This document shows, piece by piece, positions 1-63,463 of a stretch of DNA of 63,463 nt. The number at the start of each line of letters is the position of its first letter. Position 1 is the stretch's first letter. The translations under genes were made by a program, and so were the position numbers. The notes under the pieces are model-generated. The model ran no database searches. It saw only the letters and a program-made list of their open reading frames with translations, and was not told where the DNA came from. This DNA is from Candidatus Niyogibacteria bacterium. Its GTDB lineage: Bacteria; Patescibacteriota; Minisyncoccia; JACROR01. The DNA lies in NCBI GenBank assembly GCA_016186495.1, contig JACPLO010000004.1, positions 1 to 63,463 on the forward strand, read 5' to 3'.

Positions 1-663
1 CGCTCCCGGAATTATGATGCCGGGACTTACCAATTCATTCTCGGCTCCGATGATGGTTCAAGATTGTACATTGACGGAGAACTTTGCCTGGACAACTGGG
101 GAGACCACGGCTACAAAGAAGAAAACTGCACTAAATCTCTTTCTTCGGGAACCCATCTTTTCAGGATAAATTACTATGAAAACGGCGGAGGAGCCAGAAT
201 AAGATTCCAGACCCAAACTATTTCTCTGGCTCCTCCTCCGCCTCCTCCTCCGCCTCCGCCTCCGTCTTTCAGCATTTCCGCTAATCCTTCGGTCAGCATC
301 ACGATTATCGGCAAAGAACCGGAAACCTGCGCTTCTGACGATAAAAACAGCCCTTCCATTGTTACCGTAACTTCCTTCAACGGATTCAATGAAAATGTCA
401 GTTTTTCCGTGGCTGATTGGGGAGGATTGGCCAATTACCTTTTCCTTAACGGAACTTATCCTAATGGCTATAACTTCAGCCGCAATCCTTTGGCCAGCGG
501 TTATTATGAAAGCGGTTCAACCTTTGATCTCTGCCTTAAATCGCCCGTGCCCCGAGACACTTATCTTGTCCAGATCAAAGGCAGTAGTTCAAGCCTTGGA
601 GACCGTTATGCCAATGTCAACGTCAATGTTATGAACACTGACCCCACTTGGAAGGAGATTTAA
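1..663 (+). CDS. PA14-domain secreted/surface protein, C-terminal part (5' end lies outside window)
   Basis: Frame 1 is open from base 1. RSRNYDAGTYQFILGSDDGSRLYIDGEL...YYENGGGARIRFQ matches the PA14 signature. An 11-proline linker (232..264) and a beta-rich tail follow. Stop TAA at 661..663. Confidence 0.7.
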   Translation, partial: RSRNYDAGTYQFILGSDDGSRLYIDGELCLDNWGDHGYKEENCTKSLSSGTHLFRINYYENGGGARIRFQTQTISLAPPPPPPPPPPPSFSISANPSVSITIIGKEPETCASDDKNSPSIVTVTSFNGFNENVSFSVADWGGLANYLFLNGTYPNGYNFSRNPLASGYYESGSTFDLCLKSPVPRDTYLVQIKGSSSSLGDRYANVNVNVMNTDPTWKEI

Positions 664-763
664 GGGAGGGGGATTAGATGTTTATGGAGGTCCGTATCGC
701 AACACCGCGCGCTCGCGCGTGGAGCTTTATTTTTTCCGAAAAAAAAGCTATCATAAAACGATA

Positions 764-1372
764 ATGGAAAATTTGCTGAATTTTATATTTATCGGCCGTT
801 CGGGTTCGGGCAAAGGCACGCAAGCGGAGCTTTTGAAAAAACATTTGGAAGAAAAATACGGGCCGGACAGCGTTTTGTACATTTATACCGGCGCTAAACT
901 GCGGGAATTAGTCGGGCAAAAAGAATTTTTAACCGCGCGGCTGGTTGATGAAAAAGTGATGAAAGCAGGAGCCAAAGCTCCTGATTTTTTGGCGGTTTGG
1001 GCTTGGGCCAGCCGGTTTATCCAGGAAATGGATGAAAAAAAGAATTTAATTGTGGATGGTTCGCCGCGGACGATCCTGGAGGCCAAAATGTTAGATGAAT
1101 CTTTTTTATTTTACGGCCGAAAAAAAGTTTTTCCCGTTTTCATTGATGTTTCTCGGGAAGAAGCCACGAGAAGGATGAAAAAGAGAGGCCGGCCGGACGA
1201 CACGGCTGAACGGATTGAAAATCGTTTGGCTTATTACGAAAAATACGTGCGGCCGGCTCTGGATTATTATAAAACAGAAAGTAAAAATAAAATTATTCAA
1301 ATAGACGGCAATCCTCTGGATCCGGAATTAATCCATCAAAATGTTTTGAAAGCCGTTGGTTTGAAACGATAA
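764..1372 (+). CDS. adk: adenylate kinase (short, no zinc lid)
   Basis: P-loop FIGRSGSGKGTQAELL sits right after the ATG at 764. The GTG 719 extension adds a non-homologous leader and was not used. Confidence 0.88.
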   Translation: MENLLNFIFIGRSGSGKGTQAELLKKHLEEKYGPDSVLYIYTGAKLRELVGQKEFLTARLVDEKVMKAGAKAPDFLAVWAWASRFIQEMDEKKNLIVDGSPRTILEAKMLDESFLFYGRKKVFPVFIDVSREEATRRMKKRGRPDDTAERIENRLAYYEKYVRPALDYYKTESKNKIIQIDGNPLDPELIHQNVLKAVGLKR

Positions 1373-1373
1373 G

Positions 1374-2135
1374 ATGCGGATTAAGAACGAAAAAGAACTG
1401 AAGATTTTAAGGGAAGGCGGCCGGCGGCTGGCAAACATTATGGATATTGTTTCTCAAATCGCGGCGCCCGGAATTACCACCGCGGAGCTTGACCGGCGCG
1501 CCGAAGAATTGATTTTAAAACAAGGCGGTCAGCCGGCTTTTAAAGGATATAAAACCGCGGACGCGAAAATTCCTTATCCTTCTTCGCTTTGCGTTTCTGT
1601 TAATGACGAAATAGTGCATGCTCTTCCTTCCTCCCGAATCTTAAAAGACGGCGATATTGCCAGTTTAGATTTAGGAATGAAATGGAGAGGGTTTTATACG
1701 GACATGGCGGTTACCGTTCCGATCGGAAATGTTGATGAAAAATCTTCGCGGTTGATTGCCGTAACGAAAAAAGCGCTGGCATTGGGAATTGGCGCGATAA
1801 AAGACGGCGGCTGCGTTGGCGATATCGGATTTTCCGTTGAATCTTACGTAAAATTAAAAAGATTTTATGTGGTCAGGGAATTGGTCGGCCACGGCGTGGG
1901 CCGGGCGGTTCATGAAAAGCCGGAAATTCCGAATTGGGGAAAAAGAGGAGTGGGTTTTTTACTTGAAGAAGGAATGGTTTTGGCGCTGGAACCGATGGTG
2001 AACGTCGGCACCGAGAAAATAAAATTAACGAAAGACGGCTGGGCTTGGAAAACCGCGGATGGTTCGCGTTCCGCCCATTTTGAGCATACGGTGCTGGTAA
2101 CTAAAATTGGCGCGGAAATTTTGACCAAAATATGA
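1374..2135 (+). CDS. map: type I methionine aminopeptidase
   Basis: Metal-ligand blocks are present: DIASLDLG, YTDMAVT, GHGVGRAVHEKP, LALEPM, HFEHTVLVT. It is tightly packed behind adk. Confidence 0.95.
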   Translation: MRIKNEKELKILREGGRRLANIMDIVSQIAAPGITTAELDRRAEELILKQGGQPAFKGYKTADAKIPYPSSLCVSVNDEIVHALPSSRILKDGDIASLDLGMKWRGFYTDMAVTVPIGNVDEKSSRLIAVTKKALALGIGAIKDGGCVGDIGFSVESYVKLKRFYVVRELVGHGVGRAVHEKPEIPNWGKRGVGFLLEEGMVLALEPMVNVGTEKIKLTKDGWAWKTADGSRSAHFEHTVLVTKIGAEILTKI

Positions 2136-2506
2136 GATTTTTAGGCATTGATTACGGAAAAAAAAGGATCGGGACGGCAATGTCCGATAAAGAGGGACAG
2201 ATGGCTTTTCCTTATGCTATTATTGAAAACAATGCTGAAAAATTCCGCGCCATCGGAAAGATTTGTGAAAATGAAGGTATTTCAAAAATCATTATGGGTT
2301 TGCCTAAGAATTTAAAAGGCAAAGAAACTGAAATGACCAAGGAGATTCAAGAATTTGGCCGGCGGCTTTATGAAGAAATCGGATTAAAAGTAATTTTTCA
2401 GGATGAAATTCTTTCCACTAAAGAAGCAATCCGGCTTCAAGGCCGGCATAAAAAAATAGACGCTTCCGCCGCCGCTCTTATTTTGGACAGTTATCTTAAA
2501 AAATGA
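2132..2506 (+). CDS. ruvX: Holliday-junction-resolvase-like pre-16S rRNA nuclease YqgF/RuvX
   Basis: MRFLGIDYGKKRIGTAMSD N-terminus. ATGA overlap with map. Confidence 0.85.
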   Translation: MRFLGIDYGKKRIGTAMSDKEGQMAFPYAIIENNAEKFRAIGKICENEGISKIIMGLPKNLKGKETEMTKEIQEFGRRLYEEIGLKVIFQDEILSTKEAIRLQGRHKKIDASAAALILDSYLKK

Positions 2507-2530
2507 AAAATAGAATGATATCATTATTTT

Positions 2531-3283
2531 ATGTCTAATCTGCAAACAAATGTTTTTTTATCGGTCATAATTCCGGCTTATAACGAAGCAGAGCGGATCG
2601 AAACAACTTTGGAAAGAATTTCGCGCTATCTTAAACAACAGCCGTACCCTTACGAAATTATCGTGGTGAATGACGCTTCAAAAGACGCGACCGCGGAAAA
2701 AGTGGAAAAATTAAAAAGAGAAATTATTTATTTATCGCTTTTAAACACAAAAAACAACCGCGGCAAAGGTTATGCGGTCCGAGAAGGAATGTTGGCAGCC
2801 CGCGGCCGGATTCGGCTTTTTACCGATGCGGATAATTCCACGGATATTTCCCATTTTGAGCTGATGCGGCCATTTTTTGACAAAGGTTATGAAGCGGTGA
2901 TTTGTTCGCGCGATAAAAAAGACGCGGTCGGCGCGCGCCAGTCCGTGCCGCAAAGCCGGTTTAAACGTTTGCTCGGCAACTTGGGAAATCTTTTCGTTCA
3001 GTTGGTGGCGGTGCCGGGCATTTGGGATACGCAATGCGGCTTTAAAGCATTTCGCGATTTTGCGGCAAAAGAAATTTTTTCCCGCGCGCGAATAGACCGC
3101 TGGGGATTTGACATTGAAGTTTTAGCTTTGGCGCGCGCCTTGAAATATAAAATCGGCATTGTGCCGGCTGATTGGAAAAACGATCCTTTTAGCCACGTTA
3201 AAATAGCGTCTTATTTTCAGGTTTTATGGGAAACCATAAGAGTAAAATGGTATTTGACGCTGGGAAAATACAATCTTAAATAA
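2531..3283 (+). CDS. family 2 glycosyltransferase (polyprenol-phosphate glycosyltransferase-like)
   Basis: LSVIIPAYNEAERI, VVNDASKD, FTDADNS and QCGFKAF are the GT-A/GT2 hallmark blocks. Confidence 0.85.
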   Translation: MSNLQTNVFLSVIIPAYNEAERIETTLERISRYLKQQPYPYEIIVVNDASKDATAEKVEKLKREIIYLSLLNTKNNRGKGYAVREGMLAARGRIRLFTDADNSTDISHFELMRPFFDKGYEAVICSRDKKDAVGARQSVPQSRFKRLLGNLGNLFVQLVAVPGIWDTQCGFKAFRDFAAKEIFSRARIDRWGFDIEVLALARALKYKIGIVPADWKNDPFSHVKIASYFQVLWETIRVKWYLTLGKYNLK

Positions 3284-3294
3284 TTTTTAACAGT

Positions 3295-4320
3295 ATGAAA
3301 AATAAATTTTCCGAATTCAGGCAGGATATCGTGTCAGGCGATTGGATATTGGTTGCTTCGGTACGGAGAAAACGGCCGTATTTTTTTAATAATGTTGAAG
3401 AAAGCGCGCGGGAAAAGTTCTCGTTGGAAAATTGCCCTTTTGAAAATCCGCAAAAATTTGAAAATTCAAAGCCTCTTATCTGGCATGCTTTAAATCCTTT
3501 GAAAAAATCCGCCGGAGAATTTAAAAATTGGTTCGTGCAAATAATCCCCAATAAGTATCCGATATTGATTCCTTCAAAAATTTGTCCTGAAAAAGAACCG
3601 GAAGGATTGTACCATAAAATGGATGGGGTGGGTTATCATGAAATAATAATAACCCGCCCTCATTCGCGGAGTTTGGGTGAGATGAATTATAATGAAGCCC
3701 AGTTGGTGCTTAAAACTTATCAGGAAAGATACCTTCAGCTTAAAAAAGAAAAATGCGCGGAATATATTTTAATATTTCATAACCATGGGCTGAAAGCGGG
3801 GGCGTCGATTGCCCATCCTCATTCCCAGCTGGCGGCCATGCCGACGGTGCCGGCCGATGTTTTAAAAAGTTTTAACGGTTCGGAAAGATATTTTAAAAAA
3901 TACGGCCAATGCGTTCATTGCGTTATGATGGAATGGGAATTGAAGAAAAAAAAGAGAATAGTTTTTCAGAATGATTATTTTGCCGTGATTTCGCCGTTTG
4001 CTCCCAGAGTGTCTTATGAAATGAGAATTTATCCGAAATGGCACGCTTCTCATTTTGAAGAAATAGATGAGAAAAAGAGATCGGAACTCGCGCAAGCTTT
4101 AGTTGAGGTTCTGCGCCGATTGGGAAAAGCGCTGAACAATCCCGATTATAATTTTTTTATCCATACCGCGCCGGCCAAAAAAAACAATATGGCGCATTAC
4201 CATTGGCATTTTGAAATTTTTCCCAGAATTGCCGTCTGGGCCGGATTGGAATTGGGAACGGGCGTTGAAGTGGTTTCTATTTCTCCCGAAGAAGCGGCGG
4301 AAATACTTAGAAAATCGTAA
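3295..4320 (+). CDS. GalT-like HIT-family nucleotidyltransferase (galactose-1-phosphate uridylyltransferase family)
   Basis: HPHSQ (HxHxQ) active-site motif, IPNKYP block and duplicated half-barrel layout. The exact substrate cannot be read from the sequence. Confidence 0.7.
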   Translation: MKNKFSEFRQDIVSGDWILVASVRRKRPYFFNNVEESAREKFSLENCPFENPQKFENSKPLIWHALNPLKKSAGEFKNWFVQIIPNKYPILIPSKICPEKEPEGLYHKMDGVGYHEIIITRPHSRSLGEMNYNEAQLVLKTYQERYLQLKKEKCAEYILIFHNHGLKAGASIAHPHSQLAAMPTVPADVLKSFNGSERYFKKYGQCVHCVMMEWELKKKKRIVFQNDYFAVISPFAPRVSYEMRIYPKWHASHFEEIDEKKRSELAQALVEVLRRLGKALNNPDYNFFIHTAPAKKNNMAHYHWHFEIFPRIAVWAGLELGTGVEVVSISPEEAAEILRKS

Positions 4321-4321
4321 A

Positions 4322-4927
4322 ATGCTGGAAAATTTTAAAAAAAAAATCCATCAAACGGGAATCTGGGTTGAAAGCTGGGCGGAAACGCCTCACGCGTTGT
4401 TCGCGCTTTTCATTTTGGCTTTTATTGAAAGCTCTTTTTTCCCCATTCCGCCCGATGTTCTGTTGATTGCTCTTTTGGTGGCGAATAACAAGGTTAAATG
4501 GTGGAAATACGCGCTGATTTGCAGCTTTGGTTCGGTTTTGGGCGGGCTTTTCGGTTACTTTATCGGCTACGGATTTTATGAAGCAATAGGCAAAAAAATA
4601 GTGGAATTTTATAATTTAGGAGGATTGATGGCGGGGATGGGCGTCAAATACGAACTTTATTCTTTTTGGATTGTTTTTACCGCCGCTTTTACGCCGATTC
4701 CTTACAAGATTTTTACCATTTCCGCCGGCTTTTTTAAAATTCCTCTTTTCGGTTTTATTATTGCCTCAATAATCGGCCGGGCTGCCCGTTTTTTTATTCT
4801 CGCCTATTTTTTAAAACTTTTCGGCTCTCAAGTAAAGCGCGTTATTTATAAATATTTCAATATTTTTTCCGTTATTTTTATTATTTTGTTGATCGGAGGA
4901 TTCGCGGTTTTAAAATTTATTTTTTGA
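4322..4927 (+). CDS. YqaA/DedA-like integral membrane protein
   Basis: ATG at 4322 lies just after the galT stop. FIESSFFPIPPDVLL motif and multiple TM helices. The 4211 start would overlap galT by 110 nt and was rejected. Confidence 0.7.
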   Translation: MLENFKKKIHQTGIWVESWAETPHALFALFILAFIESSFFPIPPDVLLIALLVANNKVKWWKYALICSFGSVLGGLFGYFIGYGFYEAIGKKIVEFYNLGGLMAGMGVKYELYSFWIVFTAAFTPIPYKIFTISAGFFKIPLFGFIIASIIGRAARFFILAYFLKLFGSQVKRVIYKYFNIFSVIFIILLIGGFAVLKFIF

Positions 4928-4942
4928 ATCATTATATATTTT

Positions 4943-5716
4943 ATGAAACGGATTATTGTCGCTAATTTAAAAATGAATCCGGAAACGCGAGGCGAGGCGG
5001 AGCGGCTTTTTCGCGAAATTAAAAGAACAGCTGGAAAATTGCGGGGCGTGGAAACGGTTTTTTGCCCGCCTTTTATTTATTTTTCTTCTTTAATCGTTAA
5101 AGCCGGATTAACAAATTTGAAATTAGGCGCGCAAGATGTTTTTTGGGAGCATTTGCCGGCCAAAGGAGGCGCTTTTACCGGAGAAATTTCTCCTTTAATG
5201 CTGAAAAAACTGGGAGTGAAATATGTAATTATCGGCCATTCCGAACGGCGCGAGCATTTGAAAGAAACGGACGAAATGGTTAATAAAAAAGTGAAAGCCG
5301 CTTTAAAAGCCGGACTTAAAGTGATTCTTTGCGTGGGCGAAAAAGAAAAAAAAGAAGATGTTTTGCCGGTGACGGTTAAAAAAGAATTAGAGAGCGCTCT
5401 GGTTGGCGTTTCAAAAAAAATGGCTGAAAATTTAATCATCGCTTATGAGCCGATCTGGGCGATCAGCGCCGGCCAAGCTGGCCAAGCCGATAAGCCGGAA
5501 GATGTTTTTGAAAAAACCATTTACATCCGGCGGATTTTATTCGATATTTTCGGCCAGAAGTTGGCTTACGGCGCGCCCATTCTTTACGGCGGTTCGGTTA
5601 ATGAAAAAAACGCGAAAGATTTTCTGGCGGTCCGGAATGTTTCCGGCCTTTTGGTCGGCGGCGCCAGTTTAAACGCGAAAAAATTCGGAGAAATTTTAAA
5701 ACAAGCCGCCATTTGA
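4943..5716 (+). CDS. tpiA: triosephosphate isomerase
   Basis: ANLKMN, IIGHSERR, AYEPIWAI and YGGSV motifs. Confidence 0.95.
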   Translation: MKRIIVANLKMNPETRGEAERLFREIKRTAGKLRGVETVFCPPFIYFSSLIVKAGLTNLKLGAQDVFWEHLPAKGGAFTGEISPLMLKKLGVKYVIIGHSERREHLKETDEMVNKKVKAALKAGLKVILCVGEKEKKEDVLPVTVKKELESALVGVSKKMAENLIIAYEPIWAISAGQAGQADKPEDVFEKTIYIRRILFDIFGQKLAYGAPILYGGSVNEKNAKDFLAVRNVSGLLVGGASLNAKKFGEILKQAAI

Positions 5717-6876
5717 TTATGATCACGGCTTCTGACGGAATTTTTAATCTTAAATCGTTAGCCGGAAAAAAGGCGCTGGTGCGGGTTGATTTTAATTTGC
5801 CGATTAGAAACAACCGGGTGCAGAATGATTTTCGGATTAAAAAAACCTTACCGCTCATTCGCGGTCTTTTAAGGAAAAAAGCAAAAGTTATTTTAATCAG
5901 CCATTTGGAAAATGGCGGTAAAATTGTTTCTTTGCGTTCGCTGGCCCGTTATTTAAAAAAATATTATCTTAAAAATTTAAAATTTATTCCCGATCTTTTG
6001 GGCCGGCAAGCGAAGAAAGCGATTCAAGCGATGAAAAACGGCGATGCGGTAATTCTTGAAAATTTAAGAATGAAGGCAGGCGAGAAAAGAAATGACGAAA
6101 AATTTTCCCGCCAGTTGGCTTCTTTGGCCGACCTTTACATTAACGAAGCCTTCAGCGCTTCTCATCGAAAACACGCTTCCATCGTCGGTTTGCCGAAATT
6201 TCTGCCATCTTACGCCGGTCCGCTTTTTTTGAGCGAAGTTAACAATCTTGAAAAAGTTTTTAATCCGCCTCGTCCTTTTATTCTGATTTTAGGCGGCAAA
6301 AAAATATCCACTAAGTTTGAATTTTTGAAAAAATTTATCAAGAAAGCGGATAAAATTATCGTGGCCGGAGCGGTTGCCAATTTTTATCTGAAAGAAAAAG
6401 GTTATGAAATAGGAAAATCTTATTGCGAGAAAGCGTCGGCAACGGATTTTTCCGGAATAAAAAAAGCAAGAAACATTATTTTGCCTGAAGACGCCGTTGT
6501 TTTAAGAAATCAAAAAAGAAAAATCGTAAAAATCGGAGAAATTCTGAAAAAAGACGTTATTTATGATATTGGGCCGAAAACGGTTGATCAGATAAAAAAA
6601 GAAATAAGCCGGGCCGGATTTATTCTTTGGAACGGGCCTCTCGGTTATTTTGAAAAAGGGTACGGCAAAGGAACAAAAGAAATAGCTCAAGCGCTTGTCC
6701 GTTCCGGAGCGAAAATCGTCGCGGGCGGCGGCGATACCGCCGCTTTTTTGGAAAAAGAAAAACTGCTCGGCAAATATTTTTTTATTTCCACCGGCGGCGG
6801 CGCGTTGCTGGATTTTCTTAGCCGCCGCACTCTGCCGGGGATTGAGGCTTTGAAAGTCCGTCCCGTTAAGTTATAG
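5713..6876 (+). CDS. pgk: phosphoglycerate kinase
   Basis: VRVDFNLPI, ISHL, NLRM, EAFSASHR and GGGDTAAF motifs. ATGA overlap with tpiA. The last codons overlap a hairpin repeat (6862..6899). Confidence 0.93.
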   Translation: MIMITASDGIFNLKSLAGKKALVRVDFNLPIRNNRVQNDFRIKKTLPLIRGLLRKKAKVILISHLENGGKIVSLRSLARYLKKYYLKNLKFIPDLLGRQAKKAIQAMKNGDAVILENLRMKAGEKRNDEKFSRQLASLADLYINEAFSASHRKHASIVGLPKFLPSYAGPLFLSEVNNLEKVFNPPRPFILILGGKKISTKFEFLKKFIKKADKIIVAGAVANFYLKEKGYEIGKSYCEKASATDFSGIKKARNIILPEDAVVLRNQKRKIVKIGEILKKDVIYDIGPKTVDQIKKEISRAGFILWNGPLGYFEKGYGKGTKEIAQALVRSGAKIVAGGGDTAAFLEKEKLLGKYFFISTGGGALLDFLSRRTLPGIEALKVRPVKL

Positions 6877-6936
6877 TCAAATACCGGCTTCTAACGAGGT
6901 TTATCAAGTAATGAAGTTTATTGAATAAATTTTCAA

Positions 6937-8658
6937 ATGGCAAACACTAAAAAATGGATATTGAAAAAGTCCTATCCCGCGTCTTTGATTAAAAAATTTC
7001 CCGATGAAGACGAGATTAGCCGGCAGATGCTTTTTGAACGCGGCTTAAAAACCAGGGAAGCTGGAAACAAATATTTTTTTCCCGATTATGAGCGCGATCT
7101 TCACGATCCTTTTCAGCATAAAGACATGAAAAAAGCGGCTCAAAGAATTATTCGCGCGATTAAAGAAGAAGAAAAAACGGTTATTTTTGGCGATTACGAC
7201 GCGGATGGAATGTGCGGGGCCGCTATTTTTTCAGATTTTTTTAAAAAAATCGGCTTCGCGAATTTTGAAGTGCATATTCCGGATCGTTATCAGGAAGGAT
7301 ACGGCCTTTCCCAGAAAGCGGTGGAAAAATTTATCGGATTAAAACCGGCTTTAGTGGTTATGGTTGATTGCGGCGTCACCAATTTTCAAGAAATTAAAAA
7401 ACTTCATTCTTATAACATTGAAGTTATCGTTATTGATCATCATTTGACGCCGTCAAAGCTGCCCGAAGCCTACGCGATTATTGACGCAAAAAGAGAAGAT
7501 GACGATTACCCTTATAAGTATCTTTGCGGCGCGGGAGAGGCATTCAAAACTATCCAGGCAATTTTAAAAATTGAATCTTTTGGTTTGCCGTTGGGCTGGG
7601 AAAAATGGCTTTTAGATTTAGTGGGCATCGCCATCATTGCCGATATGATGCCTTTGACGGATGAAAATAGGGCGCTTGTTTATTATGGCTTGAGAGTGGC
7701 CCAAAAGACTAAACGGCCGGGGCTTCTGGCGCTTTATCGTAAATTGAATTTGAATCCTTCTTTGATCACGGAAGAAGATATTGCTTTTTCCGTGGCGCCT
7801 CACATCAATGCCGCCGGCCGGATGGGGCGCGAAACCACCAGTTTTGATTTATTGATTACTTCATCGCTGACGGAAGCGGAATGGCTGGTGGAAAAAATTT
7901 GCCAAACTAAAGAAGAACAGCGCCGTTTGGTTGATAAAATAATTCAGGACGTCAAAAGTAAATACCAAGACCTTGATAATTTGCCTCCCGCCATCGCGAT
8001 GGGCGATCTTTCGTGGAATCCGGGAGTTTTAGGATTAAGCGCCAACCGCCTTTTGGAGTTTTTTTCCCGGCCGGTATTTTTATGGGGAAAAGGAGAAATA
8101 TCCGGCAATATCAAAGGTTCAGCCCGGAGCGCGGATTTGAACGTGATGGAAATAATGCGCGGCTTGCCTGATGATTTTTTTATTGATTTCGGCGGGCATC
8201 ATTTTGCCGGCGGTTTTAGCGTATCCTTGGAAAAAATCGCAGAGTTTGAAAAAAAAATTAACGAAATTGTTTCCAAAAAATCGCGGGATAAAAATCATTT
8301 TTTGAAAATAGAAGCGGATAAAGAATTGGATATTGAAAAAGTTAACAGCCATCTTTTTGAGAATATCAGGCGTTTCGCTCCTTTTGGCGCGGAAAATCCC
8401 GCGCCGATTTTTTGGTTTAAAAATTTAGAGCTGAAACATCTTACTGCGATGGGCAACAGCGGCCTTCATCTTAAATTATTTTTTCGTAAATCAAACGGCG
8501 AAGAATTAACCGCGGTTTTATGGTTTAAAGGAGAGCGTCCCGAACTTCAGAATTTAACAGCCGGTTCAAAATTGGAACTTTTGGCGACGATTGAGCTTTC
8601 GCGCTATAATGGCCGGAAAGAACTTCGTTTGGGAGTGGCGGATTATCGGATTTTGTAA
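6937..8658 (+). CDS. recJ: single-stranded-DNA-specific exonuclease RecJ
   Basis: DHH motifs are present: GDYDADG, MVDCG, VIDHH and GGHHFAGG (DHHA1). Confidence 0.9.
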   Translation: MANTKKWILKKSYPASLIKKFPDEDEISRQMLFERGLKTREAGNKYFFPDYERDLHDPFQHKDMKKAAQRIIRAIKEEEKTVIFGDYDADGMCGAAIFSDFFKKIGFANFEVHIPDRYQEGYGLSQKAVEKFIGLKPALVVMVDCGVTNFQEIKKLHSYNIEVIVIDHHLTPSKLPEAYAIIDAKREDDDYPYKYLCGAGEAFKTIQAILKIESFGLPLGWEKWLLDLVGIAIIADMMPLTDENRALVYYGLRVAQKTKRPGLLALYRKLNLNPSLITEEDIAFSVAPHINAAGRMGRETTSFDLLITSSLTEAEWLVEKICQTKEEQRRLVDKIIQDVKSKYQDLDNLPPAIAMGDLSWNPGVLGLSANRLLEFFSRPVFLWGKGEISGNIKGSARSADLNVMEIMRGLPDDFFIDFGGHHFAGGFSVSLEKIAEFEKKINEIVSKKSRDKNHFLKIEADKELDIEKVNSHLFENIRRFAPFGAENPAPIFWFKNLELKHLTAMGNSGLHLKLFFRKSNGEELTAVLWFKGERPELQNLTAGSKLELLATIELSRYNGRKELRLGVADYRIL

Positions 8659-8661
8659 AAT

Positions 8662-9114
8662 ATGACGGAAAAAAAATACCAGAAAAAAATTTTTATTTTT
8701 ACCGACGGCGGATCCCGCGGCAATCCCGGACCCGCGGCTTTAGGCGTGGCGATTCAAGACGAAAACGAAAATTTAATTAAAGAATACGGGGAATTTTTAG
8801 GTAAAAAAACAAACAATGAAGCGGAATATGAAGCGGTGATTTTCGCGCTTAAAAAGACCAAACATCTTTTCGGGAAGAAAAAAATAAAAGAAATAGAAGT
8901 GACGATAAAAACCGACAGTGAACTTTTGGCCAGACAATTGAACGGTGAATACAAAATTGAAAACGCCAATCTTCAGCTTCTTTTTATGAAAATCTGGAAT
9001 TTAAAAATTGATTTTGGCGCGGTTAATTTTCAACACGTGGCGCGCGAAAAAAATAAAAGAGCCGACCGTTTGGCGAACGAAATTCTGGATAAAAAAACTC
9101 TTCCGCTTTTTTGA
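8662..9114 (+). CDS. rnhA: ribonuclease HI
   Basis: TDGGSRGNPGPAA, NNEAEYEA, TDSELL and REKNKRADRLAN carry the DEDD catalytic residues. Confidence 0.85.
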   Translation: MTEKKYQKKIFIFTDGGSRGNPGPAALGVAIQDENENLIKEYGEFLGKKTNNEAEYEAVIFALKKTKHLFGKKKIKEIEVTIKTDSELLARQLNGEYKIENANLQLLFMKIWNLKIDFGAVNFQHVAREKNKRADRLANEILDKKTLPLF

Positions 9115-9126
9115 TCTAAAAATAAA

Positions 9127-10689
9127 ATGAAAGGAAATATTTTATCGGCTGCGATTTTTGGATTTATCGCGGGCGTGGGAGTCCGTTCTTTTTTTGATCC
9201 GTTGGGAAGCGCGGCGGGGTTTTTTCTTTTATTCGTTTTTTTTGCTTTGGTTTTATTTTTTTTAATTCCCCGGAAAATTTTTTTTCCGGCAGCCGCTTTG
9301 GCGCTGGCCGCGTTCAGTTTGGGAGTTTGGCGTTATGAAATTAAAGACCAAAAAAGCGTTCCAACGGTTTTGCGGCCGCGAATAAACAGCGAGGTCGCGC
9401 TGCGCGGTTTAATTATCGAGGAGCCGGATGAGCGGGAAAATAATATGCGTTTTGTTTTTCAGGCCGACAGTTTGCGGCAGAATAATCAATGGCAGGGCAT
9501 TATTTCCGGAAAAATTCTCGTTTCCACGGAAAGATATCCCGGATTTAAATACGGAGATTTTTTGGAAATAAAAGGCGTTCTTAAAGAACCGAAAAATTTT
9601 TCCGATGATTTTGATTGGCGGGCTTATCTGGCTAAAGACAGCATTTTTCTTTCAATGGATTATCCTAAAATTGAAAAACAAGGAGAAGCGGCTGGCCCGC
9701 TGTTCAGCATTAAACAAAAACTTTTTGCGCTGAAAAATAATTTTATAGCCGGAATTTCGCGCGTTTTGCCGGAACCGCATGCTTCGTTTTTAGGCGGATT
9801 GACGATCGGCGCCAGAAAAAGCATCCCTGAAAATCTGCGGGAAGATTTTAGAAAAGCCGGCGTGATCCATCTGGTGGTTTTATCCGGCTATAACGTGACG
9901 ATTATCGCTGAAAATATCGGCCGCGCCCTGGCTTTTCTGCCTTTGCCGAATTTTTTCGGCGTTGTTTTAAGCGTTTTGGTCATCATTTTTTTTGCTGCGA
10001 TGACCGGCGCTTCGGCGACAATCGTCCGAGCTTCCATAATGGCTATTTTTGTTCTTCTGGCGCGTTCCACCGGAAAAGTTTATGAAGTAACCAGGGCGCT
10101 GATGCTCGCCGGTTTTCTGATGGTTTTACATAATCCTAAAATTTTGCGTTTTGATTCTTCTTTTCAACTTTCTTTCGCGGCCACTCTCGGCCTTATTTAT
10201 TTGGCGCCGCGGCTGGAAAAATATTTCAGCTTTTTACCGAAAAGTTTCGGCTTAAGGGGTTATGCCGCGGCCACTGCCTCGGCCCAACTGGCGGTTGCTC
10301 CTTTAATTTTACATTCAATTGGCGCGATTTCTTTGGTCGCTTTGCCGGTGAATATCCTGATTTTAATGTTTGTTCCCACAACGATGTTTTTCGGATTTTT
10401 GACATGGTTTTTCGGATTATTTAACCATTTAATTAGTTTACTTTTTGCTTGGTTTGCCTGGATTTTGCTTAATTACGAACTTTGGGTGGTGAATATTTTT
10501 GCCCGGCTTTCCTGGGCAGAATGGCGGGCGCCGAATTTTTCCGCTTTTTCCGCGGTTTTGATTTACGGTTTACTGGCTTGGTTTGTTTTTAAACCGCGAT
10601 TATTTTCCGGTTTTTTCAAAAAAAAGGAATTTTCTCCGGCGCTTTGGAATAAAGAAGCGGACGAGTTTGAAATAGAAGAGATTGAATGA
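9127..10689 (+). CDS. comEC: ComEC/Rec2 DNA-uptake channel, membrane portion (DUF4131 + competence domain)
   Basis: Polytopic membrane protein with the HLVVLSGYNV competence-domain motif and an OB-like N-terminal segment. Confidence 0.85.
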   Translation: MKGNILSAAIFGFIAGVGVRSFFDPLGSAAGFFLLFVFFALVLFFLIPRKIFFPAAALALAAFSLGVWRYEIKDQKSVPTVLRPRINSEVALRGLIIEEPDERENNMRFVFQADSLRQNNQWQGIISGKILVSTERYPGFKYGDFLEIKGVLKEPKNFSDDFDWRAYLAKDSIFLSMDYPKIEKQGEAAGPLFSIKQKLFALKNNFIAGISRVLPEPHASFLGGLTIGARKSIPENLREDFRKAGVIHLVVLSGYNVTIIAENIGRALAFLPLPNFFGVVLSVLVIIFFAAMTGASATIVRASIMAIFVLLARSTGKVYEVTRALMLAGFLMVLHNPKILRFDSSFQLSFAATLGLIYLAPRLEKYFSFLPKSFGLRGYAAATASAQLAVAPLILHSIGAISLVALPVNILILMFVPTTMFFGFLTWFFGLFNHLISLLFAWFAWILLNYELWVVNIFARLSWAEWRAPNFSAFSAVLIYGLLAWFVFKPRLFSGFFKKKEFSPALWNKEADEFEIEEIE

Positions 10690-11555
10690 AAGAAAAAATC
10701 AAGCAAAATTTTAAATGGTATTTTCTGGGATTGCTTTTAACGGCAACATTTTTTGTATGGTATGCGGTATTTGCGGAAAGCGATCAGAGATTAACCGTCG
10801 CATTTTTGAATGTCGGTCAAGGAGACGCAATTCTCGTTGATACTCCGAATAATCAGCAGATTTTGATAGACGGAGGACCTAATAAACAAGTTTTAGCCGA
10901 ACTTTCAAAAGTCCTGCCTTTTTACGATCGTTCCATTGATGTTGTGATAGCAACCCATTCAGACCAAGATCATATCAGCGGATTGCTCGATGTTTTGGAG
11001 AGATACGAAGTAGATTTTGTTATGGAGCCGGGAGTGGAGTCCGAAACAACGGTTTATAAAGAGTTTGAAAAATTGGTTGATGAAAAACAAATCAAAAAAA
11101 TTCTCGCCAGACGAGGAATGAAATTAAGATTAAGCGATAACGCATATTTATTGATTCTTTTTCCAGACAGAGATGTTTTAAAAATGGATACGAATGACGC
11201 TTCAATCGTGGCAAAACTGGTTTATGGCAACGCGTCTTTTCTTTTTACCGGAGATTCTCCTAAAAAAATTGAGGGATATCTCGTATCCGTTGATAAGAAT
11301 TTGCCGGCCGGCGAATTAGATGTAGATGTTTTAAAAGCCGGACACCACGGTTCTAAAACTTCATCGTTGGAATCTTTTGTTGAATATGCCAGTCCGAAGT
11401 ATGCGATTATTTCCGCGGGAAAAAATAATCGCTATGGACATCCTCATCAGGAAGTAATGGATATTTTGGCAAAATTCGGAGTAAAAATATTAAGAACCGA
11501 TTTGCTCGGTTCTATAATAATGAAAAGTGATGGAGAGAATATTTTATTAAAGTAG
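10686..11555 (+). CDS. ComEC-type metallo-beta-lactamase domain protein (encoded separately)
   Basis: N-terminal TM helix, VGQGDAILV, ATHSDQDHISG, KAGHHGSKTS and RYGHPH. These match the MBL module normally fused to the ComEC C-terminus. ATGA overlap with upstream gene. Confidence 0.8.
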   Translation: MKEKIKQNFKWYFLGLLLTATFFVWYAVFAESDQRLTVAFLNVGQGDAILVDTPNNQQILIDGGPNKQVLAELSKVLPFYDRSIDVVIATHSDQDHISGLLDVLERYEVDFVMEPGVESETTVYKEFEKLVDEKQIKKILARRGMKLRLSDNAYLLILFPDRDVLKMDTNDASIVAKLVYGNASFLFTGDSPKKIEGYLVSVDKNLPAGELDVDVLKAGHHGSKTSSLESFVEYASPKYAIISAGKNNRYGHPHQEVMDILAKFGVKILRTDLLGSIIMKSDGENILLK

Positions 11556-11630
11556 ATTTTTAGAAAGTTTGTTTATCTGTTGTAATAACCGCATCTGGAT
11601 TTTTGTTGAAAAAAATGTTATTTTGGCGTT

Positions 11631-12185
11631 ATGAATCGTTCTGATCAGCAACTTATCGGGCATTATCTTAAGGGTAATGAAGAATCGCTTAGGATTCTTT
11701 TTCAACGATATTTAAAATTGATTTACAGTTTTACATATAGATATACGGGCAATGCGCAGGATGCCGAAGACGCCACGCAGGAGACATTTGTAAAAGCATG
11801 GCGCAATCTAAAAAAATTTGATCAAAATAAAAAATTCAAAACCTGGATTTTTGCCATTGCTAAAAATACCGCAATTGATTTTCTAAAAAAGAAAAAGGCG
11901 ATTCCATTCTCTGAATTTGAAAACGAGAAAGGAGAAAATATGATAACCGAGACGCTTGCCGATTCCTCTCCGCTTCCTCAAGAGCTTTTAGAAAAAGCCG
12001 GAATGGCGCATATGCTCAATTCGGCAATGGAGAAATTATCGCCAAAATACCGCATGATTTTATTTCTGCGCTACAATGACCATTTCAATTTTAGAGAAAT
12101 TGCGGAATCTCTCGGCGAACCGCTCAATACCGTAAAATCGCGGCACAGGCGGGCGCTTGTTATGCTGAAAAATATAATAAAATAA
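11631..12185 (+). CDS. ECF-type RNA polymerase sigma-70 factor
   Basis: Region 2 (DAEDATQETFVKAW) and region 4 (FREIAESLGEPLNTVKSRHRRA) are present. Confidence 0.9.
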   Translation: MNRSDQQLIGHYLKGNEESLRILFQRYLKLIYSFTYRYTGNAQDAEDATQETFVKAWRNLKKFDQNKKFKTWIFAIAKNTAIDFLKKKKAIPFSEFENEKGENMITETLADSSPLPQELLEKAGMAHMLNSAMEKLSPKYRMILFLRYNDHFNFREIAESLGEPLNTVKSRHRRALVMLKNIIK

Positions 12186-12230
12186 AAATATCGATACAAA
12201 TTAATAATAAAAATTAAATCACATAAAAAT

Positions 12231-12381
12231 ATGAAAAAAAATAACGCTACTTATTATTTCAGCATTCGCGTTTTTCAGCGGCGTTGCTTTTGCCCAAACA
12301 TTGCCAACCGCTGTTTCTGATATAAATGTCAAGCTCGATTGCCATTCTTGCGATGTGTGCGGAATAAACCCGCGAGCTTGA
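12231..12381 (+). pseudogene. small secreted Cys-rich peptide gene, out of frame with its ATG because of an A8 homopolymer
   Basis: ATG at 12231 is followed by 8 A. With 7 A the ATG would read MKKITLLIISAFAFFSGVAFA/QTLPTAVSDINVKLDCHSCDVCGINPRA*, a clean signal peptide with an AxA site and stop at 12379..12381. As written, the ATG frame gives an unconvincing 29-aa product. Confidence 0.35.
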
Positions 12382-12406
12382 CGAGATATAATTTTAATGC
12401 TATCAT
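12378..12406 (+). promoter_or_regulatory. sigma70-like promoter for the island kinase gene
   Basis: TTGACG (12378..12383), 17-nt spacer, TATCAT (12401..12406). A GGAGGT SD sits 6 nt before the ATG at 12477. Confidence 0.4.
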
Positions 12407-12476
12407 AGCGGCAGAATGAAAAGTGGTTTGTAGCCACTTTTCCAGTTGAAAACAAACCGAAAAATGGAGGTGTCAA

Positions 12477-13217
12477 ATGTTTGGACAGTTGACAGAGTTC
12501 ATTCTGCCGCGTATAATTAGAGTTATGGTTCACAAACGCGAAACACTCACCAAAAAGGAACAAGCGGCACAAGGCGCGTTCATGGCGAAGCTCGACATCA
12601 AGAAGCGCAAGACCGACAAGCCGGTCATCGTGGCCATTATCGGCCTCGTTGGTTCCGGCAAGAGCGCGGTGGCGCAAGAACTCGCCAAGCACATCGGCGC
12701 GACGGTTATTGAAGGCGACGACATTCGCATCGAGCTTCGCAAACAAAGCGAACGCTATGAGAAGTCGCGCGCTATCGCCGAGAACGCAGTACTCGAAGTC
12801 GTGAAGCAAGGCGGCAATGTCATTCTCGATTCCGACTTCGTGGACGATAAAAAGCGCGCGAGCGTTCGCGAGAAAGCGCGCAAGGCCGGGGTGCACCTTG
12901 TCTTCGTCCGCACCTACTGCGACCTTGATGTTATGGTGGGTCGCGTCCTCACTGCAACCTACCACAATCGCGTTGACGATTTTTTCGGCGGCGCAAAATC
13001 CAAGTGGCAAGGAAGCGAGCAATCTAAGGGCGCGGCGGTTAAAGTTCGCGAGATGTGGAGGCGCACGCCTCACCATTATCGCTGGGTCAATCAAGGCGGC
13101 GGGCAATGGAAACTCAAAAAATTTCCGTTCGCTATCTTCGCCGAGATTGACACCACGGATTCAAATTTGTGGAAGCGCGAGGTGGAGAAATGCGCGAAAC
13201 AACTCCTCACGCGGTAA
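12477..13217 (+). CDS. P-loop NTPase / kinase-like protein (AAA_33 or zeta-toxin-like fold) in GC-rich island
   Basis: Walker A IIGLVGSGKSAVAQEL, then GDDIR and ILDSDF blocks. Strong SD and G/C-rich codon usage unlike the flanks. Confidence 0.75.
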   Translation: MFGQLTEFILPRIIRVMVHKRETLTKKEQAAQGAFMAKLDIKKRKTDKPVIVAIIGLVGSGKSAVAQELAKHIGATVIEGDDIRIELRKQSERYEKSRAIAENAVLEVVKQGGNVILDSDFVDDKKRASVREKARKAGVHLVFVRTYCDLDVMVGRVLTATYHNRVDDFFGGAKSKWQGSEQSKGAAVKVREMWRRTPHHYRWVNQGGGQWKLKKFPFAIFAEIDTTDSNLWKREVEKCAKQLLTR

Positions 13218-13218
13218 A

Positions 13219-13296
13219 CCCCGTTAGAAAGTTTCATAGTCAAACTTTATTTTAAATAATTTTGTATTTAAGCCTAAAGCTGTCTTTCTAACGGGG
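13219..13296. repeat. 13-bp inverted repeat (CCCCGTTAGAAAG / CTTTCTAACGGGG) around a 52-nt AT-rich loop; member of a dispersed hairpin family
   Basis: The arms at 13219..13231 and 13284..13296 are perfect complements. The arm sequences recur at 61460..61488, with related copies at 6862..6899 and 11560..11570. Confidence 0.6.
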
Positions 13297-13565
13297 TAAA
13301 TCACGAACATGGGCGACCAAAGCGAAAGCCGAGGCCGCCCTTTCTTTTTGTTCGATTTTTGGATACATTAAATTCATAATAGTTACGCGCGATTTTCCGA
13401 AAGCGAGGGCGGCGCGGGCATTCCTCCTCCCACCTCTCCTTCCCGCGCCGCCCGAGCGGATTCGCCGAGCGAGGCGAGGCGTTATCTTTCTTCGAAATGG
13501 GTTCGCACTATTTTTAGAATATCCCGCAAAATGGCTCGCCGCTTCGCAGTGAAAATGAAATGGGC

Positions 13566-13609
13566 GGAAAAAGAAAAAGCCCTCGGCGCAATGTCGCTAT
13601 GCCGAGGGC
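13566..13609 (-). terminator. Rho-independent terminator of the 209-aa island gene
   Basis: On the - strand: GCCCTCGGC-loop-GCCGAGGGC followed by TTTTTCTTTTT, immediately after the stop at 13624. Confidence 0.75.
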
Positions 13610-13623
13610 GAACGATTTCAAAG

Positions 13624-14253
13624 CTATTTCTTGCGGACGGCCGCAAACCAGCATGATTTATCCCAGACTTCATCTCCATCGGCACAGCACAGGTCCAGGA
13701 AGCGCGTCGAGCCACGCCTGTCGAGGCATGGGGCATAGCGGAGGCCGTTTGGGCTCTTCCAAATCGAAAGAGCCACTATTAAGAAATCGCCCTGTAATTC
13801 GGGGTAATTTTCGCCAAAGGCGAGAAGTTCGTGAAGCTCGGTCGGGCGAAATCCCCTTTTATTGAGTTTGCTGAGCGCTTCGTTGGTCGAGATATCCCGG
13901 CCGAAACAGAAGAACTCCATCGTAACTTTTGCCGTTCCTTTCCTCTGGGTCGAAAAGATGTGAGAAATAATATTAGAGTCGATCGAGTCGTAATGGCCGG
14001 CCTTTACTGCATCTTTTACACTCCTTCTATAGTTCACGGGAAGGGAGACAGAGAAGGAGTTAATGTTGCCGGCGGGCTTGCCGTAAGGCGTAAACGCCTC
14101 GCGGAGAACTCGCGCGAGCGACTCGCCGTTTTGCGTCCAGCCGAGTGCGATAACGGGATTGATGTCACGTGGTAGGGCCCGCAGGACGGCCACCTGAAAT
14201 TCCACGTAGCTCCCAGTTACCTGGGAGGGAGTTTTATATTTTTTCGTAATCAT
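13624..14253 (-). CDS. hypothetical protein (209 aa), GC-rich island, no recognisable family
   Basis: Perfect SD (GAAAGGAGGAATAGCTATG on the - strand), long ORF, own terminator and G/C-rich codons. Confidence 0.7.
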   Translation of the reverse strand: MITKKYKTPSQVTGSYVEFQVAVLRALPRDINPVIALGWTQNGESLARVLREAFTPYGKPAGNINSFSVSLPVNYRRSVKDAVKAGHYDSIDSNIISHIFSTQRKGTAKVTMEFFCFGRDISTNEALSKLNKRGFRPTELHELLAFGENYPELQGDFLIVALSIWKSPNGLRYAPCLDRRGSTRFLDLCCADGDEVWDKSCWFAAVRKK

Positions 14254-14376
14254 AGCTATTCCTCCTTTCTTTTAGTTTAAATTTCGCTGCCCCATTACAG
14301 CTTTTAGAAAACAATGTAAAAGTGCTATCTTTAATTACAATTACAACAATAGCATATATAACGGTTCTTGTAAAGC

Positions 14377-14832
14377 ATGGACACCAAAATGCGTCCCTTT
14401 GCCGTATTAATATATATGGCGCGAAAAGATTTTGAACAGCTATTTTTTTATCTTAAACCGCCGGAACCGCCAACAGGGCTTTTTGACCGGATTATTCTTG
14501 CGATTAAGCGCGAACAAGAATTGCGCAATGCCAAAAGGTTGGCGTTTGAATTTCTGGTTCTTTTAGTTGTGTCGCTTGCAACCGCTCCTTTCTCCTGGAC
14601 GCTCTTTACAGGCCAAATGCGGAATTCCGGCATACTTCAGTTTATTGAAGTTGCCTTAAACGATATCGGCGTATTTTTCGCGTCGTGGCAAGAATTCAGC
14701 TTGACTATTGCCGAATCATTGCCGATTGCCGGCCTCGCTGTCTTTACCATTAATATGATATTAGCGATATTTACTCTTCGTTTGTTTCTATATAAAAAGA
14801 GATTGCTGGTCGGCTATCTCATGAAAATTTAA
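14377..14832 (+). CDS. membrane anti-sigma-factor-like protein
   Basis: Short cytoplasmic N-terminus (LKPPEPPTGLFDRIILAIKREQELR) followed by TM helices. Position is downstream of the ECF sigma. The start could instead be the ATG at 14416. Confidence 0.5.
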   Translation: MDTKMRPFAVLIYMARKDFEQLFFYLKPPEPPTGLFDRIILAIKREQELRNAKRLAFEFLVLLVVSLATAPFSWTLFTGQMRNSGILQFIEVALNDIGVFFASWQEFSLTIAESLPIAGLAVFTINMILAIFTLRLFLYKKRLLVGYLMKI

Positions 14833-14854
14833 AATTCAAAAATAAAAAATAAAA

Positions 14855-15316
14855 ATGACGGACCAAAATTTAAAAATAAAAAAAGATATTCTCAAATGGG
14901 TCATTATCGGATTGGCCGGCTTTGCGGCGCTTGTTTTGGTTTTTGGCGCGGGAGTGAAAGTCGGAACGATAAAAGCGAGATATTCCTATCGTTGGGCCGA
15001 AAATTATCATAAGAATTTTGCCGGGCCGCAAAGAGGATTTTTTGAAAATTTCAAGCGCGGTTTTGGCGACAAAGAAGATTTTATCAACGCCCACGGAACT
15101 TTCGGCTCAGTCATCAAAATTGACGGCGGCGTTATAATTGTAAAAAGCCAGGACAATGTTGAAAAAACTATTCTTGTTTCCGACAAAACGACAATCGTCA
15201 GCCGGCGCGAATCATTAAAAACCGGCGACCTGAAAGTTGACGATCAAGCGGTTATTATCGGCTCTCCAAACGAGCAAGGCCAAATTGAAGCCAAATTTAT
15301 CCGAGTGTTTAAATAA
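14855..15316 (+). CDS. membrane-anchored small beta-domain protein (paralogue of 19139..19543)
   Basis: N-terminal TM helix. The C-terminal block VIKIDGGVIIVKSQDN..ILVSDKTTI..DLKVDD..IIGSPNEQGQIEAKFIRV aligns with the 19139 product. Confidence 0.6.
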   Translation: MTDQNLKIKKDILKWVIIGLAGFAALVLVFGAGVKVGTIKARYSYRWAENYHKNFAGPQRGFFENFKRGFGDKEDFINAHGTFGSVIKIDGGVIIVKSQDNVEKTILVSDKTTIVSRRESLKTGDLKVDDQAVIIGSPNEQGQIEAKFIRVFK

Positions 15317-15318
15317 CA

Positions 15319-17127
15319 ATGGAAATGTTTTTAAAAATATCAAAAAAAATATTGCGGCATAAATTGGCTTCGGGAATAATCCTGATTTTGATTGCCGCCG
15401 GCGGTTATTGGGGTTATGCCAAAATTTTCAGCAATAACGGAACAATTCGCTATGTTGCCGTCCAAATTGAAAAAGGAACGCTTATCGTTTCTGTTTCCGG
15501 CACCGGACAAGTGTCTGCTTTGGATGAAGTTGCGATAAAACCAAAAGCGTCGGGAGATGTTGTCTGGGTCGGCGTTAAAGCCGGAGACGCGATGCGCCAA
15601 GGACAGGCAATCGCGCAGATTGACGCGACTGACGCAAAACAAGCCGTCGCCGACGCGGAACAATCGCTGGCGCAGGCGCGGCTGCAATACCAAAAAGACA
15701 AAGTCCAAGCTCCTCTTGATTTTGAAAAAGCGCTTGAGGCGCTTGAAGACGCAAAAACCGATCTGGCGTCTTCATATACCGATGTTTTCAATACGGTTTC
15801 GGATACTTATCTGAATTTGCCGGCTCTCATAACCGGGGAGAGAGATATTTTATATGAAAATGATTTAAGCGTTAATAAAAATCAAGCGAACATTGACGCA
15901 TTGCAAAACATCGTAAAACCGGTTGACGCCGGCAGGACCGCTATTCCGATATTTGCGGATAAAGCCGCCGATGATTACCAAACTGCGCGCGTCAAATACG
16001 ATACGAGCCTTTTGAATTATAAAAATATCACTCGTTATTCTAACGAAAAAGAAATTGAAGCCATACTTTCAGAATCAATAGATGCGGCAACGGCTATTGC
16101 CCAGGCGATCCAAAGCACGCTGAATTTATTTGACGCGATTATTGACTACGCCCAAACGCATTCGGTAACAATTAATCCGTTGGTGAATACGAAAAGAAAC
16201 AGCGCGTTCGGGTATTTAAACACCGCCAACAGCATGTTAAATGCGCTCCTGACGGAACAAAAATCGCTTGATTCCGCAAAAAGATTGATTCGCGACAATG
16301 AACGAAATATTGAAATTCTTAAAATCGGAAATGAATCCGGCGGCAATCCTTTAAGTCTCCAATCCTCGGCATACGGCCTTGCCGAAAAGGAACGGAATCT
16401 TGAAGAACTGAGAACCGATCTTGCAAATTACACCGTTATTGCTCCGTTTGAGGGAACAATTGCCGCGCTTAATCTTAAACGGTTTGATACTGTTTCAAGC
16501 GGCAATTCTGTGGGAACGCTTATCACTAGGCAAAAAATCGCCGAAATTTCTTTGAATGAAATTGATGTCGCTAAAGTTAAAACGGGCCAAAAAGTCACGC
16601 TGACTTTTGACGCAATTCCCAACCTTACTATTACAGGACAAGTCGCGGAAATAGACGCGTTAGGTTCTGTTTTACAGGGCGTTGTTACCTACAACGTAAA
16701 AATCGGCTTTGATACGCAGGATGATCGGGTAAAAACAGCGATGAGCGTTTCGGCCGCCATTGTCACCGAAGCAAAACCGAATGTGCTTATTTTGCCAAAC
16801 TCGGCGGTAAAATCACAGGACAAAATTAGTTATGTGGAAATTGTGGAGGGTGATGACCGGGACTTGGCGCTTGCGGCAAACGCGAGCGGAGCAATTCTTA
16901 AAAATTCGCCGCGCCAGCAGCCGGTTGAAATCGGAACAATAAGCGATGAGTTCACGGAGATTACAAACGGCCTTAAAGAAGGAGATGTAATTGTAACACG
17001 GACCATTCAGCCAACTGCCGCTCAAACTGCGCAGACGCAACAGCAATCCGGCGGTTTAAGAATTCCCGGACTTTCCGGCGGAGGAGGCGGCGGCGGATTT
17101 AGAGGCGGCGGTGGTTCTAGCCGTTAA
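15319..17127 (+). CDS. HlyD/MacA-family periplasmic adaptor with Gly-rich C-terminal tail
   Basis: TM anchor, lipoyl-like blocks (VKAGDAMRQGQAIAQID, VIAPFEGTIAAL), a long coiled-coil and a beta-barrel. Tail is GGGGGGGFRGGGGSSR. Confidence 0.85.
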   Translation: MEMFLKISKKILRHKLASGIILILIAAGGYWGYAKIFSNNGTIRYVAVQIEKGTLIVSVSGTGQVSALDEVAIKPKASGDVVWVGVKAGDAMRQGQAIAQIDATDAKQAVADAEQSLAQARLQYQKDKVQAPLDFEKALEALEDAKTDLASSYTDVFNTVSDTYLNLPALITGERDILYENDLSVNKNQANIDALQNIVKPVDAGRTAIPIFADKAADDYQTARVKYDTSLLNYKNITRYSNEKEIEAILSESIDAATAIAQAIQSTLNLFDAIIDYAQTHSVTINPLVNTKRNSAFGYLNTANSMLNALLTEQKSLDSAKRLIRDNERNIEILKIGNESGGNPLSLQSSAYGLAEKERNLEELRTDLANYTVIAPFEGTIAALNLKRFDTVSSGNSVGTLITRQKIAEISLNEIDVAKVKTGQKVTLTFDAIPNLTITGQVAEIDALGSVLQGVVTYNVKIGFDTQDDRVKTAMSVSAAIVTEAKPNVLILPNSAVKSQDKISYVEIVEGDDRDLALAANASGAILKNSPRQQPVEIGTISDEFTEITNGLKEGDVIVTRTIQPTAAQTAQTQQQSGGLRIPGLSGGGGGGGFRGGGGSSR

Positions 17128-17131
17128 CGCA

Positions 17132-17857
17132 ATGATTGAATGTAAAAACATCGCTAAAATTTACAAAAGCGGTCCGCCAGTTGGCGGAATAGAAACTCAC
17201 GCGCTTAAAAATGCTTCGTTCAAGATAGATGACGGCGAGTTTGTGGCGATTATGGGGCCGTCCGGTTCCGGAAAATCAACGCTAATGCATATTATCGGGT
17301 GTTTGGATACGCCGACCAGCGGTGAATATCTTTTAAATGATAAAAATATTTCTAAATTTTCCGATGACGAGCTTGCCGATATTCGGATGCAAAAAATCGG
17401 TTTTGTGTTCCAGTCTTACAATCTATTGCCGCGTTCGACAGTCCTGCGGAATGTAAGCCTGCCGCTGGTCTACGCCGGCGTCAAAAAAGAAGATCGCGAA
17501 AAACGGGCCAAAAAAGCCCTTAGCGCTTCGGCTTTCCCTGAGCAATTCTGGAACCATTATTCCAATCAGCTTTCCGGAGGCATGATGCAAAGAGTTGCCA
17601 TTGCCCGCGCGCTTGTCAACAATCCGGTACTGGTTCTTGCCGACGAACCCACTGGCAATCTTGACACCAAGACCGGCGAAATCGTGCTTAATACTTTTCA
17701 GCGGCTTAACTCTGAACAGAAGCGGACAATAGTGTTGATTACTCATGAACGTTATGTCGCCGAACACGCTGAACGCATTATTCAAATCCGCGACGGGAAC
17801 ATTATTGAAGACAGTCCGGTAAAAAACAGGCGGATTGCCAACCACCGTGATTTTTAA
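17132..17857 (+). CDS. MacB/LolD-type ABC transporter ATP-binding protein
   Basis: Walker [10 protein letters not shown], signature LSGGMMQR, Walker [13 protein letters not shown] and H-loop ITHE. Confidence 0.92.
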
Positions 17858-17875
17858 AACGGGAAATTAAAAAAT

Positions 17876-19090
17876 ATGAAACTAACTGATATTATTCAAG
17901 AAACCTACATCGCTCTTTCAGCCAATATTGCTCGTTCGGGTTTGACGGTTTTGGGTATTGTCATCGGCATCGGATCGGTAATCGCGATGATTTCAATCGG
18001 CCAGGGCGCGGCGGGACAAATTCAATCAAGTATTGAGGGTCTTGGTTCAAATCTTCTGACCGTGCTGCCCGGCATTGTCCAGCCCGGCCGGGGCATTGTT
18101 TCTTCCGGCCGTGGTTCTGCGCAGACGCTGACGAACGATGACACAGAAGCACTTAAACAGATTATCGGAGTCGCATATGTTTCGCCGGAGCTTCAGCGGC
18201 GTTTCCAAATAGTCGCAGCGGGCAATAATACCAATTCAACCATTATCGGAGTAATCGCAGAGTATCCGCAAGTCCGGAATGTTTCTGTTGAGCAAGGCTC
18301 GTTTATCGCGGAAAACCAGTTGCGCAGTATGGCTCGGGTGGCGGTGTTGGGGCCGACGGTTGCCAAAGATCTTTTTACCGATTCGGACCCGATCGGCAAA
18401 ACCATCCGTATCAATAAAGTCAATTTTAAAGTTATCGGCGTGCTTCAAGCAAAAGGAAGCGCGGGATTCTTTAATCCTGATGACACGGTTTTTGTGCCTC
18501 TGACCACGATGCAGAAAATACTTGCTGGCGCAGATTTTCTTTCAACAATTGCCATAAGCGTGGAAACAAAAGAACTTATGCCCCAAGTTCAAGAAGAAGC
18601 AATCGCCGTACTTGTGGCAAAACACCGCGTTGATTCTCAAAGCCCTGATTTTTCCATTGTTTCGCAAGCCGATATTCTCGGCACGCTGACGCAAGTTACC
18701 GACACATTTACTATATTTCTTGCTGCGGTTGCCGGAATTTCTTTGATCGTGGGCGGTATTGGCATTATGAATATGATGCTGACGACCGTCACGGAAAGAA
18801 CGCGCGAAATCGGGCTTCGCAAAGCTATCGGCGCCAAGAAAAAAGATATCTCAATGCAATTTCTTGCCGAAGCAATTATGCTTACTTTTCTTGGCGGCGC
18901 GGCGGGCGTCGCCCTTGGCTGGATTATCTCTATCTTAGTGGCGAATTTTGCCGGTATTACCACGCAAGTTTCTCTGCAGGCGGTTCTCCTTGCTTTTGGT
19001 GTGTCAGCCGCAATCGGGATTATCTTCGGCTATTATCCGGCAAGACGAGCGGCATCTTTAAATCCGATTGAGGCATTGAAGTATGAATGA
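17876..19090 (+). CDS. MacB-type ABC transporter permease (FtsX family)
   Basis: N-terminal TM, large periplasmic domain and a C-terminal FtsX block (TERTREIGLRKAIGAKKKDI). Confidence 0.9.
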   Translation: MKLTDIIQETYIALSANIARSGLTVLGIVIGIGSVIAMISIGQGAAGQIQSSIEGLGSNLLTVLPGIVQPGRGIVSSGRGSAQTLTNDDTEALKQIIGVAYVSPELQRRFQIVAAGNNTNSTIIGVIAEYPQVRNVSVEQGSFIAENQLRSMARVAVLGPTVAKDLFTDSDPIGKTIRINKVNFKVIGVLQAKGSAGFFNPDDTVFVPLTTMQKILAGADFLSTIAISVETKELMPQVQEEAIAVLVAKHRVDSQSPDFSIVSQADILGTLTQVTDTFTIFLAAVAGISLIVGGIGIMNMMLTTVTERTREIGLRKAIGAKKKDISMQFLAEAIMLTFLGGAAGVALGWIISILVANFAGITTQVSLQAVLLAFGVSAAIGIIFGYYPARRAASLNPIEALKYE

Positions 19091-19138
19091 TAAAAATTTA
19101 AAGGTCAAAAATCAAAATTACAATTTAAAATTAAAAAC

Positions 19139-19543
19139 ATGAAAAAATTACTTATTATTGGAATAGCAGTAATCGTGAGCGGAGGCGCGTTTTATGGAGG
19201 CATGAAGTACGCGGAAAATAAAGCTTTGTCGGATCGCCAGCAAAGGATTCAGCAATTTGGCGGCTCAAGAACGGAATTTCGCAACGGCGGATCGGGAAAT
19301 CGAATTGGCGGCGGATTTGCATCAGGAGAAATTATCGCTAAAGACAACAAAAGCCTGACTGTAAAATTGCAAGACGGCGGTTCAAAAATCATCTTTCTCT
19401 CCGATTCAACCGAAATCACAAAATCGGCGGAAGGCGCTTTGAGCGATCTTGAAATCGGAAAAAATATCTCGGTAAACGGCGCCGCTAATTCAGACGGAAG
19501 CGTTACTGCGCAAATAATTCAGTTGAAACAGCTTGCAAAATAG
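19139..19543 (+). CDS. membrane-anchored/secreted small beta-domain protein (paralogue of 14855..15316)
   Basis: Signal/TM segment, Gly-rich segment, then IIAKDNKSLTVKLQDG..IFLSDSTEI..DLEIGKNISVNG..GSVTAQIIQL. Confidence 0.6.
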   Translation: MKKLLIIGIAVIVSGGAFYGGMKYAENKALSDRQQRIQQFGGSRTEFRNGGSGNRIGGGFASGEIIAKDNKSLTVKLQDGGSKIIFLSDSTEITKSAEGALSDLEIGKNISVNGAANSDGSVTAQIIQLKQLAK

Positions 19544-19630
19544 CAAAAATTCTGCCTTATCTTGTTGACGAATCATTAAAATTAATAAATCATTAAAAGA
19601 AAAATTAAAAATAATAAAGATAATTAAATT

Positions 19631-20407
19631 ATGGATAAAAAAATCAAAAATTATTTAGGTATTGCCGTAATTTCCGGCATCGCGCTTCTGGCGATATCCA
19701 GTTTTTGGTATGTTGATTCTTTTTCTAAATCAATAACTTTGAGTCGCACTTTCTCCGCAAATGGCGAGGGTAAAGTGGCGGCAGTCCCCGATGTTGCTCA
19801 ATTATCATTTGGCGTGCTTACTGAAGGCGGAAAGAATCTGACTAACCTTCAGAAAGAAAATACGGATAAATTGAATAAAGCCATTGCGTTTTTGAAAGAA
19901 AACGGCATTGAAGAAAAAGACATCAAAACTCAGTTCTACGATATTGCGCCTCGTTATAAATATTTTTCTTGCCCGCCGCTATCCGGAGAATCAGCTGTTT
20001 CTTGTCCGCCTTCGGAAATCGTTGGCTACACTATCAATCAAAGTGTCTTGGTGAAGATTCGGGAACTTAATAAAGCGGGAGACGTTGTGGCCGGTGTGGT
20101 GAATAATGGTGCCAACACCGTCTCGGGCTTGTCGTTTACCGTTGACGACCAGACCGAACTGCAAAATCAAGCAAGAGCGAAAGCAATAGCTGAAGCAAAA
20201 AGAAAAGCCAGAGCCATTGCCGAGGCCGGCGGATTCCGCTTGGGAAAACTTATCTCCATAAACGAGAATGGTTCGTTTCCTCTGTCTATGCCGTACGCGC
20301 TGGAGTTTGGCGGAAAAGGCGGAAGCGAAGATTTCCGGAGTGCCGCGCTTGAACCCGGCTCTCAAGAAATCCGCGTAAGCGTGACGCTTATTTATGAAAT
20401 TAGATAG
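19631..20407 (+). CDS. SIMPL-domain (DUF541) periplasmic protein
   Basis: Signal anchor. The blocks VAAVPDVAQLSFGV, GYTINQSVLVKI and ARAKAIAEAKRKARAIAEAGGFRLGKLISI are typical of SIMPL/26-kDa periplasmic antigen proteins. Confidence 0.8.
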   Translation: MDKKIKNYLGIAVISGIALLAISSFWYVDSFSKSITLSRTFSANGEGKVAAVPDVAQLSFGVLTEGGKNLTNLQKENTDKLNKAIAFLKENGIEEKDIKTQFYDIAPRYKYFSCPPLSGESAVSCPPSEIVGYTINQSVLVKIRELNKAGDVVAGVVNNGANTVSGLSFTVDDQTELQNQARAKAIAEAKRKARAIAEAGGFRLGKLISINENGSFPLSMPYALEFGGKGGSEDFRSAALEPGSQEIRVSVTLIYEIR

Positions 20408-20421
20408 AACGCGATAAATAA

Positions 20422-20601
20422 ATGAGTAATAAATTTTCAAAAAATATCCGCGTTTTAATTAAGTTATTAGGAATAATTCTTGCGGGAGCAGCAGTTGCCT
20501 ACTTTTTCAAAAATCAAATCTTCCGTTCTTTTTACGCGCCTACCAAGACAGTGTCATGGTTTAAAGGTATTGAATCAGGACGCGTTCTTTACTTTTTTTA
20601 A
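20422..20601 (+). CDS. possible 59-aa single-TM protein
   Basis: ATG to TAA ORF MSNKFSKNIRVLIKLLGIILAGAAVAYFFKN... fills an otherwise empty gap. No homology evidence. Confidence 0.3.
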   Translation: MSNKFSKNIRVLIKLLGIILAGAAVAYFFKNQIFRSFYAPTKTVSWFKGIESGRVLYFF

Positions 20602-20671
20602 CGTTATGTTAGAGTGTTAAAAAAAAGTTTCTTTTAAAATTTAACCTTAATTAAGAGGAGGGCGAATAATA

Positions 20672-21322
20672 ATGAAGCAAAATATTGAATTATTGGCGGA
20701 GTTTGTTTTTGAATCCGAGAAAATCGCGGGAATTTCTAATGATAAAGAAGAGATAAAAAGGCAGTTTTTAGAGAGTTCCAAAAAATTTTCAGGCCATGTC
20801 GGCGCGATTATTTTTCTTCAGCGGCTGGCCAAAAATAAAAACCGTTTTTTAACGGAAGGAGATGTAAAGAGAGTTAATGAGCTTGTTTTAAAAGAACAGG
20901 CGGAAAAATGGCCAGCGGTTTTAAAATTTAATCAGAAAGCGGCTGGCCAATACATTGATGAAATTATTCCTTCGGACAGATTTTTTATGATTGACAGGAC
21001 AATCTGTTCTCCGCGGCAGGTTGCCGGAAGAATGAGGACATTAATCTCCGAGATTAACGAATGGCAAGAAAATATCCAGTTCGGTTATGTTTATAATTTG
21101 CATAAAATGGCGGATTTTCATTATCAATTCGGTTTAATCCGCCCTTTTATTGACGGAAACGGCCGGACCGGGCGCGCTCTAACTTTATATTTAATGTTTT
21201 TTTCGGATAAGATGCCGTTTGTTTTTAATAATGAAGATATTTATTCATATTATTTAGCTTTTTTTCGCCGCGATGAAGAGTTGATGGAGCAGTATTTTTT
21301 TAAAAAAGCCGGATTGGTTTAA
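20672..21322 (+). CDS. Fic-family protein with degenerate active-site motif
   Basis: GAGGAGGG SD, N-terminal FVFESEKIAG block and core motif RPFIDGNGRTGR. The canonical motif is HPFxDGNGRxxR, so the catalytic His is Arg here. Confidence 0.8.
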   Translation: MKQNIELLAEFVFESEKIAGISNDKEEIKRQFLESSKKFSGHVGAIIFLQRLAKNKNRFLTEGDVKRVNELVLKEQAEKWPAVLKFNQKAAGQYIDEIIPSDRFFMIDRTICSPRQVAGRMRTLISEINEWQENIQFGYVYNLHKMADFHYQFGLIRPFIDGNGRTGRALTLYLMFFSDKMPFVFNNEDIYSYYLAFFRRDEELMEQYFFKKAGLV

Positions 21323-21353
21323 AAAAATACAAAAGAAAAAGAACAATAAAAAT

Positions 21354-21384
21354 AAAAAGCCTGATGTTTCCATCAGGCTTTTAA
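21354..21384. terminator. bidirectional-type intrinsic terminator after the Fic gene
   Basis: AAAAAGCCTGATG-TTTC-CATCAGGCTTTT. Confidence 0.6.
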
Positions 21385-21444
21385 AATGAGAAAAGATCAT
21401 TTTAAAACTTGAAAAGAATATAAATAATTGATACAAATAAAATA

Positions 21445-21927
21445 ATGCCGAAATTTCAGGAAGAAAAAACTTTAATTATCATCAAGCCCGACGCTTTGCA
21501 GAGAAGTCTGCTCGGCGAAATTATCGGCCGTTTTGAAAAAAAAGGCCTGAAAATCATCGGCCTTAAAATGATTCAGCTGGAAGATATTTTATTGGATGAA
21601 CATTACGCTCAACACAAAGATAAGCCGTTTTTCAAATCTCTTAAAAATTTTATGAAATCTTCGCCGGTGGCGGTGATGGCGCTCTCCGGCTTAAACGCCG
21701 TTAGCGCGGTCAGGATTATCGTCGGCCCGACTAAAGGATATGAAGCGGATGCCGGCAGTATCCGGGGAGATCTTTCCATCAGCGGCCAGGCCAATATTGT
21801 CCATGCTTCGGATTCTTCGGCGGCCGCGGAAACGGAAATAAAGAGATTTTTTAAAACCGAAGAATTGTTTAATTATAAAAAAGTGGATTATGAATTCGTT
21901 TACGGCGAAGAAGAAAGAGAAAATTAG
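21445..21927 (+). CDS. ndk: nucleoside-diphosphate kinase
   Basis: TLIIIKPDA, GPTKG..GSIRGD and NIVHASDS (catalytic His). Confidence 0.93.
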   Translation: MPKFQEEKTLIIIKPDALQRSLLGEIIGRFEKKGLKIIGLKMIQLEDILLDEHYAQHKDKPFFKSLKNFMKSSPVAVMALSGLNAVSAVRIIVGPTKGYEADAGSIRGDLSISGQANIVHASDSSAAAETEIKRFFKTEELFNYKKVDYEFVYGEEEREN

Positions 21928-21990
21928 AAGAAAAAATTTCTGGGGATAAGTCTCTTGTAAAAATCCGGCGGCTATGCTAATATGATAATG

Positions 21991-22113
21991 AAAACTTTAC
22001 CCGAAGAACTTATAGATCAAATAATTTTCAAGGGAGCTTAAAATTCTGTTTTGCCGAGGCAAAACAGTGCGAGCACCCACCTGAAAAAAGAGCTGTAAGT
22101 CGGGTAAAGTTTT
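21991..22113 (+). promoter_or_regulatory. structured leader / inverted-repeat element upstream of thiI (class unknown)
   Basis: Perfect 14-bp outer stem AAAACTTTACCCGA (21991..22004) / TCGGGTAAAGTTTT (22100..22113). It encloses a 10-bp inner hairpin CTGTTTTGCC-GA-GGCAAAACAG (22046..22067). A U-run and the thiI ATG (22121) follow. Confidence 0.4.
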
Positions 22114-22120
22114 TTTATTT

Positions 22121-23299
22121 ATGGATCCCATCCAAAAATCCGCGGCCGTAATCCATTATCACGAAATTGCCCTCAAAGGAAAGAATCGCGCTTTTTTTGA
22201 AAAAACGCTGATGGCGAACATTGAGCGGATGATGGAAAAAAAAATCGGAGTGCGGCGCATTTCCGGCCGTTTGTTGGCGGAAATCGCCGGCGGCCCTGGC
22301 CAGCAAAAACAAAAAGAGATTTTAAGCCGCGTTTTCGGCATAAAAAATTTTGCTTTTGCCAGAATCGCGCCGGCGGAAATTTCGGTTATCTCCGAAGCCG
22401 CCGCCTCTTTTTTTAAAAAGCCTTATCCGGCGTCGTTCAGGATTGAAGCTTCGCGCGCCGAAAAAAAATATCCTTTTACTTCCCAGGATTTAATGGAAAA
22501 AGCCGGCGCTTTTGTTCAGCAAAAAACGGGAATAAAAGTTGATTTAAAAAATCCGAAGCGTGTGATTTTTATAGAAGTGGCGGAAAACGCGGCGTTTATT
22601 TACGATCAAAAATTTTCCGGGCCGGGCGGTCTGCCGGTGGGCACCGCCGGCCGGGTGGCGGCGCTGATTTCTTCCGGTTTTGATTCGCCGGTGGCCGCGC
22701 TAAAAATAATGAAGCGGGGCGCTGAACCGGCTTTAATTCATTTCCATTCGTACCCCCGGACTTCGCGCGAATCTCTGGAGAATGCGGAAAAACTGGCCGG
22801 CGTTTTATCCCGATATAGTCCTCAACCGCTGAAATTATATCTTATCCCGTTTTTGGAAATTCAGAAGGCGATCGTCAAAAGAGCGCCAACCGCTTTTTTA
22901 ACCATTCTTTACCGGCGTTGGATGTTAAAAATTGCCGAGATGATTGCGGAAAAAATCAACGCGAAAGCGCTGGTGACCGGCGATTCCATCGGCCAAGTGG
23001 CTTCCCAGACTTTGGATAACATCTTGGCTGTTTCCGAAGCAGTCAGTCTGCCGATTTTACGGCCGCTCGCGGGCTATGATAAGGAAGAAATAATCGCGGA
23101 AGCGCGGCGTTTGGGCACTTATGAAATTTCCGCGCTTCCTTACGGCGACTGCTGCAGTCTTTTTGCCGATGCTTCGCCAAAAACCCGCGCCAGACTGGCA
23201 GAGGTCCAAAAAATTGAAGCGCCGCTTAAAGAGGAGCTTGAAAAACTGGCTCAAAAAGCGCTGGCTCAAGAGGAATTAAAAATAATTATGTTATCATAA
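22121..23299 (+). CDS. thiI: tRNA 4-thiouridine synthase ThiI (no rhodanese domain)
   Basis: THUMP region plus PP-loop LISSGFDSPVAA and GDSIGQVASQT. Confidence 0.9.
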   Translation: MDPIQKSAAVIHYHEIALKGKNRAFFEKTLMANIERMMEKKIGVRRISGRLLAEIAGGPGQQKQKEILSRVFGIKNFAFARIAPAEISVISEAAASFFKKPYPASFRIEASRAEKKYPFTSQDLMEKAGAFVQQKTGIKVDLKNPKRVIFIEVAENAAFIYDQKFSGPGGLPVGTAGRVAALISSGFDSPVAALKIMKRGAEPALIHFHSYPRTSRESLENAEKLAGVLSRYSPQPLKLYLIPFLEIQKAIVKRAPTAFLTILYRRWMLKIAEMIAEKINAKALVTGDSIGQVASQTLDNILAVSEAVSLPILRPLAGYDKEEIIAEARRLGTYEISALPYGDCCSLFADASPKTRARLAEVQKIEAPLKEELEKLAQKALAQEELKIIMLS

Positions 23300-23307
23300 A
23301 ATTACTT

Positions 23308-24663
23308 ATGATTAAATTGACTTTTTATGGCGGAGCGCAGGAAGTGACGGGCAGCTGTTTTCTTTTAGAGAGCGCTAAAACAAAAATTCTCGTGGATTGC
23401 GGAATGTGGCAGGGCCGCGCCGAAGACGATAAAAAAAATCGCGCGCCTTTTAATTTTAATCCTTCGGAAATCGCGGCGCTTTTTATCACTCACGCCCATT
23501 TAGACCATATCGGCCGCGTTCCTTATCTGGTTAAAAATGGTTTCCGGGGGAAAATTTATTCAATCGCTCCGACCAAGGATCTTTCCGAAATCAGTTTAAA
23601 AGACGCGCTCGGCCTTTTAGAAAGGAGCGACGAAAAAAATTCGGCGGGAGAGATTTTTTTTGAACAAAAAGATTTAGATGAATCTTTAAAGCTTTGGTTT
23701 AATTTAAATTACAATCAAGAATTAAAGATCGGCGATTTTAAAGTCACGCCGCGCGACGCCGGGCATATTTTGGGTTCCAGTATGTATGAAATTACGGCGG
23801 ACGGCAAAAAAATCGTTGTGACCGGCGATCTGGGAAACCCTCCGGCGCCGCTTTTGCAACCCACTTACATTATAAAAGACGCTGATTATCTGGTGATGGA
23901 AGGAATTTATGGAAACCGCTGGCATGAAGGCAAAACAGAACGCCGATTGAAGCTGGAACGGACAATTGAAGAAACAATCAAAGCCGGCGGCGTGCTGATG
24001 GTGCCGGCATTTTCTTTAGAAAGGACGCAGGAGCTTTTGTTTGAACTGAATGATTTGGTGGAAAATGATCGTATTCCAAAGATACCGATTTTTGTGGATT
24101 CGCCTTTAGCGATTAAAATGACCGAGGTTTATAAAAAACACGAAGATTATTTTAATAAAGAAGCCGCGTATTTGATTTCTTCTGGAGACGATATTTTTAA
24201 ATTTTCGGGATTGCGTTTTACTTTAACCACCGAAGAATCAAAAAACATTAATGAAGCGCTGCCGCCAAAAATCATTATCGCCGGATCGGGGATGTCAACC
24301 GGCGGCCGGATTCTTCATCATGAAAGGCGTTATCTTCAAGATCCGAAAAGCGCTTTATTGATTATCGGCTTTCAAGCCGCCGGCTCTTTGGGCCGCCGGC
24401 TGCAGGAAGGAGAAAAAAAGATAACGATTTTCAAGGAACAAATTCCGGTGCGCGCTAAAATAGTTTCCATCAGCGGTTATTCGGCTCATCCGGATTACGA
24501 CGGACTTTTTCGTTTTGCGGAGAATTCCGCCGATACTTTGAAAAAAGTTTTTATCGCTCCCGGCGAACCGCAAGCCGCGCTTTTTTTGGTTCAACGCTTA
24601 AGAGATTATTTAGGCATCAGAGCCAGCGCGCCTAAATACGGAGATTGTTTTGAATTGAAGTGA
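23308..24663 (+). CDS. beta-CASP family MBL-fold RNA-processing nuclease
   Basis: HAHLDHIG (HxHxDH), the DAGHILGS, TGDLG and ESPLA motifs, and a C-terminal SGYSAHPD beta-CASP/RMMBL block. Confidence 0.85.
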   Translation: MIKLTFYGGAQEVTGSCFLLESAKTKILVDCGMWQGRAEDDKKNRAPFNFNPSEIAALFITHAHLDHIGRVPYLVKNGFRGKIYSIAPTKDLSEISLKDALGLLERSDEKNSAGEIFFEQKDLDESLKLWFNLNYNQELKIGDFKVTPRDAGHILGSSMYEITADGKKIVVTGDLGNPPAPLLQPTYIIKDADYLVMEGIYGNRWHEGKTERRLKLERTIEETIKAGGVLMVPAFSLERTQELLFELNDLVENDRIPKIPIFVDSPLAIKMTEVYKKHEDYFNKEAAYLISSGDDIFKFSGLRFTLTTEESKNINEALPPKIIIAGSGMSTGGRILHHERRYLQDPKSALLIIGFQAAGSLGRRLQEGEKKITIFKEQIPVRAKIVSISGYSAHPDYDGLFRFAENSADTLKKVFIAPGEPQAALFLVQRLRDYLGIRASAPKYGDCFELK

Positions 24664-24682
24664 AATATGCTATTATTTATAT

Positions 24683-25258
24683 ATGAAGCCCGGAAAACAT
24701 TCCCATTTAAAATTTAAAATTTGCGTTTCCGGCGCGGCGGAAACCGGCCATTGCGCCGAAGACTCTCTGGAAAAAGCCAAAGAATTGGGCCGGGAAGTGG
24801 TCAGGCATAAAGCGGTTCTGATAACCGGCGCCACGACCGGTTTTCCTTTTTGGGCCGCGATGGGCGCTAAAGAAGAAGGCGGCATTTCCATCGGCCTTTC
24901 TCCGGCCGGATCGGAGTTTGAGCATATTAACCAATATAAACTGCCGGTTGATTATTTTGATATAATTGTTTATACCGGCTTCGGCTACGCGGGGCGCAAT
25001 CTTCTTTTAACCAGATCCGCGGACGCGGTAATCGTGGGTTGCGGGCGGATCGGCACGCTTAATGAATTTACCATTGCTTTTGAGGATAATAAGCCGATCG
25101 GTATTCTTGAAGGATCGTGGGAAACCGATGAATTGATTAAAGATATAATCGCCAAATCTCATCGCGGCCCGGGTAAAATCATTTATGATTCCGACCCGAA
25201 AATTTTAGTGGAAAAAGTTTTAGATTTAGTGAGAAAAGAAAAAGTAATAGAAATATAA
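24683..25258 (+). CDS. TIGR00725/LOG-like (SLOG) Rossmann-fold protein
   Basis: ICVSGAA..., VLITGATTG, GISIGLSP, AVIVGCGRIGTLNEF pattern. Confidence 0.65.
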   Translation: MKPGKHSHLKFKICVSGAAETGHCAEDSLEKAKELGREVVRHKAVLITGATTGFPFWAAMGAKEEGGISIGLSPAGSEFEHINQYKLPVDYFDIIVYTGFGYAGRNLLLTRSADAVIVGCGRIGTLNEFTIAFEDNKPIGILEGSWETDELIKDIIAKSHRGPGKIIYDSDPKILVEKVLDLVRKEKVIEI

Positions 25259-25270
25259 ATTAAAATTATT

Positions 25271-25735
25271 ATGGATGATTTAAGTTTACGAATAATTTTT
25301 CAAATAATTTTAGCGGCTTTGCTGGGACTTTTAATCGGATATGAAAGAGAACATTCTCATAAGGAAGCGGGGACGAGGACTTATTCTTTGATCGCGATGG
25401 GCGCGGCGCTTTTTACCATCCTTTCTTATGAAGGATTAAGAAATTTTTCCGGTTTATCTTTTGATCCGTCGCGGATCGCTTCCAATATCGTGATCGGCGT
25501 CGGTTTTATCGGCGGGGGATTGATTTTTCTGAAAAACAACCGAGTCAGCGGTTTAACGACGGCCGCCGGCGTTTGGGCAACGGCGGCGATCGGCATGGCC
25601 GTTGGTTTTCAGATGTATTGGGTGGCGTTTGCTTCCACTGTTCTGGTTTTAACGATTTTATTCGTGCTTTGGCTGCTTGAAAAAAAATTAACGAACATAA
25701 AAAATGACGAAGAAAACGGTGGGAATAATTTCTGA
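25271..25735 (+). CDS. MgtC/SapB-family membrane protein
   Basis: LLIGYEREHSHKEAGTRTYSLIAMGAALF and GLTTAAGVWATAAIGMAVG motifs. Confidence 0.85.
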   Translation: MDDLSLRIIFQIILAALLGLLIGYEREHSHKEAGTRTYSLIAMGAALFTILSYEGLRNFSGLSFDPSRIASNIVIGVGFIGGGLIFLKNNRVSGLTTAAGVWATAAIGMAVGFQMYWVAFASTVLVLTILFVLWLLEKKLTNIKNDEENGGNNF

Positions 25736-26882
25736 AAAACCAGGAATTATTCTTTATCTGGAAAGCATTGGGCTTTTAACGGGAATAATTTTAGGCGCGG
25801 GAATTTTTGTTTTGCCTTTTGTTTTTTCGCAGGCGGGAATTTTTTGGGGACTCTTGCATTTTATTATCACTCTTTTCTTGATTGTAATTTTAAATTTTCT
25901 CTACGGCGAAGCGACTTTTCTCACTCTGGGCCGCCATCGTTTTACCGGTTATGTCAGAATGTATCTCGGCCAATCGGCAAGCCATCTGGCTTTTTTAACG
26001 ACGATTTTAAGCTATTACGGCTCGCTTTTGATTTACGGCCTTTTAGGCGGGATTTTTTTGGAAAATATTTTTAACGGCGGCCGCGGCTCTTCTAACGCTT
26101 TTTGGTTTTCCTTATTGTTTTTTGTTATCGCCGGAATTTTTTCCGTTTTGCGCTTTGAAAAGATCGGCGCCGTTAATTTTTATCTCACTCTTCCGCTTTT
26201 ATTTTTTATTCTTTATCTGGCGGCGGCTTCCTGGCCGCTTTTTGATTTTGCTAATTTTAAGGTTGATTTCAGTTTTAACGAAGCTTGGTTTTTGCCTTAC
26301 GGCGTTTGGCTTTTCGCTCTTTCCGGATTCGCTTCTTTGCCGGAAGCGCGGGATATGATGAAAGGCGCTTCGCTTCGCGATTTTAAAAAAGTGATTTTAT
26401 GGAGTATTTTAATCGCCGCTTTTTTTTCTTTAATTTTTGCTTTATCGGTTTTAGGAATAACCGGCGCGCAGACCAGCGAAGACGCTCTTGCCGGTTTGAA
26501 ATCGTTTCTCGGCCAAAAAGGCGTAATGGTCGGCTCTTTGATCGGTTTTCTGGCAGTTTTTACTTCTTATCTGGCGTTGATCGCGGATTCAAAGGAAATT
26601 TTCAGGATTGATTATAATTTTTCAGCCGGTTCGGCGTGGCTGTTCTCTTTTGTTCCGCCTTTGTTTCTTTTTCTTTTTGGCGCTACCGGTTTGGCGGCGG
26701 TTTTAAGTTTTATCGGCGCGGTGGGTTTGGGAATTTTCGGCATTTTTATTTTAAAGATATCCGAAAGAATTGAGAGTCAAGAAGCGACCGTGTCCCATTG
26801 GCGCGGATTTTTTAAATGGCTGGCCGGTGCGGGTATTCTTTTGGGCGCCCTCTATGAAATTTGGAGTATTTTGCTAAAATAA
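25704..26882 (+). CDS. amino-acid-permease-like polytopic membrane transporter
   Basis: About 11 TM helices. The N-terminal GIILGAGIFVLPFVFSQAG motif is typical of APC/aromatic amino-acid permeases. Confidence 0.6.
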   Translation: MTKKTVGIISEKPGIILYLESIGLLTGIILGAGIFVLPFVFSQAGIFWGLLHFIITLFLIVILNFLYGEATFLTLGRHRFTGYVRMYLGQSASHLAFLTTILSYYGSLLIYGLLGGIFLENIFNGGRGSSNAFWFSLLFFVIAGIFSVLRFEKIGAVNFYLTLPLLFFILYLAAASWPLFDFANFKVDFSFNEAWFLPYGVWLFALSGFASLPEARDMMKGASLRDFKKVILWSILIAAFFSLIFALSVLGITGAQTSEDALAGLKSFLGQKGVMVGSLIGFLAVFTSYLALIADSKEIFRIDYNFSAGSAWLFSFVPPLFLFLFGATGLAAVLSFIGAVGLGIFGIFILKISERIESQEATVSHWRGFFKWLAGAGILLGALYEIWSILLK

Positions 26883-26886
26883 CATT

Positions 26887-27453
26887 ATGAGACAGAATAA
26901 ACGAAATAAAAATAACATTAGAAAATCTCCGGCAAAAGCAAAAACGTTTCTTTCAAAAGAATATTTTATCCAGCCTAAAAAATCCAAGTGGGAATACGAG
27001 GAATTCGGGCCGGGAAAAATTGATATTGTTTTTTGTCCGGAGTGCGGCATTGTTTATTATGACAAATCTTGGCATCATAATCTGCGCCATAAAAAAAATG
27101 TTGAGCATGCCAAGCGCGTAAGTTTTGAGCTTTGTCCGGCTTGCCAAATGGCTAAGCATAACCAATATGAAGGAGAAATAAGAATTTCCGGATTGCCGGC
27201 AACCCAAAAAAAAGAAATTATCCGTCTGATAGAAGCGTTTGGCAAAAAAGCGCGCGAGCGCGATCCTTTGGATCGGATTTTAAAAATTAAATCATTTGAT
27301 TCGGGTGTTTCCGTCCATGTCTCGGAAAATCAAATGACCCAGCGCTTGGCTAAAAAACTGAATGAAACTTATAAAAAGAATTTTTCAAAGCCCGTTATCC
27401 ATAAAGGAAAGGGCGGCGATGTTTTTATTATTACGATGAGTTTTCAAAAATAA
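26887..27453 (+). CDS. zinc-ribbon protein (CPxC...CPxC), possibly NMD3-like fold
   Basis: Basic N-terminus. FCPECG and LCPACQ cysteine pairs lie about 35 aa apart. The family assignment is tentative. Confidence 0.5.
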   Translation: MRQNKRNKNNIRKSPAKAKTFLSKEYFIQPKKSKWEYEEFGPGKIDIVFCPECGIVYYDKSWHHNLRHKKNVEHAKRVSFELCPACQMAKHNQYEGEIRISGLPATQKKEIIRLIEAFGKKARERDPLDRILKIKSFDSGVSVHVSENQMTQRLAKKLNETYKKNFSKPVIHKGKGGDVFIITMSFQK

Positions 27454-27456
27454 TAA

Positions 27457-27483
27457 CCCCAGCGCGTTGGCCGGGGTTTTTTT
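27457..27483 (+). terminator. intrinsic terminator
   Basis: CCCCAGCGCGTTGGCCGGGG followed by a T7 run, directly after the stop at 27453. Confidence 0.6.
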
Positions 27484-27688
27484 AGAGATAAATTTTTAAA
27501 AGAACGAAGAATGGACGAACGGCAGAAACGAAAACTAAATATTTATTTTTTGTCCTTGATTTTTAGGACCAAAAGGGCTTTTGTCTTTGCCGTTCGTTAT
27601 TTTATGATATAAAGTATTTTAAATTTCCGCAAGCTAAACCTGTGGATAACTTTTTCGGCGATTTTAAATATAGTGATACGTTAAAAAT

Positions 27689-28594
27689 ATGAATTCCGAT
27701 TGGATAATTTTTGCGGTTTTGGCTTATTTTGGCTTGGCGTTGTCTGTTGTTTTTGACAAGCTGCTTTTGGAAAAATACATTCCGCGCCCATATTTATACG
27801 CCGCTTATGTCGGACTTCTCGGATTCTACGGCTGGTTTCTGGCGCCTTTTGGTTTTTCTTTTGATAATTTGACGCTTTCGGCGGCGCTGTTCAGCGTCTT
27901 AAGCGGACTGATGTTCATATTCGCGCTTATCTTTTTTTATTGGAGCGTTCAGCGCGATGAAATTTCAAGAATAGCGGGATTAACGGGAGCTTTCAGCGCT
28001 GTTTTAATTTGGTTTTTCGTGAATCGGCTAAAATTGGAGAGTTTAGGACAAACGGAGATTTTGGCTTTTTCTCTTTTGATTTTAGGGGGAGTTTTGATGT
28101 CTTTCCGCCGCGGCTATTTTAGATTTTCCGTAAAAACTTTATTTTTAGGAGCGCTAGCTTCGTTATTTTTTGCTTTTTCTTTAATCTTAATTAAGATTGC
28201 TTATTCAAAAACCGGATTTTTAAACGCTTATATTTTAGGGCGCAGCGGAGAATTTTTGGCTGGCCTTTTGTTTTTAACCGTCTCTTCGGTTCGGCGCGAT
28301 ATTTTTTCTAATTTGAAAAGCGCCGGCAAAAACGGCGTCGCGATTTTTTTGGGGAATAAAATTTTAGCGGCCGGTTCTTTTCTTTTGCTTAATTATGCCG
28401 TGCTTTTGGGAAAAATCAGCTTAATTCAAGCTATGCAGGGTTTGCAATATGTTTTTGTTTTAGTTTTGGCTTTAATAGCTTCTTTTAAAATGCCGCAGAT
28501 TTTTAAGGAAGAAATCGGTTTTAGCGCTATCCTTCAAAAAGGATTTGCCGTTCTGATGATTATAGCCGGAATTATTTTATTGGTGGCGTTTTAA
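27689..28594 (+). CDS. EamA/DMT-like 10-TM transporter
   Basis: Two roughly repeated 5-TM halves, no soluble domains. Confidence 0.55.
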   Translation: MNSDWIIFAVLAYFGLALSVVFDKLLLEKYIPRPYLYAAYVGLLGFYGWFLAPFGFSFDNLTLSAALFSVLSGLMFIFALIFFYWSVQRDEISRIAGLTGAFSAVLIWFFVNRLKLESLGQTEILAFSLLILGGVLMSFRRGYFRFSVKTLFLGALASLFFAFSLILIKIAYSKTGFLNAYILGRSGEFLAGLLFLTVSSVRRDIFSNLKSAGKNGVAIFLGNKILAAGSFLLLNYAVLLGKISLIQAMQGLQYVFVLVLALIASFKMPQIFKEEIGFSAILQKGFAVLMIIAGIILLVAF

Positions 28595-28619
28595 AATTAA
28601 CTTTGCTATATTTATAGAT

Positions 28620-29255
28620 ATGATCAGTAAAGTCGTTAAAATTATGGTTTTGTCCGATTTTGTGTTCAACTCCGCTCTTGGCTCTTTTGGACCTGTTTTT
28701 GCTATTTTTTTGACAGATAAAATAACAGGAGGCAACGCGGAAGTAGTGGGGTTTTCCGTAGCTGTTTATTGGGTGGTTAAATCCATTTTTCAGCTGCCAA
28801 TCGCCAGATTTTTAGATAAAACTGACGGTGAAAAAGACGACTTTTACGCTTTGTTTACAGGTTATATTCTAGCCAGCATTTCCGTTTTTCTTTTTATTTT
28901 TGCCAAAACTCCTCTTCATATTTATTTAATTCAGGCTTTTTTTGGAATAGTGATGGCGATAGCGGTTCCGGCGTGGTACGGCATTTTTACCCGCCATATT
29001 GACGATGACAAGACAAGTTTTGAATGGAGTCTGGAAAGCGTTTTTTCCGTGGGTTTGGCAACGGCGATTTCCGGCGCCATTGGCGGCATAATCGTCACTA
29101 AGTTCGGTTTTAATGTTTTGTTTGTCTGCGCCAGTGCCTTTTCTTTTTTGAGCGCTTTTTCGCTTTTATTTTTATATCCTCACCTGACTAAAAAAACTGC
29201 GTCAAAAATAACTATGGCGGACGTTAAAAACCGCCAGCAGCAATATTATATATAG
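28620..29255 (+). CDS. half-size MFS-like membrane protein (6 TM)
   Basis: Six hydrophobic helices. The LPIARFLDKTDGEK loop resembles the MFS TM2-3 loop motif. Length is about half of a normal MFS protein. Confidence 0.5.
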   Translation: MISKVVKIMVLSDFVFNSALGSFGPVFAIFLTDKITGGNAEVVGFSVAVYWVVKSIFQLPIARFLDKTDGEKDDFYALFTGYILASISVFLFIFAKTPLHIYLIQAFFGIVMAIAVPAWYGIFTRHIDDDKTSFEWSLESVFSVGLATAISGAIGGIIVTKFGFNVLFVCASAFSFLSAFSLLFLYPHLTKKTASKITMADVKNRQQQYYI

Positions 29256-31003
29256 TGGTAATTTTTAGCGGGGATAATCAAAAACTGGCGAAAATTTTTC
29301 AAGAGATGGCTGAATTCCTATCAATGGAAGAAGTGGCTTTTAAGCCGCGCGCTTACGAAAAAGCGGCTTTGAGCCTGGAAACATTGCGGGAAAATATCGG
29401 CGAAATTTACAAAAAAAAAGGCATTGAGGGTTTGAAAAGCATTCCCGGCGTTGGCCAAGGCATCGCGGAAAAAATTATTGAATATCTGAAAACCGGAAAA
29501 ATTAAAGAGCATCAGCGGCTAAAGAAAAAATTTCCCGTGAAGATAGAGGAATTGACGGCCGTGGAAGGGATTGGCCCGAAAATGGCGCGGGATTTATACG
29601 AACAGCTTAAAATTAAAGATATTAAAGATTTGGAAAAAGCCGCGAAAGCCGGAAAAATTCGCGGTTTGCCGCGTTTCGGCTTGAAAACCGAACAAAATAT
29701 TTTACAAGGCATAAAATTTTTTAAAAAAAGCGGGAGCAGATTTTTATTGGGAGAAATTCTTCCGAGAGTTTATGAAATAATCGCGGAATTAAAAAATTTT
29801 AAAGAAGTCAAACAAATTTCCGAAGCCGGTTCAGTCCGGCGTCGCCTGGAAACAATCGGCGATATTGATATTTTAATTGCCAGTCCTAATCCTGAAAAAG
29901 TCGTTGATTATTTTGTTTCTCTGCCCGGGATTATAAAAATTTGGAACAAAGGCCCGACAAAAGCGTCAATCCGTTTAAGCGGCGAATACGACGTTGATTT
30001 GCGGGTTTTGCCGGAAAAACAATTCGGTTCTGCTTTGCAGTATTTTACCGGTTCAAAAGAACATAATATAGTTTTAAGAAAAATTGCCGTTAAAAAAGGC
30101 TTAAAACTTTCTGAATACGGGCTGTTTAAGGGAGAAAAGAGAATTGCCGCTGAATCTGAAGAAGAAATTTATCGGGCTTTGGAATTGAATTATATTGAGC
30201 CAGAAATGCGGGAAAATCAAGGCGAAATAGAACTGTCTTTAAAAGGCAAATTGCCGAAATTGATTGAGCTTAAAGATATTAAAGGCGATCTTCATTGCCA
30301 TTCGCATTGGGGAGCGGGAAAAAGAACCATTAACGAGCTGGCGGAAACGGCGATAAAAATCGGTTACGAATATATCGGCATTTCCGACCACACGAAGTTT
30401 TTAAGAATTGAATACGGGCTTGATGAAAAAAAATTAATGGAACAGAAAAAATATATTGATAAATTAAATCAGAAATTGAAAATTGAAAATTGTAAATTAA
30501 AAATTTTGTGCGGTTGCGAAGCGAATATCTTAGCGGACGGTTCAATTGACATTGCCGATAAGATTTTAGCAAAACTGGATTACGTGATAGCCGGCGTCCA
30601 TTCGCAGATGAAAATGCCGAAAAACGAAATGACTGAAAGAATCGTCAAGGCGATGAGAAATCCGAATGTTGACATTATTTCCCATCCGACCGGAAGAATT
30701 TTAAAACAGCGCGAAGAATATCAGATTGATTTTGACAAAATTTTGAAAATCGCCAAAGAAACCGGAACGATTTTGGAAATTAACGCCAATCCGTTTCGGC
30801 TTGATTTGAATGATCAAAATATCCGCCGGGCAAAAAAAATAGGCGTAAAAATGATTATTAATTCCGACGCCCATCAAAAAGAGCAATTAAATTTTATGCC
30901 ATACGGGGTTTTTCAGGCCCGGCGCGGCTGGGCGGAAAAAAATGACGTGATTAACGCCTGGCCGCTTCAAAAGTTTTTGAATTTCATTAAACAACAGGTT
31001 TAA
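29255..31003 (+). CDS. polX: family X DNA polymerase with C-terminal PHP phosphoesterase domain (PolX)
   Basis: HhH motifs (IPGVGQGIAEKI, VEGIGPKMA), GSVRRRLETIGDIDIL, YFTGSKEHN and the PHP block DLHCHSHWG...ISDH. GTG start. Confidence 0.9.
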   Translation: MVIFSGDNQKLAKIFQEMAEFLSMEEVAFKPRAYEKAALSLETLRENIGEIYKKKGIEGLKSIPGVGQGIAEKIIEYLKTGKIKEHQRLKKKFPVKIEELTAVEGIGPKMARDLYEQLKIKDIKDLEKAAKAGKIRGLPRFGLKTEQNILQGIKFFKKSGSRFLLGEILPRVYEIIAELKNFKEVKQISEAGSVRRRLETIGDIDILIASPNPEKVVDYFVSLPGIIKIWNKGPTKASIRLSGEYDVDLRVLPEKQFGSALQYFTGSKEHNIVLRKIAVKKGLKLSEYGLFKGEKRIAAESEEEIYRALELNYIEPEMRENQGEIELSLKGKLPKLIELKDIKGDLHCHSHWGAGKRTINELAETAIKIGYEYIGISDHTKFLRIEYGLDEKKLMEQKKYIDKLNQKLKIENCKLKILCGCEANILADGSIDIADKILAKLDYVIAGVHSQMKMPKNEMTERIVKAMRNPNVDIISHPTGRILKQREEYQIDFDKILKIAKETGTILEINANPFRLDLNDQNIRRAKKIGVKMIINSDAHQKEQLNFMPYGVFQARRGWAEKNDVINAWPLQKFLNFIKQQV

Positions 31004-31346
31004 GAGCTGATTTTTCCACTATTTCTTTAAAAACTTCCGGTTTGTGTTCGGCTAAGCCGGCAAGGATTTTTCGATCAAGGATGATTTTTGCTTTTTTGAG
31101 CCGATTCATAAGCTGGCTGTAAGAAACGCCGTTTTCGCGGGCCGCGGCGTTTATTTTTATCTGCCAGAGTTTGCGAAAATTTCTTTTCTTTTTGCGGCGG
31201 TCGTTAAAAGCGTGAACGCCGGCGTGAAGAAGCGCTTCGCGCGCGGCGCGCTCTTTGGATTTCCGGCTAAAACGGAAACCTTTAACCTGGCGCAAAACAT
31301 TTCTGCGCCGCTTCATTGAAATTACCCCTCTTTTTATTCTGGTCAT
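30987..31346 (-). CDS. rplT: 50S ribosomal protein L20
   Basis: MTRIKRGVISMKRRRNVLRQVKGFRFSRK... Confidence 0.95.
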   Translation of the reverse strand: MTRIKRGVISMKRRRNVLRQVKGFRFSRKSKERAAREALLHAGVHAFNDRRKKKRNFRKLWQIKINAAARENGVSYSQLMNRLKKAKIILDRKILAGLAEHKPEVFKEIVEKSALKPVV

Positions 31347-31357
31347 AAATTATTTTT

Positions 31358-31549
31358 TTAATTAAACGGCAAATAATGGCCCAATTCTTTTTTGCCGATA
31401 TTAAATCCCGTTAATTTTTTTTGATGGAGCTGTTTTTGGCGCGATTTTTTGGCGTTGAAATGATTCTGCCCGGGAACGCGCCTCAACACTTTGCCTTTTT
31501 TGGTGATTTTTAATCTTTTGGCGAATGATTTGTTGGTTTTAGTGGTCAT
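31358..31549 (-). CDS. rpmI: 50S ribosomal protein L35
   Basis: KTNKSFAKRLKITKKGKVLRR... Confidence 0.93.
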   Translation of the reverse strand: MTTKTNKSFAKRLKITKKGKVLRRVPGQNHFNAKKSRQKQLHQKKLTGFNIGKKELGHYLPFN

Positions 31550-31550
31550 T

Positions 31551-32066
31551 TTATTTTTCTTTTTCCATTATGATTGATATGCCGCGCGGCCCTTTTTTGG
31601 GGCCGTCCACAGTTTTATGTTTTTCCGGAATTAAGTGAAGAAGGCGGTTCAGCCGTTCTTGAAGAAATTCTTTGTCCAGATATTTTGCCCTTCCCTTTAA
31701 AAATAAATCTATTTTGACGCGGTCGCCTTCTTTCAAAAACTGCGCCGCTTTTCTGGCTTTAAGTTCAAGATCGTGCTGGGAAGTTCCGATACTGACTCTG
31801 ATTTCTCGGAGCTCAATTCTATGCGCTTTTTTCGTTTCGCGGGCTTTCTTTTCCTGAAGATAAATGTATTTTCCGTAATCCATAATCCGGCAGACCGGCG
31901 GCTGGGCTTTTGGAGAAATTTCTATCAGATCAAGCCCGGCTTCTTTGGCTTTGGCCAGCGCTTCGGAAAGATTCACAATACCCATATTTTCTCCTTCTTT
32001 TCCCAAAAGGCGGATTTCAAGAGCTCTTATTTGATTGTTTATTCTCGGTCGATTATTCAGATGAAT
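31551..32066 (-). CDS. infC: translation initiation factor IF-3, non-AUG start
   Basis: The frame is open upstream of the tracked TTG and encodes the conserved RINNQIRALEIRLLGKEGENMGIV N-terminal block. There is no in-frame ATG. ATT at 32064..32066 (or 32082..32084) is the likely start. Confidence 0.85.
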   Translation of the reverse strand: MHLNNRPRINNQIRALEIRLLGKEGENMGIVNLSEALAKAKEAGLDLIEISPKAQPPVCRIMDYGKYIYLQEKKARETKKAHRIELREIRVSIGTSQHDLELKARKAAQFLKEGDRVKIDLFLKGRAKYLDKEFLQERLNRLLHLIPEKHKTVDGPKKGPRGISIIMEKEK

Positions 32067-32150
32067 TGGATTTCTTGATAAAATCTTTGTTAATTACTTT
32101 ATTAGATTATCATATTATTTATTAATGTTCAAGATATTGTTATTGTTAGT

Positions 32151-32606
32151 ATGATAGTTATGATGGCCAAAATTATTCAAAATAAAAAAGCTTTTTTTGA
32201 TTACGAAATTCTGGAAAAATTTGAAGCGGGGCTGGGATTAAAAGGTTATGAAGTCAAAGCGTTGAAAAACGGCCGAGGCAGCATTATGGGAGCGAGAGTG
32301 CTGATTCGGGGAGGCGAGGCGTTTGTCGTGGGAATGGATATTGCGCCGTATCAACCGGGCAACGCGCCGGCTGGTTATGATTCCGGCCGAACCAGGCGTT
32401 TGCTTCTGCATAAGAAAGAAATAAGATATTTGGAAGGAAAGGCCAACGAACGAGGCTTGACTTTGGTGCCGATTAGTGTTTATACTAAAGGCAATCTTAT
32501 AAAGCTTGAATTTGGCGCCGGGCGCGGCAAGAAAAAAAGCGATAAGCGCGAAACGATTAAAAAGCGCGAAGCGCAGAGAAAAATAGAAAGAGCTTTGAAA
32601 TTTTGA
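32151..32606 (+). CDS. smpB: SsrA-binding protein SmpB
   Basis: NKKAFFDYEILEKFEAGLGLKGYEVKAL and LLLHKKEI motifs. Confidence 0.93.
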   Translation: MIVMMAKIIQNKKAFFDYEILEKFEAGLGLKGYEVKALKNGRGSIMGARVLIRGGEAFVVGMDIAPYQPGNAPAGYDSGRTRRLLLHKKEIRYLEGKANERGLTLVPISVYTKGNLIKLEFGAGRGKKKSDKRETIKKREAQRKIERALKF

Positions 32607-32615
32607 TAAAAAAAC

Positions 32616-32961
32616 GGGGATGATCGGCTTCGAAAGGAGTTTGAAAATTTTTGCTTCAGGCAGAGTATGGCGGGACATCTCTTAAAACTGATCCTGCCGA
32701 AAATAAAAGCAAATAATCAATTTGCCTACGCTTACGCTTAATTAAGCCGTAAGCCATCTGATTTGCCGACGCTCCATAGGCAAAATCGGGTGTCATTTTT
32801 TGGAGCTTGATTCTGCGATATCTCTAAACAGAACGACCAAAAGAGATAAAACTTTTCGGATTTTGTTTGGTTAAAACCGAAAAGCGCTTTAAAACCATTC
32901 TAAGCCCGTAAACGCAAAATTGGATAACTTCTTTACGCGGGTTCAATTCCCGCCATCTCCA
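32616..32961 (+). ncRNA. ssrA: tmRNA (SsrA), one-piece
   Basis: 5' GGGGAUGAUCGGCUUCGA and 3' GCGGGUUCAAUUCCCGCCAUCUCCA (T-arm plus acceptor with G3:U). Tag ORF is GCA AAT AAT CAA TTT GCC TAC GCT TAC GCT TAA at 32709..32741, giving ANNQFAYAYA*. CCA is not encoded. Confidence 0.92.
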
Positions 32962-32974
32962 TCGAATTCGGCTC

Positions 32975-33001
32975 AAAAACCCCGCTTTTGGCGGGGTTTT
33001 T
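32975..33001 (+). terminator. intrinsic terminator after tmRNA
   Basis: AAAAACCCCGC-TTTTG-GCGGGGTTTTT. Confidence 0.75.
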
Positions 33002-33141
33002 GATTTGCCGGATTCAGATGGAGATGAGCGAGCGAACTGCTTCGCTCGCGGGCGGGAATTGAAAGCCGCAGCGATGTTCCGCGAAGCGGAATAAGCGAGG
33101 CGGGGTCGCAAAAAATTTCCATCAGGAAATTTATTTGTGAC

Positions 33142-33160
33142 CAATTCCCGCCATCTCCAT
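33142..33160 (+). repeat. 19-bp direct repeat of the tmRNA 3' end (att-like)
   Basis: CAATTCCCGCCATCTCCAT is identical to 32944..32962. A third, inverted and interrupted copy lies at 33018..33061. Confidence 0.8.
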
Positions 33161-33196
33161 AAATAAAAATCACCCGTTCAATATATTGAACGGGCG
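33160..33196 (-). terminator. intrinsic terminator of pyrG
   Basis: CCCGTTCAATA/TATTGAACGGG palindrome followed on the - strand by TGATTTTTATTT. Confidence 0.7.
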
Positions 33197-33213
33197 AAAT
33201 TTTATTTTTTTAT

Positions 33214-34848
33214 TTATTTTTTATTTTTTCTTTCAAGAGCGGCTTTGATAAATCCCTTGAACAACGGATGAGGATTGAGCGGCCGCGACAGAAATTCCGG
33301 ATGGAATTGGACGCCGACAAAAAAAGGATGTTCATCTTTGGCTAATTCCACAATTTCAACCAGTTTCTTATCCGGCGAAACTCCGGCGATTACCAGCCCG
33401 AATTTTTCCAATGCCTCCCGGTATTGATTGTTAAATTCATATCTATGTCGGTGCCTTTCTTCAATCGTATCTTTTCCGTAACAACTTCTGCTGATAGATT
33501 TTTCATTAAGGCAGCAAGCGTATTTTCCCAAACGCATTGTTCCGCCTTTTTTATTCACCTGTTTTTGGCTTAACATCAGGTCAATGACCGGATATTTTGT
33601 TTCAGGATTGATTTCCGTCGTATGAGCTTCATTCAAGCCGGCGGCATTTCTGGCAAATTCTACGGCTGCTAATTGCATGCCAAAACATAATCCCAGATAA
33701 GGGATGGCGTTTTTTCGGCAGAAAGAGATGGCGTCAATAATTCCTTCCGTTCCTCTCTTGCCAAACCCTCCCGGCACGACAACGCCGGCGTATTTTAATA
33801 AATTACAGATATTAAAACCGGCCTCAAAGTTTTCAGAATTTATGAAATCAATAACCGGATTTCTTTTAAAATTCCAAGCGGCGTGTTTTAACGCTTCTAC
33901 CACGGAAATGTAAACATCCGCTCCTTTGTCAAAATACTTTCCGACAATCGCGATTTTAATCTGACTTTCAGGGTTTTGGACGCTTTTGACGGTTTCAACG
34001 AGATTGTTCCATTGATTAAGATCGGGTTTAAGATTGTTAAATCCTAATTTTTCTCCGATCAATTCAACGATCTTTCCTGTCTGAAAATTAAGAGGAATCT
34101 CATAAATATTCTTTACCGTCGGAGCGGGAATGACCGCTTTTTTCGGAACGCCGCAAAACTTTGAAATTTTATTGAGCGCGTTTTCCGGAATTTCTCTGTC
34201 TGTTCGCGCTAAAATAATATCCGGCCTAACGCCGTATTTCCTAAGAAGCGCGACTGAATGCTGGGTTGGTTTTGTTTTCAGTTCATCCGAACTTTCAAGG
34301 TAAATCAAGAGGCTTAAATGAACGGAAAGCGTAAAATCAGCGGGCAGTTCATCTCTTAATTGGCGAATCGCTTCCAGAAACGATTCTCCTTCAATATCGC
34401 CGACGGTTCCGCCGATTTCCACGATCACGACATCGGCGTTGCTTTTTTCCGCGGCAGCCAAAATTTTTATTTTAATCTCGTTGGTTATATGAGGAATTAT
34501 TTGGATTGTTTCTCCCAAAAAATCTCCCTTTCTTTCTTTTTTCGTTACTTCATTGTAAATCTGCCCGGACGAAACACTGCTTATTTTAGTAATCGGTTGA
34601 TTAAGCATTCTTTCGTAATGGCCTAAATCCAGGTCTGTTTCCGCTCCGTCATCGGAGACAAAAACTTCTCCGTGTTGAGCCGGATTCATTGTGCCGGGGT
34701 CAACATTAAGATAAGGATCCATTTTCATTACGAAGATTTTCAGACCGGAAGATTTTAACAGCATTCCTAAAGACGCTGATGCTATTCCTTTTCCAAGCGA
34801 AGAACAAACTCCGCCGGTGACAAAAATAAATTTGCTTTTTATCGTCAT
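33214..34848 (-). CDS. pyrG: CTP synthase
   Basis: FVTGGVCSSLGKG, a GATase block with GLCFGMQ and QFHPEF. Confidence 0.96.
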   Translation of the reverse strand: MTIKSKFIFVTGGVCSSLGKGIASASLGMLLKSSGLKIFVMKMDPYLNVDPGTMNPAQHGEVFVSDDGAETDLDLGHYERMLNQPITKISSVSSGQIYNEVTKKERKGDFLGETIQIIPHITNEIKIKILAAAEKSNADVVIVEIGGTVGDIEGESFLEAIRQLRDELPADFTLSVHLSLLIYLESSDELKTKPTQHSVALLRKYGVRPDIILARTDREIPENALNKISKFCGVPKKAVIPAPTVKNIYEIPLNFQTGKIVELIGEKLGFNNLKPDLNQWNNLVETVKSVQNPESQIKIAIVGKYFDKGADVYISVVEALKHAAWNFKRNPVIDFINSENFEAGFNICNLLKYAGVVVPGGFGKRGTEGIIDAISFCRKNAIPYLGLCFGMQLAAVEFARNAAGLNEAHTTEINPETKYPVIDLMLSQKQVNKKGGTMRLGKYACCLNEKSISRSCYGKDTIEERHRHRYEFNNQYREALEKFGLVIAGVSPDKKLVEIVELAKDEHPFFVGVQFHPEFLSRPLNPHPLFKGFIKAALERKNKK

Positions 34849-35023
34849 TGTCCGCCTCCTTCTTAGCCAAATTGTTAAGTATTATTAAAGTTCAATTTTA
34901 TGATTTTAATGATACTTAATTAAAGAAATAAATCAAGATTTTCTTGCTTACTGTTGTTTTTTGAGGTTATACTAAACATTAGTTTTGTTGTTTTAAAAAA
35001 TAAAAAAAGTTTAAGGAGGCCAG

Positions 35024-36565
35024 ATGAAAAATAACAGGCGATATCTTTTTCGGATGATTATTCCGGCCATGGCTGATAATATTTTTACGCGAATGATAAA
35101 AAAAACCATCGCGCTTGGTCCGGTGATGGTCGCCACGGCGGTTAGCAAATTACCGGATTGGGACGCGGAGATTATTCATGAAGCAGGATCCCGAAAGCAA
35201 ATTCCCCGAAACGCCGAAGGTGAAATAGACCATTTTGCGCTTCAAAAAGAACGGCCGGCGGACGCGATCGGCCTTTATTGCGGAATTTCTTCCACGATGC
35301 CGCGGGCCTGGCAAATAGCGAAATTTTATCAAAAACAAAGAGTTTTAACCGTCGCCGGCGGACTGCATTCTCATTATGAACCTTTGGAATCGTTGAAAAA
35401 CGGAATAGACGCGGTTATCCATGGCGACGGCGAAGAGACCATTAAGCAGATTCTGCTTTATTTCCAGAATTTTCCAAAAGAAAGAAATTTTTCTAAAATT
35501 CAAAATGTTTCTTGTTTTGAAGGCCGAGGTATTTTTTTAAAATCTGATTTTACGCCAAATCCTCAAAAATACAGCGCGTTTTTAGATAATCTGCCTGATC
35601 CTGATTTTAGTTTGATCAGGGATTGTAAAATTAAAACTTATCCAATCGGCCGCATTCGCGGCTGCGGAATGAGATGCGAATTTTGCAGCGTTAAAGAAAA
35701 GGCCCGCTGGGCCTCTCCGGAAAGACTTTTTAAAACTGTTAGCCGATTAGTGAAGGTTAGAAGAGCTAAAAAATTTTTTTTAATTGATGATCGGATGGAA
35801 GAGGATAAAGAAGGATCAATGCGTTTTTTTGAGCTAGTCGGCAAGAAATACGGACGCAAACTTGATTTTACCGTTCAAATCCGTTTGGAAGCGGCTAAAG
35901 ATGAAGAATTGCTGGCGCTTTTGCGAAAAGCGGGCGTAAGAAGAGTTTGTATTGGCTACGAATCGCCGATTGACGAAGAGCTGAAAAAAATGAAAAAGGG
36001 GTATCGCAGCCGCGAAATGATTGAATGGACAAAGATTTATCATCATTATGATTTTTTCGTCCACGCGATGTTTATTTTTGGCTATCCGGGAATTGAGAGT
36101 CCGCTTTCCGCCGAAAAACGGATGGAAAGATTTAAAGAATTTATTTTCCAAAGCAAAGTGGACAGCATTCAGGTCTTAAAGCCGATTCCTTTAGTAGGAT
36201 CTTTATTGAGGGAACGGCTTAAAAGCGCAAATCGGCTTTTGCCTTTAGCAATCGTCCCTTGGGAAAAATATGACGGTAATCACGTTTGTTTTCTGCCCGA
36301 AGATATGAGTTTAAAAGAAATTCAAGAATATCCGACAAAGATAATGAAATGGTTTTATAACAGTTGGAGTTTTTGGCGGATCGGATTGCGGATTTTGATG
36401 CCTTTTGGTCTTTTGCGCGGTTGGCATTCTTGGTATCACGGTTGGTGGAACGATATTATCCGTTTTGGCGGCAGCCGGCTTTACAAGAAATGGAAGCGCC
36501 GAAATAATGAAATTCTCTATGTTAAAAACATTGAAGATTTTTTAAGCAGAAAGCGTGTTTTATAG
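35024..36565 (+). CDS. B12-binding-domain radical SAM protein
   Basis: AAGGAGG SD. N-terminal Rossmann/B12-like region (VAGGLHSHY), the CX3CX2C cluster motif GCGMRCEFCSV and a TIM-barrel-like core. Confidence 0.8.
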   Translation: MKNNRRYLFRMIIPAMADNIFTRMIKKTIALGPVMVATAVSKLPDWDAEIIHEAGSRKQIPRNAEGEIDHFALQKERPADAIGLYCGISSTMPRAWQIAKFYQKQRVLTVAGGLHSHYEPLESLKNGIDAVIHGDGEETIKQILLYFQNFPKERNFSKIQNVSCFEGRGIFLKSDFTPNPQKYSAFLDNLPDPDFSLIRDCKIKTYPIGRIRGCGMRCEFCSVKEKARWASPERLFKTVSRLVKVRRAKKFFLIDDRMEEDKEGSMRFFELVGKKYGRKLDFTVQIRLEAAKDEELLALLRKAGVRRVCIGYESPIDEELKKMKKGYRSREMIEWTKIYHHYDFFVHAMFIFGYPGIESPLSAEKRMERFKEFIFQSKVDSIQVLKPIPLVGSLLRERLKSANRLLPLAIVPWEKYDGNHVCFLPEDMSLKEIQEYPTKIMKWFYNSWSFWRIGLRILMPFGLLRGWHSWYHGWWNDIIRFGGSRLYKKWKRRNNEILYVKNIEDFLSRKRVL

Positions 36566-36572
36566 AATATAA

Positions 36573-36604
36573 CCCCGCACTTATATATAAGTGCGGGGAT
36601 TTTG
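36573..36604 (+). terminator. intrinsic terminator
   Basis: CCCCGCACTTATA/TATAAGTGCGGGG followed by ATTTTG. Confidence 0.7.
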
Positions 36605-36634
36605 CGTTAAAGATGTGATAGAATATATTAAATT

Positions 36635-38233
36635 ATGGTTAAAAAAATTTTGCGGCAAGAAATCAAAAAAGCGGTTAAAAAACTTTTTCAAAAAGAAATT
36701 GATTTTGATGTGTTCGCGGGCGATAAATTCGGCGATTACGCGAGCAACGCGGCGATGGTTTTAAAAACAGGAAATTCGGTTGAGGCGGCGAAGAAAATAA
36801 CGGAAGAATTAAAAAAATCAAAAAAATTCAGCCAATTTGTCGGAAAAATTGAAATCGCGAATCCGGGTTTTCTGAACTTTTGGCTTACGGATGAAATTTT
36901 ACGGGAAGAATTGAAAGAAATTTTAAAGAGAAAACAAAATTACGGCCGCTTAAGAATTGAAAACCGCAAGCTGAAAGCCGTCCAGGTAGAATTTATTTCC
37001 GCCAATCCGACCGGTCCTCTGACTTTGGCGAACGGCCGCGGCGGATTTATGGGAGATGTTTTGGCGAATATCCTGGAATTTCAGGGTTGGAAAATTGAGC
37101 GCGAATACTATGTCAACGACACCGGCAATCAGATTTTAACGCTTGGAAAATCCATTTTAGCCGCCAATAATTTGATCAAAGAAGATGAAAATTTTTATAA
37201 AGGCGGTTATGTCAAAGAATGGGCTAAAAAGCATAAAGCAATTTCCGGGAAATACCGGAATAATCCGTTAAAGCTCGGCCAGTCGGCGGCCGCGGATTTT
37301 TTAAAAGAAATAAAATCAGTCGTTAAAAAAGCAAAAATAAATTTTAACCGCTGGACTTCGGAGAATCGCCATATCCATAAAAAAAGTTTTATCGCTAAAG
37401 CTTTGAAAATTTTTAAAAAGAAAAAACTGGTTTATGAAAAAGACGGCGCTTTATGGCTGAAAACATCCGATTTTGGAGACGAAAAAGACAGAGTTTTGAT
37501 AACCCAAGACGGATTCCCGACTTATTTTCTGGCGGACGCCGGCCATTTTCTGGAAACAAAATCGCGCGGCTTTAATTCCAAAATTATGATTTTGGGGCCG
37601 GATCACTACGGCTATGTCCGGCGCGCCGCAGCCGCGGCAAAAATAATGGGAATTGAAAATTTTGAAGCAATCATCACCCAAGCGATGCGGCTGATGAGCA
37701 AAGGCCAAGAGATAAAAATGTCAAAAAGAAGCGGCGAGTTCATCACTTTCGGGGAATTGATAAAAGAAACCGGCGCGGATGCCGCCAGGTTTTTCTTTTT
37801 AATGCATTCGGCCCAAACCCATATGGATTTTGATTTGGATTTGGCTAAAGAGCGGTCAATGAAAAATCCGGTTTATTATGTCCAATACGCGGCTGTCAGA
37901 GCCCAAAGCATTTTACGAAAATCAAAAACTCAAAATCCAAAATCCAAAATAAATTTGAATTTATTAAACACGCCGCCAGATATGAATTTAATGCGGCAGT
38001 TGGCGCGATTTCCGGAAGCGGTCGGCGAAGCCGGCCAAAAACGCCAGCCCCAGATTTTGGCGCGATACGCTCTGGAATTTTCGCGGGAATTCCATAATTT
38101 TTACGAAAAAGAAAGAATTATCGGCGAGAAACCGGAAATTATGGCGGCGAGATCGGCTTTAATTCAAGCAACTTTGATAATTTTTAAAAATCTCTTCGCG
38201 CTTTTGGAAATTGATTTGCCGAAGAAGATGTAG
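36635..38233 (+). CDS. argS: arginine--tRNA ligase (HIGH motif degenerate)
   Basis: The FISANPTGPL block, GPDHYGY, KMSKRSGEFITF and the DALR anticodon-binding C-terminus (ILARYALEFSREFHNFYE) are present. The HIGH position reads TLAN. Confidence 0.88.
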   Translation: MVKKILRQEIKKAVKKLFQKEIDFDVFAGDKFGDYASNAAMVLKTGNSVEAAKKITEELKKSKKFSQFVGKIEIANPGFLNFWLTDEILREELKEILKRKQNYGRLRIENRKLKAVQVEFISANPTGPLTLANGRGGFMGDVLANILEFQGWKIEREYYVNDTGNQILTLGKSILAANNLIKEDENFYKGGYVKEWAKKHKAISGKYRNNPLKLGQSAAADFLKEIKSVVKKAKINFNRWTSENRHIHKKSFIAKALKIFKKKKLVYEKDGALWLKTSDFGDEKDRVLITQDGFPTYFLADAGHFLETKSRGFNSKIMILGPDHYGYVRRAAAAAKIMGIENFEAIITQAMRLMSKGQEIKMSKRSGEFITFGELIKETGADAARFFFLMHSAQTHMDFDLDLAKERSMKNPVYYVQYAAVRAQSILRKSKTQNPKSKINLNLLNTPPDMNLMRQLARFPEAVGEAGQKRQPQILARYALEFSREFHNFYEKERIIGEKPEIMAARSALIQATLIIFKNLFALLEIDLPKKM

Positions 38234-38265
38234 AAATTCAATTTTTTTCTTGCTAAAATATCAAA

Positions 38266-41200
38266 ATGCGGCAACCGGAAAATCAGAAAAATTTTAGTTT
38301 GCAAAATTTAAGCGGGAAAGTTTCAGAATCCGAAGAAAAAATCCTGAAATTCTGGCAGGAAAACAAAATTTTTGAGAAATCCGTTGAAAAGCCCGCCGGT
38401 GAAAAGCCGAAAGGCGATTTTATTTTTTATGACGGCCCGCCTTTTGCCACGGGCCTGCCTCATTACGGCCATATTCTGGCGAGCATTATCAAAGACGCGG
38501 TGCCGCGCTATAAAACCATGAACGGCTGGCGGGTGCCGCGGCGCTGGGGCTGGGATTGCCATGGTTTGCCGGTTGAAAATCTGATTGAAAAAGAACTTAA
38601 ATTGGAGACCAAAAAAGAGATTGAAAAATTCGGTTTGGAAAAATTCAATCAAGCGGCTAAAGAGAGCGTGCTTCGCTACGCCGATGAATGGAAAAAAATC
38701 ATTCCGCGCGTCGGCCGCTGGGTGGATATGGAAAATGATTACCGCACCATGGACGCTGATTACACGGAGTCGGTCTGGTGGGTTTTTAAGGCGCTTTACG
38801 ATAAAGGTTTGATTTATGAAGGATATAAACCGATGCATATTTGTCCGCGCTGCGAAACAACGCTGGCTAATTTTGAAGTGGCGCAGGGATATAAGGATGC
38901 GGCGGATATTTCGGTAACGGTGAAATTTAAGTTAAAAAATCCTGGCTTACTTTCTATTACAAAAAATGCGAATACAAATATCTATTTTTTAGCCTGGACG
39001 ACGACACCGTGGACTCTACCAGGTAATGTGGCTCTCGCTGTCGGTAACGATGTCAAATATCTTGTGTTGGTTAAAGATTCAGAAATAGTTATTGTTTCAG
39101 AACAGGCTTATAATAGAGGTGGTTTTGACGGTTTCTATATTCAAATACCAGTAGGAAAGACAGTATTAAAGGGTAGTGATCTTATTGGTTTGGAATATGA
39201 ACCACTTTTTGATTACTATTCAAAAGATAAAAATTTAGAGAATTATAAAAATGGCTGGAAAATTTACGGCGCGGATTTTGTTTCGGTTGAGGAAGGTACC
39301 GGCATTGTGCATATCGCGCCTGCCTTCGGCGAGGACGATATGGAATTGGGCAAAAAAGAAAATTTGCCGTTTATTCAACATGTAAGCATGGACGGTAAAT
39401 TTAAACCGGAAGTAAAAGATTTTGCCGGATTGTCCGTAAAGCCGAAAGATAATCCGCAAGCGGCTGATATTGAAATTATCAAGTGGCTTGCCAAAGAGAA
39501 TAAACTTTTCAGCAAACAAAAAATTACCCATTCTTATCCGCATTGCTGGCGGTGCGAAACGCCGCTTTTGAATTATGCCGCCTCTTCCTGGTTCGTGAAA
39601 GTAACGGCGATTAAAGAAGAACTTTTGAAAAATAACCGGAAAATCAACTGGATTCCGGAACATTTGCGCGAGGGGAGATTCGGCAAATGGCTGGAAGGGG
39701 CGCGGGATTGGGCGATTTCCCGAAGCAGATTTTGGGGAGCGCCGATTCCGGTCTGGCGTTGCCAATGCGGCGAAACTAAAGTAATCGGTTCGGCAGCGGA
39801 GCTGAAAAAAAATTCCGGTCAGTCCGGCAATAAATATTTCGTGATGCGGCACGGCGAAGCCGAACACAATGTTCTTAATCTGGCGAACAGCAAAATTGAA
39901 AATAATCATTTTGCTCTTACCGAAAAAGGAAGAAAAGAGGCGGCCCGCGCCGCGGAAAAGCTGAAAGAAAAAAATATCAGCCTGATTTTTTCTTCGGATT
40001 TTCTTCGGACTAAAGAAACAGCGGAAATTGCCGCAGCGGCGCTGGGCTTGGAAAAAGAAAAAATAATTTTTGACGAAAGGCTGCGCGAGGTCAAAGTGGG
40101 AATTTTTAACGGCCGCCCGGCCGCCGAATATCACGCTTATTTTTCTTCGCTAAAGGAAAAATTCACGAAAAACCCGCCGGAAGGCGAAAATTTAACGGAG
40201 TTGAAAAACCGCATAACCGGATTTTTATATGATTTAGACAAGAAATACCGCGGCAAAAATATTTTGATCGTCAGCCATGAGTATCCGATTTGGATGCTCT
40301 TTGCCGGAGCGGAGGGTGCGGATACATCGCGCGCGCTTGCCATGAAAGAGGATAAGGATGATTTTCTGCGCTATGCCGAAGTTCAAGGATTAGATTTTTA
40401 TTCTTTACCCCACAATCAAAACTACGAATTGGATTTTCACCGGCCATTTATTGACGAGATGGAATTTGAATGCGGCTGCGGCGGAAAAATGCGCCGGATT
40501 TCCGAAGTTTTTGACTGCTGGTTTGAATCCGGGTCAATGCCTTATGGCCAGAAGCATTATCCTTTTGAACATAAAGAAGAATTTAAGAAAAATTTTCCGG
40601 CGGAGTTCATTGCCGAGGGCGTGGATCAGACGCGCGGCTGGTTTTATAATCTTTTGGTCCTTTCCACCGCGCTTTTCGGAAAAGCGGCTTTTAAAAATGT
40701 GGTGGCGAACGGCATTATTCTGGCGGAAGACGGCCAAAAAATGTCCAAACGATTGAAAAACTATCCCGATCCGATGGAAGTCATTGAAAAATACGGCGCC
40801 GATTCTTTGCGTTTTTATCTTTTGTCTTCGCCGGCGGTGCGCGGCGAATCTCTTAATTTTTCTGAGAAAGGAGTGGACGAAATCCATAAAAAAGTAATTA
40901 TGCGGCTGTGGAACAGTTATCAATTTTATGAACTTTACGCCGGTAAAAATTTGAAATTTAATCTATCGGCCGGCGGAAAAAAATTAAAATTAAATAATAT
41001 CTTGGATAAATGGATTATCGCGCGGCTTGGCCAATTAATCGTCGAAGTTTCCGAAGCAATGGATAAATATGAGCTTGATCGGGCAACGCGGCCGATCGGA
41101 GATTTTGTTGATGATTTATCAACTTGGTATATTCGCCGTTCAAGAGACAGATTTAAAGCGGAAAGAAAAGATAAAAATAACGCTATTGCAACGACAAAAT

Positions 41201-41838
41201 TTGTTTTGTCGGAATTTTCAAAAATTATCGCGCCGTTCGCGCCGTTTCTGGCGGAAATGATTTATCAAAATCTCGGCAATAAAAACTCGGTGCATCTTGA
41301 AAGTTTCCCAAAAATTGATAAAAAAATGACTGATAAAAAATTACTTGAAATAATGGCGGAAACGCGGAAAATTTGTTCATTTGGATTGGAAGCGCGGGCA
41401 AAAGCGGGGATTAAGGTCAGGCAGCCATTACAAAAGTTAAAAGTTAAAAGTTTAAAGTTAAAAGTTAAGAAAGAATTTTTAGATTTAATCAAAGACGAAA
41501 TAAATGTTAAGAACATTGTTTTTGACGCAAAAATTAAAAATGAAATAGAGTTGGATATGCTTATCACTTTGGCGCTTAAAGAAGAGGGGATGATTCGGGA
41601 ATTGACGCGTAAAATTCAAGAGACGCGGAAAAAGGCGGGACTCGCGCCGCGGGATAAAATTGAAATGATTATTTTTGCCGGCGCGGGCGTCAAAAAAATT
41701 ATTAAAAAACACCAAAAGACTTTTCAAAAAAATATCTCCGCGCGTTCCCTGGAATTTGGCGCGATCAAGAAAAATTATTTCAAAGAAGAGCTGGCGTTGG
41801 ACAACGAAAAAATTATTTTAGGCCTTAAGGAATTATAA
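38266..41838 (+). CDS. ileS: isoleucine--tRNA ligase with inserted histidine-phosphatase-like domain
   Basis: PPFATGLPHYGHIL (HIGH), the CP1 editing blocks WTTTPWTLPGN, KMSKRLKN and an anticodon-binding domain. About 200 extra aa (39829..40431) carry RHG / SSDFLRTKETA / VSHE motifs. Confidence 0.92.
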   Translation: MRQPENQKNFSLQNLSGKVSESEEKILKFWQENKIFEKSVEKPAGEKPKGDFIFYDGPPFATGLPHYGHILASIIKDAVPRYKTMNGWRVPRRWGWDCHGLPVENLIEKELKLETKKEIEKFGLEKFNQAAKESVLRYADEWKKIIPRVGRWVDMENDYRTMDADYTESVWWVFKALYDKGLIYEGYKPMHICPRCETTLANFEVAQGYKDAADISVTVKFKLKNPGLLSITKNANTNIYFLAWTTTPWTLPGNVALAVGNDVKYLVLVKDSEIVIVSEQAYNRGGFDGFYIQIPVGKTVLKGSDLIGLEYEPLFDYYSKDKNLENYKNGWKIYGADFVSVEEGTGIVHIAPAFGEDDMELGKKENLPFIQHVSMDGKFKPEVKDFAGLSVKPKDNPQAADIEIIKWLAKENKLFSKQKITHSYPHCWRCETPLLNYAASSWFVKVTAIKEELLKNNRKINWIPEHLREGRFGKWLEGARDWAISRSRFWGAPIPVWRCQCGETKVIGSAAELKKNSGQSGNKYFVMRHGEAEHNVLNLANSKIENNHFALTEKGRKEAARAAEKLKEKNISLIFSSDFLRTKETAEIAAAALGLEKEKIIFDERLREVKVGIFNGRPAAEYHAYFSSLKEKFTKNPPEGENLTELKNRITGFLYDLDKKYRGKNILIVSHEYPIWMLFAGAEGADTSRALAMKEDKDDFLRYAEVQGLDFYSLPHNQNYELDFHRPFIDEMEFECGCGGKMRRISEVFDCWFESGSMPYGQKHYPFEHKEEFKKNFPAEFIAEGVDQTRGWFYNLLVLSTALFGKAAFKNVVANGIILAEDGQKMSKRLKNYPDPMEVIEKYGADSLRFYLLSSPAVRGESLNFSEKGVDEIHKKVIMRLWNSYQFYELYAGKNLKFNLSAGGKKLKLNNILDKWIIARLGQLIVEVSEAMDKYELDRATRPIGDFVDDLSTWYIRRSRDRFKAERKDKNNAIATTKFVLSEFSKIIAPFAPFLAEMIYQNLGNKNSVHLESFPKIDKKMTDKKLLEIMAETRKICSFGLEARAKAGIKVRQPLQKLKVKSLKLKVKKEFLDLIKDEINVKNIVFDAKIKNEIELDMLITLALKEEGMIRELTRKIQETRKKAGLAPRDKIEMIIFAGAGVKKIIKKHQKTFQKNISARSLEFGAIKKNYFKEELALDNEKIILGLKEL

Positions 41839-41959
41839 TTTAAAAAAGCCGCGCTGGCGGAATTTGAAAACCATTGTTATAATTAAATGAGCGAGAGCAA
41901 TGAAAAATTAATTTTTTCATTGCCGAGCGAAAGCAAATTATACGTAGTATAATTATGAA

Positions 41960-42529
41960 ATGGCCAGCATTTACAAGACCGAAGGCGTAATTTTAGGGCA
42001 AAGCGAAATCGGAGAAGCGGATAAACTTTTGATTGTTTACAGCCGAGATTTCGGCAAAATAAAAATTTTTGCCAAAAGCGTCCGTCTTTTGCGGTCAAAA
42101 CTCAAAGGGCATTTGAATACCGGCGCTTATCTGCGGCTGATGTTCGTTCAAGGCGCGGATAAATTACGCTTAATTGACGCCCAAGAGTTTGAATTAAACG
42201 ATTATCCTGTTTTTAGCCGTTCTCTGTTTTTTCCCACTTTTTCTTTTTTAAACAGAATAATTCAAGGGAGTGAAAAAGATGAAGCGGTTTGGTTTTTATT
42301 TTTGCGATTTCTGGAAAGAGGGCCTATTTTTGAAAATGTCGCGGCGGCCCGAAAAATTTTCGCGGCGCGCCTTTTGCACCGGCTCGGCTATGTGGATGAA
42401 AATCATTACCCGGAATTAAGAGAAATCATAAAAAACGAGAAAAGGTGGAATTTTAACATTTTTGAAAAACAAGCGTCCGTTAAAATGGACACCCTGATTG
42501 AAACGGGGATTAAAGCCAGCCATCTTTAA
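41960..42529 (+). CDS. recO: DNA repair protein RecO (short form)
   Basis: YKTEGVILGQSEIGEADKLLIVYSRDFGKIKIFAKSVR is an OB-fold N-terminus typical of RecO. Confidence 0.75.
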   Translation: MASIYKTEGVILGQSEIGEADKLLIVYSRDFGKIKIFAKSVRLLRSKLKGHLNTGAYLRLMFVQGADKLRLIDAQEFELNDYPVFSRSLFFPTFSFLNRIIQGSEKDEAVWFLFLRFLERGPIFENVAAARKIFAARLLHRLGYVDENHYPELREIIKNEKRWNFNIFEKQASVKMDTLIETGIKASHL

Positions 42530-44427
42530 TGACCGAAATTCTTAAAAAATTAGAAGAAAAGCTTTACGGGCAGGATAAGAATTTAGAATCCAGATTTAAA
42601 AAAAATACTCTGGAAGAATTAAAAACATCCGTTGCTGAAGAAAAAATTGAAGGAGAATGGAGAGAATCAATGGGAAAAAAGCCGAGAAAAATATCTTTTA
42701 TGGTTAAACTGATCGCGGGGTTGGTTATTTTCGCGGTGGCTATCGTTGCCGCGGCGATTATTTATCTTTTTGGAGGATTCGGAACGATTTCTTCCAATCA
42801 AGTTGATTTTAAAATAAACAGCCCGTTGAGTTTAAGCGGCGGCGAAAAAGCAGTTTGGCGCGTGGCGCTTGAAAATAAAAATGACGCGGCGTTGGAGGAT
42901 GTAGAGATTATTTTTGAATATCCGGCCGGTTCTCAGCCTGCCGGCCAATCCGCTCCTTCCAGCGGCGTTTTTACGGAAAGAAGAAGCCTGGGAAAAGTTT
43001 ATCCGTTAGAACAGATTAATGAAACGTTTGAAGCGTTTGTTTTCGGCGAGGAGAAGAGCCGCCAGCGCGTTGCCGCGGTTCTGGAATATCGCGTCCAGGG
43101 CTCTAACGCTATTTTAGCCAAAGAAACTTTTCTGGAATCAGAACTGATCAAATCGCCGGTTGGCGTAACCATAAATCTGCCCGAACATATCAACATCGGC
43201 CGGGAAATCCAATTGGAAATCATTTATTCTTCCAATGCCCGGGAAAAAATAAACGATCTGGTGGTTCAGGCGGCTTATCCCGAAGGTTTTGAATTTATTT
43301 CCGCTGCGCCGGAACCTTCGTTTTCCAATAACATCTGGGAAATAAAAAGTTTGGCGCTTCAAGGCCAGGGGTCCATCCGCGTCAAAGGAAAAATTAAAGG
43401 AGAAAATCTTGAAAATAAAATTTTTAAATCATCGGCCGGCATCAGGGATATTAAAGGCGGTTTAATTGTCTATGGAGCGGGTACGGCCAGCGCAGTTTTG
43501 AGAAAGCCTTTTTTAGATTTGGCGGTTAAAATAAACGGCCAGGAAAATTACACCGCTTCTTTCGGCGGCCAGCTGGATATTACTGTTTTTTGGAAAAATA
43601 ACTTGCCCGCGAGCGTAAAAAACGCCGTTTTGGAAGTCAAACTGGACGGCGCGGTTTTGGATTATTCAAAAATTTCGGTGAACCGGGGATTTTATAGAAG
43701 CGGCGACCGCACTGTTATTTGGAATGCTTCATCTGATTCTGATTTTGCTTTGCTTGAGCCGGAACAGGAAGGAGAAGCCAGTTTTAAAATTAATATTTTG
43801 CCGGCTCCGCCGGCCGAGGCCGCTAACAACTTTAATTTTAAGGCGCGTTTTGACGCCCATATGTATACTGAACAACGGCCAGCCGGATTTGAAGGAGTGG
43901 ATATTGACGGCCGATTTTCCCTTGAATCAAAAATCGCTTCCGATCTTCAGCTTTCCCGGCAGGGTTATTTTTATTCCTCGCTGATTCCAAATTCCGGCCC
44001 TTTGCCGCCCCGCGCCAACCGGAAAACCACTTACGCCGTTGTCTGGTCTTTGGCTAATTCTTCAAATAATCTTAAAAATGTCAAAGTTTACGCTTCCTTG
44101 CCTTCTTACATAAGCTGGGAGGGAAATTTTTTGCCTTTGGATGAAGATATTTCTTATGATAAAGTTAATGGCCGGGTGATTTGGCAAGTGGGTGATTTGG
44201 CGGCCGGAACAGGCATTTCCCGGTCGGCCGTTGAAGCGGCTTTTCAAATTGGAATCACGCCTTCTTTGGCTCAAGTCGGAGCTTCTCCGGTTTTGATTTC
44301 CGAAGCGATAGCTGAAGGGGAGGATGAGTTTGTCGGTTTGGTTGTCAGAGACGCGAAGAACGCCCTGACGACCCGGCTTTTAACCGATCCGCAGATAAAA
44401 GATAATGAATATGAAGTGGCGCCATAA
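42529..44427 (+). CDS. membrane-anchored protein with repeated Ig-like/beta-sandwich ectodomains
   Basis: Coiled N-terminus and one TM (LIAGLVIFAVAIVAAAIIYLF). About 540 aa of repeated beta-rich modules follow. No catalytic motifs. Confidence 0.6.
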   Translation: MTEILKKLEEKLYGQDKNLESRFKKNTLEELKTSVAEEKIEGEWRESMGKKPRKISFMVKLIAGLVIFAVAIVAAAIIYLFGGFGTISSNQVDFKINSPLSLSGGEKAVWRVALENKNDAALEDVEIIFEYPAGSQPAGQSAPSSGVFTERRSLGKVYPLEQINETFEAFVFGEEKSRQRVAAVLEYRVQGSNAILAKETFLESELIKSPVGVTINLPEHINIGREIQLEIIYSSNAREKINDLVVQAAYPEGFEFISAAPEPSFSNNIWEIKSLALQGQGSIRVKGKIKGENLENKIFKSSAGIRDIKGGLIVYGAGTASAVLRKPFLDLAVKINGQENYTASFGGQLDITVFWKNNLPASVKNAVLEVKLDGAVLDYSKISVNRGFYRSGDRTVIWNASSDSDFALLEPEQEGEASFKINILPAPPAEAANNFNFKARFDAHMYTEQRPAGFEGVDIDGRFSLESKIASDLQLSRQGYFYSSLIPNSGPLPPRANRKTTYAVVWSLANSSNNLKNVKVYASLPSYISWEGNFLPLDEDISYDKVNGRVIWQVGDLAAGTGISRSAVEAAFQIGITPSLAQVGASPVLISEAIAEGEDEFVGLVVRDAKNALTTRLLTDPQIKDNEYEVAP

Positions 44428-44442
44428 AAATGTGAAATTAAA

Positions 44443-45750
44443 ATGGCAAACGATGATTTAAAATTAAAAATGGAAAAAATAGTTTCTTTGGCCAAGCGCC
44501 GGGGATTTATTTATGCCGGTTCGGAAATTTACGGCGGCCTGGCCGGCGTTTGGGATTACGGGCCGCTCGGAGTTGAACTTAAAAATAACATTAAAAATCT
44601 TTGGTGGAAGAAATTCGTTTCCGGCCGCGAAGATATGTTTGGATTGGATGCCGCGATTTTAATGAACGCGCGCGTCTGGGAAAAATCCGGGCATGCCGCC
44701 GGATTTTCCGATCCTTTGGCGGAATGCAAGAAATGCCATCAGCGGTTTAGGGGAGATAAAATAAAAAACCGCGCTTGTCCAAATTGCGGCGGGGAACTTG
44801 CCGGAGAGCGGCAGTTTAATATGATGTTTGAAACTTTTGTCGGGCCGGCCAAAGATTCTTCGGCTAAAACTTATTTGCGGCCGGAGACGGCGCAGGGGAT
44901 TTTCGTGAATTTTAAAAATATCGTGGATTCTTTCCATCCCAAGATTCCTTTCGGAGTCGCCCAGATCGGGAAAGCTTTCCGGAACGAAATTTCCCCGGGT
45001 GATTTTATTTTCCGCAGCCGCGAGTTTGAGCAAATGGAAATTGAATATTTTATCCGGCCGCCTGAAAGCGATAAGGACTGGCAAAAATTTTTTGATTATT
45101 GGGTCGCGGAAACGCGCGCTTGGCTGGAACAAATCGGCTTAACAAAAGAAAAAATTTACGAGCGGAACCTCTCGCGAGAAGATTTGGCGCATTATTCAAA
45201 AAAAACCGCGGATTTTGAATACGATTTTCCTTTTGGCCGCGAAGAGCTTTGCGGCTTGGCTTATCGGACGGATTTTGATTTAAAGAATCACAGCTTGGAT
45301 TATTATGACGAAGAAACAAAAAAAACTTTTATTCCTCATGTCATTGAGCCGACTTTCGGAGTGGACCGCCTAGTTTTGGCGCTTTTGGCCGAAGCTTATA
45401 CGGAAGACGAAATGGGCGGCGAAAAGAGAATTTTTTTGAAATTCAAGCCGGCGCTGGCGCCGATTAAAGCCGCGGTTTTTCCGCTCTTGAAAAATAAGCC
45501 GGCTTTGGTTGAAAAAGCGCGCGAGGTTTATGAATCAGTCAAAAAAGAAATTCCCGAGACAATCTGGGATGACAACGGCAACATCGGCAAACGTTACCGC
45601 CGTCAGGACGAAATCGGAACGCCTTATTGCCTGACCGTGGATTTTGAAACTTTGGAAAATGACACCGTGACGGTCCGCGATCGCGATACCGGAAAACAAG
45701 AAAGAATTAAGATTAAAATGTTATTGGATTTTATCCGCCAAAATTTTTAA
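44443..45750 (+). CDS. glyQS: glycine--tRNA ligase (alpha2 type)
   Basis: RGFIYAGSEIYGGLAGVWDYGPLG, class II motifs (YLRPETAQG, FRNEISP, GVDR) and an anticodon-binding C-terminus. Confidence 0.93.
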   Translation: MANDDLKLKMEKIVSLAKRRGFIYAGSEIYGGLAGVWDYGPLGVELKNNIKNLWWKKFVSGREDMFGLDAAILMNARVWEKSGHAAGFSDPLAECKKCHQRFRGDKIKNRACPNCGGELAGERQFNMMFETFVGPAKDSSAKTYLRPETAQGIFVNFKNIVDSFHPKIPFGVAQIGKAFRNEISPGDFIFRSREFEQMEIEYFIRPPESDKDWQKFFDYWVAETRAWLEQIGLTKEKIYERNLSREDLAHYSKKTADFEYDFPFGREELCGLAYRTDFDLKNHSLDYYDEETKKTFIPHVIEPTFGVDRLVLALLAEAYTEDEMGGEKRIFLKFKPALAPIKAAVFPLLKNKPALVEKAREVYESVKKEIPETIWDDNGNIGKRYRRQDEIGTPYCLTVDFETLENDTVTVRDRDTGKQERIKIKMLLDFIRQNF

Positions 45751-45771
45751 AAAATTCAGGCGGCTGAATTT

Positions 45772-47046
45772 ATGATTGAAACTAAAAAATTTAAGAACGG
45801 TTTGCGGGCCCTGGTCGCGCCGATGAAGTCAACGGAAGCGGTGACGATTTTAATTTTAGTCGGCACCGGCTCGGTTTATGAAACGAAAAATATCAGCGGC
45901 GTTTCGCATTTTCTGGAACATTTGTTTTTTAAAGGCACCGCGCTGCGTTCCCGGCCCGGCCAGGTGGCGAGAGAAATGGACGGTTTGGGCGCCGAGCATA
46001 ACGCTTTTACTTCCAAAGAAATAACCGGTTTTTGGATAAAAAGCAGCCACCGCCATTTTGACCGCGCCTTGGAAATTATCGCCGATCTTTTGCTTAATCC
46101 TTTGTTTAAGCCCGAAGAAATAGAAAAAGAGCGCGGCGTAATTCTTCAGGAAATTTCAATGTATGAAGATATGCCGCAGCGGAATGTTTGGGAAGTTTTT
46201 GACGAATTGATGTATGGCAACCAGCCGGCCGGCTGGAACATCGCCGGCACTGTCCAGAGCATTAAAGGAATAAGCCGGAATAATATCGTTGGATACAAAC
46301 AAAAGCAATATGTTCCGGCTAATACTTTGGCGGTGGTCGCCGGCAATGTTTCGCCTAAAAGAGTTTTTTCAAAAATCAATGATCTTTTTTTGCCGTTCTC
46401 TCCGGGCCGGCCGGAAAAAATGCCGAAAGTTATTTTTAAACAAAAAGGCCCGCGGGTTAAAATAAAGCATAAAGAAACGGATCAGACGCATTTGGTCTTA
46501 GGCGTTCAAGGGTATGATATGTTTGATTCGCGAAGATATATTTTGAATCTTTTAAGCGTTATTTTGGGCGGCAATATGTCTTCGCGGCTTTTTATGGAGA
46601 TCAGAGAAAAACTGGGATTGGCTTATTATGTGGGAACCCAGATTTCTTTTGAAACTTACGGCGGATATTTTACCGCGAACGCCGGCGTGCCGCACGCCAG
46701 TTTGGAAAAAACCGTGAAAAAAATTGCGGAAATTTTAAAGCGCGCCGCCGCGAACGGCGTTTCGGCAAAAGAACTGAAATTAGCGAAAGATTACGCGCGC
46801 GGCACCATGGCTTTATCTTTTGAATCTTCGGACGAAGTCGCCTCTTTTTACGGCGAGCAGGCGTTTTTTCAAAAGAAAATTCTTTCGCCCGAGGAAATTT
46901 GGCAAAAGATGGAAAAGTTTTCCCGAGACGATCTGGCGCGCGCCGCGCGCGATCTTTTTCACCCCTCCCGATTTAATCTGGCAATAATCGGCCCCCATCA
47001 AGACGCTGATTTTTATCAAAAACTTTTGGAAAAATCAGCGATTTGA
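45772..47046 (+). CDS. M16-family (pitrilysin/insulinase-like) zinc peptidase
   Basis: HFLEHLFFKG inverted zinc motif HxxEH, with downstream E in the EKERGVILQEI block. Confidence 0.88.
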   Translation: MIETKKFKNGLRALVAPMKSTEAVTILILVGTGSVYETKNISGVSHFLEHLFFKGTALRSRPGQVAREMDGLGAEHNAFTSKEITGFWIKSSHRHFDRALEIIADLLLNPLFKPEEIEKERGVILQEISMYEDMPQRNVWEVFDELMYGNQPAGWNIAGTVQSIKGISRNNIVGYKQKQYVPANTLAVVAGNVSPKRVFSKINDLFLPFSPGRPEKMPKVIFKQKGPRVKIKHKETDQTHLVLGVQGYDMFDSRRYILNLLSVILGGNMSSRLFMEIREKLGLAYYVGTQISFETYGGYFTANAGVPHASLEKTVKKIAEILKRAAANGVSAKELKLAKDYARGTMALSFESSDEVASFYGEQAFFQKKILSPEEIWQKMEKFSRDDLARAARDLFHPSRFNLAIIGPHQDADFYQKLLEKSAI

Positions 47047-47063
47047 TATATAATAAAAATAAA

Positions 47064-48101
47064 ATGCCCGATTCAAAAACCACCATTGAAATAACGACCG
47101 GCACGATTATTCGCGCTCTGCTTTTGATTTTGTTGGCTGTTTTTTTGTATTGGATCAGAGAAATAGTGGCGGTGGTTCTTTTAGCCGTGGTTCTGGCTTC
47201 CGCCGTGGATCCGGTGGCGCGCTGGTTCAGCCGTTACCGCGTGCCGCGGGTTTTTAGCGTTATCCTGACTTATTTGCTGACGTTTTTGGTTTTAGTTTCC
47301 GCTTTTTATATCACTGTTCCGCCGCTTTTCAATGAGTTATCCGATTTCATCGCCCAGTTGCCCGTTTATTTTAAAGCCAATGTCTCTCATCAATACTTAA
47401 TTCAGTTTTTTCCCGAACTGCCTTTATTTATTAACGATTATTTCGGCGATATATTTTCCGCGGTCAATGAATCGCTGCAAAACGCGACGAACGGATTTTT
47501 TGAAAATATTTCTTCGGTTTTCGGCGGCGCGCTTTCTTTGGTCTTAATTATCATTCTTTCATTTTATCTGGCGGTTCAGGAAGACGGCATTGAGAATTTC
47601 CTGCGCATTATTTCTCCGAAAGAAAAAGAAACTTATGTTTTAGATCTCTGGTCGCGTTCCCGAAGAAAAATCGGGCGTTGGTTCCAAGGGCAGATTCTTC
47701 TGGGAATTTTGGTGGGCGTTTTGGTTTTTCTGGGATTGACTATTTTACAGGTCAAATATGCTCTTCTCTTGTCGATTCTTTCGGCAATTTTTGAAATAAT
47801 TCCGGTTTTTGGGCCGGTGATGGCGGCGATTCCGGCGGTGGCGGTCGCTTTTATCCAAAAACCGGTTTTAGGGCTTTTGGTTTTGGCGTTTTATGTTATT
47901 GTCCAGCAATTTGAAAATCATTTGATTTATCCTTTGGTGGTGAAAAAAACCATAGGCGTCAATTCAATCTTGGTGATTTTATCTTTGGTTATCGGCGGCC
48001 AGGTTGCCGGACTTTTCGGTTTTATTTTAGCGGTGCCGATCGCGGCGGTTTTGATGGAAATCGTCAATGACATTGAAAAAAACAAAAAAGGGCATGGCTG
48101 A
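47064..48101 (+). CDS. AI-2E family transporter (PerM-like)
   Basis: About 8 TM helices. The EIIPVFGPVMAAIPAV and ENHLIYPLVVKK blocks are typical of the family. A TTG at 47043 is an alternative start. Confidence 0.8.
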   Translation: MPDSKTTIEITTGTIIRALLLILLAVFLYWIREIVAVVLLAVVLASAVDPVARWFSRYRVPRVFSVILTYLLTFLVLVSAFYITVPPLFNELSDFIAQLPVYFKANVSHQYLIQFFPELPLFINDYFGDIFSAVNESLQNATNGFFENISSVFGGALSLVLIIILSFYLAVQEDGIENFLRIISPKEKETYVLDLWSRSRRKIGRWFQGQILLGILVGVLVFLGLTILQVKYALLLSILSAIFEIIPVFGPVMAAIPAVAVAFIQKPVLGLLVLAFYVIVQQFENHLIYPLVVKKTIGVNSILVILSLVIGGQVAGLFGFILAVPIAAVLMEIVNDIEKNKKGHG

Positions 48102-49608
48102 AAAATTTTATCTGACGACTTCCATCGCTTATATCAATTCTTCGCCTCATCTCGGTTTTGCCAAAGAAATCGTCATGGCGGACGCTTTGGCCAGATATCA
48201 GCGGCTTCTCGGAAAGGAAGTCTATTTTTTAACCGGCACGGACGAACATGGCGCCAAAATCAGCCGCGCCGCCGCGCAAGCCGGTTTGCCGGTTGAAAAA
48301 TTCGCGGATCAAAATGCCGGAAAATTCAGGAAACTGGCCGAAGTTTTAAATATTTCTTTTGATGATTTTATCCGCACTTCGGATAAAAAGCGGCATTTTC
48401 CCGGCGCGCAAAAAATCTGGCGGCTGCTTTCCGAAAAAGGCGATATCTATAAAAAATCTTATCGCGGGCTTTATTGCGTGGGGCATGAAGCGTTTGTCAC
48501 GGAAAAAGATTTAACAGACGGAAAATGCGCGGATCACGGCCAGGCGCCGGAAGCGATTGAAGAAGAAAATTATTTTTTCAAACTTTCCGCTTATACGGAG
48601 CGGATCAAAAAAGCGATTGTTTCCGGCGAATTGGAGATTACGCCGGAAAGCCGAAAAAATGAAATTTTATCTTTCTTAAAGGAAGGTTTGGAAGACATAA
48701 GTTTTTCCCGGCCGGCGCGGGATATTCCTTGGGGGGTGCCGGTGCCCGGCGACGCGGAACAGACGATGTATGTTTGGGGCGATGCTTTAACCAATTATAT
48801 TTCCGCCCTCGGCTATGGCCAAGAAAAAGAAACTTTGTTTAAAAAATTATGGCCCGCGAATCTACATATTATCGGCAAAGATATTCTTCGTTTTCACGCG
48901 GCCATTTGGCCGGGGATGCTTTTATCCGCTGGCCTGCCTTTGCCTGAAAAAATAATGGTTCACGGTTTTATCACTTCCCGCGGCCAAAAGATGTCAAAAA
49001 CTTTGGGTAATGTGGTTGATCCTTTTGATTTGGCCGAAAGATACGGCGCCGAGGCCGTGCGTTACTATCTTTTGCGCGAGATTTCTTCTTTTGAAGACGG
49101 CGATTTTACCGAGAAAAAATTCAAGGAAAATTATAACGCCAATTTGGCGAACGGTTTGGGAAATTTCGTCAGCCGCGTCAGTAAAATGATTTTTCAATAT
49201 TTCGGCGGCGCGATGGAAAAACCGGCGCAAACGGCTTTGGCCGCGGCGGCTTTCAAAAAAGAAATGGAGATTGAAAAATTTTTTATTCCGGAATATCAAA
49301 AAGCGATGGCCGGACTGGATTTCCAAAAAGCCGGCGATGTTATTTGGCGCCTGATCGGAATGCTTGACGGTTACATTCAGGATTATGAGCCTTTCAAACT
49401 TGTCAAAAATAACAAGGAAAAAGCTCAAGCCGCGCTTTGGCAATTGGCTTTTGGAATGTTTTGGGTTAGCCGGCTGCTTGCGCCGTTTATGCCTTCCACG
49501 GCCGAGAAAATTTTTAACATCCTCGGCGTTTCTTCCGATATTTTGCCCAAAAATTTAAAAATTTTTCGCTTCAAAGAACATAAAGGATTGTTTCCGAGAA
49601 AGGAATGA
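48094..49608 (+). CDS. metG: methionine--tRNA ligase (HIGH motif reads HLGF)
   Basis: The block FYLTTSIAYINSSPHLGF, DEHGAKI, KMSKTLGN and an anticodon-binding helical domain. Confidence 0.9.
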   Translation: MAEKFYLTTSIAYINSSPHLGFAKEIVMADALARYQRLLGKEVYFLTGTDEHGAKISRAAAQAGLPVEKFADQNAGKFRKLAEVLNISFDDFIRTSDKKRHFPGAQKIWRLLSEKGDIYKKSYRGLYCVGHEAFVTEKDLTDGKCADHGQAPEAIEEENYFFKLSAYTERIKKAIVSGELEITPESRKNEILSFLKEGLEDISFSRPARDIPWGVPVPGDAEQTMYVWGDALTNYISALGYGQEKETLFKKLWPANLHIIGKDILRFHAAIWPGMLLSAGLPLPEKIMVHGFITSRGQKMSKTLGNVVDPFDLAERYGAEAVRYYLLREISSFEDGDFTEKKFKENYNANLANGLGNFVSRVSKMIFQYFGGAMEKPAQTALAAAAFKKEMEIEKFFIPEYQKAMAGLDFQKAGDVIWRLIGMLDGYIQDYEPFKLVKNNKEKAQAALWQLAFGMFWVSRLLAPFMPSTAEKIFNILGVSSDILPKNLKIFRFKEHKGLFPRKE

Positions 49609-49624
49609 AATTATGTGAATTAAA

Positions 49625-49754
49625 AAATACTCCCAAATTGCTTTTGGAAACGATTAAGGGGGAGTCCAGGATAGGTCGCTTTGCGACCTGTTATAATAGG
49701 GGGGATTTAAGGTCTCCCCCTTACCGCGTTGAGAAAAGCAATTTGGGAGTATTT
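49625..49754. repeat. 130-bp nested inverted-repeat element (21-bp perfect outer arms); structured RNA or MITE-like
   Basis: AAATACTCCCAAATTGCTTTT (49625..49645) is the perfect complement of 49734..49754. Inside are an inner 10-bp stem TAAGGGGGAG/CTCCCCCTTA and the hairpin GGTCGC-TTT-GCGACC. An extended -10 TGTTATAAT lies at 49689..49697. Confidence 0.6.
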
Positions 49755-49793
49755 CTTAATTTAAATTAAGGAGTATTTCTTAATTTAAATTAA
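49746..49793 (+). repeat. 24-bp tandem duplication x2 (GGAGTATTTCTTAATTTAAATTAA)
   Basis: The two copies at 49746..49769 and 49770..49793 are identical. The first overlaps the 3' arm of the inverted-repeat element. Confidence 0.85.
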
Positions 49794-49802
49794 AATGAAA
49801 TT

Positions 49803-50589
49803 ATGTTAAAACCACGGCTTTTCGACACTCATACTCATTTGCAGTTTAAGGCTTTTGACAAAGATCGCGAGAAAGTGATTAAGCGCGCGCTTGAGAGCGG
49901 GGTGTTTTGCGTCAATGTCGGAACGCAAAAAGATACTTCAAAGGCCGCGGTAGAACTTGCGGAAAAATACAACGGTTTTTGGGCCGCAGTCGGCCTTCAT
50001 CCGATTCATACCGAAGAGTCATATCACGATGAACAGGAAACTTCAGGCGTTGGTTTTAAATCCCGCGAAGAAGTTTTTGATTTTGATTTTTATGAAAAAT
50101 TGGCAAGCCATCCGAAAGTTGCTGCCATTGGCGAGTGCGGGTTTGATTACTACCGGACAACTCCTGAAAGTCGCGTTAAGCAAGAAGGCGCGTTTCGCGC
50201 GCAGGTTAGGCTTGCCAAAAAAATTGGAAAGCCGTTAATGCTCCATTGCCGGCCCTCGCAAAATCCGGATAAATCTTTTTCTAATGCCTTTCGCCGGCGA
50301 TTGGCAAATTGCCGAAAAATTTCTGGACTTAGGATTTTATTTGTCTTTTACCGGCGTAATCACTTTCGCCCGGCAATATGACGAAGTCCTTAAAAAAATG
50401 CCGCTGGACAGATTAATGATTGAAACTGACGCGCCTTACGTGGCGCCGGCGCCGTATCGGGGCCAGCGCAATGAACCGCTTTATGTGGAAGAAATCGCCA
50501 AAAAAATCGCTGTTTTGCGCGGCGTTTCTTTTGAAAAAATAGCGGAAGCCATTGTCCAAAACGCCATAAAATTTTTTGGCATTTCTTAA
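49803..50589 (+). pseudogene. tatD: TatD-family metal-dependent hydrolase, disrupted (frameshift plus internal deletion)
   Basis: The N-terminal part (FDTHTHLQ, GLHP, IGECGFDY, LMLHCR) is in one frame. The C-terminal part (LDLGFYLSFTGVITF, IETDAPYVAP, RNEP) is in another frame starting near 50284. The segment that should carry the HCFxG His is shortened. Confidence 0.65.
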
Positions 50590-50705
50590 TTCAAAATCAA
50601 AGTTATATTGCCGCGCGAATCTTAAAATGAATTTTTATTTTATATTTCATTACCAAATTATATTGCCGGTTCGCTGGATTTTTGCTTTGCAAATTAGAAC
50701 AGAAA

Positions 50706-50740
50706 TAAAAAATTCCGTCAATAATTGACGGAATTTTTTA
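50706..50740 (+). terminator. intrinsic terminator
   Basis: AAAAAATTCCGTCAATAATTGACGGAATTTTTT. Confidence 0.7.
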
Positions 50741-50759
50741 TTTCGCTTATTCTTGAATT

Positions 50760-51629
50760 ATGGATCCCCGCCAATATATTCAAGAGCGGACCCAAAAAAT
50801 AACCGAAGCATTATATAGAGTGACGGATTTGTTTTCAGACAAAGAACCGATTAAGTGGCTTTTGAGAAAGAAAGGAATTGATATCTTTAACTGCTTAAGT
50901 TTTTTAGACGATAATTCTCCGGATCGGCGGTTGAAAAATATTGAAATTGTCTCTGGATCAATCAGCAGTATTTTACGTGTTTTAGATATTGCTTCAGCTG
51001 GCGCTTTTATTTCTGCCGTTAATTTTGAGGTCTTACAGCGAGAATATCGGGCTTTGGTTGATTTTATCAATCATAGTAAAAAAGACATTTTACCGTCTCC
51101 AACTGCTTTTTTGTCTGATTCTGTTTTAAAAATAGTTTCTTCGGAAAATAATTCTAAAGAATCTCCTGATAAAGGACATTCTAATGGACAAAAAGGACAG
51201 GTTGGCATAAATAATTTCTTTAATGGACAGGCTTTAATTGTTAAAGATATTAAGAAAATCAATAATAATAAAGAAAACAGCAATAACAGCAATAATTTAG
51301 AAATAAAAAATAATGTAAAGATTAAAAGCCAAATTATAGCAAATACGAATACGACAGATACGATAAAAATAAGGCAATTAATGAATAACAACAAAAAGAA
51401 TGTTCCTTATAATGATGATAACGATGAAATTGAAATCAAGTTTAATAGACAAAAGAAAATATTGGAATTCGTAAAAAATAACGGTTGGGTGGGAGCGAGA
51501 GAGGTGTCTGTTATGTTTAATAAAAATATCAGCGAAAAGACTGTTCAGAGAGATTTAATCGCGATGGCGGATTCAGGTATTTTAAGGAAAGCCGGTGATA
51601 AGCGTTGGCGCCGATATGCCGTAGTGTAA
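50760..51629 (+). CDS. putative DNA-binding regulator: helical N-domain, Asn-rich linker, C-terminal winged HTH
   Basis: The C-terminus KKILEFVKNNGWVGAREVSVMFNKNISEKTVQRDLIAMADSGILRKAGDKRWRRYAV looks like a wHTH. The low-complexity NNNKENSNNSNN linker is clear. Confidence 0.55.
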   Translation: MDPRQYIQERTQKITEALYRVTDLFSDKEPIKWLLRKKGIDIFNCLSFLDDNSPDRRLKNIEIVSGSISSILRVLDIASAGAFISAVNFEVLQREYRALVDFINHSKKDILPSPTAFLSDSVLKIVSSENNSKESPDKGHSNGQKGQVGINNFFNGQALIVKDIKKINNNKENSNNSNNLEIKNNVKIKSQIIANTNTTDTIKIRQLMNNNKKNVPYNDDNDEIEIKFNRQKKILEFVKNNGWVGAREVSVMFNKNISEKTVQRDLIAMADSGILRKAGDKRWRRYAVV

Positions 51630-52023
51630 TAGTTATCCACAACTATTCTTTACGGATGATTTTTCTTAAATTATAATATAAAAAAAGGTGTGAAAACTGT
51701 TTGCTTCATCTTTTGATTTTTAGTAATTTATAAACCAAGAATTAAAATTAAAAATTAAAAGAGGGAGCAAAAGACTGAACATTGAGAATTGAATAATTCT
51801 GAATTGGATTAGTTTAGAAGATAGAGAATTAAAAACAAAATTACAAACTAATTTTGGAGTTCTGCTGGGTCGATTAGAATTATGAACAGTGGAACTTCAA
51901 TGCTGAAAATTTAAAAATTTGAAAGTTAGAAAGATTATTAGTTAATTAAGAGCATGGATGAAGCCGGCCTCTTGGTCGAAGTCGGCAAATAAATCTATGC
52001 GATAAAATTTAAAATTATTATTT

Positions 52024-55000
52024 ATGAGTAATTTAAGAAAGAGAGGCGGAATCAAGGGAAAAATTGTTTCCACTCTCTTAATAACTGCAACTACAACTAT
52101 TTGGTTGTCGGGCGCGATGATGCTTGCTCCGTTAGCGGTTCAGGCCGACGCGGTTTCTGATCTGCAGGCGCAAATTGCGTCATTGCTCGCCCAAATCAAC
52201 ACTTTGCAATCGCAACTTACAACGTTGCAAGGCGGGACAACCACAGCTGCTTGCTCATTTTCCCGTGACCTTACTTTAGGCGCGAAGGGCGATGATGTGA
52301 AATGTTTGCAGAATTATTTGATCGGTACCGGCCACTATAGTTTTAGCGGCGGGGCAACCGGTTATTTCGGTTCTGTAACTAAATCAGCGGTTAGCGCTTG
52401 GCAAGCCGCTAATGGAGTTTCCCCGGCTGCCGGATATTTTGGCTCTATTTCCAAGGCAAAATATTCTTCGGTCGCGGCAATGACTCCGACTACTCCTACC
52501 ACTCCGACTACCCCCACCACTCCGACGACGGTTGTTACCGGTTCGGGTTTGAAGGTTGAAGCGGGAGTCCAGCCCAGCGGAAGTTTGGCGCCGGACAATG
52601 CCACCAGAATTCCTTTCACGGTTGTGAAATTTACAGCCGGCAGTGCTGACGTGACTGTTGATTCATTAGTTGTTGAAAGAACTGGCTTGGCAAATGACGC
52701 CGTGTTTGCCGGAGTCGTGCTTTTGGACGAAAAAGGCGTTCAGCTTGGCGTGGCTAAGACTTTGAATTCTGTCCATCAAGCAACCTTGACGGAAGATTTT
52801 GTGGTTAAAGCCGGACAAAGCCGGACTATGACTATTGGCGGCAATCGCGCTGATACTTCCACTTATGCCGGACAGATCGCTTACCTGAATTTGGTGGGCG
52901 TTAATACTGTCGGCGGAGCGGCGGTCAGCGGCGTTCTTCCGATTTCCGGAGCCGGCCATACCGTTAACGAATCTTTGAGCATTGGTTCAGTAACCATGCT
53001 TCGCGGCGCCACTGATCCGGGCGCTAATCAGAGCAAGGAAGTTGGCCTGACCGGTTATACTTTCTCGGCGATTCGCGTTACCGCTGGATCAGCGGAAAAA
53101 GTTTATCTTGAATCAGTTCGCTGGTATCAATCCGGTTCTGCTTCCAAAGACGACCTTGCCAATCTTAAGGTTATCGCGGATGATAAGGAATATACTCCTA
53201 TGGTCAGTTCTGACGGAAAATATTACACCGCCAGTTTTGGCAATGGGACAGCCGGCATTTTGATTGACAAAGGATTTTCCAAAGATATTTCCATTAAAGG
53301 CGATATTGCCGCCGGATCAGCCCGCACTATTGCTTTTGATATTGCCAAGAGAACTGATCTTGGTTTGAAAGGAGAAACTTACGGTTATGGCTTGACCGCT
53401 CCGCAGACTAACTCTTGTGTCGGGAGCACGGGTACTGCTTGTTTCACCAATACTGAAGATCCCTGGTATGATTCCGCGATCGTGACTATTTCCGCCGGAA
53501 CAATGACTGTTTCCAATTCCACTTCCGTGGCCGCCCAAAACGTCTCCATTAACCAAGCTAATCAAATTTTAGGCGCGGTTAGCGTTGATGTCAGAGGCGA
53601 ATCAATTACCGTGGGCGCGATGGACTTTAACGTTACGCTTGGTTCGGAAGGAACAGATGCGGATGTTAACGACATTACCAGCGTTTCTTTATATGATGCG
53701 AACGGCGCGGTAGTGGCTGGTCCGGTTGACGGCAGCGCCACTCCTGACACGACCGGCGCTTCCAGCATTGGTGGCGACGGCGTGATTACCTTTACCGATT
53801 CGGTTACTTTTCCGTCCGGCGTTCATATTTACACCTTAAAAGGCAAATTAGGAACGGATATTACCAATAATGTGACGATTACCGCTTCCACTACGCCAAG
53901 CACTCAATGGACTACGGTTACCGGCCAGACCACTGGCGTAACCATTACGCCCAGCCCGACTTCAGCTATTACTTTGAGTGCGATGACCGCGAAAACCGGC
54001 GCATTGACTGTGTCTGTTTCTACTATTCCGATTGCTCAAACCGTGATTGCCGGCGCTGACCAATTCCTGTTTGCAAACTACATTTTGGATTCAACTGCTT
54101 CCGGAGAAGATGTCCGATTAACAACTATTCCTTTGGCTTATGATGTGGTAACCGCCGCCGCGACCGAACTGACCAGCTGTAAACTTTATGACGGCTCTAC
54201 GGCGGTAACAACCGGTTCAAACATTGTTAATCCATCCGAGACTGGTTCAGGAACTTCCTTTACCTTTGACGGTTCTGGTTTGGTTGTCAGCAAAGGCACT
54301 TCCAAGACCATTAGTTTGAAATGTAATGTTGCTTCCAGCATCAGCGCGGGCGATATTTTCAGATGGGGAATCAATAACGGCCAATCTTACACCGGCGCGA
54401 CCGGCGTAACCAGCGGCCAGACTATTGGTGAAACTTTTACTGATTCCATTGGCCAGGATATGACCGGCGCGACTGGCGGCAGTTTGGCGGTAACGCTTGA
54501 TACTGATAGCCCGGGCTATGTTATTGTTAATGCCGGCGCCACTGGCGTAATTCTTGGCAAAATCAGATTTGCGGCGAGTAATGAAGAAATTGATCTTAAG
54601 CAAGTTGCTTTGGAAATAACGAGCGCCGCTTCCAACACGCCGGTTGATTTAGTAGGCAGGCAAGTAACCTTATGGGACGGCTCTACTCAAGTTGGGACAG
54701 CCGTATTCCCGACTGGTGATAATGCCACTTCCAGCGTAATCACTAATTTCAGAATTCCGCGCGATGGCGCGAAAGTCCTTACGATTAAAGGTGATATTGC
54801 CGCGATGGGCGTTTCCGGACCTTTGACTGGTTCCGGCGACCTCTTAATTGTCGGTTATGACGGAAATAATGTCGGCCTTAACGGCAATTATGGAACTGGT
54901 GTTGCTTCCGGAAATACTATCAACGGCGGGACAACTGATAGAAATCCGTCAGGAGTGCGTATTATGAAATCTTATCCGACCTTGGCAAAGATTTCAGTGC

Positions 55001-55680
55001 CGAACAGCGGATCTCTAACCGTTGGAACACAATCCGGCAAGAGTCTTTATCGATTCAGCGTAAAAGCTAATAATGGAGATGTGGCTTTGTATAAATGGTC
55101 ATTCTCGATTGGCTCTTCTTCGGTTCAAGCTACTACTTCCACTTATGGCCTGTATGTTTTCACTGATAGCGGTTTCTCCACTAATGATACTGCTTTTACT
55201 TCAGACGGTCTGATTAACTATGGAAATTGCGTGAATGGAAGAGCAGATGTGACTAACGTTACTAGAGCTGCTGGCGCCAATAACAGTCCAATCACGGTTG
55301 AAGTTTATCCTGACAAAGGTACAACCGCTTGCACCGCGACCACTACTTATATTGTTCCAGCAGGAATTACCAGGTACTTTGAATTTAGAGGCACGGTTGC
55401 TAACGTAGAATCTATAACTGGCGTAGAAACGATTAGTGTGACACTTGACGGTGATGCCGCATACACTACAAATCTTGGCGCAGGAGGAGGAGGAAATGTT
55501 GCTGGCAATATGTTCACGGCTTCTACTACAGACAGAGGCGCAGATAATGACTTTATCTGGTCGCCGATTTCCACTACGACCGCGAATGCCATTTATGATC
55601 TTGACTTCACTAATGGTTACAATGTTTCCGGTTTGCCGGGTACCAGTATGACTGTTGAATACTTCACCAGTCCTAACTAA
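52024..55680 (+). CDS. 1218-aa cell-surface (S-layer-like) protein
   Basis: N-terminal signal anchor and coiled-coil LQAQIASLLAQINTLQSQLTTLQ. Peptidoglycan-binding-like module (GDDVKCLQNYL...GYFGSVTKSAVSAWQAANGV). (TPT)n linker, then about 1000 aa of T/S/G/A/V-rich beta sequence without Cys clusters. Strong terminator. Confidence 0.75.
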   Translation: MSNLRKRGGIKGKIVSTLLITATTTIWLSGAMMLAPLAVQADAVSDLQAQIASLLAQINTLQSQLTTLQGGTTTAACSFSRDLTLGAKGDDVKCLQNYLIGTGHYSFSGGATGYFGSVTKSAVSAWQAANGVSPAAGYFGSISKAKYSSVAAMTPTTPTTPTTPTTPTTVVTGSGLKVEAGVQPSGSLAPDNATRIPFTVVKFTAGSADVTVDSLVVERTGLANDAVFAGVVLLDEKGVQLGVAKTLNSVHQATLTEDFVVKAGQSRTMTIGGNRADTSTYAGQIAYLNLVGVNTVGGAAVSGVLPISGAGHTVNESLSIGSVTMLRGATDPGANQSKEVGLTGYTFSAIRVTAGSAEKVYLESVRWYQSGSASKDDLANLKVIADDKEYTPMVSSDGKYYTASFGNGTAGILIDKGFSKDISIKGDIAAGSARTIAFDIAKRTDLGLKGETYGYGLTAPQTNSCVGSTGTACFTNTEDPWYDSAIVTISAGTMTVSNSTSVAAQNVSINQANQILGAVSVDVRGESITVGAMDFNVTLGSEGTDADVNDITSVSLYDANGAVVAGPVDGSATPDTTGASSIGGDGVITFTDSVTFPSGVHIYTLKGKLGTDITNNVTITASTTPSTQWTTVTGQTTGVTITPSPTSAITLSAMTAKTGALTVSVSTIPIAQTVIAGADQFLFANYILDSTASGEDVRLTTIPLAYDVVTAAATELTSCKLYDGSTAVTTGSNIVNPSETGSGTSFTFDGSGLVVSKGTSKTISLKCNVASSISAGDIFRWGINNGQSYTGATGVTSGQTIGETFTDSIGQDMTGATGGSLAVTLDTDSPGYVIVNAGATGVILGKIRFAASNEEIDLKQVALEITSAASNTPVDLVGRQVTLWDGSTQVGTAVFPTGDNATSSVITNFRIPRDGAKVLTIKGDIAAMGVSGPLTGSGDLLIVGYDGNNVGLNGNYGTGVASGNTINGGTTDRNPSGVRIMKSYPTLAKISVPNSGSLTVGTQSGKSLYRFSVKANNGDVALYKWSFSIGSSSVQATTSTYGLYVFTDSGFSTNDTAFTSDGLINYGNCVNGRADVTNVTRAAGANNSPITVEVYPDKGTTACTATTTYIVPAGITRYFEFRGTVANVESITGVETISVTLDGDAAYTTNLGAGGGGNVAGNMFTASTTDRGADNDFIWSPISTTTANAIYDLDFTNGYNVSGLPGTSMTVEYFTSPN

Positions 55681-55730
55681 GTCTTCCTTGTGGACTTTGT
55701 TCGTTCCGCTAAAGCGGAATCAGGACGCGC

Positions 55731-55757
55731 AAAAACCCCCTTTTCAGGGGGTTTTTG
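55731..55757 (+). terminator. intrinsic terminator of the surface-protein gene
   Basis: AAAAACCCCC-TTTTCA-GGGGGTTTTT. Confidence 0.85.
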
Positions 55758-55776
55758 CTTTGGTAGAATAGAGTTT

Positions 55777-56451
55777 ATGAGTATTAAAATAAAAATTATT
55801 TCTTTTGTTATTTTTTTTATTCTTGTCATTGCCGGCGTGGGATTTTATTTTTGGCAAGACTGGCAAAATTCTCAAATTTCTCAAAAGGAGTCTTTAGGAA
55901 TAAAACAAGAGGAATCTTTAGGAATAAAAGAGTCTTCTGATCACTTGGACATTAAGCGGCCAAGTGATGAATTTCAAGGCGTTGTTTCTGAAAATCAAAT
56001 GCCGGATCTTTCAAGAAATATTCCAAAAAGCGCGAGCAATGAAGATATTGAACAGATCAAGGTTATAATTCAGACTCTGAAAGATAACAGCGATTATCTT
56101 CAGGGCTGGCTGCAGTTGGGAATTTTGCGGAAAAAAATCGGCGATTGGGAGGGCGCGGCGCAAGCTTGGAAATTCGCGGCAATTATCCGTCCCGATAATT
56201 CCGTCGCTTATCTGAATCTCGGCGATCTTTACGGTTATTATTTTCATGACAATCAAAAAGCTGAAGAAAATTTATTGAAAGCCATAAAAGTTGAGCCGGC
56301 TTATATCTACGGGTATTTAAAAACCTATGAATTTTACATTGATACCAATCAGCCGGAAAAAGCCCGCCAAATTATAGAGCAAGGAATCGCCGTCAACCCC
56401 GGCGCTTCCCAACAACTTCAGTCTATTCTTGATAAAATAAAATCTATATGA
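55777..56451 (+). CDS. membrane-anchored TPR-repeat protein
   Basis: The ATG at 55777 follows the terminator, so the 55690 start would span it. TM helix IISFVIFFILVIAGVGFYF, KESLGIK direct repeat and TPR-like WLQLGILRKKIGDWEGAAQAWKFA / AYLNLGDLY. Confidence 0.7.
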   Translation: MSIKIKIISFVIFFILVIAGVGFYFWQDWQNSQISQKESLGIKQEESLGIKESSDHLDIKRPSDEFQGVVSENQMPDLSRNIPKSASNEDIEQIKVIIQTLKDNSDYLQGWLQLGILRKKIGDWEGAAQAWKFAAIIRPDNSVAYLNLGDLYGYYFHDNQKAEENLLKAIKVEPAYIYGYLKTYEFYIDTNQPEKARQIIEQGIAVNPGASQQLQSILDKIKSI

Positions 56452-56588
56452 AATATCTTGATAAAAAATTTTGGAAGTTTTTGGCGGGATTTTTGCTGAT
56501 TTTGGGCTTGGGTATCGCGGCGCTTGTTGTTAGCACGGATTATCTGGAGCGCAATCAGACCGCGGGCGATGCTTTTAATATCCGATAA
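56448..56588 (+). CDS. possible 46-aa single-TM protein, translationally coupled (ATGA overlap)
   Basis: MKYLDKKFWKFLAGFLLILGLGIAALVVSTDYLERNQTAGDAFNIR*. It is followed by the hairpin AAGCAGATACTTGCTTTTTTT. Confidence 0.4.
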   Translation: MKYLDKKFWKFLAGFLLILGLGIAALVVSTDYLERNQTAGDAFNIR

Positions 56589-56679
56589 TTAAAGCAGATA
56601 CTTGCTTTTTTTAACGAATTAAGATAATCTATTAAATCAAATCTTTGACAATTAAATATAAGAAAGGAGGAAAAAGAAG

Positions 56680-57585
56680 ATGGAAAAAATTTATATGATC
56701 AGCCAGAACGAAGTTCTTCCAATTGAGGAAGCTGATATTTGCGTCGGCAACAGAAATATTTTTTCTCTTTTTAAAAAAATTGTTTCCGGCGAAACAATGG
56801 AACGCGGTTTTAGTCCCTTTGAAGTGATGGAGGCGAGAGGGTCGGTTTGTTTTAAATTAGCCGAACATTTGGAACGGCTCTTTTATTCAGTAAAATTCTG
56901 CCGGATAAAAATTCCTTACAGCATTGATGAATTGTCTCTTTTTATCGCCAAGGCTTTGGAAAGCGCCGGCTTAAAAGAATCAATTCTCCGTTTGGATGTT
57001 ATTTTAGGCGAAGAAGGCGCGGCTGAACCGCTTATTTTTCTGATAAAGATCCGATTAAAAAAAGAAAAAAAACCGCTGGCTCTTAAAACTTTTGAATTTT
57101 CAAGAATAATGCCGAATTTAAAAGTTTCCGGCGGATATGTTTATGCTCAGATAGAAAAACGATCTTCTCCTGATTACGATGATATTTTGTATTTTACGCC
57201 AAAACAATACGGACATTTTTTTACGGAAACATCCCGAGGAAATTTTTTCGCGATATTCTGGTCTGGCATAAGCAACAAATATTATGTTCACGGAGCAAAA
57301 TCTTCAAGTATTCTTCAAGGAATTACCTACCGGACATTATTGAAAATAGATTCTATATCCGATAAATTTATTTTTACAAATAACGGAATACATTTAGACG
57401 GATTAAAGTTTATCAAAGAAGCGTTCATTACTTCTTCTTCAAACCGGATTATTCCCATAAGGAAAATAGATGAACATTTTTTAGATATAGGAACAGATGG
57501 TAAAGGCGGTCCCATTACCAGCCGGCTAAGCGAGCTTTTTGATGCTTATGTTGATGATTATTATCAACAAAAAATTAAATTATAA
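56680..57585 (+). CDS. class IV (fold type IV) PLP aminotransferase / ADC-lyase-like enzyme
   Basis: AAAGGAGG SD. FEVMEARG, LAEHLERLFYSV, a Lys in NLKVSGGY, TETSRGNFF and ILQGITYRTLL blocks. Confidence 0.75.
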   Translation: MEKIYMISQNEVLPIEEADICVGNRNIFSLFKKIVSGETMERGFSPFEVMEARGSVCFKLAEHLERLFYSVKFCRIKIPYSIDELSLFIAKALESAGLKESILRLDVILGEEGAAEPLIFLIKIRLKKEKKPLALKTFEFSRIMPNLKVSGGYVYAQIEKRSSPDYDDILYFTPKQYGHFFTETSRGNFFAIFWSGISNKYYVHGAKSSSILQGITYRTLLKIDSISDKFIFTNNGIHLDGLKFIKEAFITSSSNRIIPIRKIDEHFLDIGTDGKGGPITSRLSELFDAYVDDYYQQKIKL

Positions 57586-57597
57586 TTAACATTTTCG

Positions 57598-57632
57598 CCT
57601 CGTTGGAAATTTTATTTTCAACGGGGCTTTAT
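57598..57632 (+). terminator. intrinsic terminator (G:U-containing stem, + strand specific)
   Basis: CCUCGUUGGAAA-UUUUA-UUUUCAACGGGG followed by CUUUAUUGUUUU. Confidence 0.6.
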
Positions 57633-57667
57633 TGTTTTGGCGGAGTTTTTCATATTAAAATATTCTT

Positions 57668-58336
57668 ATGCCGATACTTTATGTTATTGCGACGCCAATC
57701 GGGAATTTAAAAGACATTACGCTTCGGGCATTGGAGGTTTTGCGCGCGGTGGATTTTATAATTTGCGAAGATACGCGGGTGACGCGAAAACTTCTGGCGC
57801 ATTATCAAATTTCAAAGCCGCTTGTTTCTTATCATCAATATTCCAAATTAAAATCCTGCCAAAAAATCGCCGATTTTTTAAAAACGGGAAAAAGCGCGGC
57901 TTTAGTCAGCGATGCCGGCACGCCGGGCATTTCCGATCCGGGCGCGCGCTTGATTGATTTTATCAGGCGTGAACTGCCCGCGGTTCGCCTGATTGCCGTG
58001 CCGGGCCCTTCGGCTTTGATTGCTGCGGCGTCTGTTTCCGGTATAAATACGGATAAATTTCTTTTTCTCGGTTTTCCGCCGCGCAAAAAAGGCCGCCAGA
58101 AATTTTTTAAGCGGATTCAGGAAAGCGTTGAGCCGGTTATTTTTTATGAATCCACGCATCGCGTGGCAAAAGCGTTCGCGGAATTAGCCGCAGTATTGGG
58201 CGACACGGCGGAAATCGCGGTTGCCCGCGAGATTACTAAAATTTACGAGGAAATTTGGCGCGGCGTTCTAAAAGACGCGGCCGCGCATTTTATCAATGAG
58301 CGTCAAAGAGGAGAATTCGTGATAATTATCCCTTGA
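57668..58336 (+). CDS. rsmI: 16S rRNA (cytidine1402-2'-O)-methyltransferase RsmI
   Basis: LYVIATPIGNLKDITLRALEVL, ICEDTR, SDAGTPGISDPG and FYESTHR. Confidence 0.92.
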   Translation: MPILYVIATPIGNLKDITLRALEVLRAVDFIICEDTRVTRKLLAHYQISKPLVSYHQYSKLKSCQKIADFLKTGKSAALVSDAGTPGISDPGARLIDFIRRELPAVRLIAVPGPSALIAAASVSGINTDKFLFLGFPPRKKGRQKFFKRIQESVEPVIFYESTHRVAKAFAELAAVLGDTAEIAVAREITKIYEEIWRGVLKDAAAHFINERQRGEFVIIIP

Positions 58337-58371
58337 CGGATTTTTTTATTTTTACTAAACTATATTATTAT

Positions 58372-58468
58372 CCGCAGACAGCAGGCAGATAAGATAAGCC
58401 CTGCCGAGGAAAAATTTAACGTTGCGACGTTATTTATTTTCTGCGGTTTTAAAATCGCAGATTTTTTT
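58372..58468 (+). promoter_or_regulatory. candidate ribosomal-protein L10 leader with terminator/antiterminator alternative
   Basis: The closing stem CCGCAGA (58372..58378) / TCTGCGG (58440..58446) encloses two hairpins. The 3' strand can instead form CTGCG-GTTTTAAAAT-CGCAG followed by ATTTTTTT, just before the rplJ ATG. Confidence 0.45.
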
Positions 58469-58996
58469 ATGACTATCACTCGCGCGAAAAAAGAAGAAAT
58501 TATCAAAGATATCCATTCTAAACTGGAAAAATCGCAGATTTCCATATTCGTTAATTTTCACGGGCTTAGCGTAAAAGATGTTTCAGAATTAAGAAATAAT
58601 CTTAGAAAAGACACCATTGATTATAAGGTGGCGAAAAAAACTTTGATTAATCGCGCGCTGGACGGTTTTGGTTTTAGCGGAGAAAAACCGCCGCTGGAAG
58701 GGGAATTGGCTTTAGTTTTGGGGTATGATGACGCGGTGGCGCCAGCCCGGAATCTTTTTTCTTTCGTAAAAAAACACAAGGAAAGCGTTAAGATTTTAGG
58801 CGGCGTGTTTGAAAAAGCTTATATTAACGAAAGCATGGTTTCAGCATTGGCGGTTATTCCGCCGCGCGATACGCTTTTAGGCCAGTTTGTTAATGTTATT
58901 AATTCGCCGGTTCAAGGCATGGTCGGAGCTTTGAGCGGAGTAATGAGGAATTTTGTCAGTGTTTTAGGACAAATCAAAAAAGAAATTAAGAAATAA
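58469..58996 (+). CDS. rplJ: 50S ribosomal protein L10
   Basis: Typical L10 sequence (VNFHGLSVKDVSELR, VAKKTLI). Position is upstream of rplL. Confidence 0.93.
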   Translation: MTITRAKKEEIIKDIHSKLEKSQISIFVNFHGLSVKDVSELRNNLRKDTIDYKVAKKTLINRALDGFGFSGEKPPLEGELALVLGYDDAVAPARNLFSFVKKHKESVKILGGVFEKAYINESMVSALAVIPPRDTLLGQFVNVINSPVQGMVGALSGVMRNFVSVLGQIKKEIKK

Positions 58997-59008
58997 ATAC
59001 AATATATT

Positions 59009-59437
59009 ATGACCGAAGAAACAAAAAAAGAAGAAAAAAATGAAGAAGTTATAGCCGTACCGGCTAAATTCAAGGAAATCGTGGAAAAAGTGGAGCAGAT
59101 GAGCGTGCTTGATCTTTCGGAATTGGTTAAAGTTTTGGAGAAAAAATTCGGCGTCTCGGCGGCTATGCCGATGATGATGGCGGGCGCCGCGGCGCCGGCG
59201 GCCGGCGAAGCCGCGGGAGAAGAAAAAACTTCTTTTAACGTGGAGCTAAAAGCGGCTGGCGGCCAGAAAATTCAGGTGATTAAAGCGGTGCGCGAATTAA
59301 CCGGTTTAGGCTTAAAAGAATCCAAGGATTTGGTGGATGCCGCGCCGAAAATGATTAAAGAAGGCCTTAAAAAAGAAGAAGCGGAAGAGCTTAAGAAAAA
59401 ACTGGAAGCCGCGGGAGCAACGGTGGAGATTAAATGA
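59009..59437 (+). CDS. rplL: 50S ribosomal protein L7/L12
   Basis: Ala/Gly hinge, [24 protein letters not shown] and [11 protein letters not shown]. Confidence 0.95.
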
Positions 59438-59438
59438 C

Positions 59439-59473
59439 AAAAATACGCCCCGCAGTCGCGGGGCGTATTTTTG
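59439..59473 (+). terminator. intrinsic terminator of rplJL
   Basis: AAAAATACGCCCCGC-AGT-CGCGGGGCGTATTTTT. Confidence 0.85.
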
Positions 59474-59499
59474 TTAAAAGTGTTATCATTATAATAAGT

Positions 59500-60078
59500 A
59501 TGGCGGTAAATATTTTAGACAAACTTTTCGGTTCTTCTTTACGATTAAAGATTATTCGGATTTTTATGCTTCATCCGGAAGAGATTTTTAACAATAAAGA
59601 AGTGGCTAAACGCGTTCGTTCTTCGGCCGCGGCCGCGCGCCGGGAAATAACGCTTTTAAAAAACATAGATTTTATTGTTTTAGAAAAGCAGAAGAAAAAG
59701 GCGCGAGGCATGAAGTTAAATCCGCTTTTTCCTTTTTATAACGCTTTGAAGGGATTGGTGCTTAATTCTTTTTCCGTTTCCCGAGATGAAATTACCAAAA
59801 GAATTAAAAGACTTGGCCGGATAAAATTGATAATTATTTCCGGAATTTTTCTCCAAGAAAAAAAATCGCGGTTAGATCTTTTGGTGGTGGGAGACGGCGT
59901 TAAAAAAACAGCAATGGAAAAAGTATTGAAATGGCTGGAGGCGGAAATGGGCAAAGAACTGGATTACGCGTTTCTCAACGAAAAAGAATTTCTTTATCGT
60001 TTAGAAATGTATGATAAATTTGTCCGTGACATCCTGGATCACCCGCATGAGAAATTATTAAACAAACTTGATATTTAG
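59500..60078 (+). CDS. putative winged-HTH protein with C-terminal uncharacterised domain
   Basis: The ATG at 59500 lies after the terminator. LRLKIIRIFMLHPEEIFNNKEVAKRV...REITLLKNIDFI resembles an ArsR-like wHTH. Confidence 0.5.
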   Translation: MAVNILDKLFGSSLRLKIIRIFMLHPEEIFNNKEVAKRVRSSAAAARREITLLKNIDFIVLEKQKKKARGMKLNPLFPFYNALKGLVLNSFSVSRDEITKRIKRLGRIKLIIISGIFLQEKKSRLDLLVVGDGVKKTAMEKVLKWLEAEMGKELDYAFLNEKEFLYRLEMYDKFVRDILDHPHEKLLNKLDI

Positions 60079-60125
60079 AAGGCGCCTTTAAGCGGTAGAG
60101 CGTTCGTTTATCCTGTTAAATTTTT

Positions 60126-60197
60126 GGGCATTTAGCTCAGTGGTAGAGCGTTCCGTTCACATCGGAAAGGTCATAGGTCCAATTCCTATAATGCCCA
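60126..60197 (+). tRNA. tRNA-Val (anticodon CAC), CCA not encoded
   Basis: The cloverleaf reads GGGCATT-TA-GCTC-AGTGGTA-GAGC-G-TTCCG-TTCACAT-CGGAA-AGGTC-ATAGG-TCCAATT-CCTAT-AATGCCC-A. The T-loop reads TCCAATT (C at position 55). Confidence 0.88.
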
Positions 60198-60409
60198 CTA
60201 AATAGCCCAAATTTAACAGGATAAGCACGCGAAAAGCCACAGGGTTGAGTTCTGTATGACCCAATTCCAATTTTAAGTTTTCCACAGGTGCTTAAAAAAG
60301 CTTATTATTTATGGTATTATATAAATAAGGTCGAAATTAAAAAAAGTTTTTGTGCACAACAACTTTAGTTTATTGATTATCAGTTAATTTCTTTAAAAGA
60401 ATTTAAAAT

Positions 60410-61096
60410 ATGTTATTACAAACTTGGGGAGATGTTTTAGTGGCGTCTTTTCAGCAACTTTGGACCGGCGTGGTCAGTTTTGTGCCTCGGCTGGTAGTAG
60501 CTGTTATAGTTTTTATTATCGGTTGGATAATTGCCGTGGCAATCGGTAAAGTGGTGGCGCAGATTATTCGCAGTATTAAGGTTGATCGCGCGCTTCAAAA
60601 TTTAGGTATGGAAGAACCGCTTTCGCGGGCTGGTTTTCGTTTAGACAGCGGAGCTTTTCTCGGCGCTGTTGTCAGGTGGTTTTTTCTGATCGTTTTTTTG
60701 GTCGCCGCCATTGATGTTTTAGGATTAAATCAGGTAAACATTTTTTTAAGCGATATTGTTCTGTTTTATTTGCCTAACGTCGTGGTTGCCGCTTTAATTT
60801 TGATGGTCGGCGCTTTGATTGCCAACGCAACGAAAAAAGTCGTGGTTGGAGCGGTAAGAGCCGCTCATCTTCCTTCTTCCGGTTTTTTGGGAGGCATCGC
60901 TAAATGGTCTGTCTGGATTTTCTCAATTTTAGCCGCTCTTTACCAGTTGGGAATCGCGGGCCCTTTTGTCCAGACTTTATTTACCGCTTTCATGGCAATG
61001 CTGGCTTTGGCCGGCGGTTTGGCTTTTGGCCTTGGCGGAAAAGAAGCTGCTGCCCGTTATTTGGAAAAACTGCAGGAGGACATTTCTAATCGATAA
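60410..61096 (+). CDS. conserved-TM-helix repeat membrane protein (mechanosensitive-channel-associated type)
   Basis: Repeated helix modules (VVAVIVFIIGWIIAVAIGKVV, VVAALILMVGALIANATKKVV) are typical of the TM_helix family. Confidence 0.65.
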   Translation: MLLQTWGDVLVASFQQLWTGVVSFVPRLVVAVIVFIIGWIIAVAIGKVVAQIIRSIKVDRALQNLGMEEPLSRAGFRLDSGAFLGAVVRWFFLIVFLVAAIDVLGLNQVNIFLSDIVLFYLPNVVVAALILMVGALIANATKKVVVGAVRAAHLPSSGFLGGIAKWSVWIFSILAALYQLGIAGPFVQTLFTAFMAMLALAGGLAFGLGGKEAAARYLEKLQEDISNR

Positions 61097-61147
61097 GCGA
61101 TTAATCGGACATTCTTTCAATCCTTTGTCTTATTGGCAAGGGGTTGA

Positions 61148-61178
61148 CCCCGTAGAATTACTTTGTGATTCTACGGGG
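61148..61178. repeat. hairpin CCCCGTAGAAT-loop-ATTCTACGGGG flanked by GGGGTTGAC direct repeats
   Basis: 11-bp perfect stem. GGGGTTGAC occurs at 61140..61148 and 61175..61183. The arm sequence resembles the 13219 hairpin family. Confidence 0.55.
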
Positions 61179-61295
61179 TTGACTATTTTCAAACGGAAAT
61201 ATAACATAGAAGATATAAATATGTTTATCAAAAAAGAAAATTTTAAACTAAAAAAGCGGAGAAAATGATTTCGTGGCGTTATTATGCGTTGAAGG

Positions 61296-61322
61296 CTCCG
61301 CTTCCAGTAAAGCGGAGTTTTT
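61296..61322 (+). terminator. orphan intrinsic terminator in the 23S upstream region
   Basis: CTCCGCT-TCCAGTAA-AGCGGAG followed by TTTTT. No convincing gene lies upstream of it. Confidence 0.55.
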
Positions 61323-61484
61323 AGTTGTCGGTCGGCCGATGAAGATTGTTAAAAAGAATCTTTATTGGCTGGAAGATAACAGAGAACTTTGAAAAAATAA
61401 GCAGGTAACTTCTATCAAATGAAATGCGGTTTATTAGATAGAAGAAAATAGAAGAAAAAGTTAGAAAGTTTACAGATTTTCTAA

Positions 61485-63463
<1,979 letters not shown>

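Follow-up and report, generated by a model that had tools for sequence, protein, structure and literature searches.

A composite insertion beside an ECF sigma factor gene in Candidatus Niyogibacteria: a probable mobile kinase cassette and a solitary homologue of DGR variable proteins

An insertion at the sigma factor locus

In a contig of Candidatus Niyogibacteria (GCA_016186495.1, JACPLO010000004.1:1-63463), 2.2 kb of DNA separates an ECF sigma factor gene from a membrane protein gene that directly follows it in relatives, raising the question of what this DNA is and whether its two genes belong together. The window analyzed here is the entire 63-kb stretch, which has 42.3% GC (600-nt windows: mean 42.3%, sd 4.4%). 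An earlier reading of the sequence (the original prediction) had singled out region 12290-14260 as G/C-rich, foreign in composition and horizontally acquired, and the analysis agrees: the region has 51.3% GC and contains the contig maximum (window 12601-13200, 56.2%), with the kinase CDS at 54.5% GC (GC3 66%) and ORF B at 52.5% (GC3 62%). G/C-rich here denotes a moderate enrichment of about +3 sd, and other stretches above 50% GC occur at 22.6 kb, at 52-54 kb and in the 23S rRNA gene. The region does carry the two convergent genes described, the kinase gene (12477-13217, + strand) and the 209-aa ORF B (13624-14253, − strand), as well as long overlapping reading frames on both strands. One of these, a 295-aa frame antisense to the kinase gene, is less conserved than the sense frame (75% vs 93%).

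The left flank is an ECF sigma factor gene (11631..12185, + strand) by Pfam (Sigma70_r2, 1.5e-24; Sigma70_r4_2, 3.4e-13) and NCBIfam (TIGR02937, 6.5e-35). The right flank (14377..14832, + strand) encodes a 151-aa membrane protein that had been taken for the anti-sigma partner. That half of the assignment is softer than the sigma half, as no anti-sigma model in Pfam or NCBIfam matched the protein, but a gene of this type lies directly 3′ of the sigma gene in more than 40 relatives, and from this conserved adjacency it is presumed to encode the anti-sigma factor. The order sigma, membrane protein, p153, HlyD-like is kept in relatives at 46-84% identity. The original prediction had proposed a search for an empty site in sibling genomes, and comparison with relatives revealed one: in 35 related loci, fewer than 200 nt separate the sigma and membrane genes, and both the kinase gene and ORF B are missing from all of them. 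Because these relatives have the empty site, the 2.2 kb is counted as an insertion, and its make-up points to a genuine composite one. Unrelated inserts of 0.7-3.5 kb occupy the same spot in nine further loci, so that the intergenic site appears to be a recurrent insertion hot spot in the lineage. The reading that we favor, with a probability of roughly 0.75, is that two unrelated GC-rich modules circulating among Patescibacteria, a mobile kinase cassette and a solitary DGR variable protein gene, have come to lie side by side at this site.

Both modules are bordered by AT-rich DNA. The left spacer (12186..12330, + strand) is host-like, and a small reading frame (12235-12381) begins within it; this frame has no in-frame ATG, owing to an A8 run after the ATG at 12231; the run is the same, with no gaps, in the independent assemblies L144 and L145. 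The right spacer (14254..14376, − strand) contains the SD of ORF B and a promoter-like site, TTTACA-N17-TATTGT, at 14374-14346 on the − strand.

ORF B and the DGR variable protein family

The original prediction could place ORF B in no family, and searches of Pfam, NCBIfam, PHROG and PADLOC likewise gave no match. The protein nevertheless belongs to a family of its own with 84 homologues, all from Patescibacteria, the closest at 62% protein identity. Its AF2 model (pLDDT 86; >95 for aa 70-209) combines a conserved N-terminal helical module (about aa 10-55) with a confidently folded α/β C-terminal domain. One homologue, 58% identical and encoded on contig L138, is accompanied by a complete DGR. 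In such a system, an error-prone reverse transcriptase rewrites a variable repeat from a template repeat at adenines, yielding a hypervariable ligand-binding surface. The variable repeat (7468-7599) and template repeat (7961-8092) of L138 are 132 nt long and 90% identical, with all mismatches at template-repeat adenines, and genes for bAvd (8118-8465) and an RVT_1 reverse transcriptase (8502-9500) are adjacent. The DGR link within the family is thus a matter of observation.

The last ~45 codons of ORF B (aa 163-207; 13633..13767, − strand) align to the L138 variable and template repeats and would constitute the variable repeat of the window protein. Scaffold residues are kept there, and where residues differ, the template repeat has AAC/AAT codons. 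Across 41 members, entropy is 3.0 bits at the 21 template-repeat adenine codons vs 1.4 bits at the 22 others (p = 6e-8, Mann-Whitney). A GC-rich, IMH-like motif, GCGGCCGTCCGC, closes the repeat, and a GC hairpin, GCCCTCGGC-N13-GCCGAGGGC followed by a T-run, lies 20 nt past the ORF B stop (13569..13621, − strand), so that gene and hairpin together make up the second module (13569-14253, − strand). The 53-nt hairpin segment is 92% identical to its counterparts in L001-L003 vs 68% for the adjacent coding sequence, and the same hairpin stands 3′ of the variable repeat in L138 and L139. The hairpin and T-run that had been called the gene's own terminator are present and look terminator-like, but the structure is a conserved hairpin found 3′ of the variable repeat in this family, and it may also serve as a DGR target-recognition hairpin.

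These features align ORF B with the Patescibacteria-clade DGR targets, which are related to the Mtd/TvpA-type proteins of C-type-lectin fold: the variable region is C-terminal, the repeat pair of the homologue differs solely at template-repeat adenines (AAC codons) beside bAvd and RVT_1, and a GC-rich IMH-like end and hairpin come after the variable repeat. ORF B also has no signal peptide, transmembrane segment or recognizable domain, as reported for CPR DGR targets, and targets without recognizable domains characterize a DGR clade confined to Patescibacteria (clade 2, Roux et al. 2021; PMC8144416). Several differences stand beside these likenesses. The 55-aa N-terminal module is common to several other C-terminal domain types, and the gene is GC-rich in AT-rich hosts. 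Because the family has 58-65% GC even in hosts of 35-41% GC, the composition of ORF B may be an intrinsic family property rather than a donor signature. DGR targets are expected to have a C-type-lectin fold. Domains of this kind are the best PDB/BFVD matches of the ORF B model, but the matches are weak (Foldseek E 0.1-1, TM 0.3-0.5) and do no more than hint at the fold.

A further difference is the absence of DGR machinery, which is observed across the whole contig: neither a reverse transcriptase or Avd gene (tblastn with L138 queries) nor a template repeat (blastn with the variable repeat) is found in the 63-kb window. On these grounds, ORF B would be either the distant target of a DGR located in another part of the genome or a frozen relic, in which the variable repeat, IMH-like end and hairpin survive. 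It is accordingly filed as a homologue of DGR targets, set apart from any demonstrated active DGR, and by its sequence it is best described as a solitary member of the variable protein family. More speculatively, one DGR at another genomic location may diversify solitary targets of this sort in trans. The variable repeat of ORF B recurs unchanged in assemblies of three other sequencing runs, with no ongoing diversification seen, and any continued diversification would be inferred.

The same facts could be accommodated if ORF B were an ordinary fast-evolving Patescibacteria protein whose relatives are occasionally captured by a DGR, with the window copy never a target and its hairpin just a terminator. 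In six of seven sampled contexts of the family, no template repeat, Avd or reverse transcriptase lies within 5-8 kb (these are nearby in just one), the window repeat is invariant across the runs, and a hairpin with a T-run fits an intrinsic terminator. What makes this account quite unlikely is where the variation lies: the variable positions of the 41 members match the adenine-containing codons of the sole known template repeat, and the window protein keeps the invariant scaffold while differing at exactly the adenine-templated positions. That the hairpin is just a terminator also sits poorly with its stronger conservation than that of the coding sequence beside it, and remote targets are documented for DGRs (PMC8144416).

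The kinase cassette and its spread

The kinase module is a self-contained expression cassette (12331-13380, + strand) comprising promoter, leader, kinase gene and terminator. Its main body (12331..13220, + strand) is 82-90% identical by blastn to L004-L016 and L036, and similarity to the other copies ends at 12331 on the left, where the cassette starts with the final 17 codons of a small ORF rich in Cys, KLDCHSCDVCGI(N/S)PRA. The promoter attributed to the kinase, TTGACG-N17-TATCAT, was found by promoter scan at 12378-12406 (+ strand) and is kept in other copies. It is followed, on the same strand, by a 5′ leader hairpin (12418-12442; 10 pairs, five with compensatory changes), an SD (12466-12470) and the CDS of a 246-aa AAA_33 P-loop kinase (12477-13217). 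The ~400-nt spacer between the two genes is, as described, packed with hairpins, and it resolves into four separate elements. Just 3′ of the kinase stop, a palindromic insert (13219..13296) with 13-nt arms, CCCCGTTAGAAAG and CTTTCTAACGGGG, flanking an AT-rich loop splits the cassette; every other copy has its terminator segment immediately after the stop codon. The insert is lineage-specific, its arms occurring once in the window and elsewhere solely in the same-strain assemblies L144 and L145. The cassette resumes with its 3′ end (13288..13380, + strand), which is 79-88% identical to the post-stop segment of L004-L014, L036 and L055 and includes an intrinsic terminator-like hairpin with T-run at 13311-13349. 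Next comes a GC-rich, MITE-like repeat element of 145 nt (13386..13529) with a 12-bp GC stem, whose predicted fold is no better than that of shuffles (z −1.0). The window holds one copy, and copies 92-95% identical flank the cassette as inverted repeats in L011 (5444-5616 / 6820-6991) and L012.

A pattern of mobility is evident among the homologous copies. The cassette DNA is 82-90% identical to copies in about 15 other Patescibacteria, in every case in a different context and frequently next to tRNA genes and large serine recombinase genes, on contigs labeled Gottesman-, Azam- and Liptonbacteria, Parcubacteria and Paceibacterota; as metagenome bins can be mislabeled taxonomically, it is mainly the differing contexts and GC contents that speak for the breadth of transfer. 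The closest protein relatives of the kinase are 93% identical, and other genes common to the window and the kinase loci share only 26-63% protein identity. Kinase copies of at least 84% identity have 52-58% GC (GC3 60-76%) in host flanks of 33-57% GC, and the noncoding parts (promoter, leader and terminator) are 80-90% conserved. With dN/dS of 0.06-0.10, the gene is intact and under strong purifying selection. The high-GC donor envisaged by the original prediction has a counterpart for the kinase, for which L013 (56.6% GC, 90% DNA identity) offers a donor-like background, but no such donor was identified for ORF B; the acquisition can be called recent only with qualification, given dS of 0.42-0.79 to the closest kinase copies.

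The window as a whole lacks any gene for an integrase or serine recombinase, an rve or other transposase, a reverse transcriptase or Avd. The original prediction was right to find no integrase or transposase there, yet large serine recombinase genes adjoin the same cassette in other genomes (L011, L032, L036 and L005, with fragments in L004 and L012). L011 has, in order, a tRNA-Ala gene, a serine recombinase gene, the 145-nt repeat, the small ORF, the kinase gene and the inverted 145-nt repeat. This arrangement, and the occurrence of the same cassette in many contexts and genomes, resemble serine-recombinase element cargo and MITE-flanked cassettes, and we infer from them the mode of mobilization: the cassette would spread horizontally as cargo of large-serine-recombinase elements, often landing beside tRNA genes. 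The window copy differs in that it has a single 145-nt repeat and neither the recombinase nor the att or repeat boundaries of an integrase-borne island; no target-site duplication or att site was identified for it. Both the recombinase and one member of the flanking repeat pair would have been lost from it, and because of this loss it is probably an immobile remnant.

Some features of the wider family invite a different view, namely that the kinase is a vertically inherited, extremely conserved Patescibacteria housekeeping gene of tRNA operons whose GC content reflects functional constraint and not transfer. The family is widespread (463 matches), the GC of distant homologues matches that of the host, and the order tRNA-Val, kinase, tRNA-Ser is conserved in homologues at just 41-46% identity; strong purifying selection would also be expected of such a gene. 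A tRNA gene lies within 300 nt of the kinase in 17 of 48 loci, although none is near the window copy, and such proximity could be mere integrase targeting of tRNA genes. Vertical inheritance is nonetheless highly unlikely for the allele found here. The kinase is absent from the sigma locus of 80 of 80 relatives, the copies of at least 84% identity hold their GC3 of 60-76% in hosts of 33-45% GC, and conservation of 80-90% extends into the noncoding flanks. Moreover, dS values of 0.4-0.8 separate genomes whose other shared proteins are as little as 26-63% identical, recombinase or transposase genes are adjacent in several loci, and the contexts and GC contents of the loci imply phylogenetic incongruence. 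The vertical and the mobile views can be combined, with an old resident family in which one GC-rich allele turned mobile.

The protein itself is an AAA_33-type P-loop kinase. It matches PF13671 (AAA_33) at 48.2 bits vs a cutoff of 27, and its AF2 model (pLDDT 86) has the P-loop kinase fold. Ten residues (G56, G59, S60, G61, D118, S119, D120, R84, R88 and R156) are invariant in 42 kinase sequences, with K62, S63 and D81 nearly so. Like the AAA_33 kinases of the PNK, PSTK, APSK and 6PF2K types, it has a Walker A motif (GxxGSGKS), an Asp-x-x-Arg 18-19 residues past the lysine and a lid arginine, and it would most likely transfer the γ-phosphate of ATP or GTP to a hydroxyl acceptor by means of Walker A K62, D81-x-x-R84 and R88/R156. 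The model superposes (TM 0.4-0.5) on members of this group, which includes T4 and Clostridium Pnk kinase domains, Trl1-type RNA 5′-OH kinases, PSTK, APS kinase and gluconokinase. Foldseek probability reaches 1.0 for 6PF2K, PSTK, APS kinase, T4 Pnk and the Mucorales tRNA-splicing RNA 5′-OH kinase (9d8a, 9drz; PMC11571804), and 6PF2K and APS kinase are matched at least as well as 9d8a, 9drz, 3a4l, 3adb and 1ly1. Profile-vs-PDB matches are generic to the P-loop, with no substrate-specific match in sequence or structure. Among family models, only the generic AAA_33, APS_kinase and Zeta_toxin were matched and no family-specific model reached its cutoff (TIGR03574 PSTK, 18 bits; cutoff 290). About 85 conserved C-terminal and 48 basic N-terminal residues have no counterpart in the AAA_33 group.

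The basic extensions are shared with tRNA-binding PSTK, and the pI of the kinase is 9.9 (9.25-10.47 in the family). A nucleic acid, either an RNA or tRNA 5′-OH or a tRNA-bound substrate, is the best single guess for the acceptor, a tentative one that serves as a lead only; in contrast to the AAA_33 group, the window kinase has no phosphatase, ligase or cyclic-phosphodiesterase partner. A more ambitious account would place it among tRNA-linked RNA kinases, in a family that spans the Patescibacteria, resembles PSTK and the Trl1 kinase, bears basic extensions for RNA binding and is normally located in tRNA operons, and of which one GC-rich allele became a self-contained, promoter-bearing cassette spread between Patescibacteria classes on serine-recombinase elements. 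Taken as a whole, that account is unlikely.

Two modules at one site

The original prediction treated the two genes as one accessory module and mentioned toxin/immunity or defense roles as conceivable. The idea that they were acquired together as a kinase-type toxin with its immunity protein or partner, or as an antiphage pair, draws on their adjacent and convergent arrangement, their shared GC richness and weak matches of the P-loop region to Zeta_toxin and PADLOC VakA; in L011 and L057, moreover, a kinase copy has DGR genes for a reverse transcriptase and Avd at a distance of 4-5 kb. We give it next to no credence. None of the 48 kinase loci has an ORF B homologue and none of the seven ORF B contexts has the kinase, and because the two never co-occur elsewhere and have separate distributions, they do not form a two-gene module. 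Their closest relatives also lie at very different distances (93% vs 62% protein identity), and the 145-nt repeat and lineage-specific palindrome stand between them.

A Zeta toxin was considered for the kinase and set aside: the PF06414 match (25.2 bits, cutoff 22.3; residues 40-143) lies under the stronger AAA_33 match, which spans the same residues. The window kinase shares the P-loop kinase fold with Zeta and epsilon-zeta type II toxin-antitoxin kinases, but it stands alone with its own promoter and no upstream antitoxin gene, and it is under purifying selection in many genomes; no small gene recurs upstream in the 48 loci as a possible antitoxin, nor does any other antitoxin-like neighbor. 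PADLOC matches are confined to the P-loop, the best being VakA (2e-5, 23 bits), and do not place the kinase among defense systems; nor does the kinase gene have a partner that is conserved across loci. A toxin or defense role is thus disfavored, and the locus is best regarded as a composite of known kinds of mobile DNA and not as a new two-gene system.

The junctions of the island were examined in Logan assemblies from three other sequencing runs, in which L144 and L145 cover window positions 8213/10883-13537, L143 covers 13443-18266 and L141/L142 cover 13549-19253, all at 99.5-100% identity, with the right junction at 100% in L141-L143. Because these assemblies tile both junctions, where the original prediction had asked for read mapping, the island is no product of chimeric assembly. 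A false join through repeats common to community genomes is extremely improbable. It is true that the independent assemblies stop at 13537 and 13549, on the border of the 145-nt repeat, that the sole overlap of left and right tiles (13443-13537) falls within this repeat, and that many kinase contigs of other genomes end at the cassette. But the left tile links the sigma and kinase genes and the right tile ORF B and the membrane gene, the two halves of one conserved locus, and identity among the window, L143 and L144 is 99.98-100%.

A GC-rich island of seemingly obscure function thus gives way to a concrete anatomy, at a short intergenic site beside a sigma factor gene that is repeatedly used for gene insertion in this lineage. 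Its previously unrecognized protein can now be named as a DGR-type variable protein. The many solitary, GC-rich homologues of DGR targets that sit between housekeeping genes raise the questions of how widespread DGR diversification in trans is among these bacteria and what keeps such genes GC-rich. The P-loop kinase of the island, basic and highly conserved, moves as a full expression cassette between widely differing Patescibacteria, and its family is found persistently beside or inside tRNA gene clusters. If its substrate were RNA or tRNA, the kinase would represent a new piece of RNA metabolism in these minimal-genome organisms, an uncharacterized step of tRNA or RNA end phosphorylation or repair valuable enough to be acquired repeatedly.

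Two convergent genes in a composite island

The GC-rich island at 12290-14260 combines two parts of known kinds, a cargo gene of a recombinase-borne element and a target gene of diversity-generating retroelements (DGRs). As the original prediction had it, this segment between a sigma factor gene and its partner departs from its surroundings: its GC content is 51.3%, against 42.3% for the window (sd 4.4% in 600-nt windows), and the contig maximum (56.2%, 12601-13200) lies inside it. The left flank is an ECF sigma factor gene (11631-12185; Sigma70_r2/r4, TIGR02937) and the right flank encodes a 151-aa membrane protein (14377-14832) that no family model matched. The real genes in between are convergent and number two, one for a 246-aa P-loop kinase-like protein (12477-13217, + strand; 54.5% GC, GC3 66%), hereafter the kinase, and one for a 209-aa protein termed ORF B (13624-14253, - strand; 52.5% GC, GC3 62%). 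Long spurious ORFs on the opposite strands are due to the high GC; a 295-aa ORF antisense to the kinase is conserved at 75% among copies versus 93% in the sense frame. Relatives of the island proteins come exclusively from Patescibacteria (CPR) metagenome bins. The RNA features of the window are a tmRNA, one tRNA-Val, an L10 leader, and the 5' part of a 23S rRNA, and Rfam, applied at the gathering threshold to the whole window and at E <= 1 to 12100-14450, returned nothing credible in the island. GC also exceeds 50% at 22121-23299 and 52024-55680, where long antisense ORFs are absent; the former encodes a 392-aa protein that we take to be ThiI-like on reading the sequence alone, and the latter a 1218-aa protein rich in Thr, Gly, Ser, and Ala, with a signal-peptide-like N-terminus and a probable surface location.

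Comparison by blastn with loci fetched through homologues divided the island into five pieces. The kinase unit (12331-13220 and 13288-13380) has ~1-kb counterparts in at least 15 other genomes, with 82-90% identity. Between its two parts lies a palindromic insert (13221-13287) with 13-nt arms (13219-13231 and 13284-13296) and an AT-rich loop, which is missing from every other copy of the kinase cassette and confined to this strain. A GC-rich 145-nt element follows (13386-13529), with a 12-bp GC stem and a pyrimidine-rich loop; it is single-copy in the window, surrounds the kinase unit as inverted repeats in two other loci (L011, 5444-5616 and 6820-6991; L012, 75-219 and 1434-1581), and has partial matches in L073, L032, and L018. 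This element could represent a MITE or a site of recombination; a structured RNA was considered and rejected, since its predicted fold did not outperform shuffled sequences (z -1.0 and 0.0). The fourth piece is a hairpin 3' of ORF B (13569-13621), 92% identical to sequence downstream of ORF B homologues while the adjoining ORF B coding sequence is only 68% identical, and ORF B itself is a separate fifth piece.

Insertion site and assembly support

A metagenome scan with the sigma factor yielded 80 related loci (46-84% identity), which were then searched by tblastn with the window proteins. The order of sigma factor, membrane protein, 153-aa protein, and HlyD-like protein is kept in more than 40 of them, the gap between sigma and membrane genes is below 200 nt in 35, and neither kinase nor ORF B is encoded in any of the 80, which shows the segment to be an insertion. 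The proposed horizontal acquisition into a conserved gene pair is upheld. The same spot holds other inserts of 0.7-3.5 kb in nine loci (seven distinct; within L058-L137, e.g. L060, L062, L064/L065, L090, L098/L099, L100, and L109), including a secreted 150-aa protein, a thioredoxin/DsbB-like pair, a HicB-like gene, a 3.5-kb block with a LexA-like fusion, and a glycosyltransferase block. Four more sigma loci have gaps of 230-460 nt holding small membrane ORFs. Given unrelated inserts in several relatives, the sigma/membrane intergenic spot is a recurrent insertion hot spot. The AT-rich ends of the island (12186-12330 and 14254-14376) look host-like, and these junction spacers are too diverged from the relatives' empty sites for alignment to define exact breakpoints or target duplications.

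An assembly chimera, which only spanning reads would formally exclude, is very unlikely. Exact-protein look-up retrieved independent Logan assemblies from three other sequencing runs, all 99.5-100% identical to the window: two contigs (L144 and L145) align to 8213/10883-13537 and carry the sigma gene, the kinase, and the 145-nt repeat; another (L143) aligns to 13443-18266 with the repeat, ORF B, and the membrane gene; and two more (L141 and L142) align to 13549-19253. Both island junctions are thereby reproduced. These assemblies end at the edge of the 145-nt repeat, a break that is expected because the sequence is common to several genomes. L145 represents a second strain (SRR4343430) with the same sigma and kinase arrangement and 13 mismatches over 2.6 kb, so the insertion is older than some strain divergence.

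The kinase as a probable mobile cargo gene

The kinase matches Pfam AAA_33 (48.2 bits, cut-off 27), with weaker APS_kinase and Zeta_toxin matches on the same core; in NCBIfam and PHROG, kinase matches were found below threshold only. It has hundreds of homologues, the top 120 being at least 68% identical and many 88-93%, in bins labeled Portnoy-, Gottesman-, Azam-, Lipton-, Davies-, Kaiser-, and Zambryskibacteria. Every context is different (adjoining rpoB, between ddl and clpP, beside transposases or resolvases), and what is conserved with the coding sequence is the promoter, the ~70 nt leader, the SD, and the terminator. Copies at least 84% identical have 52-58% GC (GC3 60-76%) in flanks of 33% or 57% GC alike, whereas more distant homologues have the same GC as their hosts. 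One carrier (L013), whose flanks are 56.6% GC and whose cassette has 90% DNA identity to that of the window, resembles in composition what would be expected of the donor lineage.

Between the window kinase and its best copies, dN/dS is 0.06-0.10 and dS 0.42-0.79, and the few other genes common to the window and the kinase loci share 26-63% protein identity. A functional gene has thus spread horizontally. The acquisition had been called recent, which holds relative to host divergence; the dS values argue against a very recent event. The cassette has a large serine recombinase gene beside it in L011, L032, L036, and L005, and recombinase fragments in L004 and L012, and the order in L011 is tRNA-Ala, recombinase, 145-nt repeat, 72-aa ORF, kinase, and inverted 145-nt repeat. 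Since no recombinase, transposase, or second 145-nt repeat was found in the 63-kb window, and similarity to other cassettes ends at 12331, within a small upstream ORF, we read the window copy as a probable stranded remnant with an intact gene.

The promoter originally proposed for the kinase (TTGACG-N17-TATCAT) was recovered at 12378-12406 by a promoter scan and would give the 246-aa product. A perfect TTGACA-N17-TATAAT (12489-12517) also lies within the first 16 codons of the kinase ORF, its -10 ending 7 nt before an in-frame ATG at 12525-12527 (M17). Even homologues of about 60-70% identity keep the internal TATAAT at the nucleotide level, and the L017 copy has a stop codon in the N-terminal extension; together these features suggest an alternative 230-aa product, possibly leaderless. 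The 5' leader contains a hairpin (12418-12442) followed by a U-run, with 10 predicted pairs of which 5 show compensatory changes across 11 copies, and this predicted stem could be an attenuator or stabilizing. Further upstream, a small frame (12231-12381) encodes a signal-peptide-like sequence and a Cys-rich tail (KKITLLIISAFAFFSGVAFAQ...KLDCHSCDVCGINPRA). No in-frame ATG is present, since an A8 run puts the preceding ATG at 12231 out of frame, and with a single A removed the product would be 50 aa long; L144 and L145 have an identical run. In L010-L012, the 72-aa membrane ORF that precedes the kinase shares the last 17 codons of this frame.

ORF B and diversity-generating retroelements

ORF B had been described as belonging to no recognizable family, and its sequence has no match in Pfam, NCBIfam, PHROGs, PADLOC, or PDB sequences; Pfam applied to all 41 family members, a PDB sequence search with the family profile, and an IMG/VR scan likewise returned nothing. 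Its 84 homologues are all from Patescibacteria, and the context of one of them is decisive in placing it with DGR targets. Alignment reveals a highly conserved N-terminal module of ~55 aa (GTASQVTG.YVEFQ.AVLRALPRDI....A.GW..NGESLARVLREAL) and a C-terminus alternating invariant and hypervariable positions. In L138, a 132-nt stretch at the 3' end of the gene for a homologue 58% identical to ORF B (P0014) is repeated after the gene, ahead of bAvd and an RVT_1 reverse transcriptase. The repeat pair has 90% identity, with differences only at adenines of the downstream copy, mostly in AAC codons; together with bAvd and the reverse transcriptase, this pattern identifies a DGR. When this template repeat was mapped onto the 41-sequence family alignment, mean entropy was 3.0 bits at codons with a template adenine in position 1 or 2 versus 1.4 bits at others (p = 6e-8). 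In the ORF B of the window, the scaffold residues are unchanged and the differences fall at the templated sites; its variable-repeat-like region (13633-13767) ends in GCGGCCGTCCGC, followed by the conserved hairpin. The complete L138 DGR (7001-9500) interrupts a ribosomal-protein operon, with the S8 gene on one side and the L6 gene on the other.

No reverse transcriptase, Avd, or template repeat was found in the 63-kb window, nor a template repeat in L001, L139, L140, L146, or L147, and the variable repeat is identical in the assemblies from the three other sequencing runs. We therefore class ORF B as homologous to DGR targets, whether solitary or remote, without assigning it to a demonstrated active DGR. 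Published work describes one DGR clade restricted to Patescibacteria, with targets that lack recognizable domains, documents remote DGR targets, and anticipates new C-type-lectin variants in CPR (PMC8144416). The AF2 model of ORF B is confident, its likeness to C-type-lectin domains is weak, and Foldseek against PDB and BFVD gave no match at E < 0.05. In proteins P0076-P0084, the N-terminal module is joined to several different C-terminal domains, some with variable-repeat-like tails, which suggests that it serves as a "handle" shared across several classes of DGR target in Patescibacteria.

Sampled family contexts are solitary in 6 of 7 cases, between housekeeping genes. The genes in these solitary contexts are GC-rich (58-65% GC, GC3 74-84%) in hosts of 35-50% GC, except that the L147 homologue has the GC of its 52% GC host; no donor of high GC was identified. 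High-GC homologues were noted in L139 (7001-7639), L138, L146, and L001, one example having 64.8% GC (GC3 83.6%) between flanks of 36.3%. A conserved partner gene 3' of the homologues was considered and dropped, the small downstream ORFs being unrelated to each other. Downstream of the homologue in L001 (4669-9895) and L002 (3765-8991) lie 5 kb without called genes, which may be an rRNA operon.

The kinase and ORF B do not form the single two-gene module originally envisaged: ORF B homologues occur in none of 48 kinase loci and the kinase in none of the ORF B contexts. In 2 of the 48 loci (L011, 10921-12274; L057, 2011-3313), the kinase is 4-5 kb away from genes for a DGR Avd and reverse transcriptase, which probably reflects co-location in variable regions and not a functional tie. 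The initial observation is confirmed and its interpretation partly supported.

What the kinase might act on

The AF2 model of the kinase is a P-loop kinase (pLDDT 86) with residues 1-20 disordered. Foldseek retrieved 6PF2K, Mucorales RNA 5'-OH kinases (9d8a, 9drz), PSTK, APS kinase, gluconokinase, and T4 Pnk, all with probability 1.0 and TM of only 0.4-0.5, and none stands out; 9d8a and 9drz are tRNA-splicing enzymes (PMC11571804). PDB sequence searches with the kinase and its family profile gave generic P-loop matches only, and a literature search for this kinase in Patescibacteria found nothing. Invariant residues (G56, G59, S60, G61, R84, R88, D118, S119, D120, and R156) and nearly invariant ones (K62, S63, and D81) fit a phosphotransferase.

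The family is very basic (pI 9.25-10.47), especially in its N- and C-terminal extensions, and 17 of the 48 kinase loci have a tRNA gene no more than 300 nt from the kinase (L008, L013-L015, L018, L022, L025, L026, L029, L036, L040, L048-L052, and L057). Chance would be expected to give ~3%, a rough estimate, not computed, that assumes 45 tRNA genes in a 1-Mb genome. The window kinase has no tRNA gene close by. For the mobile copies, this proximity could come from integrases that target tRNA genes. Such targeting less easily explains the order tRNA-Val(tac), kinase, tRNA-Ser(cga), which is conserved on the same strand with 48-150-nt spacers in distant Saccharibacteria-labeled homologues (41-46% identical), included in the 17, of host-like GC. 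Because of the basic pI, the tRNA proximity, and this arrangement, the best single guess, offered tentatively, is that the kinase may act on RNA or tRNA; a small-molecule substrate is equally open. A toxin is unlikely, and the toxin/immunity or defence roles once considered conceivable are without support.

Follow-up and report, generated by a model that had tools for sequence, protein, structure and literature searches.

How did a domain with the signatures of a histidine phosphatase come to lie inside an isoleucyl-tRNA synthetase (IleRS), and what may it do there? This question is raised by the ileS gene of the window, which is the whole stretch of DNA analyzed herein (63,463 nucleotides from Candidatus Niyogibacteria bacterium). 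A preliminary description, made from the letters of the DNA, had reported a PGAM-like domain inserted in frame within the catalytic core of the enzyme. The comparisons described below point to a possible and so far undescribed partnership between a phosphatase and the tRNA-charging enzymes.

Position of the nested domain and its synthetase host

The features of the locus are listed below with their coordinates in the window.
36635..38233, + strand: argS, directly upstream of ileS with a 32-nt gap (Pfam Arg_tRNA_synt_N, tRNA-synt_1d, and DALR_1)
38266..41838, + strand: ileS, type-2 (eukaryote-like) IleRS of 1190 aa, host of the nested domain (ORF list, TIGR00392)
38461..38472, + strand: HIGH motif HYGH, aa 66-69, conserved in at least 90% of a 120-sequence alignment
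38998..39015, + strand: CP1 editing-site motif TTTPWT, aa 245-250; T245, T246, T247, W249, and T250 invariant
39739..39816, + strand: first half of CP3, aa 492-517, with the first zinc-knuckle CxC (C499, C501); Cys at least 90% conserved
39817..40413, + strand: nested histidine-phosphatase domain, aa 518-716, about 199 aa (alignment to insert-less IleRS, Pfam)
39838-40338, + strand: Pfam envelope of His_Phos_1 (PF00300), aa 525-691, E=6e-34, 117.9 bits
39847..39852, + strand: R528-H529 of the RHG loop, with H529 the predicted phospho-acceptor; R528 in 119/120 and H529 in 120/120 sequences
40006..40008, + strand: R581, second Arg of the phosphate pocket, 120/120 sequences
40087..40089, + strand: E608, predicted general acid/base (proton donor), 120/120 sequences
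40276..40278, + strand: H671, second catalytic His, 119/120 sequences
40414..40518, + strand: second half of CP3, aa 717-751, with the second CxC (C736, C738), both at least 90% conserved
40738..40752, + strand: KMSKR loop, aa 825-829; K825 and K828 invariant
41005..41436, + strand: anticodon-binding domain, aa 914-1057 (Pfam Anticodon_1, E=8.7e-32)
41960..42529, + strand: recO-like gene, downstream, a conserved synteny marker (Pfam RecO_N)

The host protein belongs to the type-2 IleRS. It scored 904.7 bits against the NCBIfam model TIGR00392 (ileS; cut-off 621.4) in two stretches, with MupA/MupB as the nearest exception models, and HYGH, KMSKR, TTTPWT, Anticodon_1, and a Pfam DUF5915 match at aa 1094-1186 were all found. 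Type-2 bacterial IleRS are eukaryote-like and mupirocin-resistant. No second ileS was found within the 63-kb window. Judged by these motifs and domains, the synthetic, editing, and anticodon-binding parts of the enzyme are intact, and the same holds for the HIGH and KMSKR motifs that had been reported at the outset. The AF2 model of the full-length protein (pLDDT 90.7, pTM 0.86, with the blocks of the insert at 90-97) superposes on IleRS2 and yeast IleRS, and its Foldseek TMt values are 0.81 against 8C8V and 0.89 against 1ILE.

The tRNA-synt_1 match of Pfam is broken into two stretches, and His_Phos_1 lies between them. When the protein was aligned to Priestia megaterium IleRS2 (8C8U; phmmer E=2.6e-229), residues 18-517 matched chain residues 9-478 and residues 717-1108 matched 481-869, so that about 199 aa stand where 8C8U has a linker of 2 residues. 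In orthologues that lack the insert, this point of CP3 is bridged by about 8 aa. The limits first proposed (39829-40431) were right in position but 4-6 codons off at the ends. The domain does lie in the Rossmann-fold domain, but within its peripheral CP3 module and not in the catalytic core proper. The borders of CP3 were set by alignment to Ca/Sc IleRS together with PMC7191050 and PMC7955072. CP3 is a zinc-knuckle module of variable length (25-77 aa) at the periphery of the Rossmann-fold domain, and no function has been assigned to it (PMC7191050, PMC7955072, PMC10810186). Within CP3, the phosphatase domain takes up the loop that links the two zinc-knuckle halves. The second half, in which H725 and D730 are invariant by the 120-sequence alignment, continues to the Rossmann-fold strand CWFESG. 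The base composition is continuous across both junctions.

The architecture is not peculiar to this genome, in which the domain is part of one continuous ORF and not a neighboring gene. PF00300 was present with the same in-frame arrangement in all 120 best homologue clusters, which come from independent assemblies; the total of clusters carrying the insert exceeds 120, and the insert measures 194-216 aa throughout the 120. At the level of GTDB genomes (Paceibacteria), 78 of the 80 loci examined were colinear in one frame with the insert, and at least 177 species gave hits. At one related locus (L024), the region is split across three frames. The survey of IleRS architectures across Patescibacteria showed the insert to be widespread, with hundreds of metagenome-assembled genomes carrying it under generic names in the public protein databases, and it also revealed a sister state with a free gene. 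There is no dedicated annotation model for the fused architecture, and the nested phosphatase leads to the NCBI name "class I tRNA ligase family protein" for many of these essential enzymes. No published description of the IleRS-phosphatase architecture was found by a full-text literature search, with subscription journals outside its reach. The arrangement was said in the preliminary description not to be a textbook one, which is right as far as the literature and the annotation models go; within Patescibacteria it is common, real but not unique.

Family, fold, and catalytic residues of the insert

The assignment to the histidine-phosphatase superfamily is well supported. The gathering cut-off of PF00300 is 21.7 bits, and the excised domain alone scored 122.6 bits (E=2.1e-35). 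The domain on its own is predicted to fold independently (AF2 pLDDT 95.8) with a PGAM-type alpha/beta fold, and Foldseek placed it near PspA, Rv2419c, and PhoE (TM 0.74-0.80, E 1e-13 to 1e-14). A profile of the domain matched solved structures of the PspA/PhoE/CobC type over their full length (E 1e-16 to 1e-20). By sequence and by predicted structure, the domain groups with the PhoE/PspA/CobC-type phosphatases. None of the NCBIfam cut-offs was reached for PspA (68.7 vs 350), CobC (78.1 vs 162.9), or SixA (36.1 vs 74.5); the domain resembles these families and is a member of none.

All of the signatures that had been quoted for the domain were located, with RHGE at aa 528-531, LRTKETA at 580-586, and SHEYP at 670-674. 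The full hexad consists of R528, H529, N535, R581, E608, and H671. The residues that mark a branch-1 enzyme (R528, H529, G530, R581, E608, and H671) are present and 99-100% conserved among the 120 homologues. The R-H-N-R-E-H hexad was intact in 115/119 nested IleRS copies, in 12/12 copies of IleRS with a double insert, and in all 118 free proteins described below. A near-invariant hexad, E608 included, in both IleRS and free proteins is what an active enzyme would be expected to show. The mean conservation of the insert (0.65) compares with 0.70 for the N-terminal catalytic part and 0.65 for the anticodon domain, which puts the insert, by alignment, on par with the rest of IleRS. The domain nested in IleRS is a complete histidine phosphatase and apparently an active one.

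Free, fused, and nested forms of the phosphatase

In sister Patescibacteria the same phosphatase is a free gene of 186-200 aa. It was found directly upstream of an insert-less ileS at 7/8 loci, and argS was directly upstream in 6 of them. The operon of the free form reads smpB, infC, rpmI, rplT, argS, X, ileS, recO, with X as the phosphatase gene. The order argS-ileS-recO of the window agrees with these sister loci, minus the free gene, and the recO marker order is repeated in L081, L083, L086, and L092. None of the 38 insert-bearing argS-ileS loci had a free copy, ileS was insert-less at all seven free-copy loci, and no second phosphatase copy was found within the window. The free and the nested forms are mutually exclusive at the locus level. 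The presence of the free gene beside ileS in sister lineages would explain the source of the insert.

Only about six linker residues (SLPHNQ) are new in the nested form compared with the free protein P0163. A C-terminal "return strap" peculiar to the nested form was considered and ruled out, as P0163 aligns to insert residues 5-193 and the free protein thus has its end at the same place as the nested one. Neighbor-joining trees, built for the domains and for IleRS stripped of the insert, are crude and their internal branches very short; by these trees, IleRS of the free and nested types may be interspersed, a pattern that fits repeated insertion and duplication with reciprocal loss alike. One free homologue (P0171) adjoins a ROK sugar kinase and not ileS, so that a metabolic role may apply to some of the family at least.

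The phosphatase was also found in other places. It is fused to the C-terminus of ArgRS in two assemblies, and a phosphatase-TsaC fusion was found. Three further insertion sites in IleRS (A', B, and C) hold up to two copies, and the form with sites B and C is located on a 1.06-Mb contig. Some synthetases carry 2-4 copies per polypeptide. No fusion of the phosphatase to the N-terminus of IleRS was found among the best 150 representatives.

In ValRS, the domain is carried by 69/119 clusters, in 61 of them within the gap equivalent to CP3, and the hosts are Gracilibacteria and Peregrinibacteria. At least one hexad residue is missing in 28/70 of the ValRS copies, usually the Glu proton donor, with R-H-R-H mostly kept; in 22/60 proteins every copy falls short of the full hexad, Glu again being mostly the one missing. 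This loss makes ligand binding a better fit than catalysis in ValRS. The passage from free neighbor to nested domain was not replicated for ValRS, since L094, the single insert-less valS locus retrieved, had no phosphatase within 6 kb.

Unrelated extra domains (GNAT, DUF559, and HU) were also observed in synthetases of this kind. The IleRS P0090 has a GNAT domain in the CP1 region (aa 285-415) plus the phosphatase domain.

Candidate roles and the nearest known systems

In the reading that we favor and regard as probable, the protein is a bifunctional enzyme. A phosphatase encoded next to ileS in the operon would have been taken up into the synthetase, to sit there rigidly as a phosphomonoesterase with a task tied to class Ia synthetases. 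The free gene between argS and ileS would represent this operon partner. It would have been duplicated into CP3 of IleRS, after which each lineage would have retained one of the two copies, free or nested. The nested domain would act as an autonomous phosphomonoesterase, with phospho-His529 as its intermediate, and would be fixed in place on the flank of the catalytic domain. Its task would be connected with the function of class Ia synthetases and not with glycolysis. As substrates, phosphates of the nucleotide type or of tRNA ends that arise or are met at the synthetase are the most likely class, and the candidates would be AMP or another nucleoside monophosphate, PPi, and a 3'-phosphorylated tRNA end, among which the sequence favors none. 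Ap4A-type compounds and a phosphorylated regulator, which the preliminary description had named beside tRNA ends, would be speculative targets. We know of no branch-1 histidine phosphatase that acts on PPi or tRNA ends. From the topology of the Rossmann fold, we infer that CP3 and site B join N-terminal strand ends. This would put them at a distance from the catalytic cleft and makes direct channelling less likely.

The phosphatase might go further and be a dedicated accessory of class Ia synthetases, convergently recruited to CP3 of IleRS and ValRS, to ArgRS, and to TsaC, with a phosphate that these enzymes produce or meet as the substrate. In one example, a 3'-phosphate or pyrophosphate would be cleared from damaged or toxin-modified tRNA ends before charging; in another, PPi or AMP would be hydrolyzed at its source. 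This proposal is tentative and, as a whole, unlikely. If true, it would add a third catalytic function of aminoacyl-tRNA synthetases beside synthesis and editing.

The alternative with the best standing is that a housekeeping phosphatase without any role in aminoacylation has hitch-hiked into the synthetase, its capture having come about through adjacency, economy of co-expression, the tolerance of CP3, and genome streamlining. We judge this possible but not probable. The free gene sits in a mixed housekeeping operon, the loss of a stop codon there would yield an ArgRS fusion, and CP3 is variable (25-77 aa) with no function assigned to it (PMC10810186). The GNAT, DUF559, and HU domains found in such synthetases, the link of P0171 to the ROK kinase, and the small-molecule phosphatases that are the closest solved relatives are likewise in keeping with mere hitch-hiking. 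However, at least 5 capture positions in two paralogous synthetases, two terminal fusions in addition, and tandem multi-copy forms speak against it. The lack of a plain N-terminal IleRS fusion, although the free gene lies immediately upstream, favors positional selection over simple read-through fusion. The linkers flanking the insert are short, conserved, and modeled with high confidence (alignment, AF2), and this suggests a fixed domain geometry of the kind that the bifunctional reading holds.

A second alternative, which we consider improbable, is a non-catalytic module whose pocket binds a phosphorylated ligand or an RNA phosphate (e.g., the terminal phosphate of tRNA), or which drives oligomerization, in either case without turnover. 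Some PGAM-fold proteins occur as dimers or tetramers. The ValRS copies with an incomplete hexad (28/70) that mostly keep R-H-R-H, and the 2-4 copies in one polypeptide, would suit such a module. The hexad of IleRS, in which E608 is retained, and of the 118/118 free proteins argues against it.

An embedded glycolytic cofactor-dependent phosphoglycerate mutase (dPGM) is very improbable. The fold is PGAM-like, as had been stated from the beginning, and dPGM_arch is the top-scoring NCBIfam model for the insert. Every dPGM cut-off was nevertheless failed by far (dPGM_arch 87.6 bits vs 225, pgm_1 32.1 vs 81.7), and solved dPGMs matched the profile over the N-terminal half only (E ~1e-9), compared with the full length for PspA/PhoE (1e-18 to 1e-20). 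A dPGM is about 230-250 aa long and reads R-x-Y-G in the segment after the proton donor; the insert has 199 aa and reads VKVG after E608. The cut-offs, the partial alignment, and the length rule out a dPGM identity, and the label "PGAM-like" stands for the fold and not for the family, which is of the PhoE/PspA/CobC type. An assembly chimera or frameshift that fused two genes, for which only the broken frames of L024 could be cited, is ruled out in practice by the same in-frame junctions in more than 120 independent clusters and 78/80 loci, and by flanks that together make up a single CP3 zinc knuckle, one half each, and align seamlessly to insert-less orthologues.

The family would provide a natural Rosetta-stone case, which predicts that a PhoE-like phosphatase works in functional association with class Ia synthetases. 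One phosphatase family is found in three states, namely as a free operon neighbor, as a terminal fusion, and nested at several sites, and within a large radiation of bacteria it is shared by two paralogous synthetases. If the partnership is real, it may reveal that these ultra-small bacteria, which depend on hosts, have an unrecognized step in the charging of tRNA or the upkeep of its ends. Without such a partnership, the locus would still show clearly how domains come to be captured in streamlined genomes through gene adjacency and loops that tolerate insertions.

The nearest relatives of the host are Priestia megaterium IleRS2 (8C8U/8C8V) and Thermus thermophilus IleRS (1ILE), which share the domain order, HIGH/KMSKS, CP1, the zinc-binding CP3, and the DUF5915-type C-terminus; they differ by the 2-residue linker in place of the 199-aa phosphatase. 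The nearest relatives of the insert are PhoE (Geobacillus stearothermophilus, 1H2E/1EBB), the phosphoserine phosphatase PspA (Hydrogenobacter thermophilus, 4IJ5), the alpha-ribazole phosphatase CobC, and Rv2419c, all branch-1 histidine phosphatases of about 200 aa with the same catalytic residues. These are free-standing, not nested in a synthetase, and 22-27% identical to the insert. The bifunctional RNase H/CobC-type acid phosphatase of NF005567, the second-best NCBIfam match of the insert (84.1 bits vs cut-off 326), also joins a PhoE/CobC-like phosphatase to a nucleic-acid enzyme, but as an end-to-end fusion with RNase HI. Rv2228c of M. tuberculosis is an example. Similarly, the IleRS of NF040702 holds an extra enzymatic domain within its polypeptide, here an N-acetyltransferase of the GNAT family in the CP1 region; the window protein is not a member (327.8 bits vs 1999, no GNAT domain by Pfam).

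Class Ia synthetases are built by module-in-module nesting within the Rossmann fold (PMC10810186). The CP1, CP2, ZF, and CP3 modules share this evolutionary mode with the phosphatase, and CP1 is a precedent for an inserted second catalytic site. CP1 is universal, ancient, and active on aminoacyl-tRNA, whereas the insert of the window is lineage-restricted, phosphatase-derived, and without a known link to the synthetase reaction. To our knowledge, the CP1 editing domain is the sole understood catalytic module that synthetases have gained through nesting, and the domain described herein places a second, apparently active enzyme inside the CP3 of a synthetase.

The ileS product and its insertion point

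The preliminary description had placed a histidine-phosphatase domain in frame inside the isoleucyl-tRNA synthetase (IleRS) encoded by ileS. The NCBIfam isoleucine-tRNA ligase model TIGR00392 matched the protein in two separate stretches (904.7 bits, cut-off 621.4), and the nearest special models were MupA and MupB, the mupirocin-resistant type-2 enzymes. In Pfam, the tRNA-synt_1 match was broken into two parts with His_Phos_1 between them. All motifs quoted for the synthetase and the insert were located in the protein at the places described, and the editing-site motif is intact.

Features of the window enzyme
38266..41838, + strand, ileS ORF, 1190 aa
aa 66-69, HYGH motif
aa 245-250, editing-site motif TTTPWT
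aa 518-716 (nt 39817-40413), insert, about 199 residues
aa 525-691, His_Phos_1 (Pfam, E=6e-34, 117.9 bits, gathering score 21.7)
aa 528-531, RHGE motif of the insert
aa 580-586, LRTKETA motif of the insert
aa 670-674, SHEYP motif of the insert
aa 825-829, KMSKR motif
aa 914-1057, Anticodon_1 (Pfam)
aa 1094-1186, DUF5915 (Pfam)

The insert limits were defined on P. megaterium IleRS2 (8C8U), the best relative with a solved structure. Its chain positions 9-478 pair with residues 18-517 of the window enzyme, and its positions 481-869 with residues 717-1108; therefore, about 199 residues stand in place of a 2-residue linker. In an alignment with the Candida and yeast counterparts, the site falls midway through the CP3 subdomain, whose published limits are 473-534 (Candida) and 459-526 (yeast) (PMC7191050, PMC7955072). 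As in T. thermophilus, CP3 of the window enzyme is a zinc knuckle, with C499/C501 on the N-terminal and C736/C738 on the C-terminal side of the insert. CP3 is catalogued among class I insertion modules as a cysteine-rich zinc finger of 25-77 aa without assigned function (PMC10810186). The insert thus sits in a peripheral part of the Rossmann-fold domain, a module that varies in length, and not in the core strands; this refines the earlier placement inside the catalytic core. Base composition showed no step at either junction.

AlphaFold2 (AF2) modeled the full-length protein at a pLDDT of 90.7 and a pTM of 0.86, with the insert blocks at 90-97, and superposition of this model on the IleRS2 and yeast structures gave TMt of 0.81-0.89. 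The excised insert, modeled alone, reached a pLDDT of 95.8. Its best structural matches (TM 0.74-0.80) were H. thermophilus PspA, mycobacterial Rv2419c-type hydrolases, PhoE, a riboflavin-pathway histidine-family phosphatase, TIGAR, and CobC. The insert profile matched PspA (1.9e-20) and PhoE (5e-18) over the full length, whereas cofactor-dependent mutases were matched by the N-terminal half only, at about 1e-9, and none of the NCBIfam equivalog cut-offs was reached. These matches identify the domain as a PhoE/PspA/CobC-like phosphatase outside any equivalog family and reject a dPGM. The Pfam score, the aligned catalytic residues, and the predicted PspA/PhoE fold uphold its assignment to the histidine-phosphatase superfamily. 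The window protein is shown to look like a functional type-2 IleRS whose CP3 bears a PhoE-like phosphatase, rigidly joined and catalytically complete.

Two antisense ORFs lie within ileS, at 39235-40134 (-, 299 aa, opposite the insert) and 38323-38838 (-, 171 aa, opposite the N-terminus). Both are most likely chance ORFs.

Nested and free forms of the phosphatase

PF00300 was present in all 120 best homologue clusters of the window protein (55-75% identity). These clusters came from ENA, NCBI, JGI, and Logan assemblies, with source names including Wolfebacteria, Niyogibacteria, Campbellbacteria, Pacebacteria, and Parcubacteria. Throughout their alignment the insert is 194-216 aa long, and its mean column conservation (0.65) compares with 0.65 for the anticodon-binding domain and 0.70 for the N-terminal catalytic part. 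The catalytic residues are nearly invariant: R528 in 119/120, H529 in 120/120, N535 in 118/120, R581 in 120/120, E608 in 120/120, and H671 in 119/120. One genome per GTDB species was scanned, which gave at least 177 relatives. Among the best 80, nearly all labeled as Patescibacteria lineages or plain 'bacterium', the N-flank, insert, and C-flank were colinear in a single frame at 78 loci. The same in-frame form in independent assemblies excludes mis-assembly. The in-frame insertion is thereby confirmed, and the nested form is widespread among Patescibacteria IleRS.

One locus is labeled Spirochaetia (L007) and many others are titled 'uncultured Candidatus Saccharibacteria' (TPA_asm), at odds with their gene and synteny of Paceibacteria type; mis-binning or generic labeling is likely. 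In a Tagabacteria MAG (L024, 3641-5010), the ileS N-flank, insert, and C-flank lie in three different frames, from either a sequencing/assembly frameshift or a decaying gene.

An exhaustive search with the insert only, over 1.84 billion representative proteins, gave 70 clusters with E<=1e-30. Of the 150 best matches, 93 were IleRS-embedded (many of them fragments) and 57 were without any IleRS flank. The latter are mostly about 180-215 aa with a Met start, and some are probably pieces of embedded copies. The free family in Patescibacteria comprises 317 clusters at E<=1e-15 to the homologue P0163; their database names are 'histidine phosphatase family protein' or 'PhoE'.

At 7 of the 8 loci examined, the free gene lies directly upstream of an insert-less ileS (818-957 aa), and argS directly precedes it in six of the seven, with gaps of a few bases. 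The remaining homologue adjoins a ROK kinase gene. The order at free loci is polX, smpB, (infC, rpmI, rplT), argS, free gene, ileS, recO, followed by a DUF11/CLIPPER protein, a class II synthetase, an M16 peptidase, and an AI-2E transporter. The window matches this order, except that its insert-bearing ileS begins 32 nt after argS. Outside the insert, its enzyme is 53-56% identical to the insert-less IleRS of the free-gene loci, which align seamlessly over the junction with an 8-residue linker there. Residues 5-193 of the insert are covered by the free protein at 41% identity, and nesting needed little beyond an added six-residue linker.

The free copy was absent from all 38 insert-bearing argS-ileS loci, no second phosphatase copy was found in the window, and ileS was insert-less in 7/7 loci with an adjoining free copy. 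The two forms are mutually exclusive at the locus level. These data show that the nested module is a homologue of a gene that elsewhere directly adjoins ileS in the operon, and that the two forms replace one another at the locus. The neighbor may have been duplicated into CP3, with reciprocal loss of the free or nested copy. Free-type and nested-type enzymes were interspersed in a crude NJ tree of insert-stripped IleRS.

Several neighboring genes were also recorded. In the window, smpB (32151-32606) is followed 9 nt on by the tmRNA gene (32616-32961; tag peptide ANNQFAYAYA). The interval from smpB/tmRNA to argS contains a B12-binding radical-SAM gene (35024-36565) and an antisense pyrG (33214-34848); related genomes carry infC-rpmI-rplT there. 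The single tRNA gene found in the 63 kb is Val-CAC (60126-60198). In one genome (locus L091), a CYTH (triphosphate-tunnel metalloenzyme) gene at 4570-5160 separates the free phosphatase gene from ileS, and a reverse-transcriptase (RVT_1) gene is found just upstream of its AA_kinase-argS pair.

Repeated capture and proposed function

Some IleRS have an intact CP3 and two phosphatase copies elsewhere, one directly after 'WFESGSMPYAS' (site B) and one in the loop at the start of the anticodon-binding domain (site C); the window protein has its low-confidence loop 893-911 at this place. One such enzyme is encoded on a 1.06-Mb contig. In other IleRS, a copy lies within the second zinc-knuckle hairpin (site A'). 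A ValRS (P0135) bears four copies, and 69 of its 119 closest ValRS-like clusters (P0395-P0512) bear one to three. In 61 of the 69, all copies lie between WGHxIP and DTWFSS, the CP3 equivalent; named clusters are from Gracilibacteria and Peregrinibacteria, and some contigs exceed 1 Mb. An ArgRS with a C-terminal phosphatase fusion (P0212; L081/L082, 8001-10070) was found in two independent assemblies with window-type synteny, and a Sua5/YrdC (TsaC)-phosphatase fusion (P0247; L088, 977-2140) on one 3.7-kb contig only. It is shown that class Ia synthetases captured this phosphatase family repeatedly.

By automatic alignment, all six catalytic residues are retained in 12/12 copies from multi-copy IleRS versus only 42/70 ValRS copies; in 22 of 60 scored ValRS proteins every copy lacks at least one of them, usually the Glu. 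No phosphatase gene was found within 6 kb of an insert-less Gracilibacteria-type valS (L094); the 188-aa gene downstream (9590-10156) looks TsaB/YeaZ-like, judged by eye from its GGISGPGGFSSLR motif.

The insert is predicted to be a phosphomonoesterase acting through phospho-His529, and its function is probably linked to the synthetases. IleRS, ValRS, ArgRS, and TsaC all form adenylates from ATP with release of PPi, and three of the four also bind the tRNA 3' end and release AMP. Given this chemistry, candidate substrates are nucleotide by-products or tRNA ends that carry a phosphate. We know of no branch-1 histidine phosphatase acting on PPi or tRNA. Direct channeling appears disfavored, since Rossmann-fold topology would place CP3 and site B at N-terminal strand ends, away from the catalytic cleft.

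The main rival to a synthetase-linked function is a housekeeping phosphatase that hitch-hikes in these enzymes. This reading fits the mixed operon of the free gene, the permissiveness of CP3 to insertions, and the single homologue linked to a ROK kinase. However, it does not easily explain at least five separate capture sites in two paralogues, nor the missing N-terminal phosphatase-IleRS fusions, none of which occurred among the best 150 representatives although plain stop-codon loss would make one. The hitch-hiker is considered rather unlikely, and a synthetase-linked role is preferred.

Comparison with known synthetase architectures

Nested-phosphatase IleRS have been public for years, for example in GW2011 Wolfebacteria genomes, named 'isoleucine-tRNA ligase' or 'class I tRNA ligase family protein'. 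No description of the architecture was found in open-access PMC and bioRxiv full text. Additional Pfam domains, namely DUF559/PF04480 (endonuclease-like), HU (PF00216), and ABC_tran_CTD, occur in the ValRS homologues P0418, P0453, P0427, and P0421; these Patescibacteria synthetases thus appear open to foreign domains. One IleRS (P0090, 1325 aa) carries a GNAT acetyltransferase domain (aa 285-415) in the CP1 editing region together with the CP3 phosphatase. GNAT-bearing IleRS have a dedicated NCBIfam model (NF040702, 'ileS_w_GNAT'), whereas no model for the phosphatase-bearing form was among the best 25 families listed. The comparative pattern of phosphatase capture is unusually informative, and the functional question is testable. 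The architecture itself is an instance of domain accretion by synthetases, a process already known.
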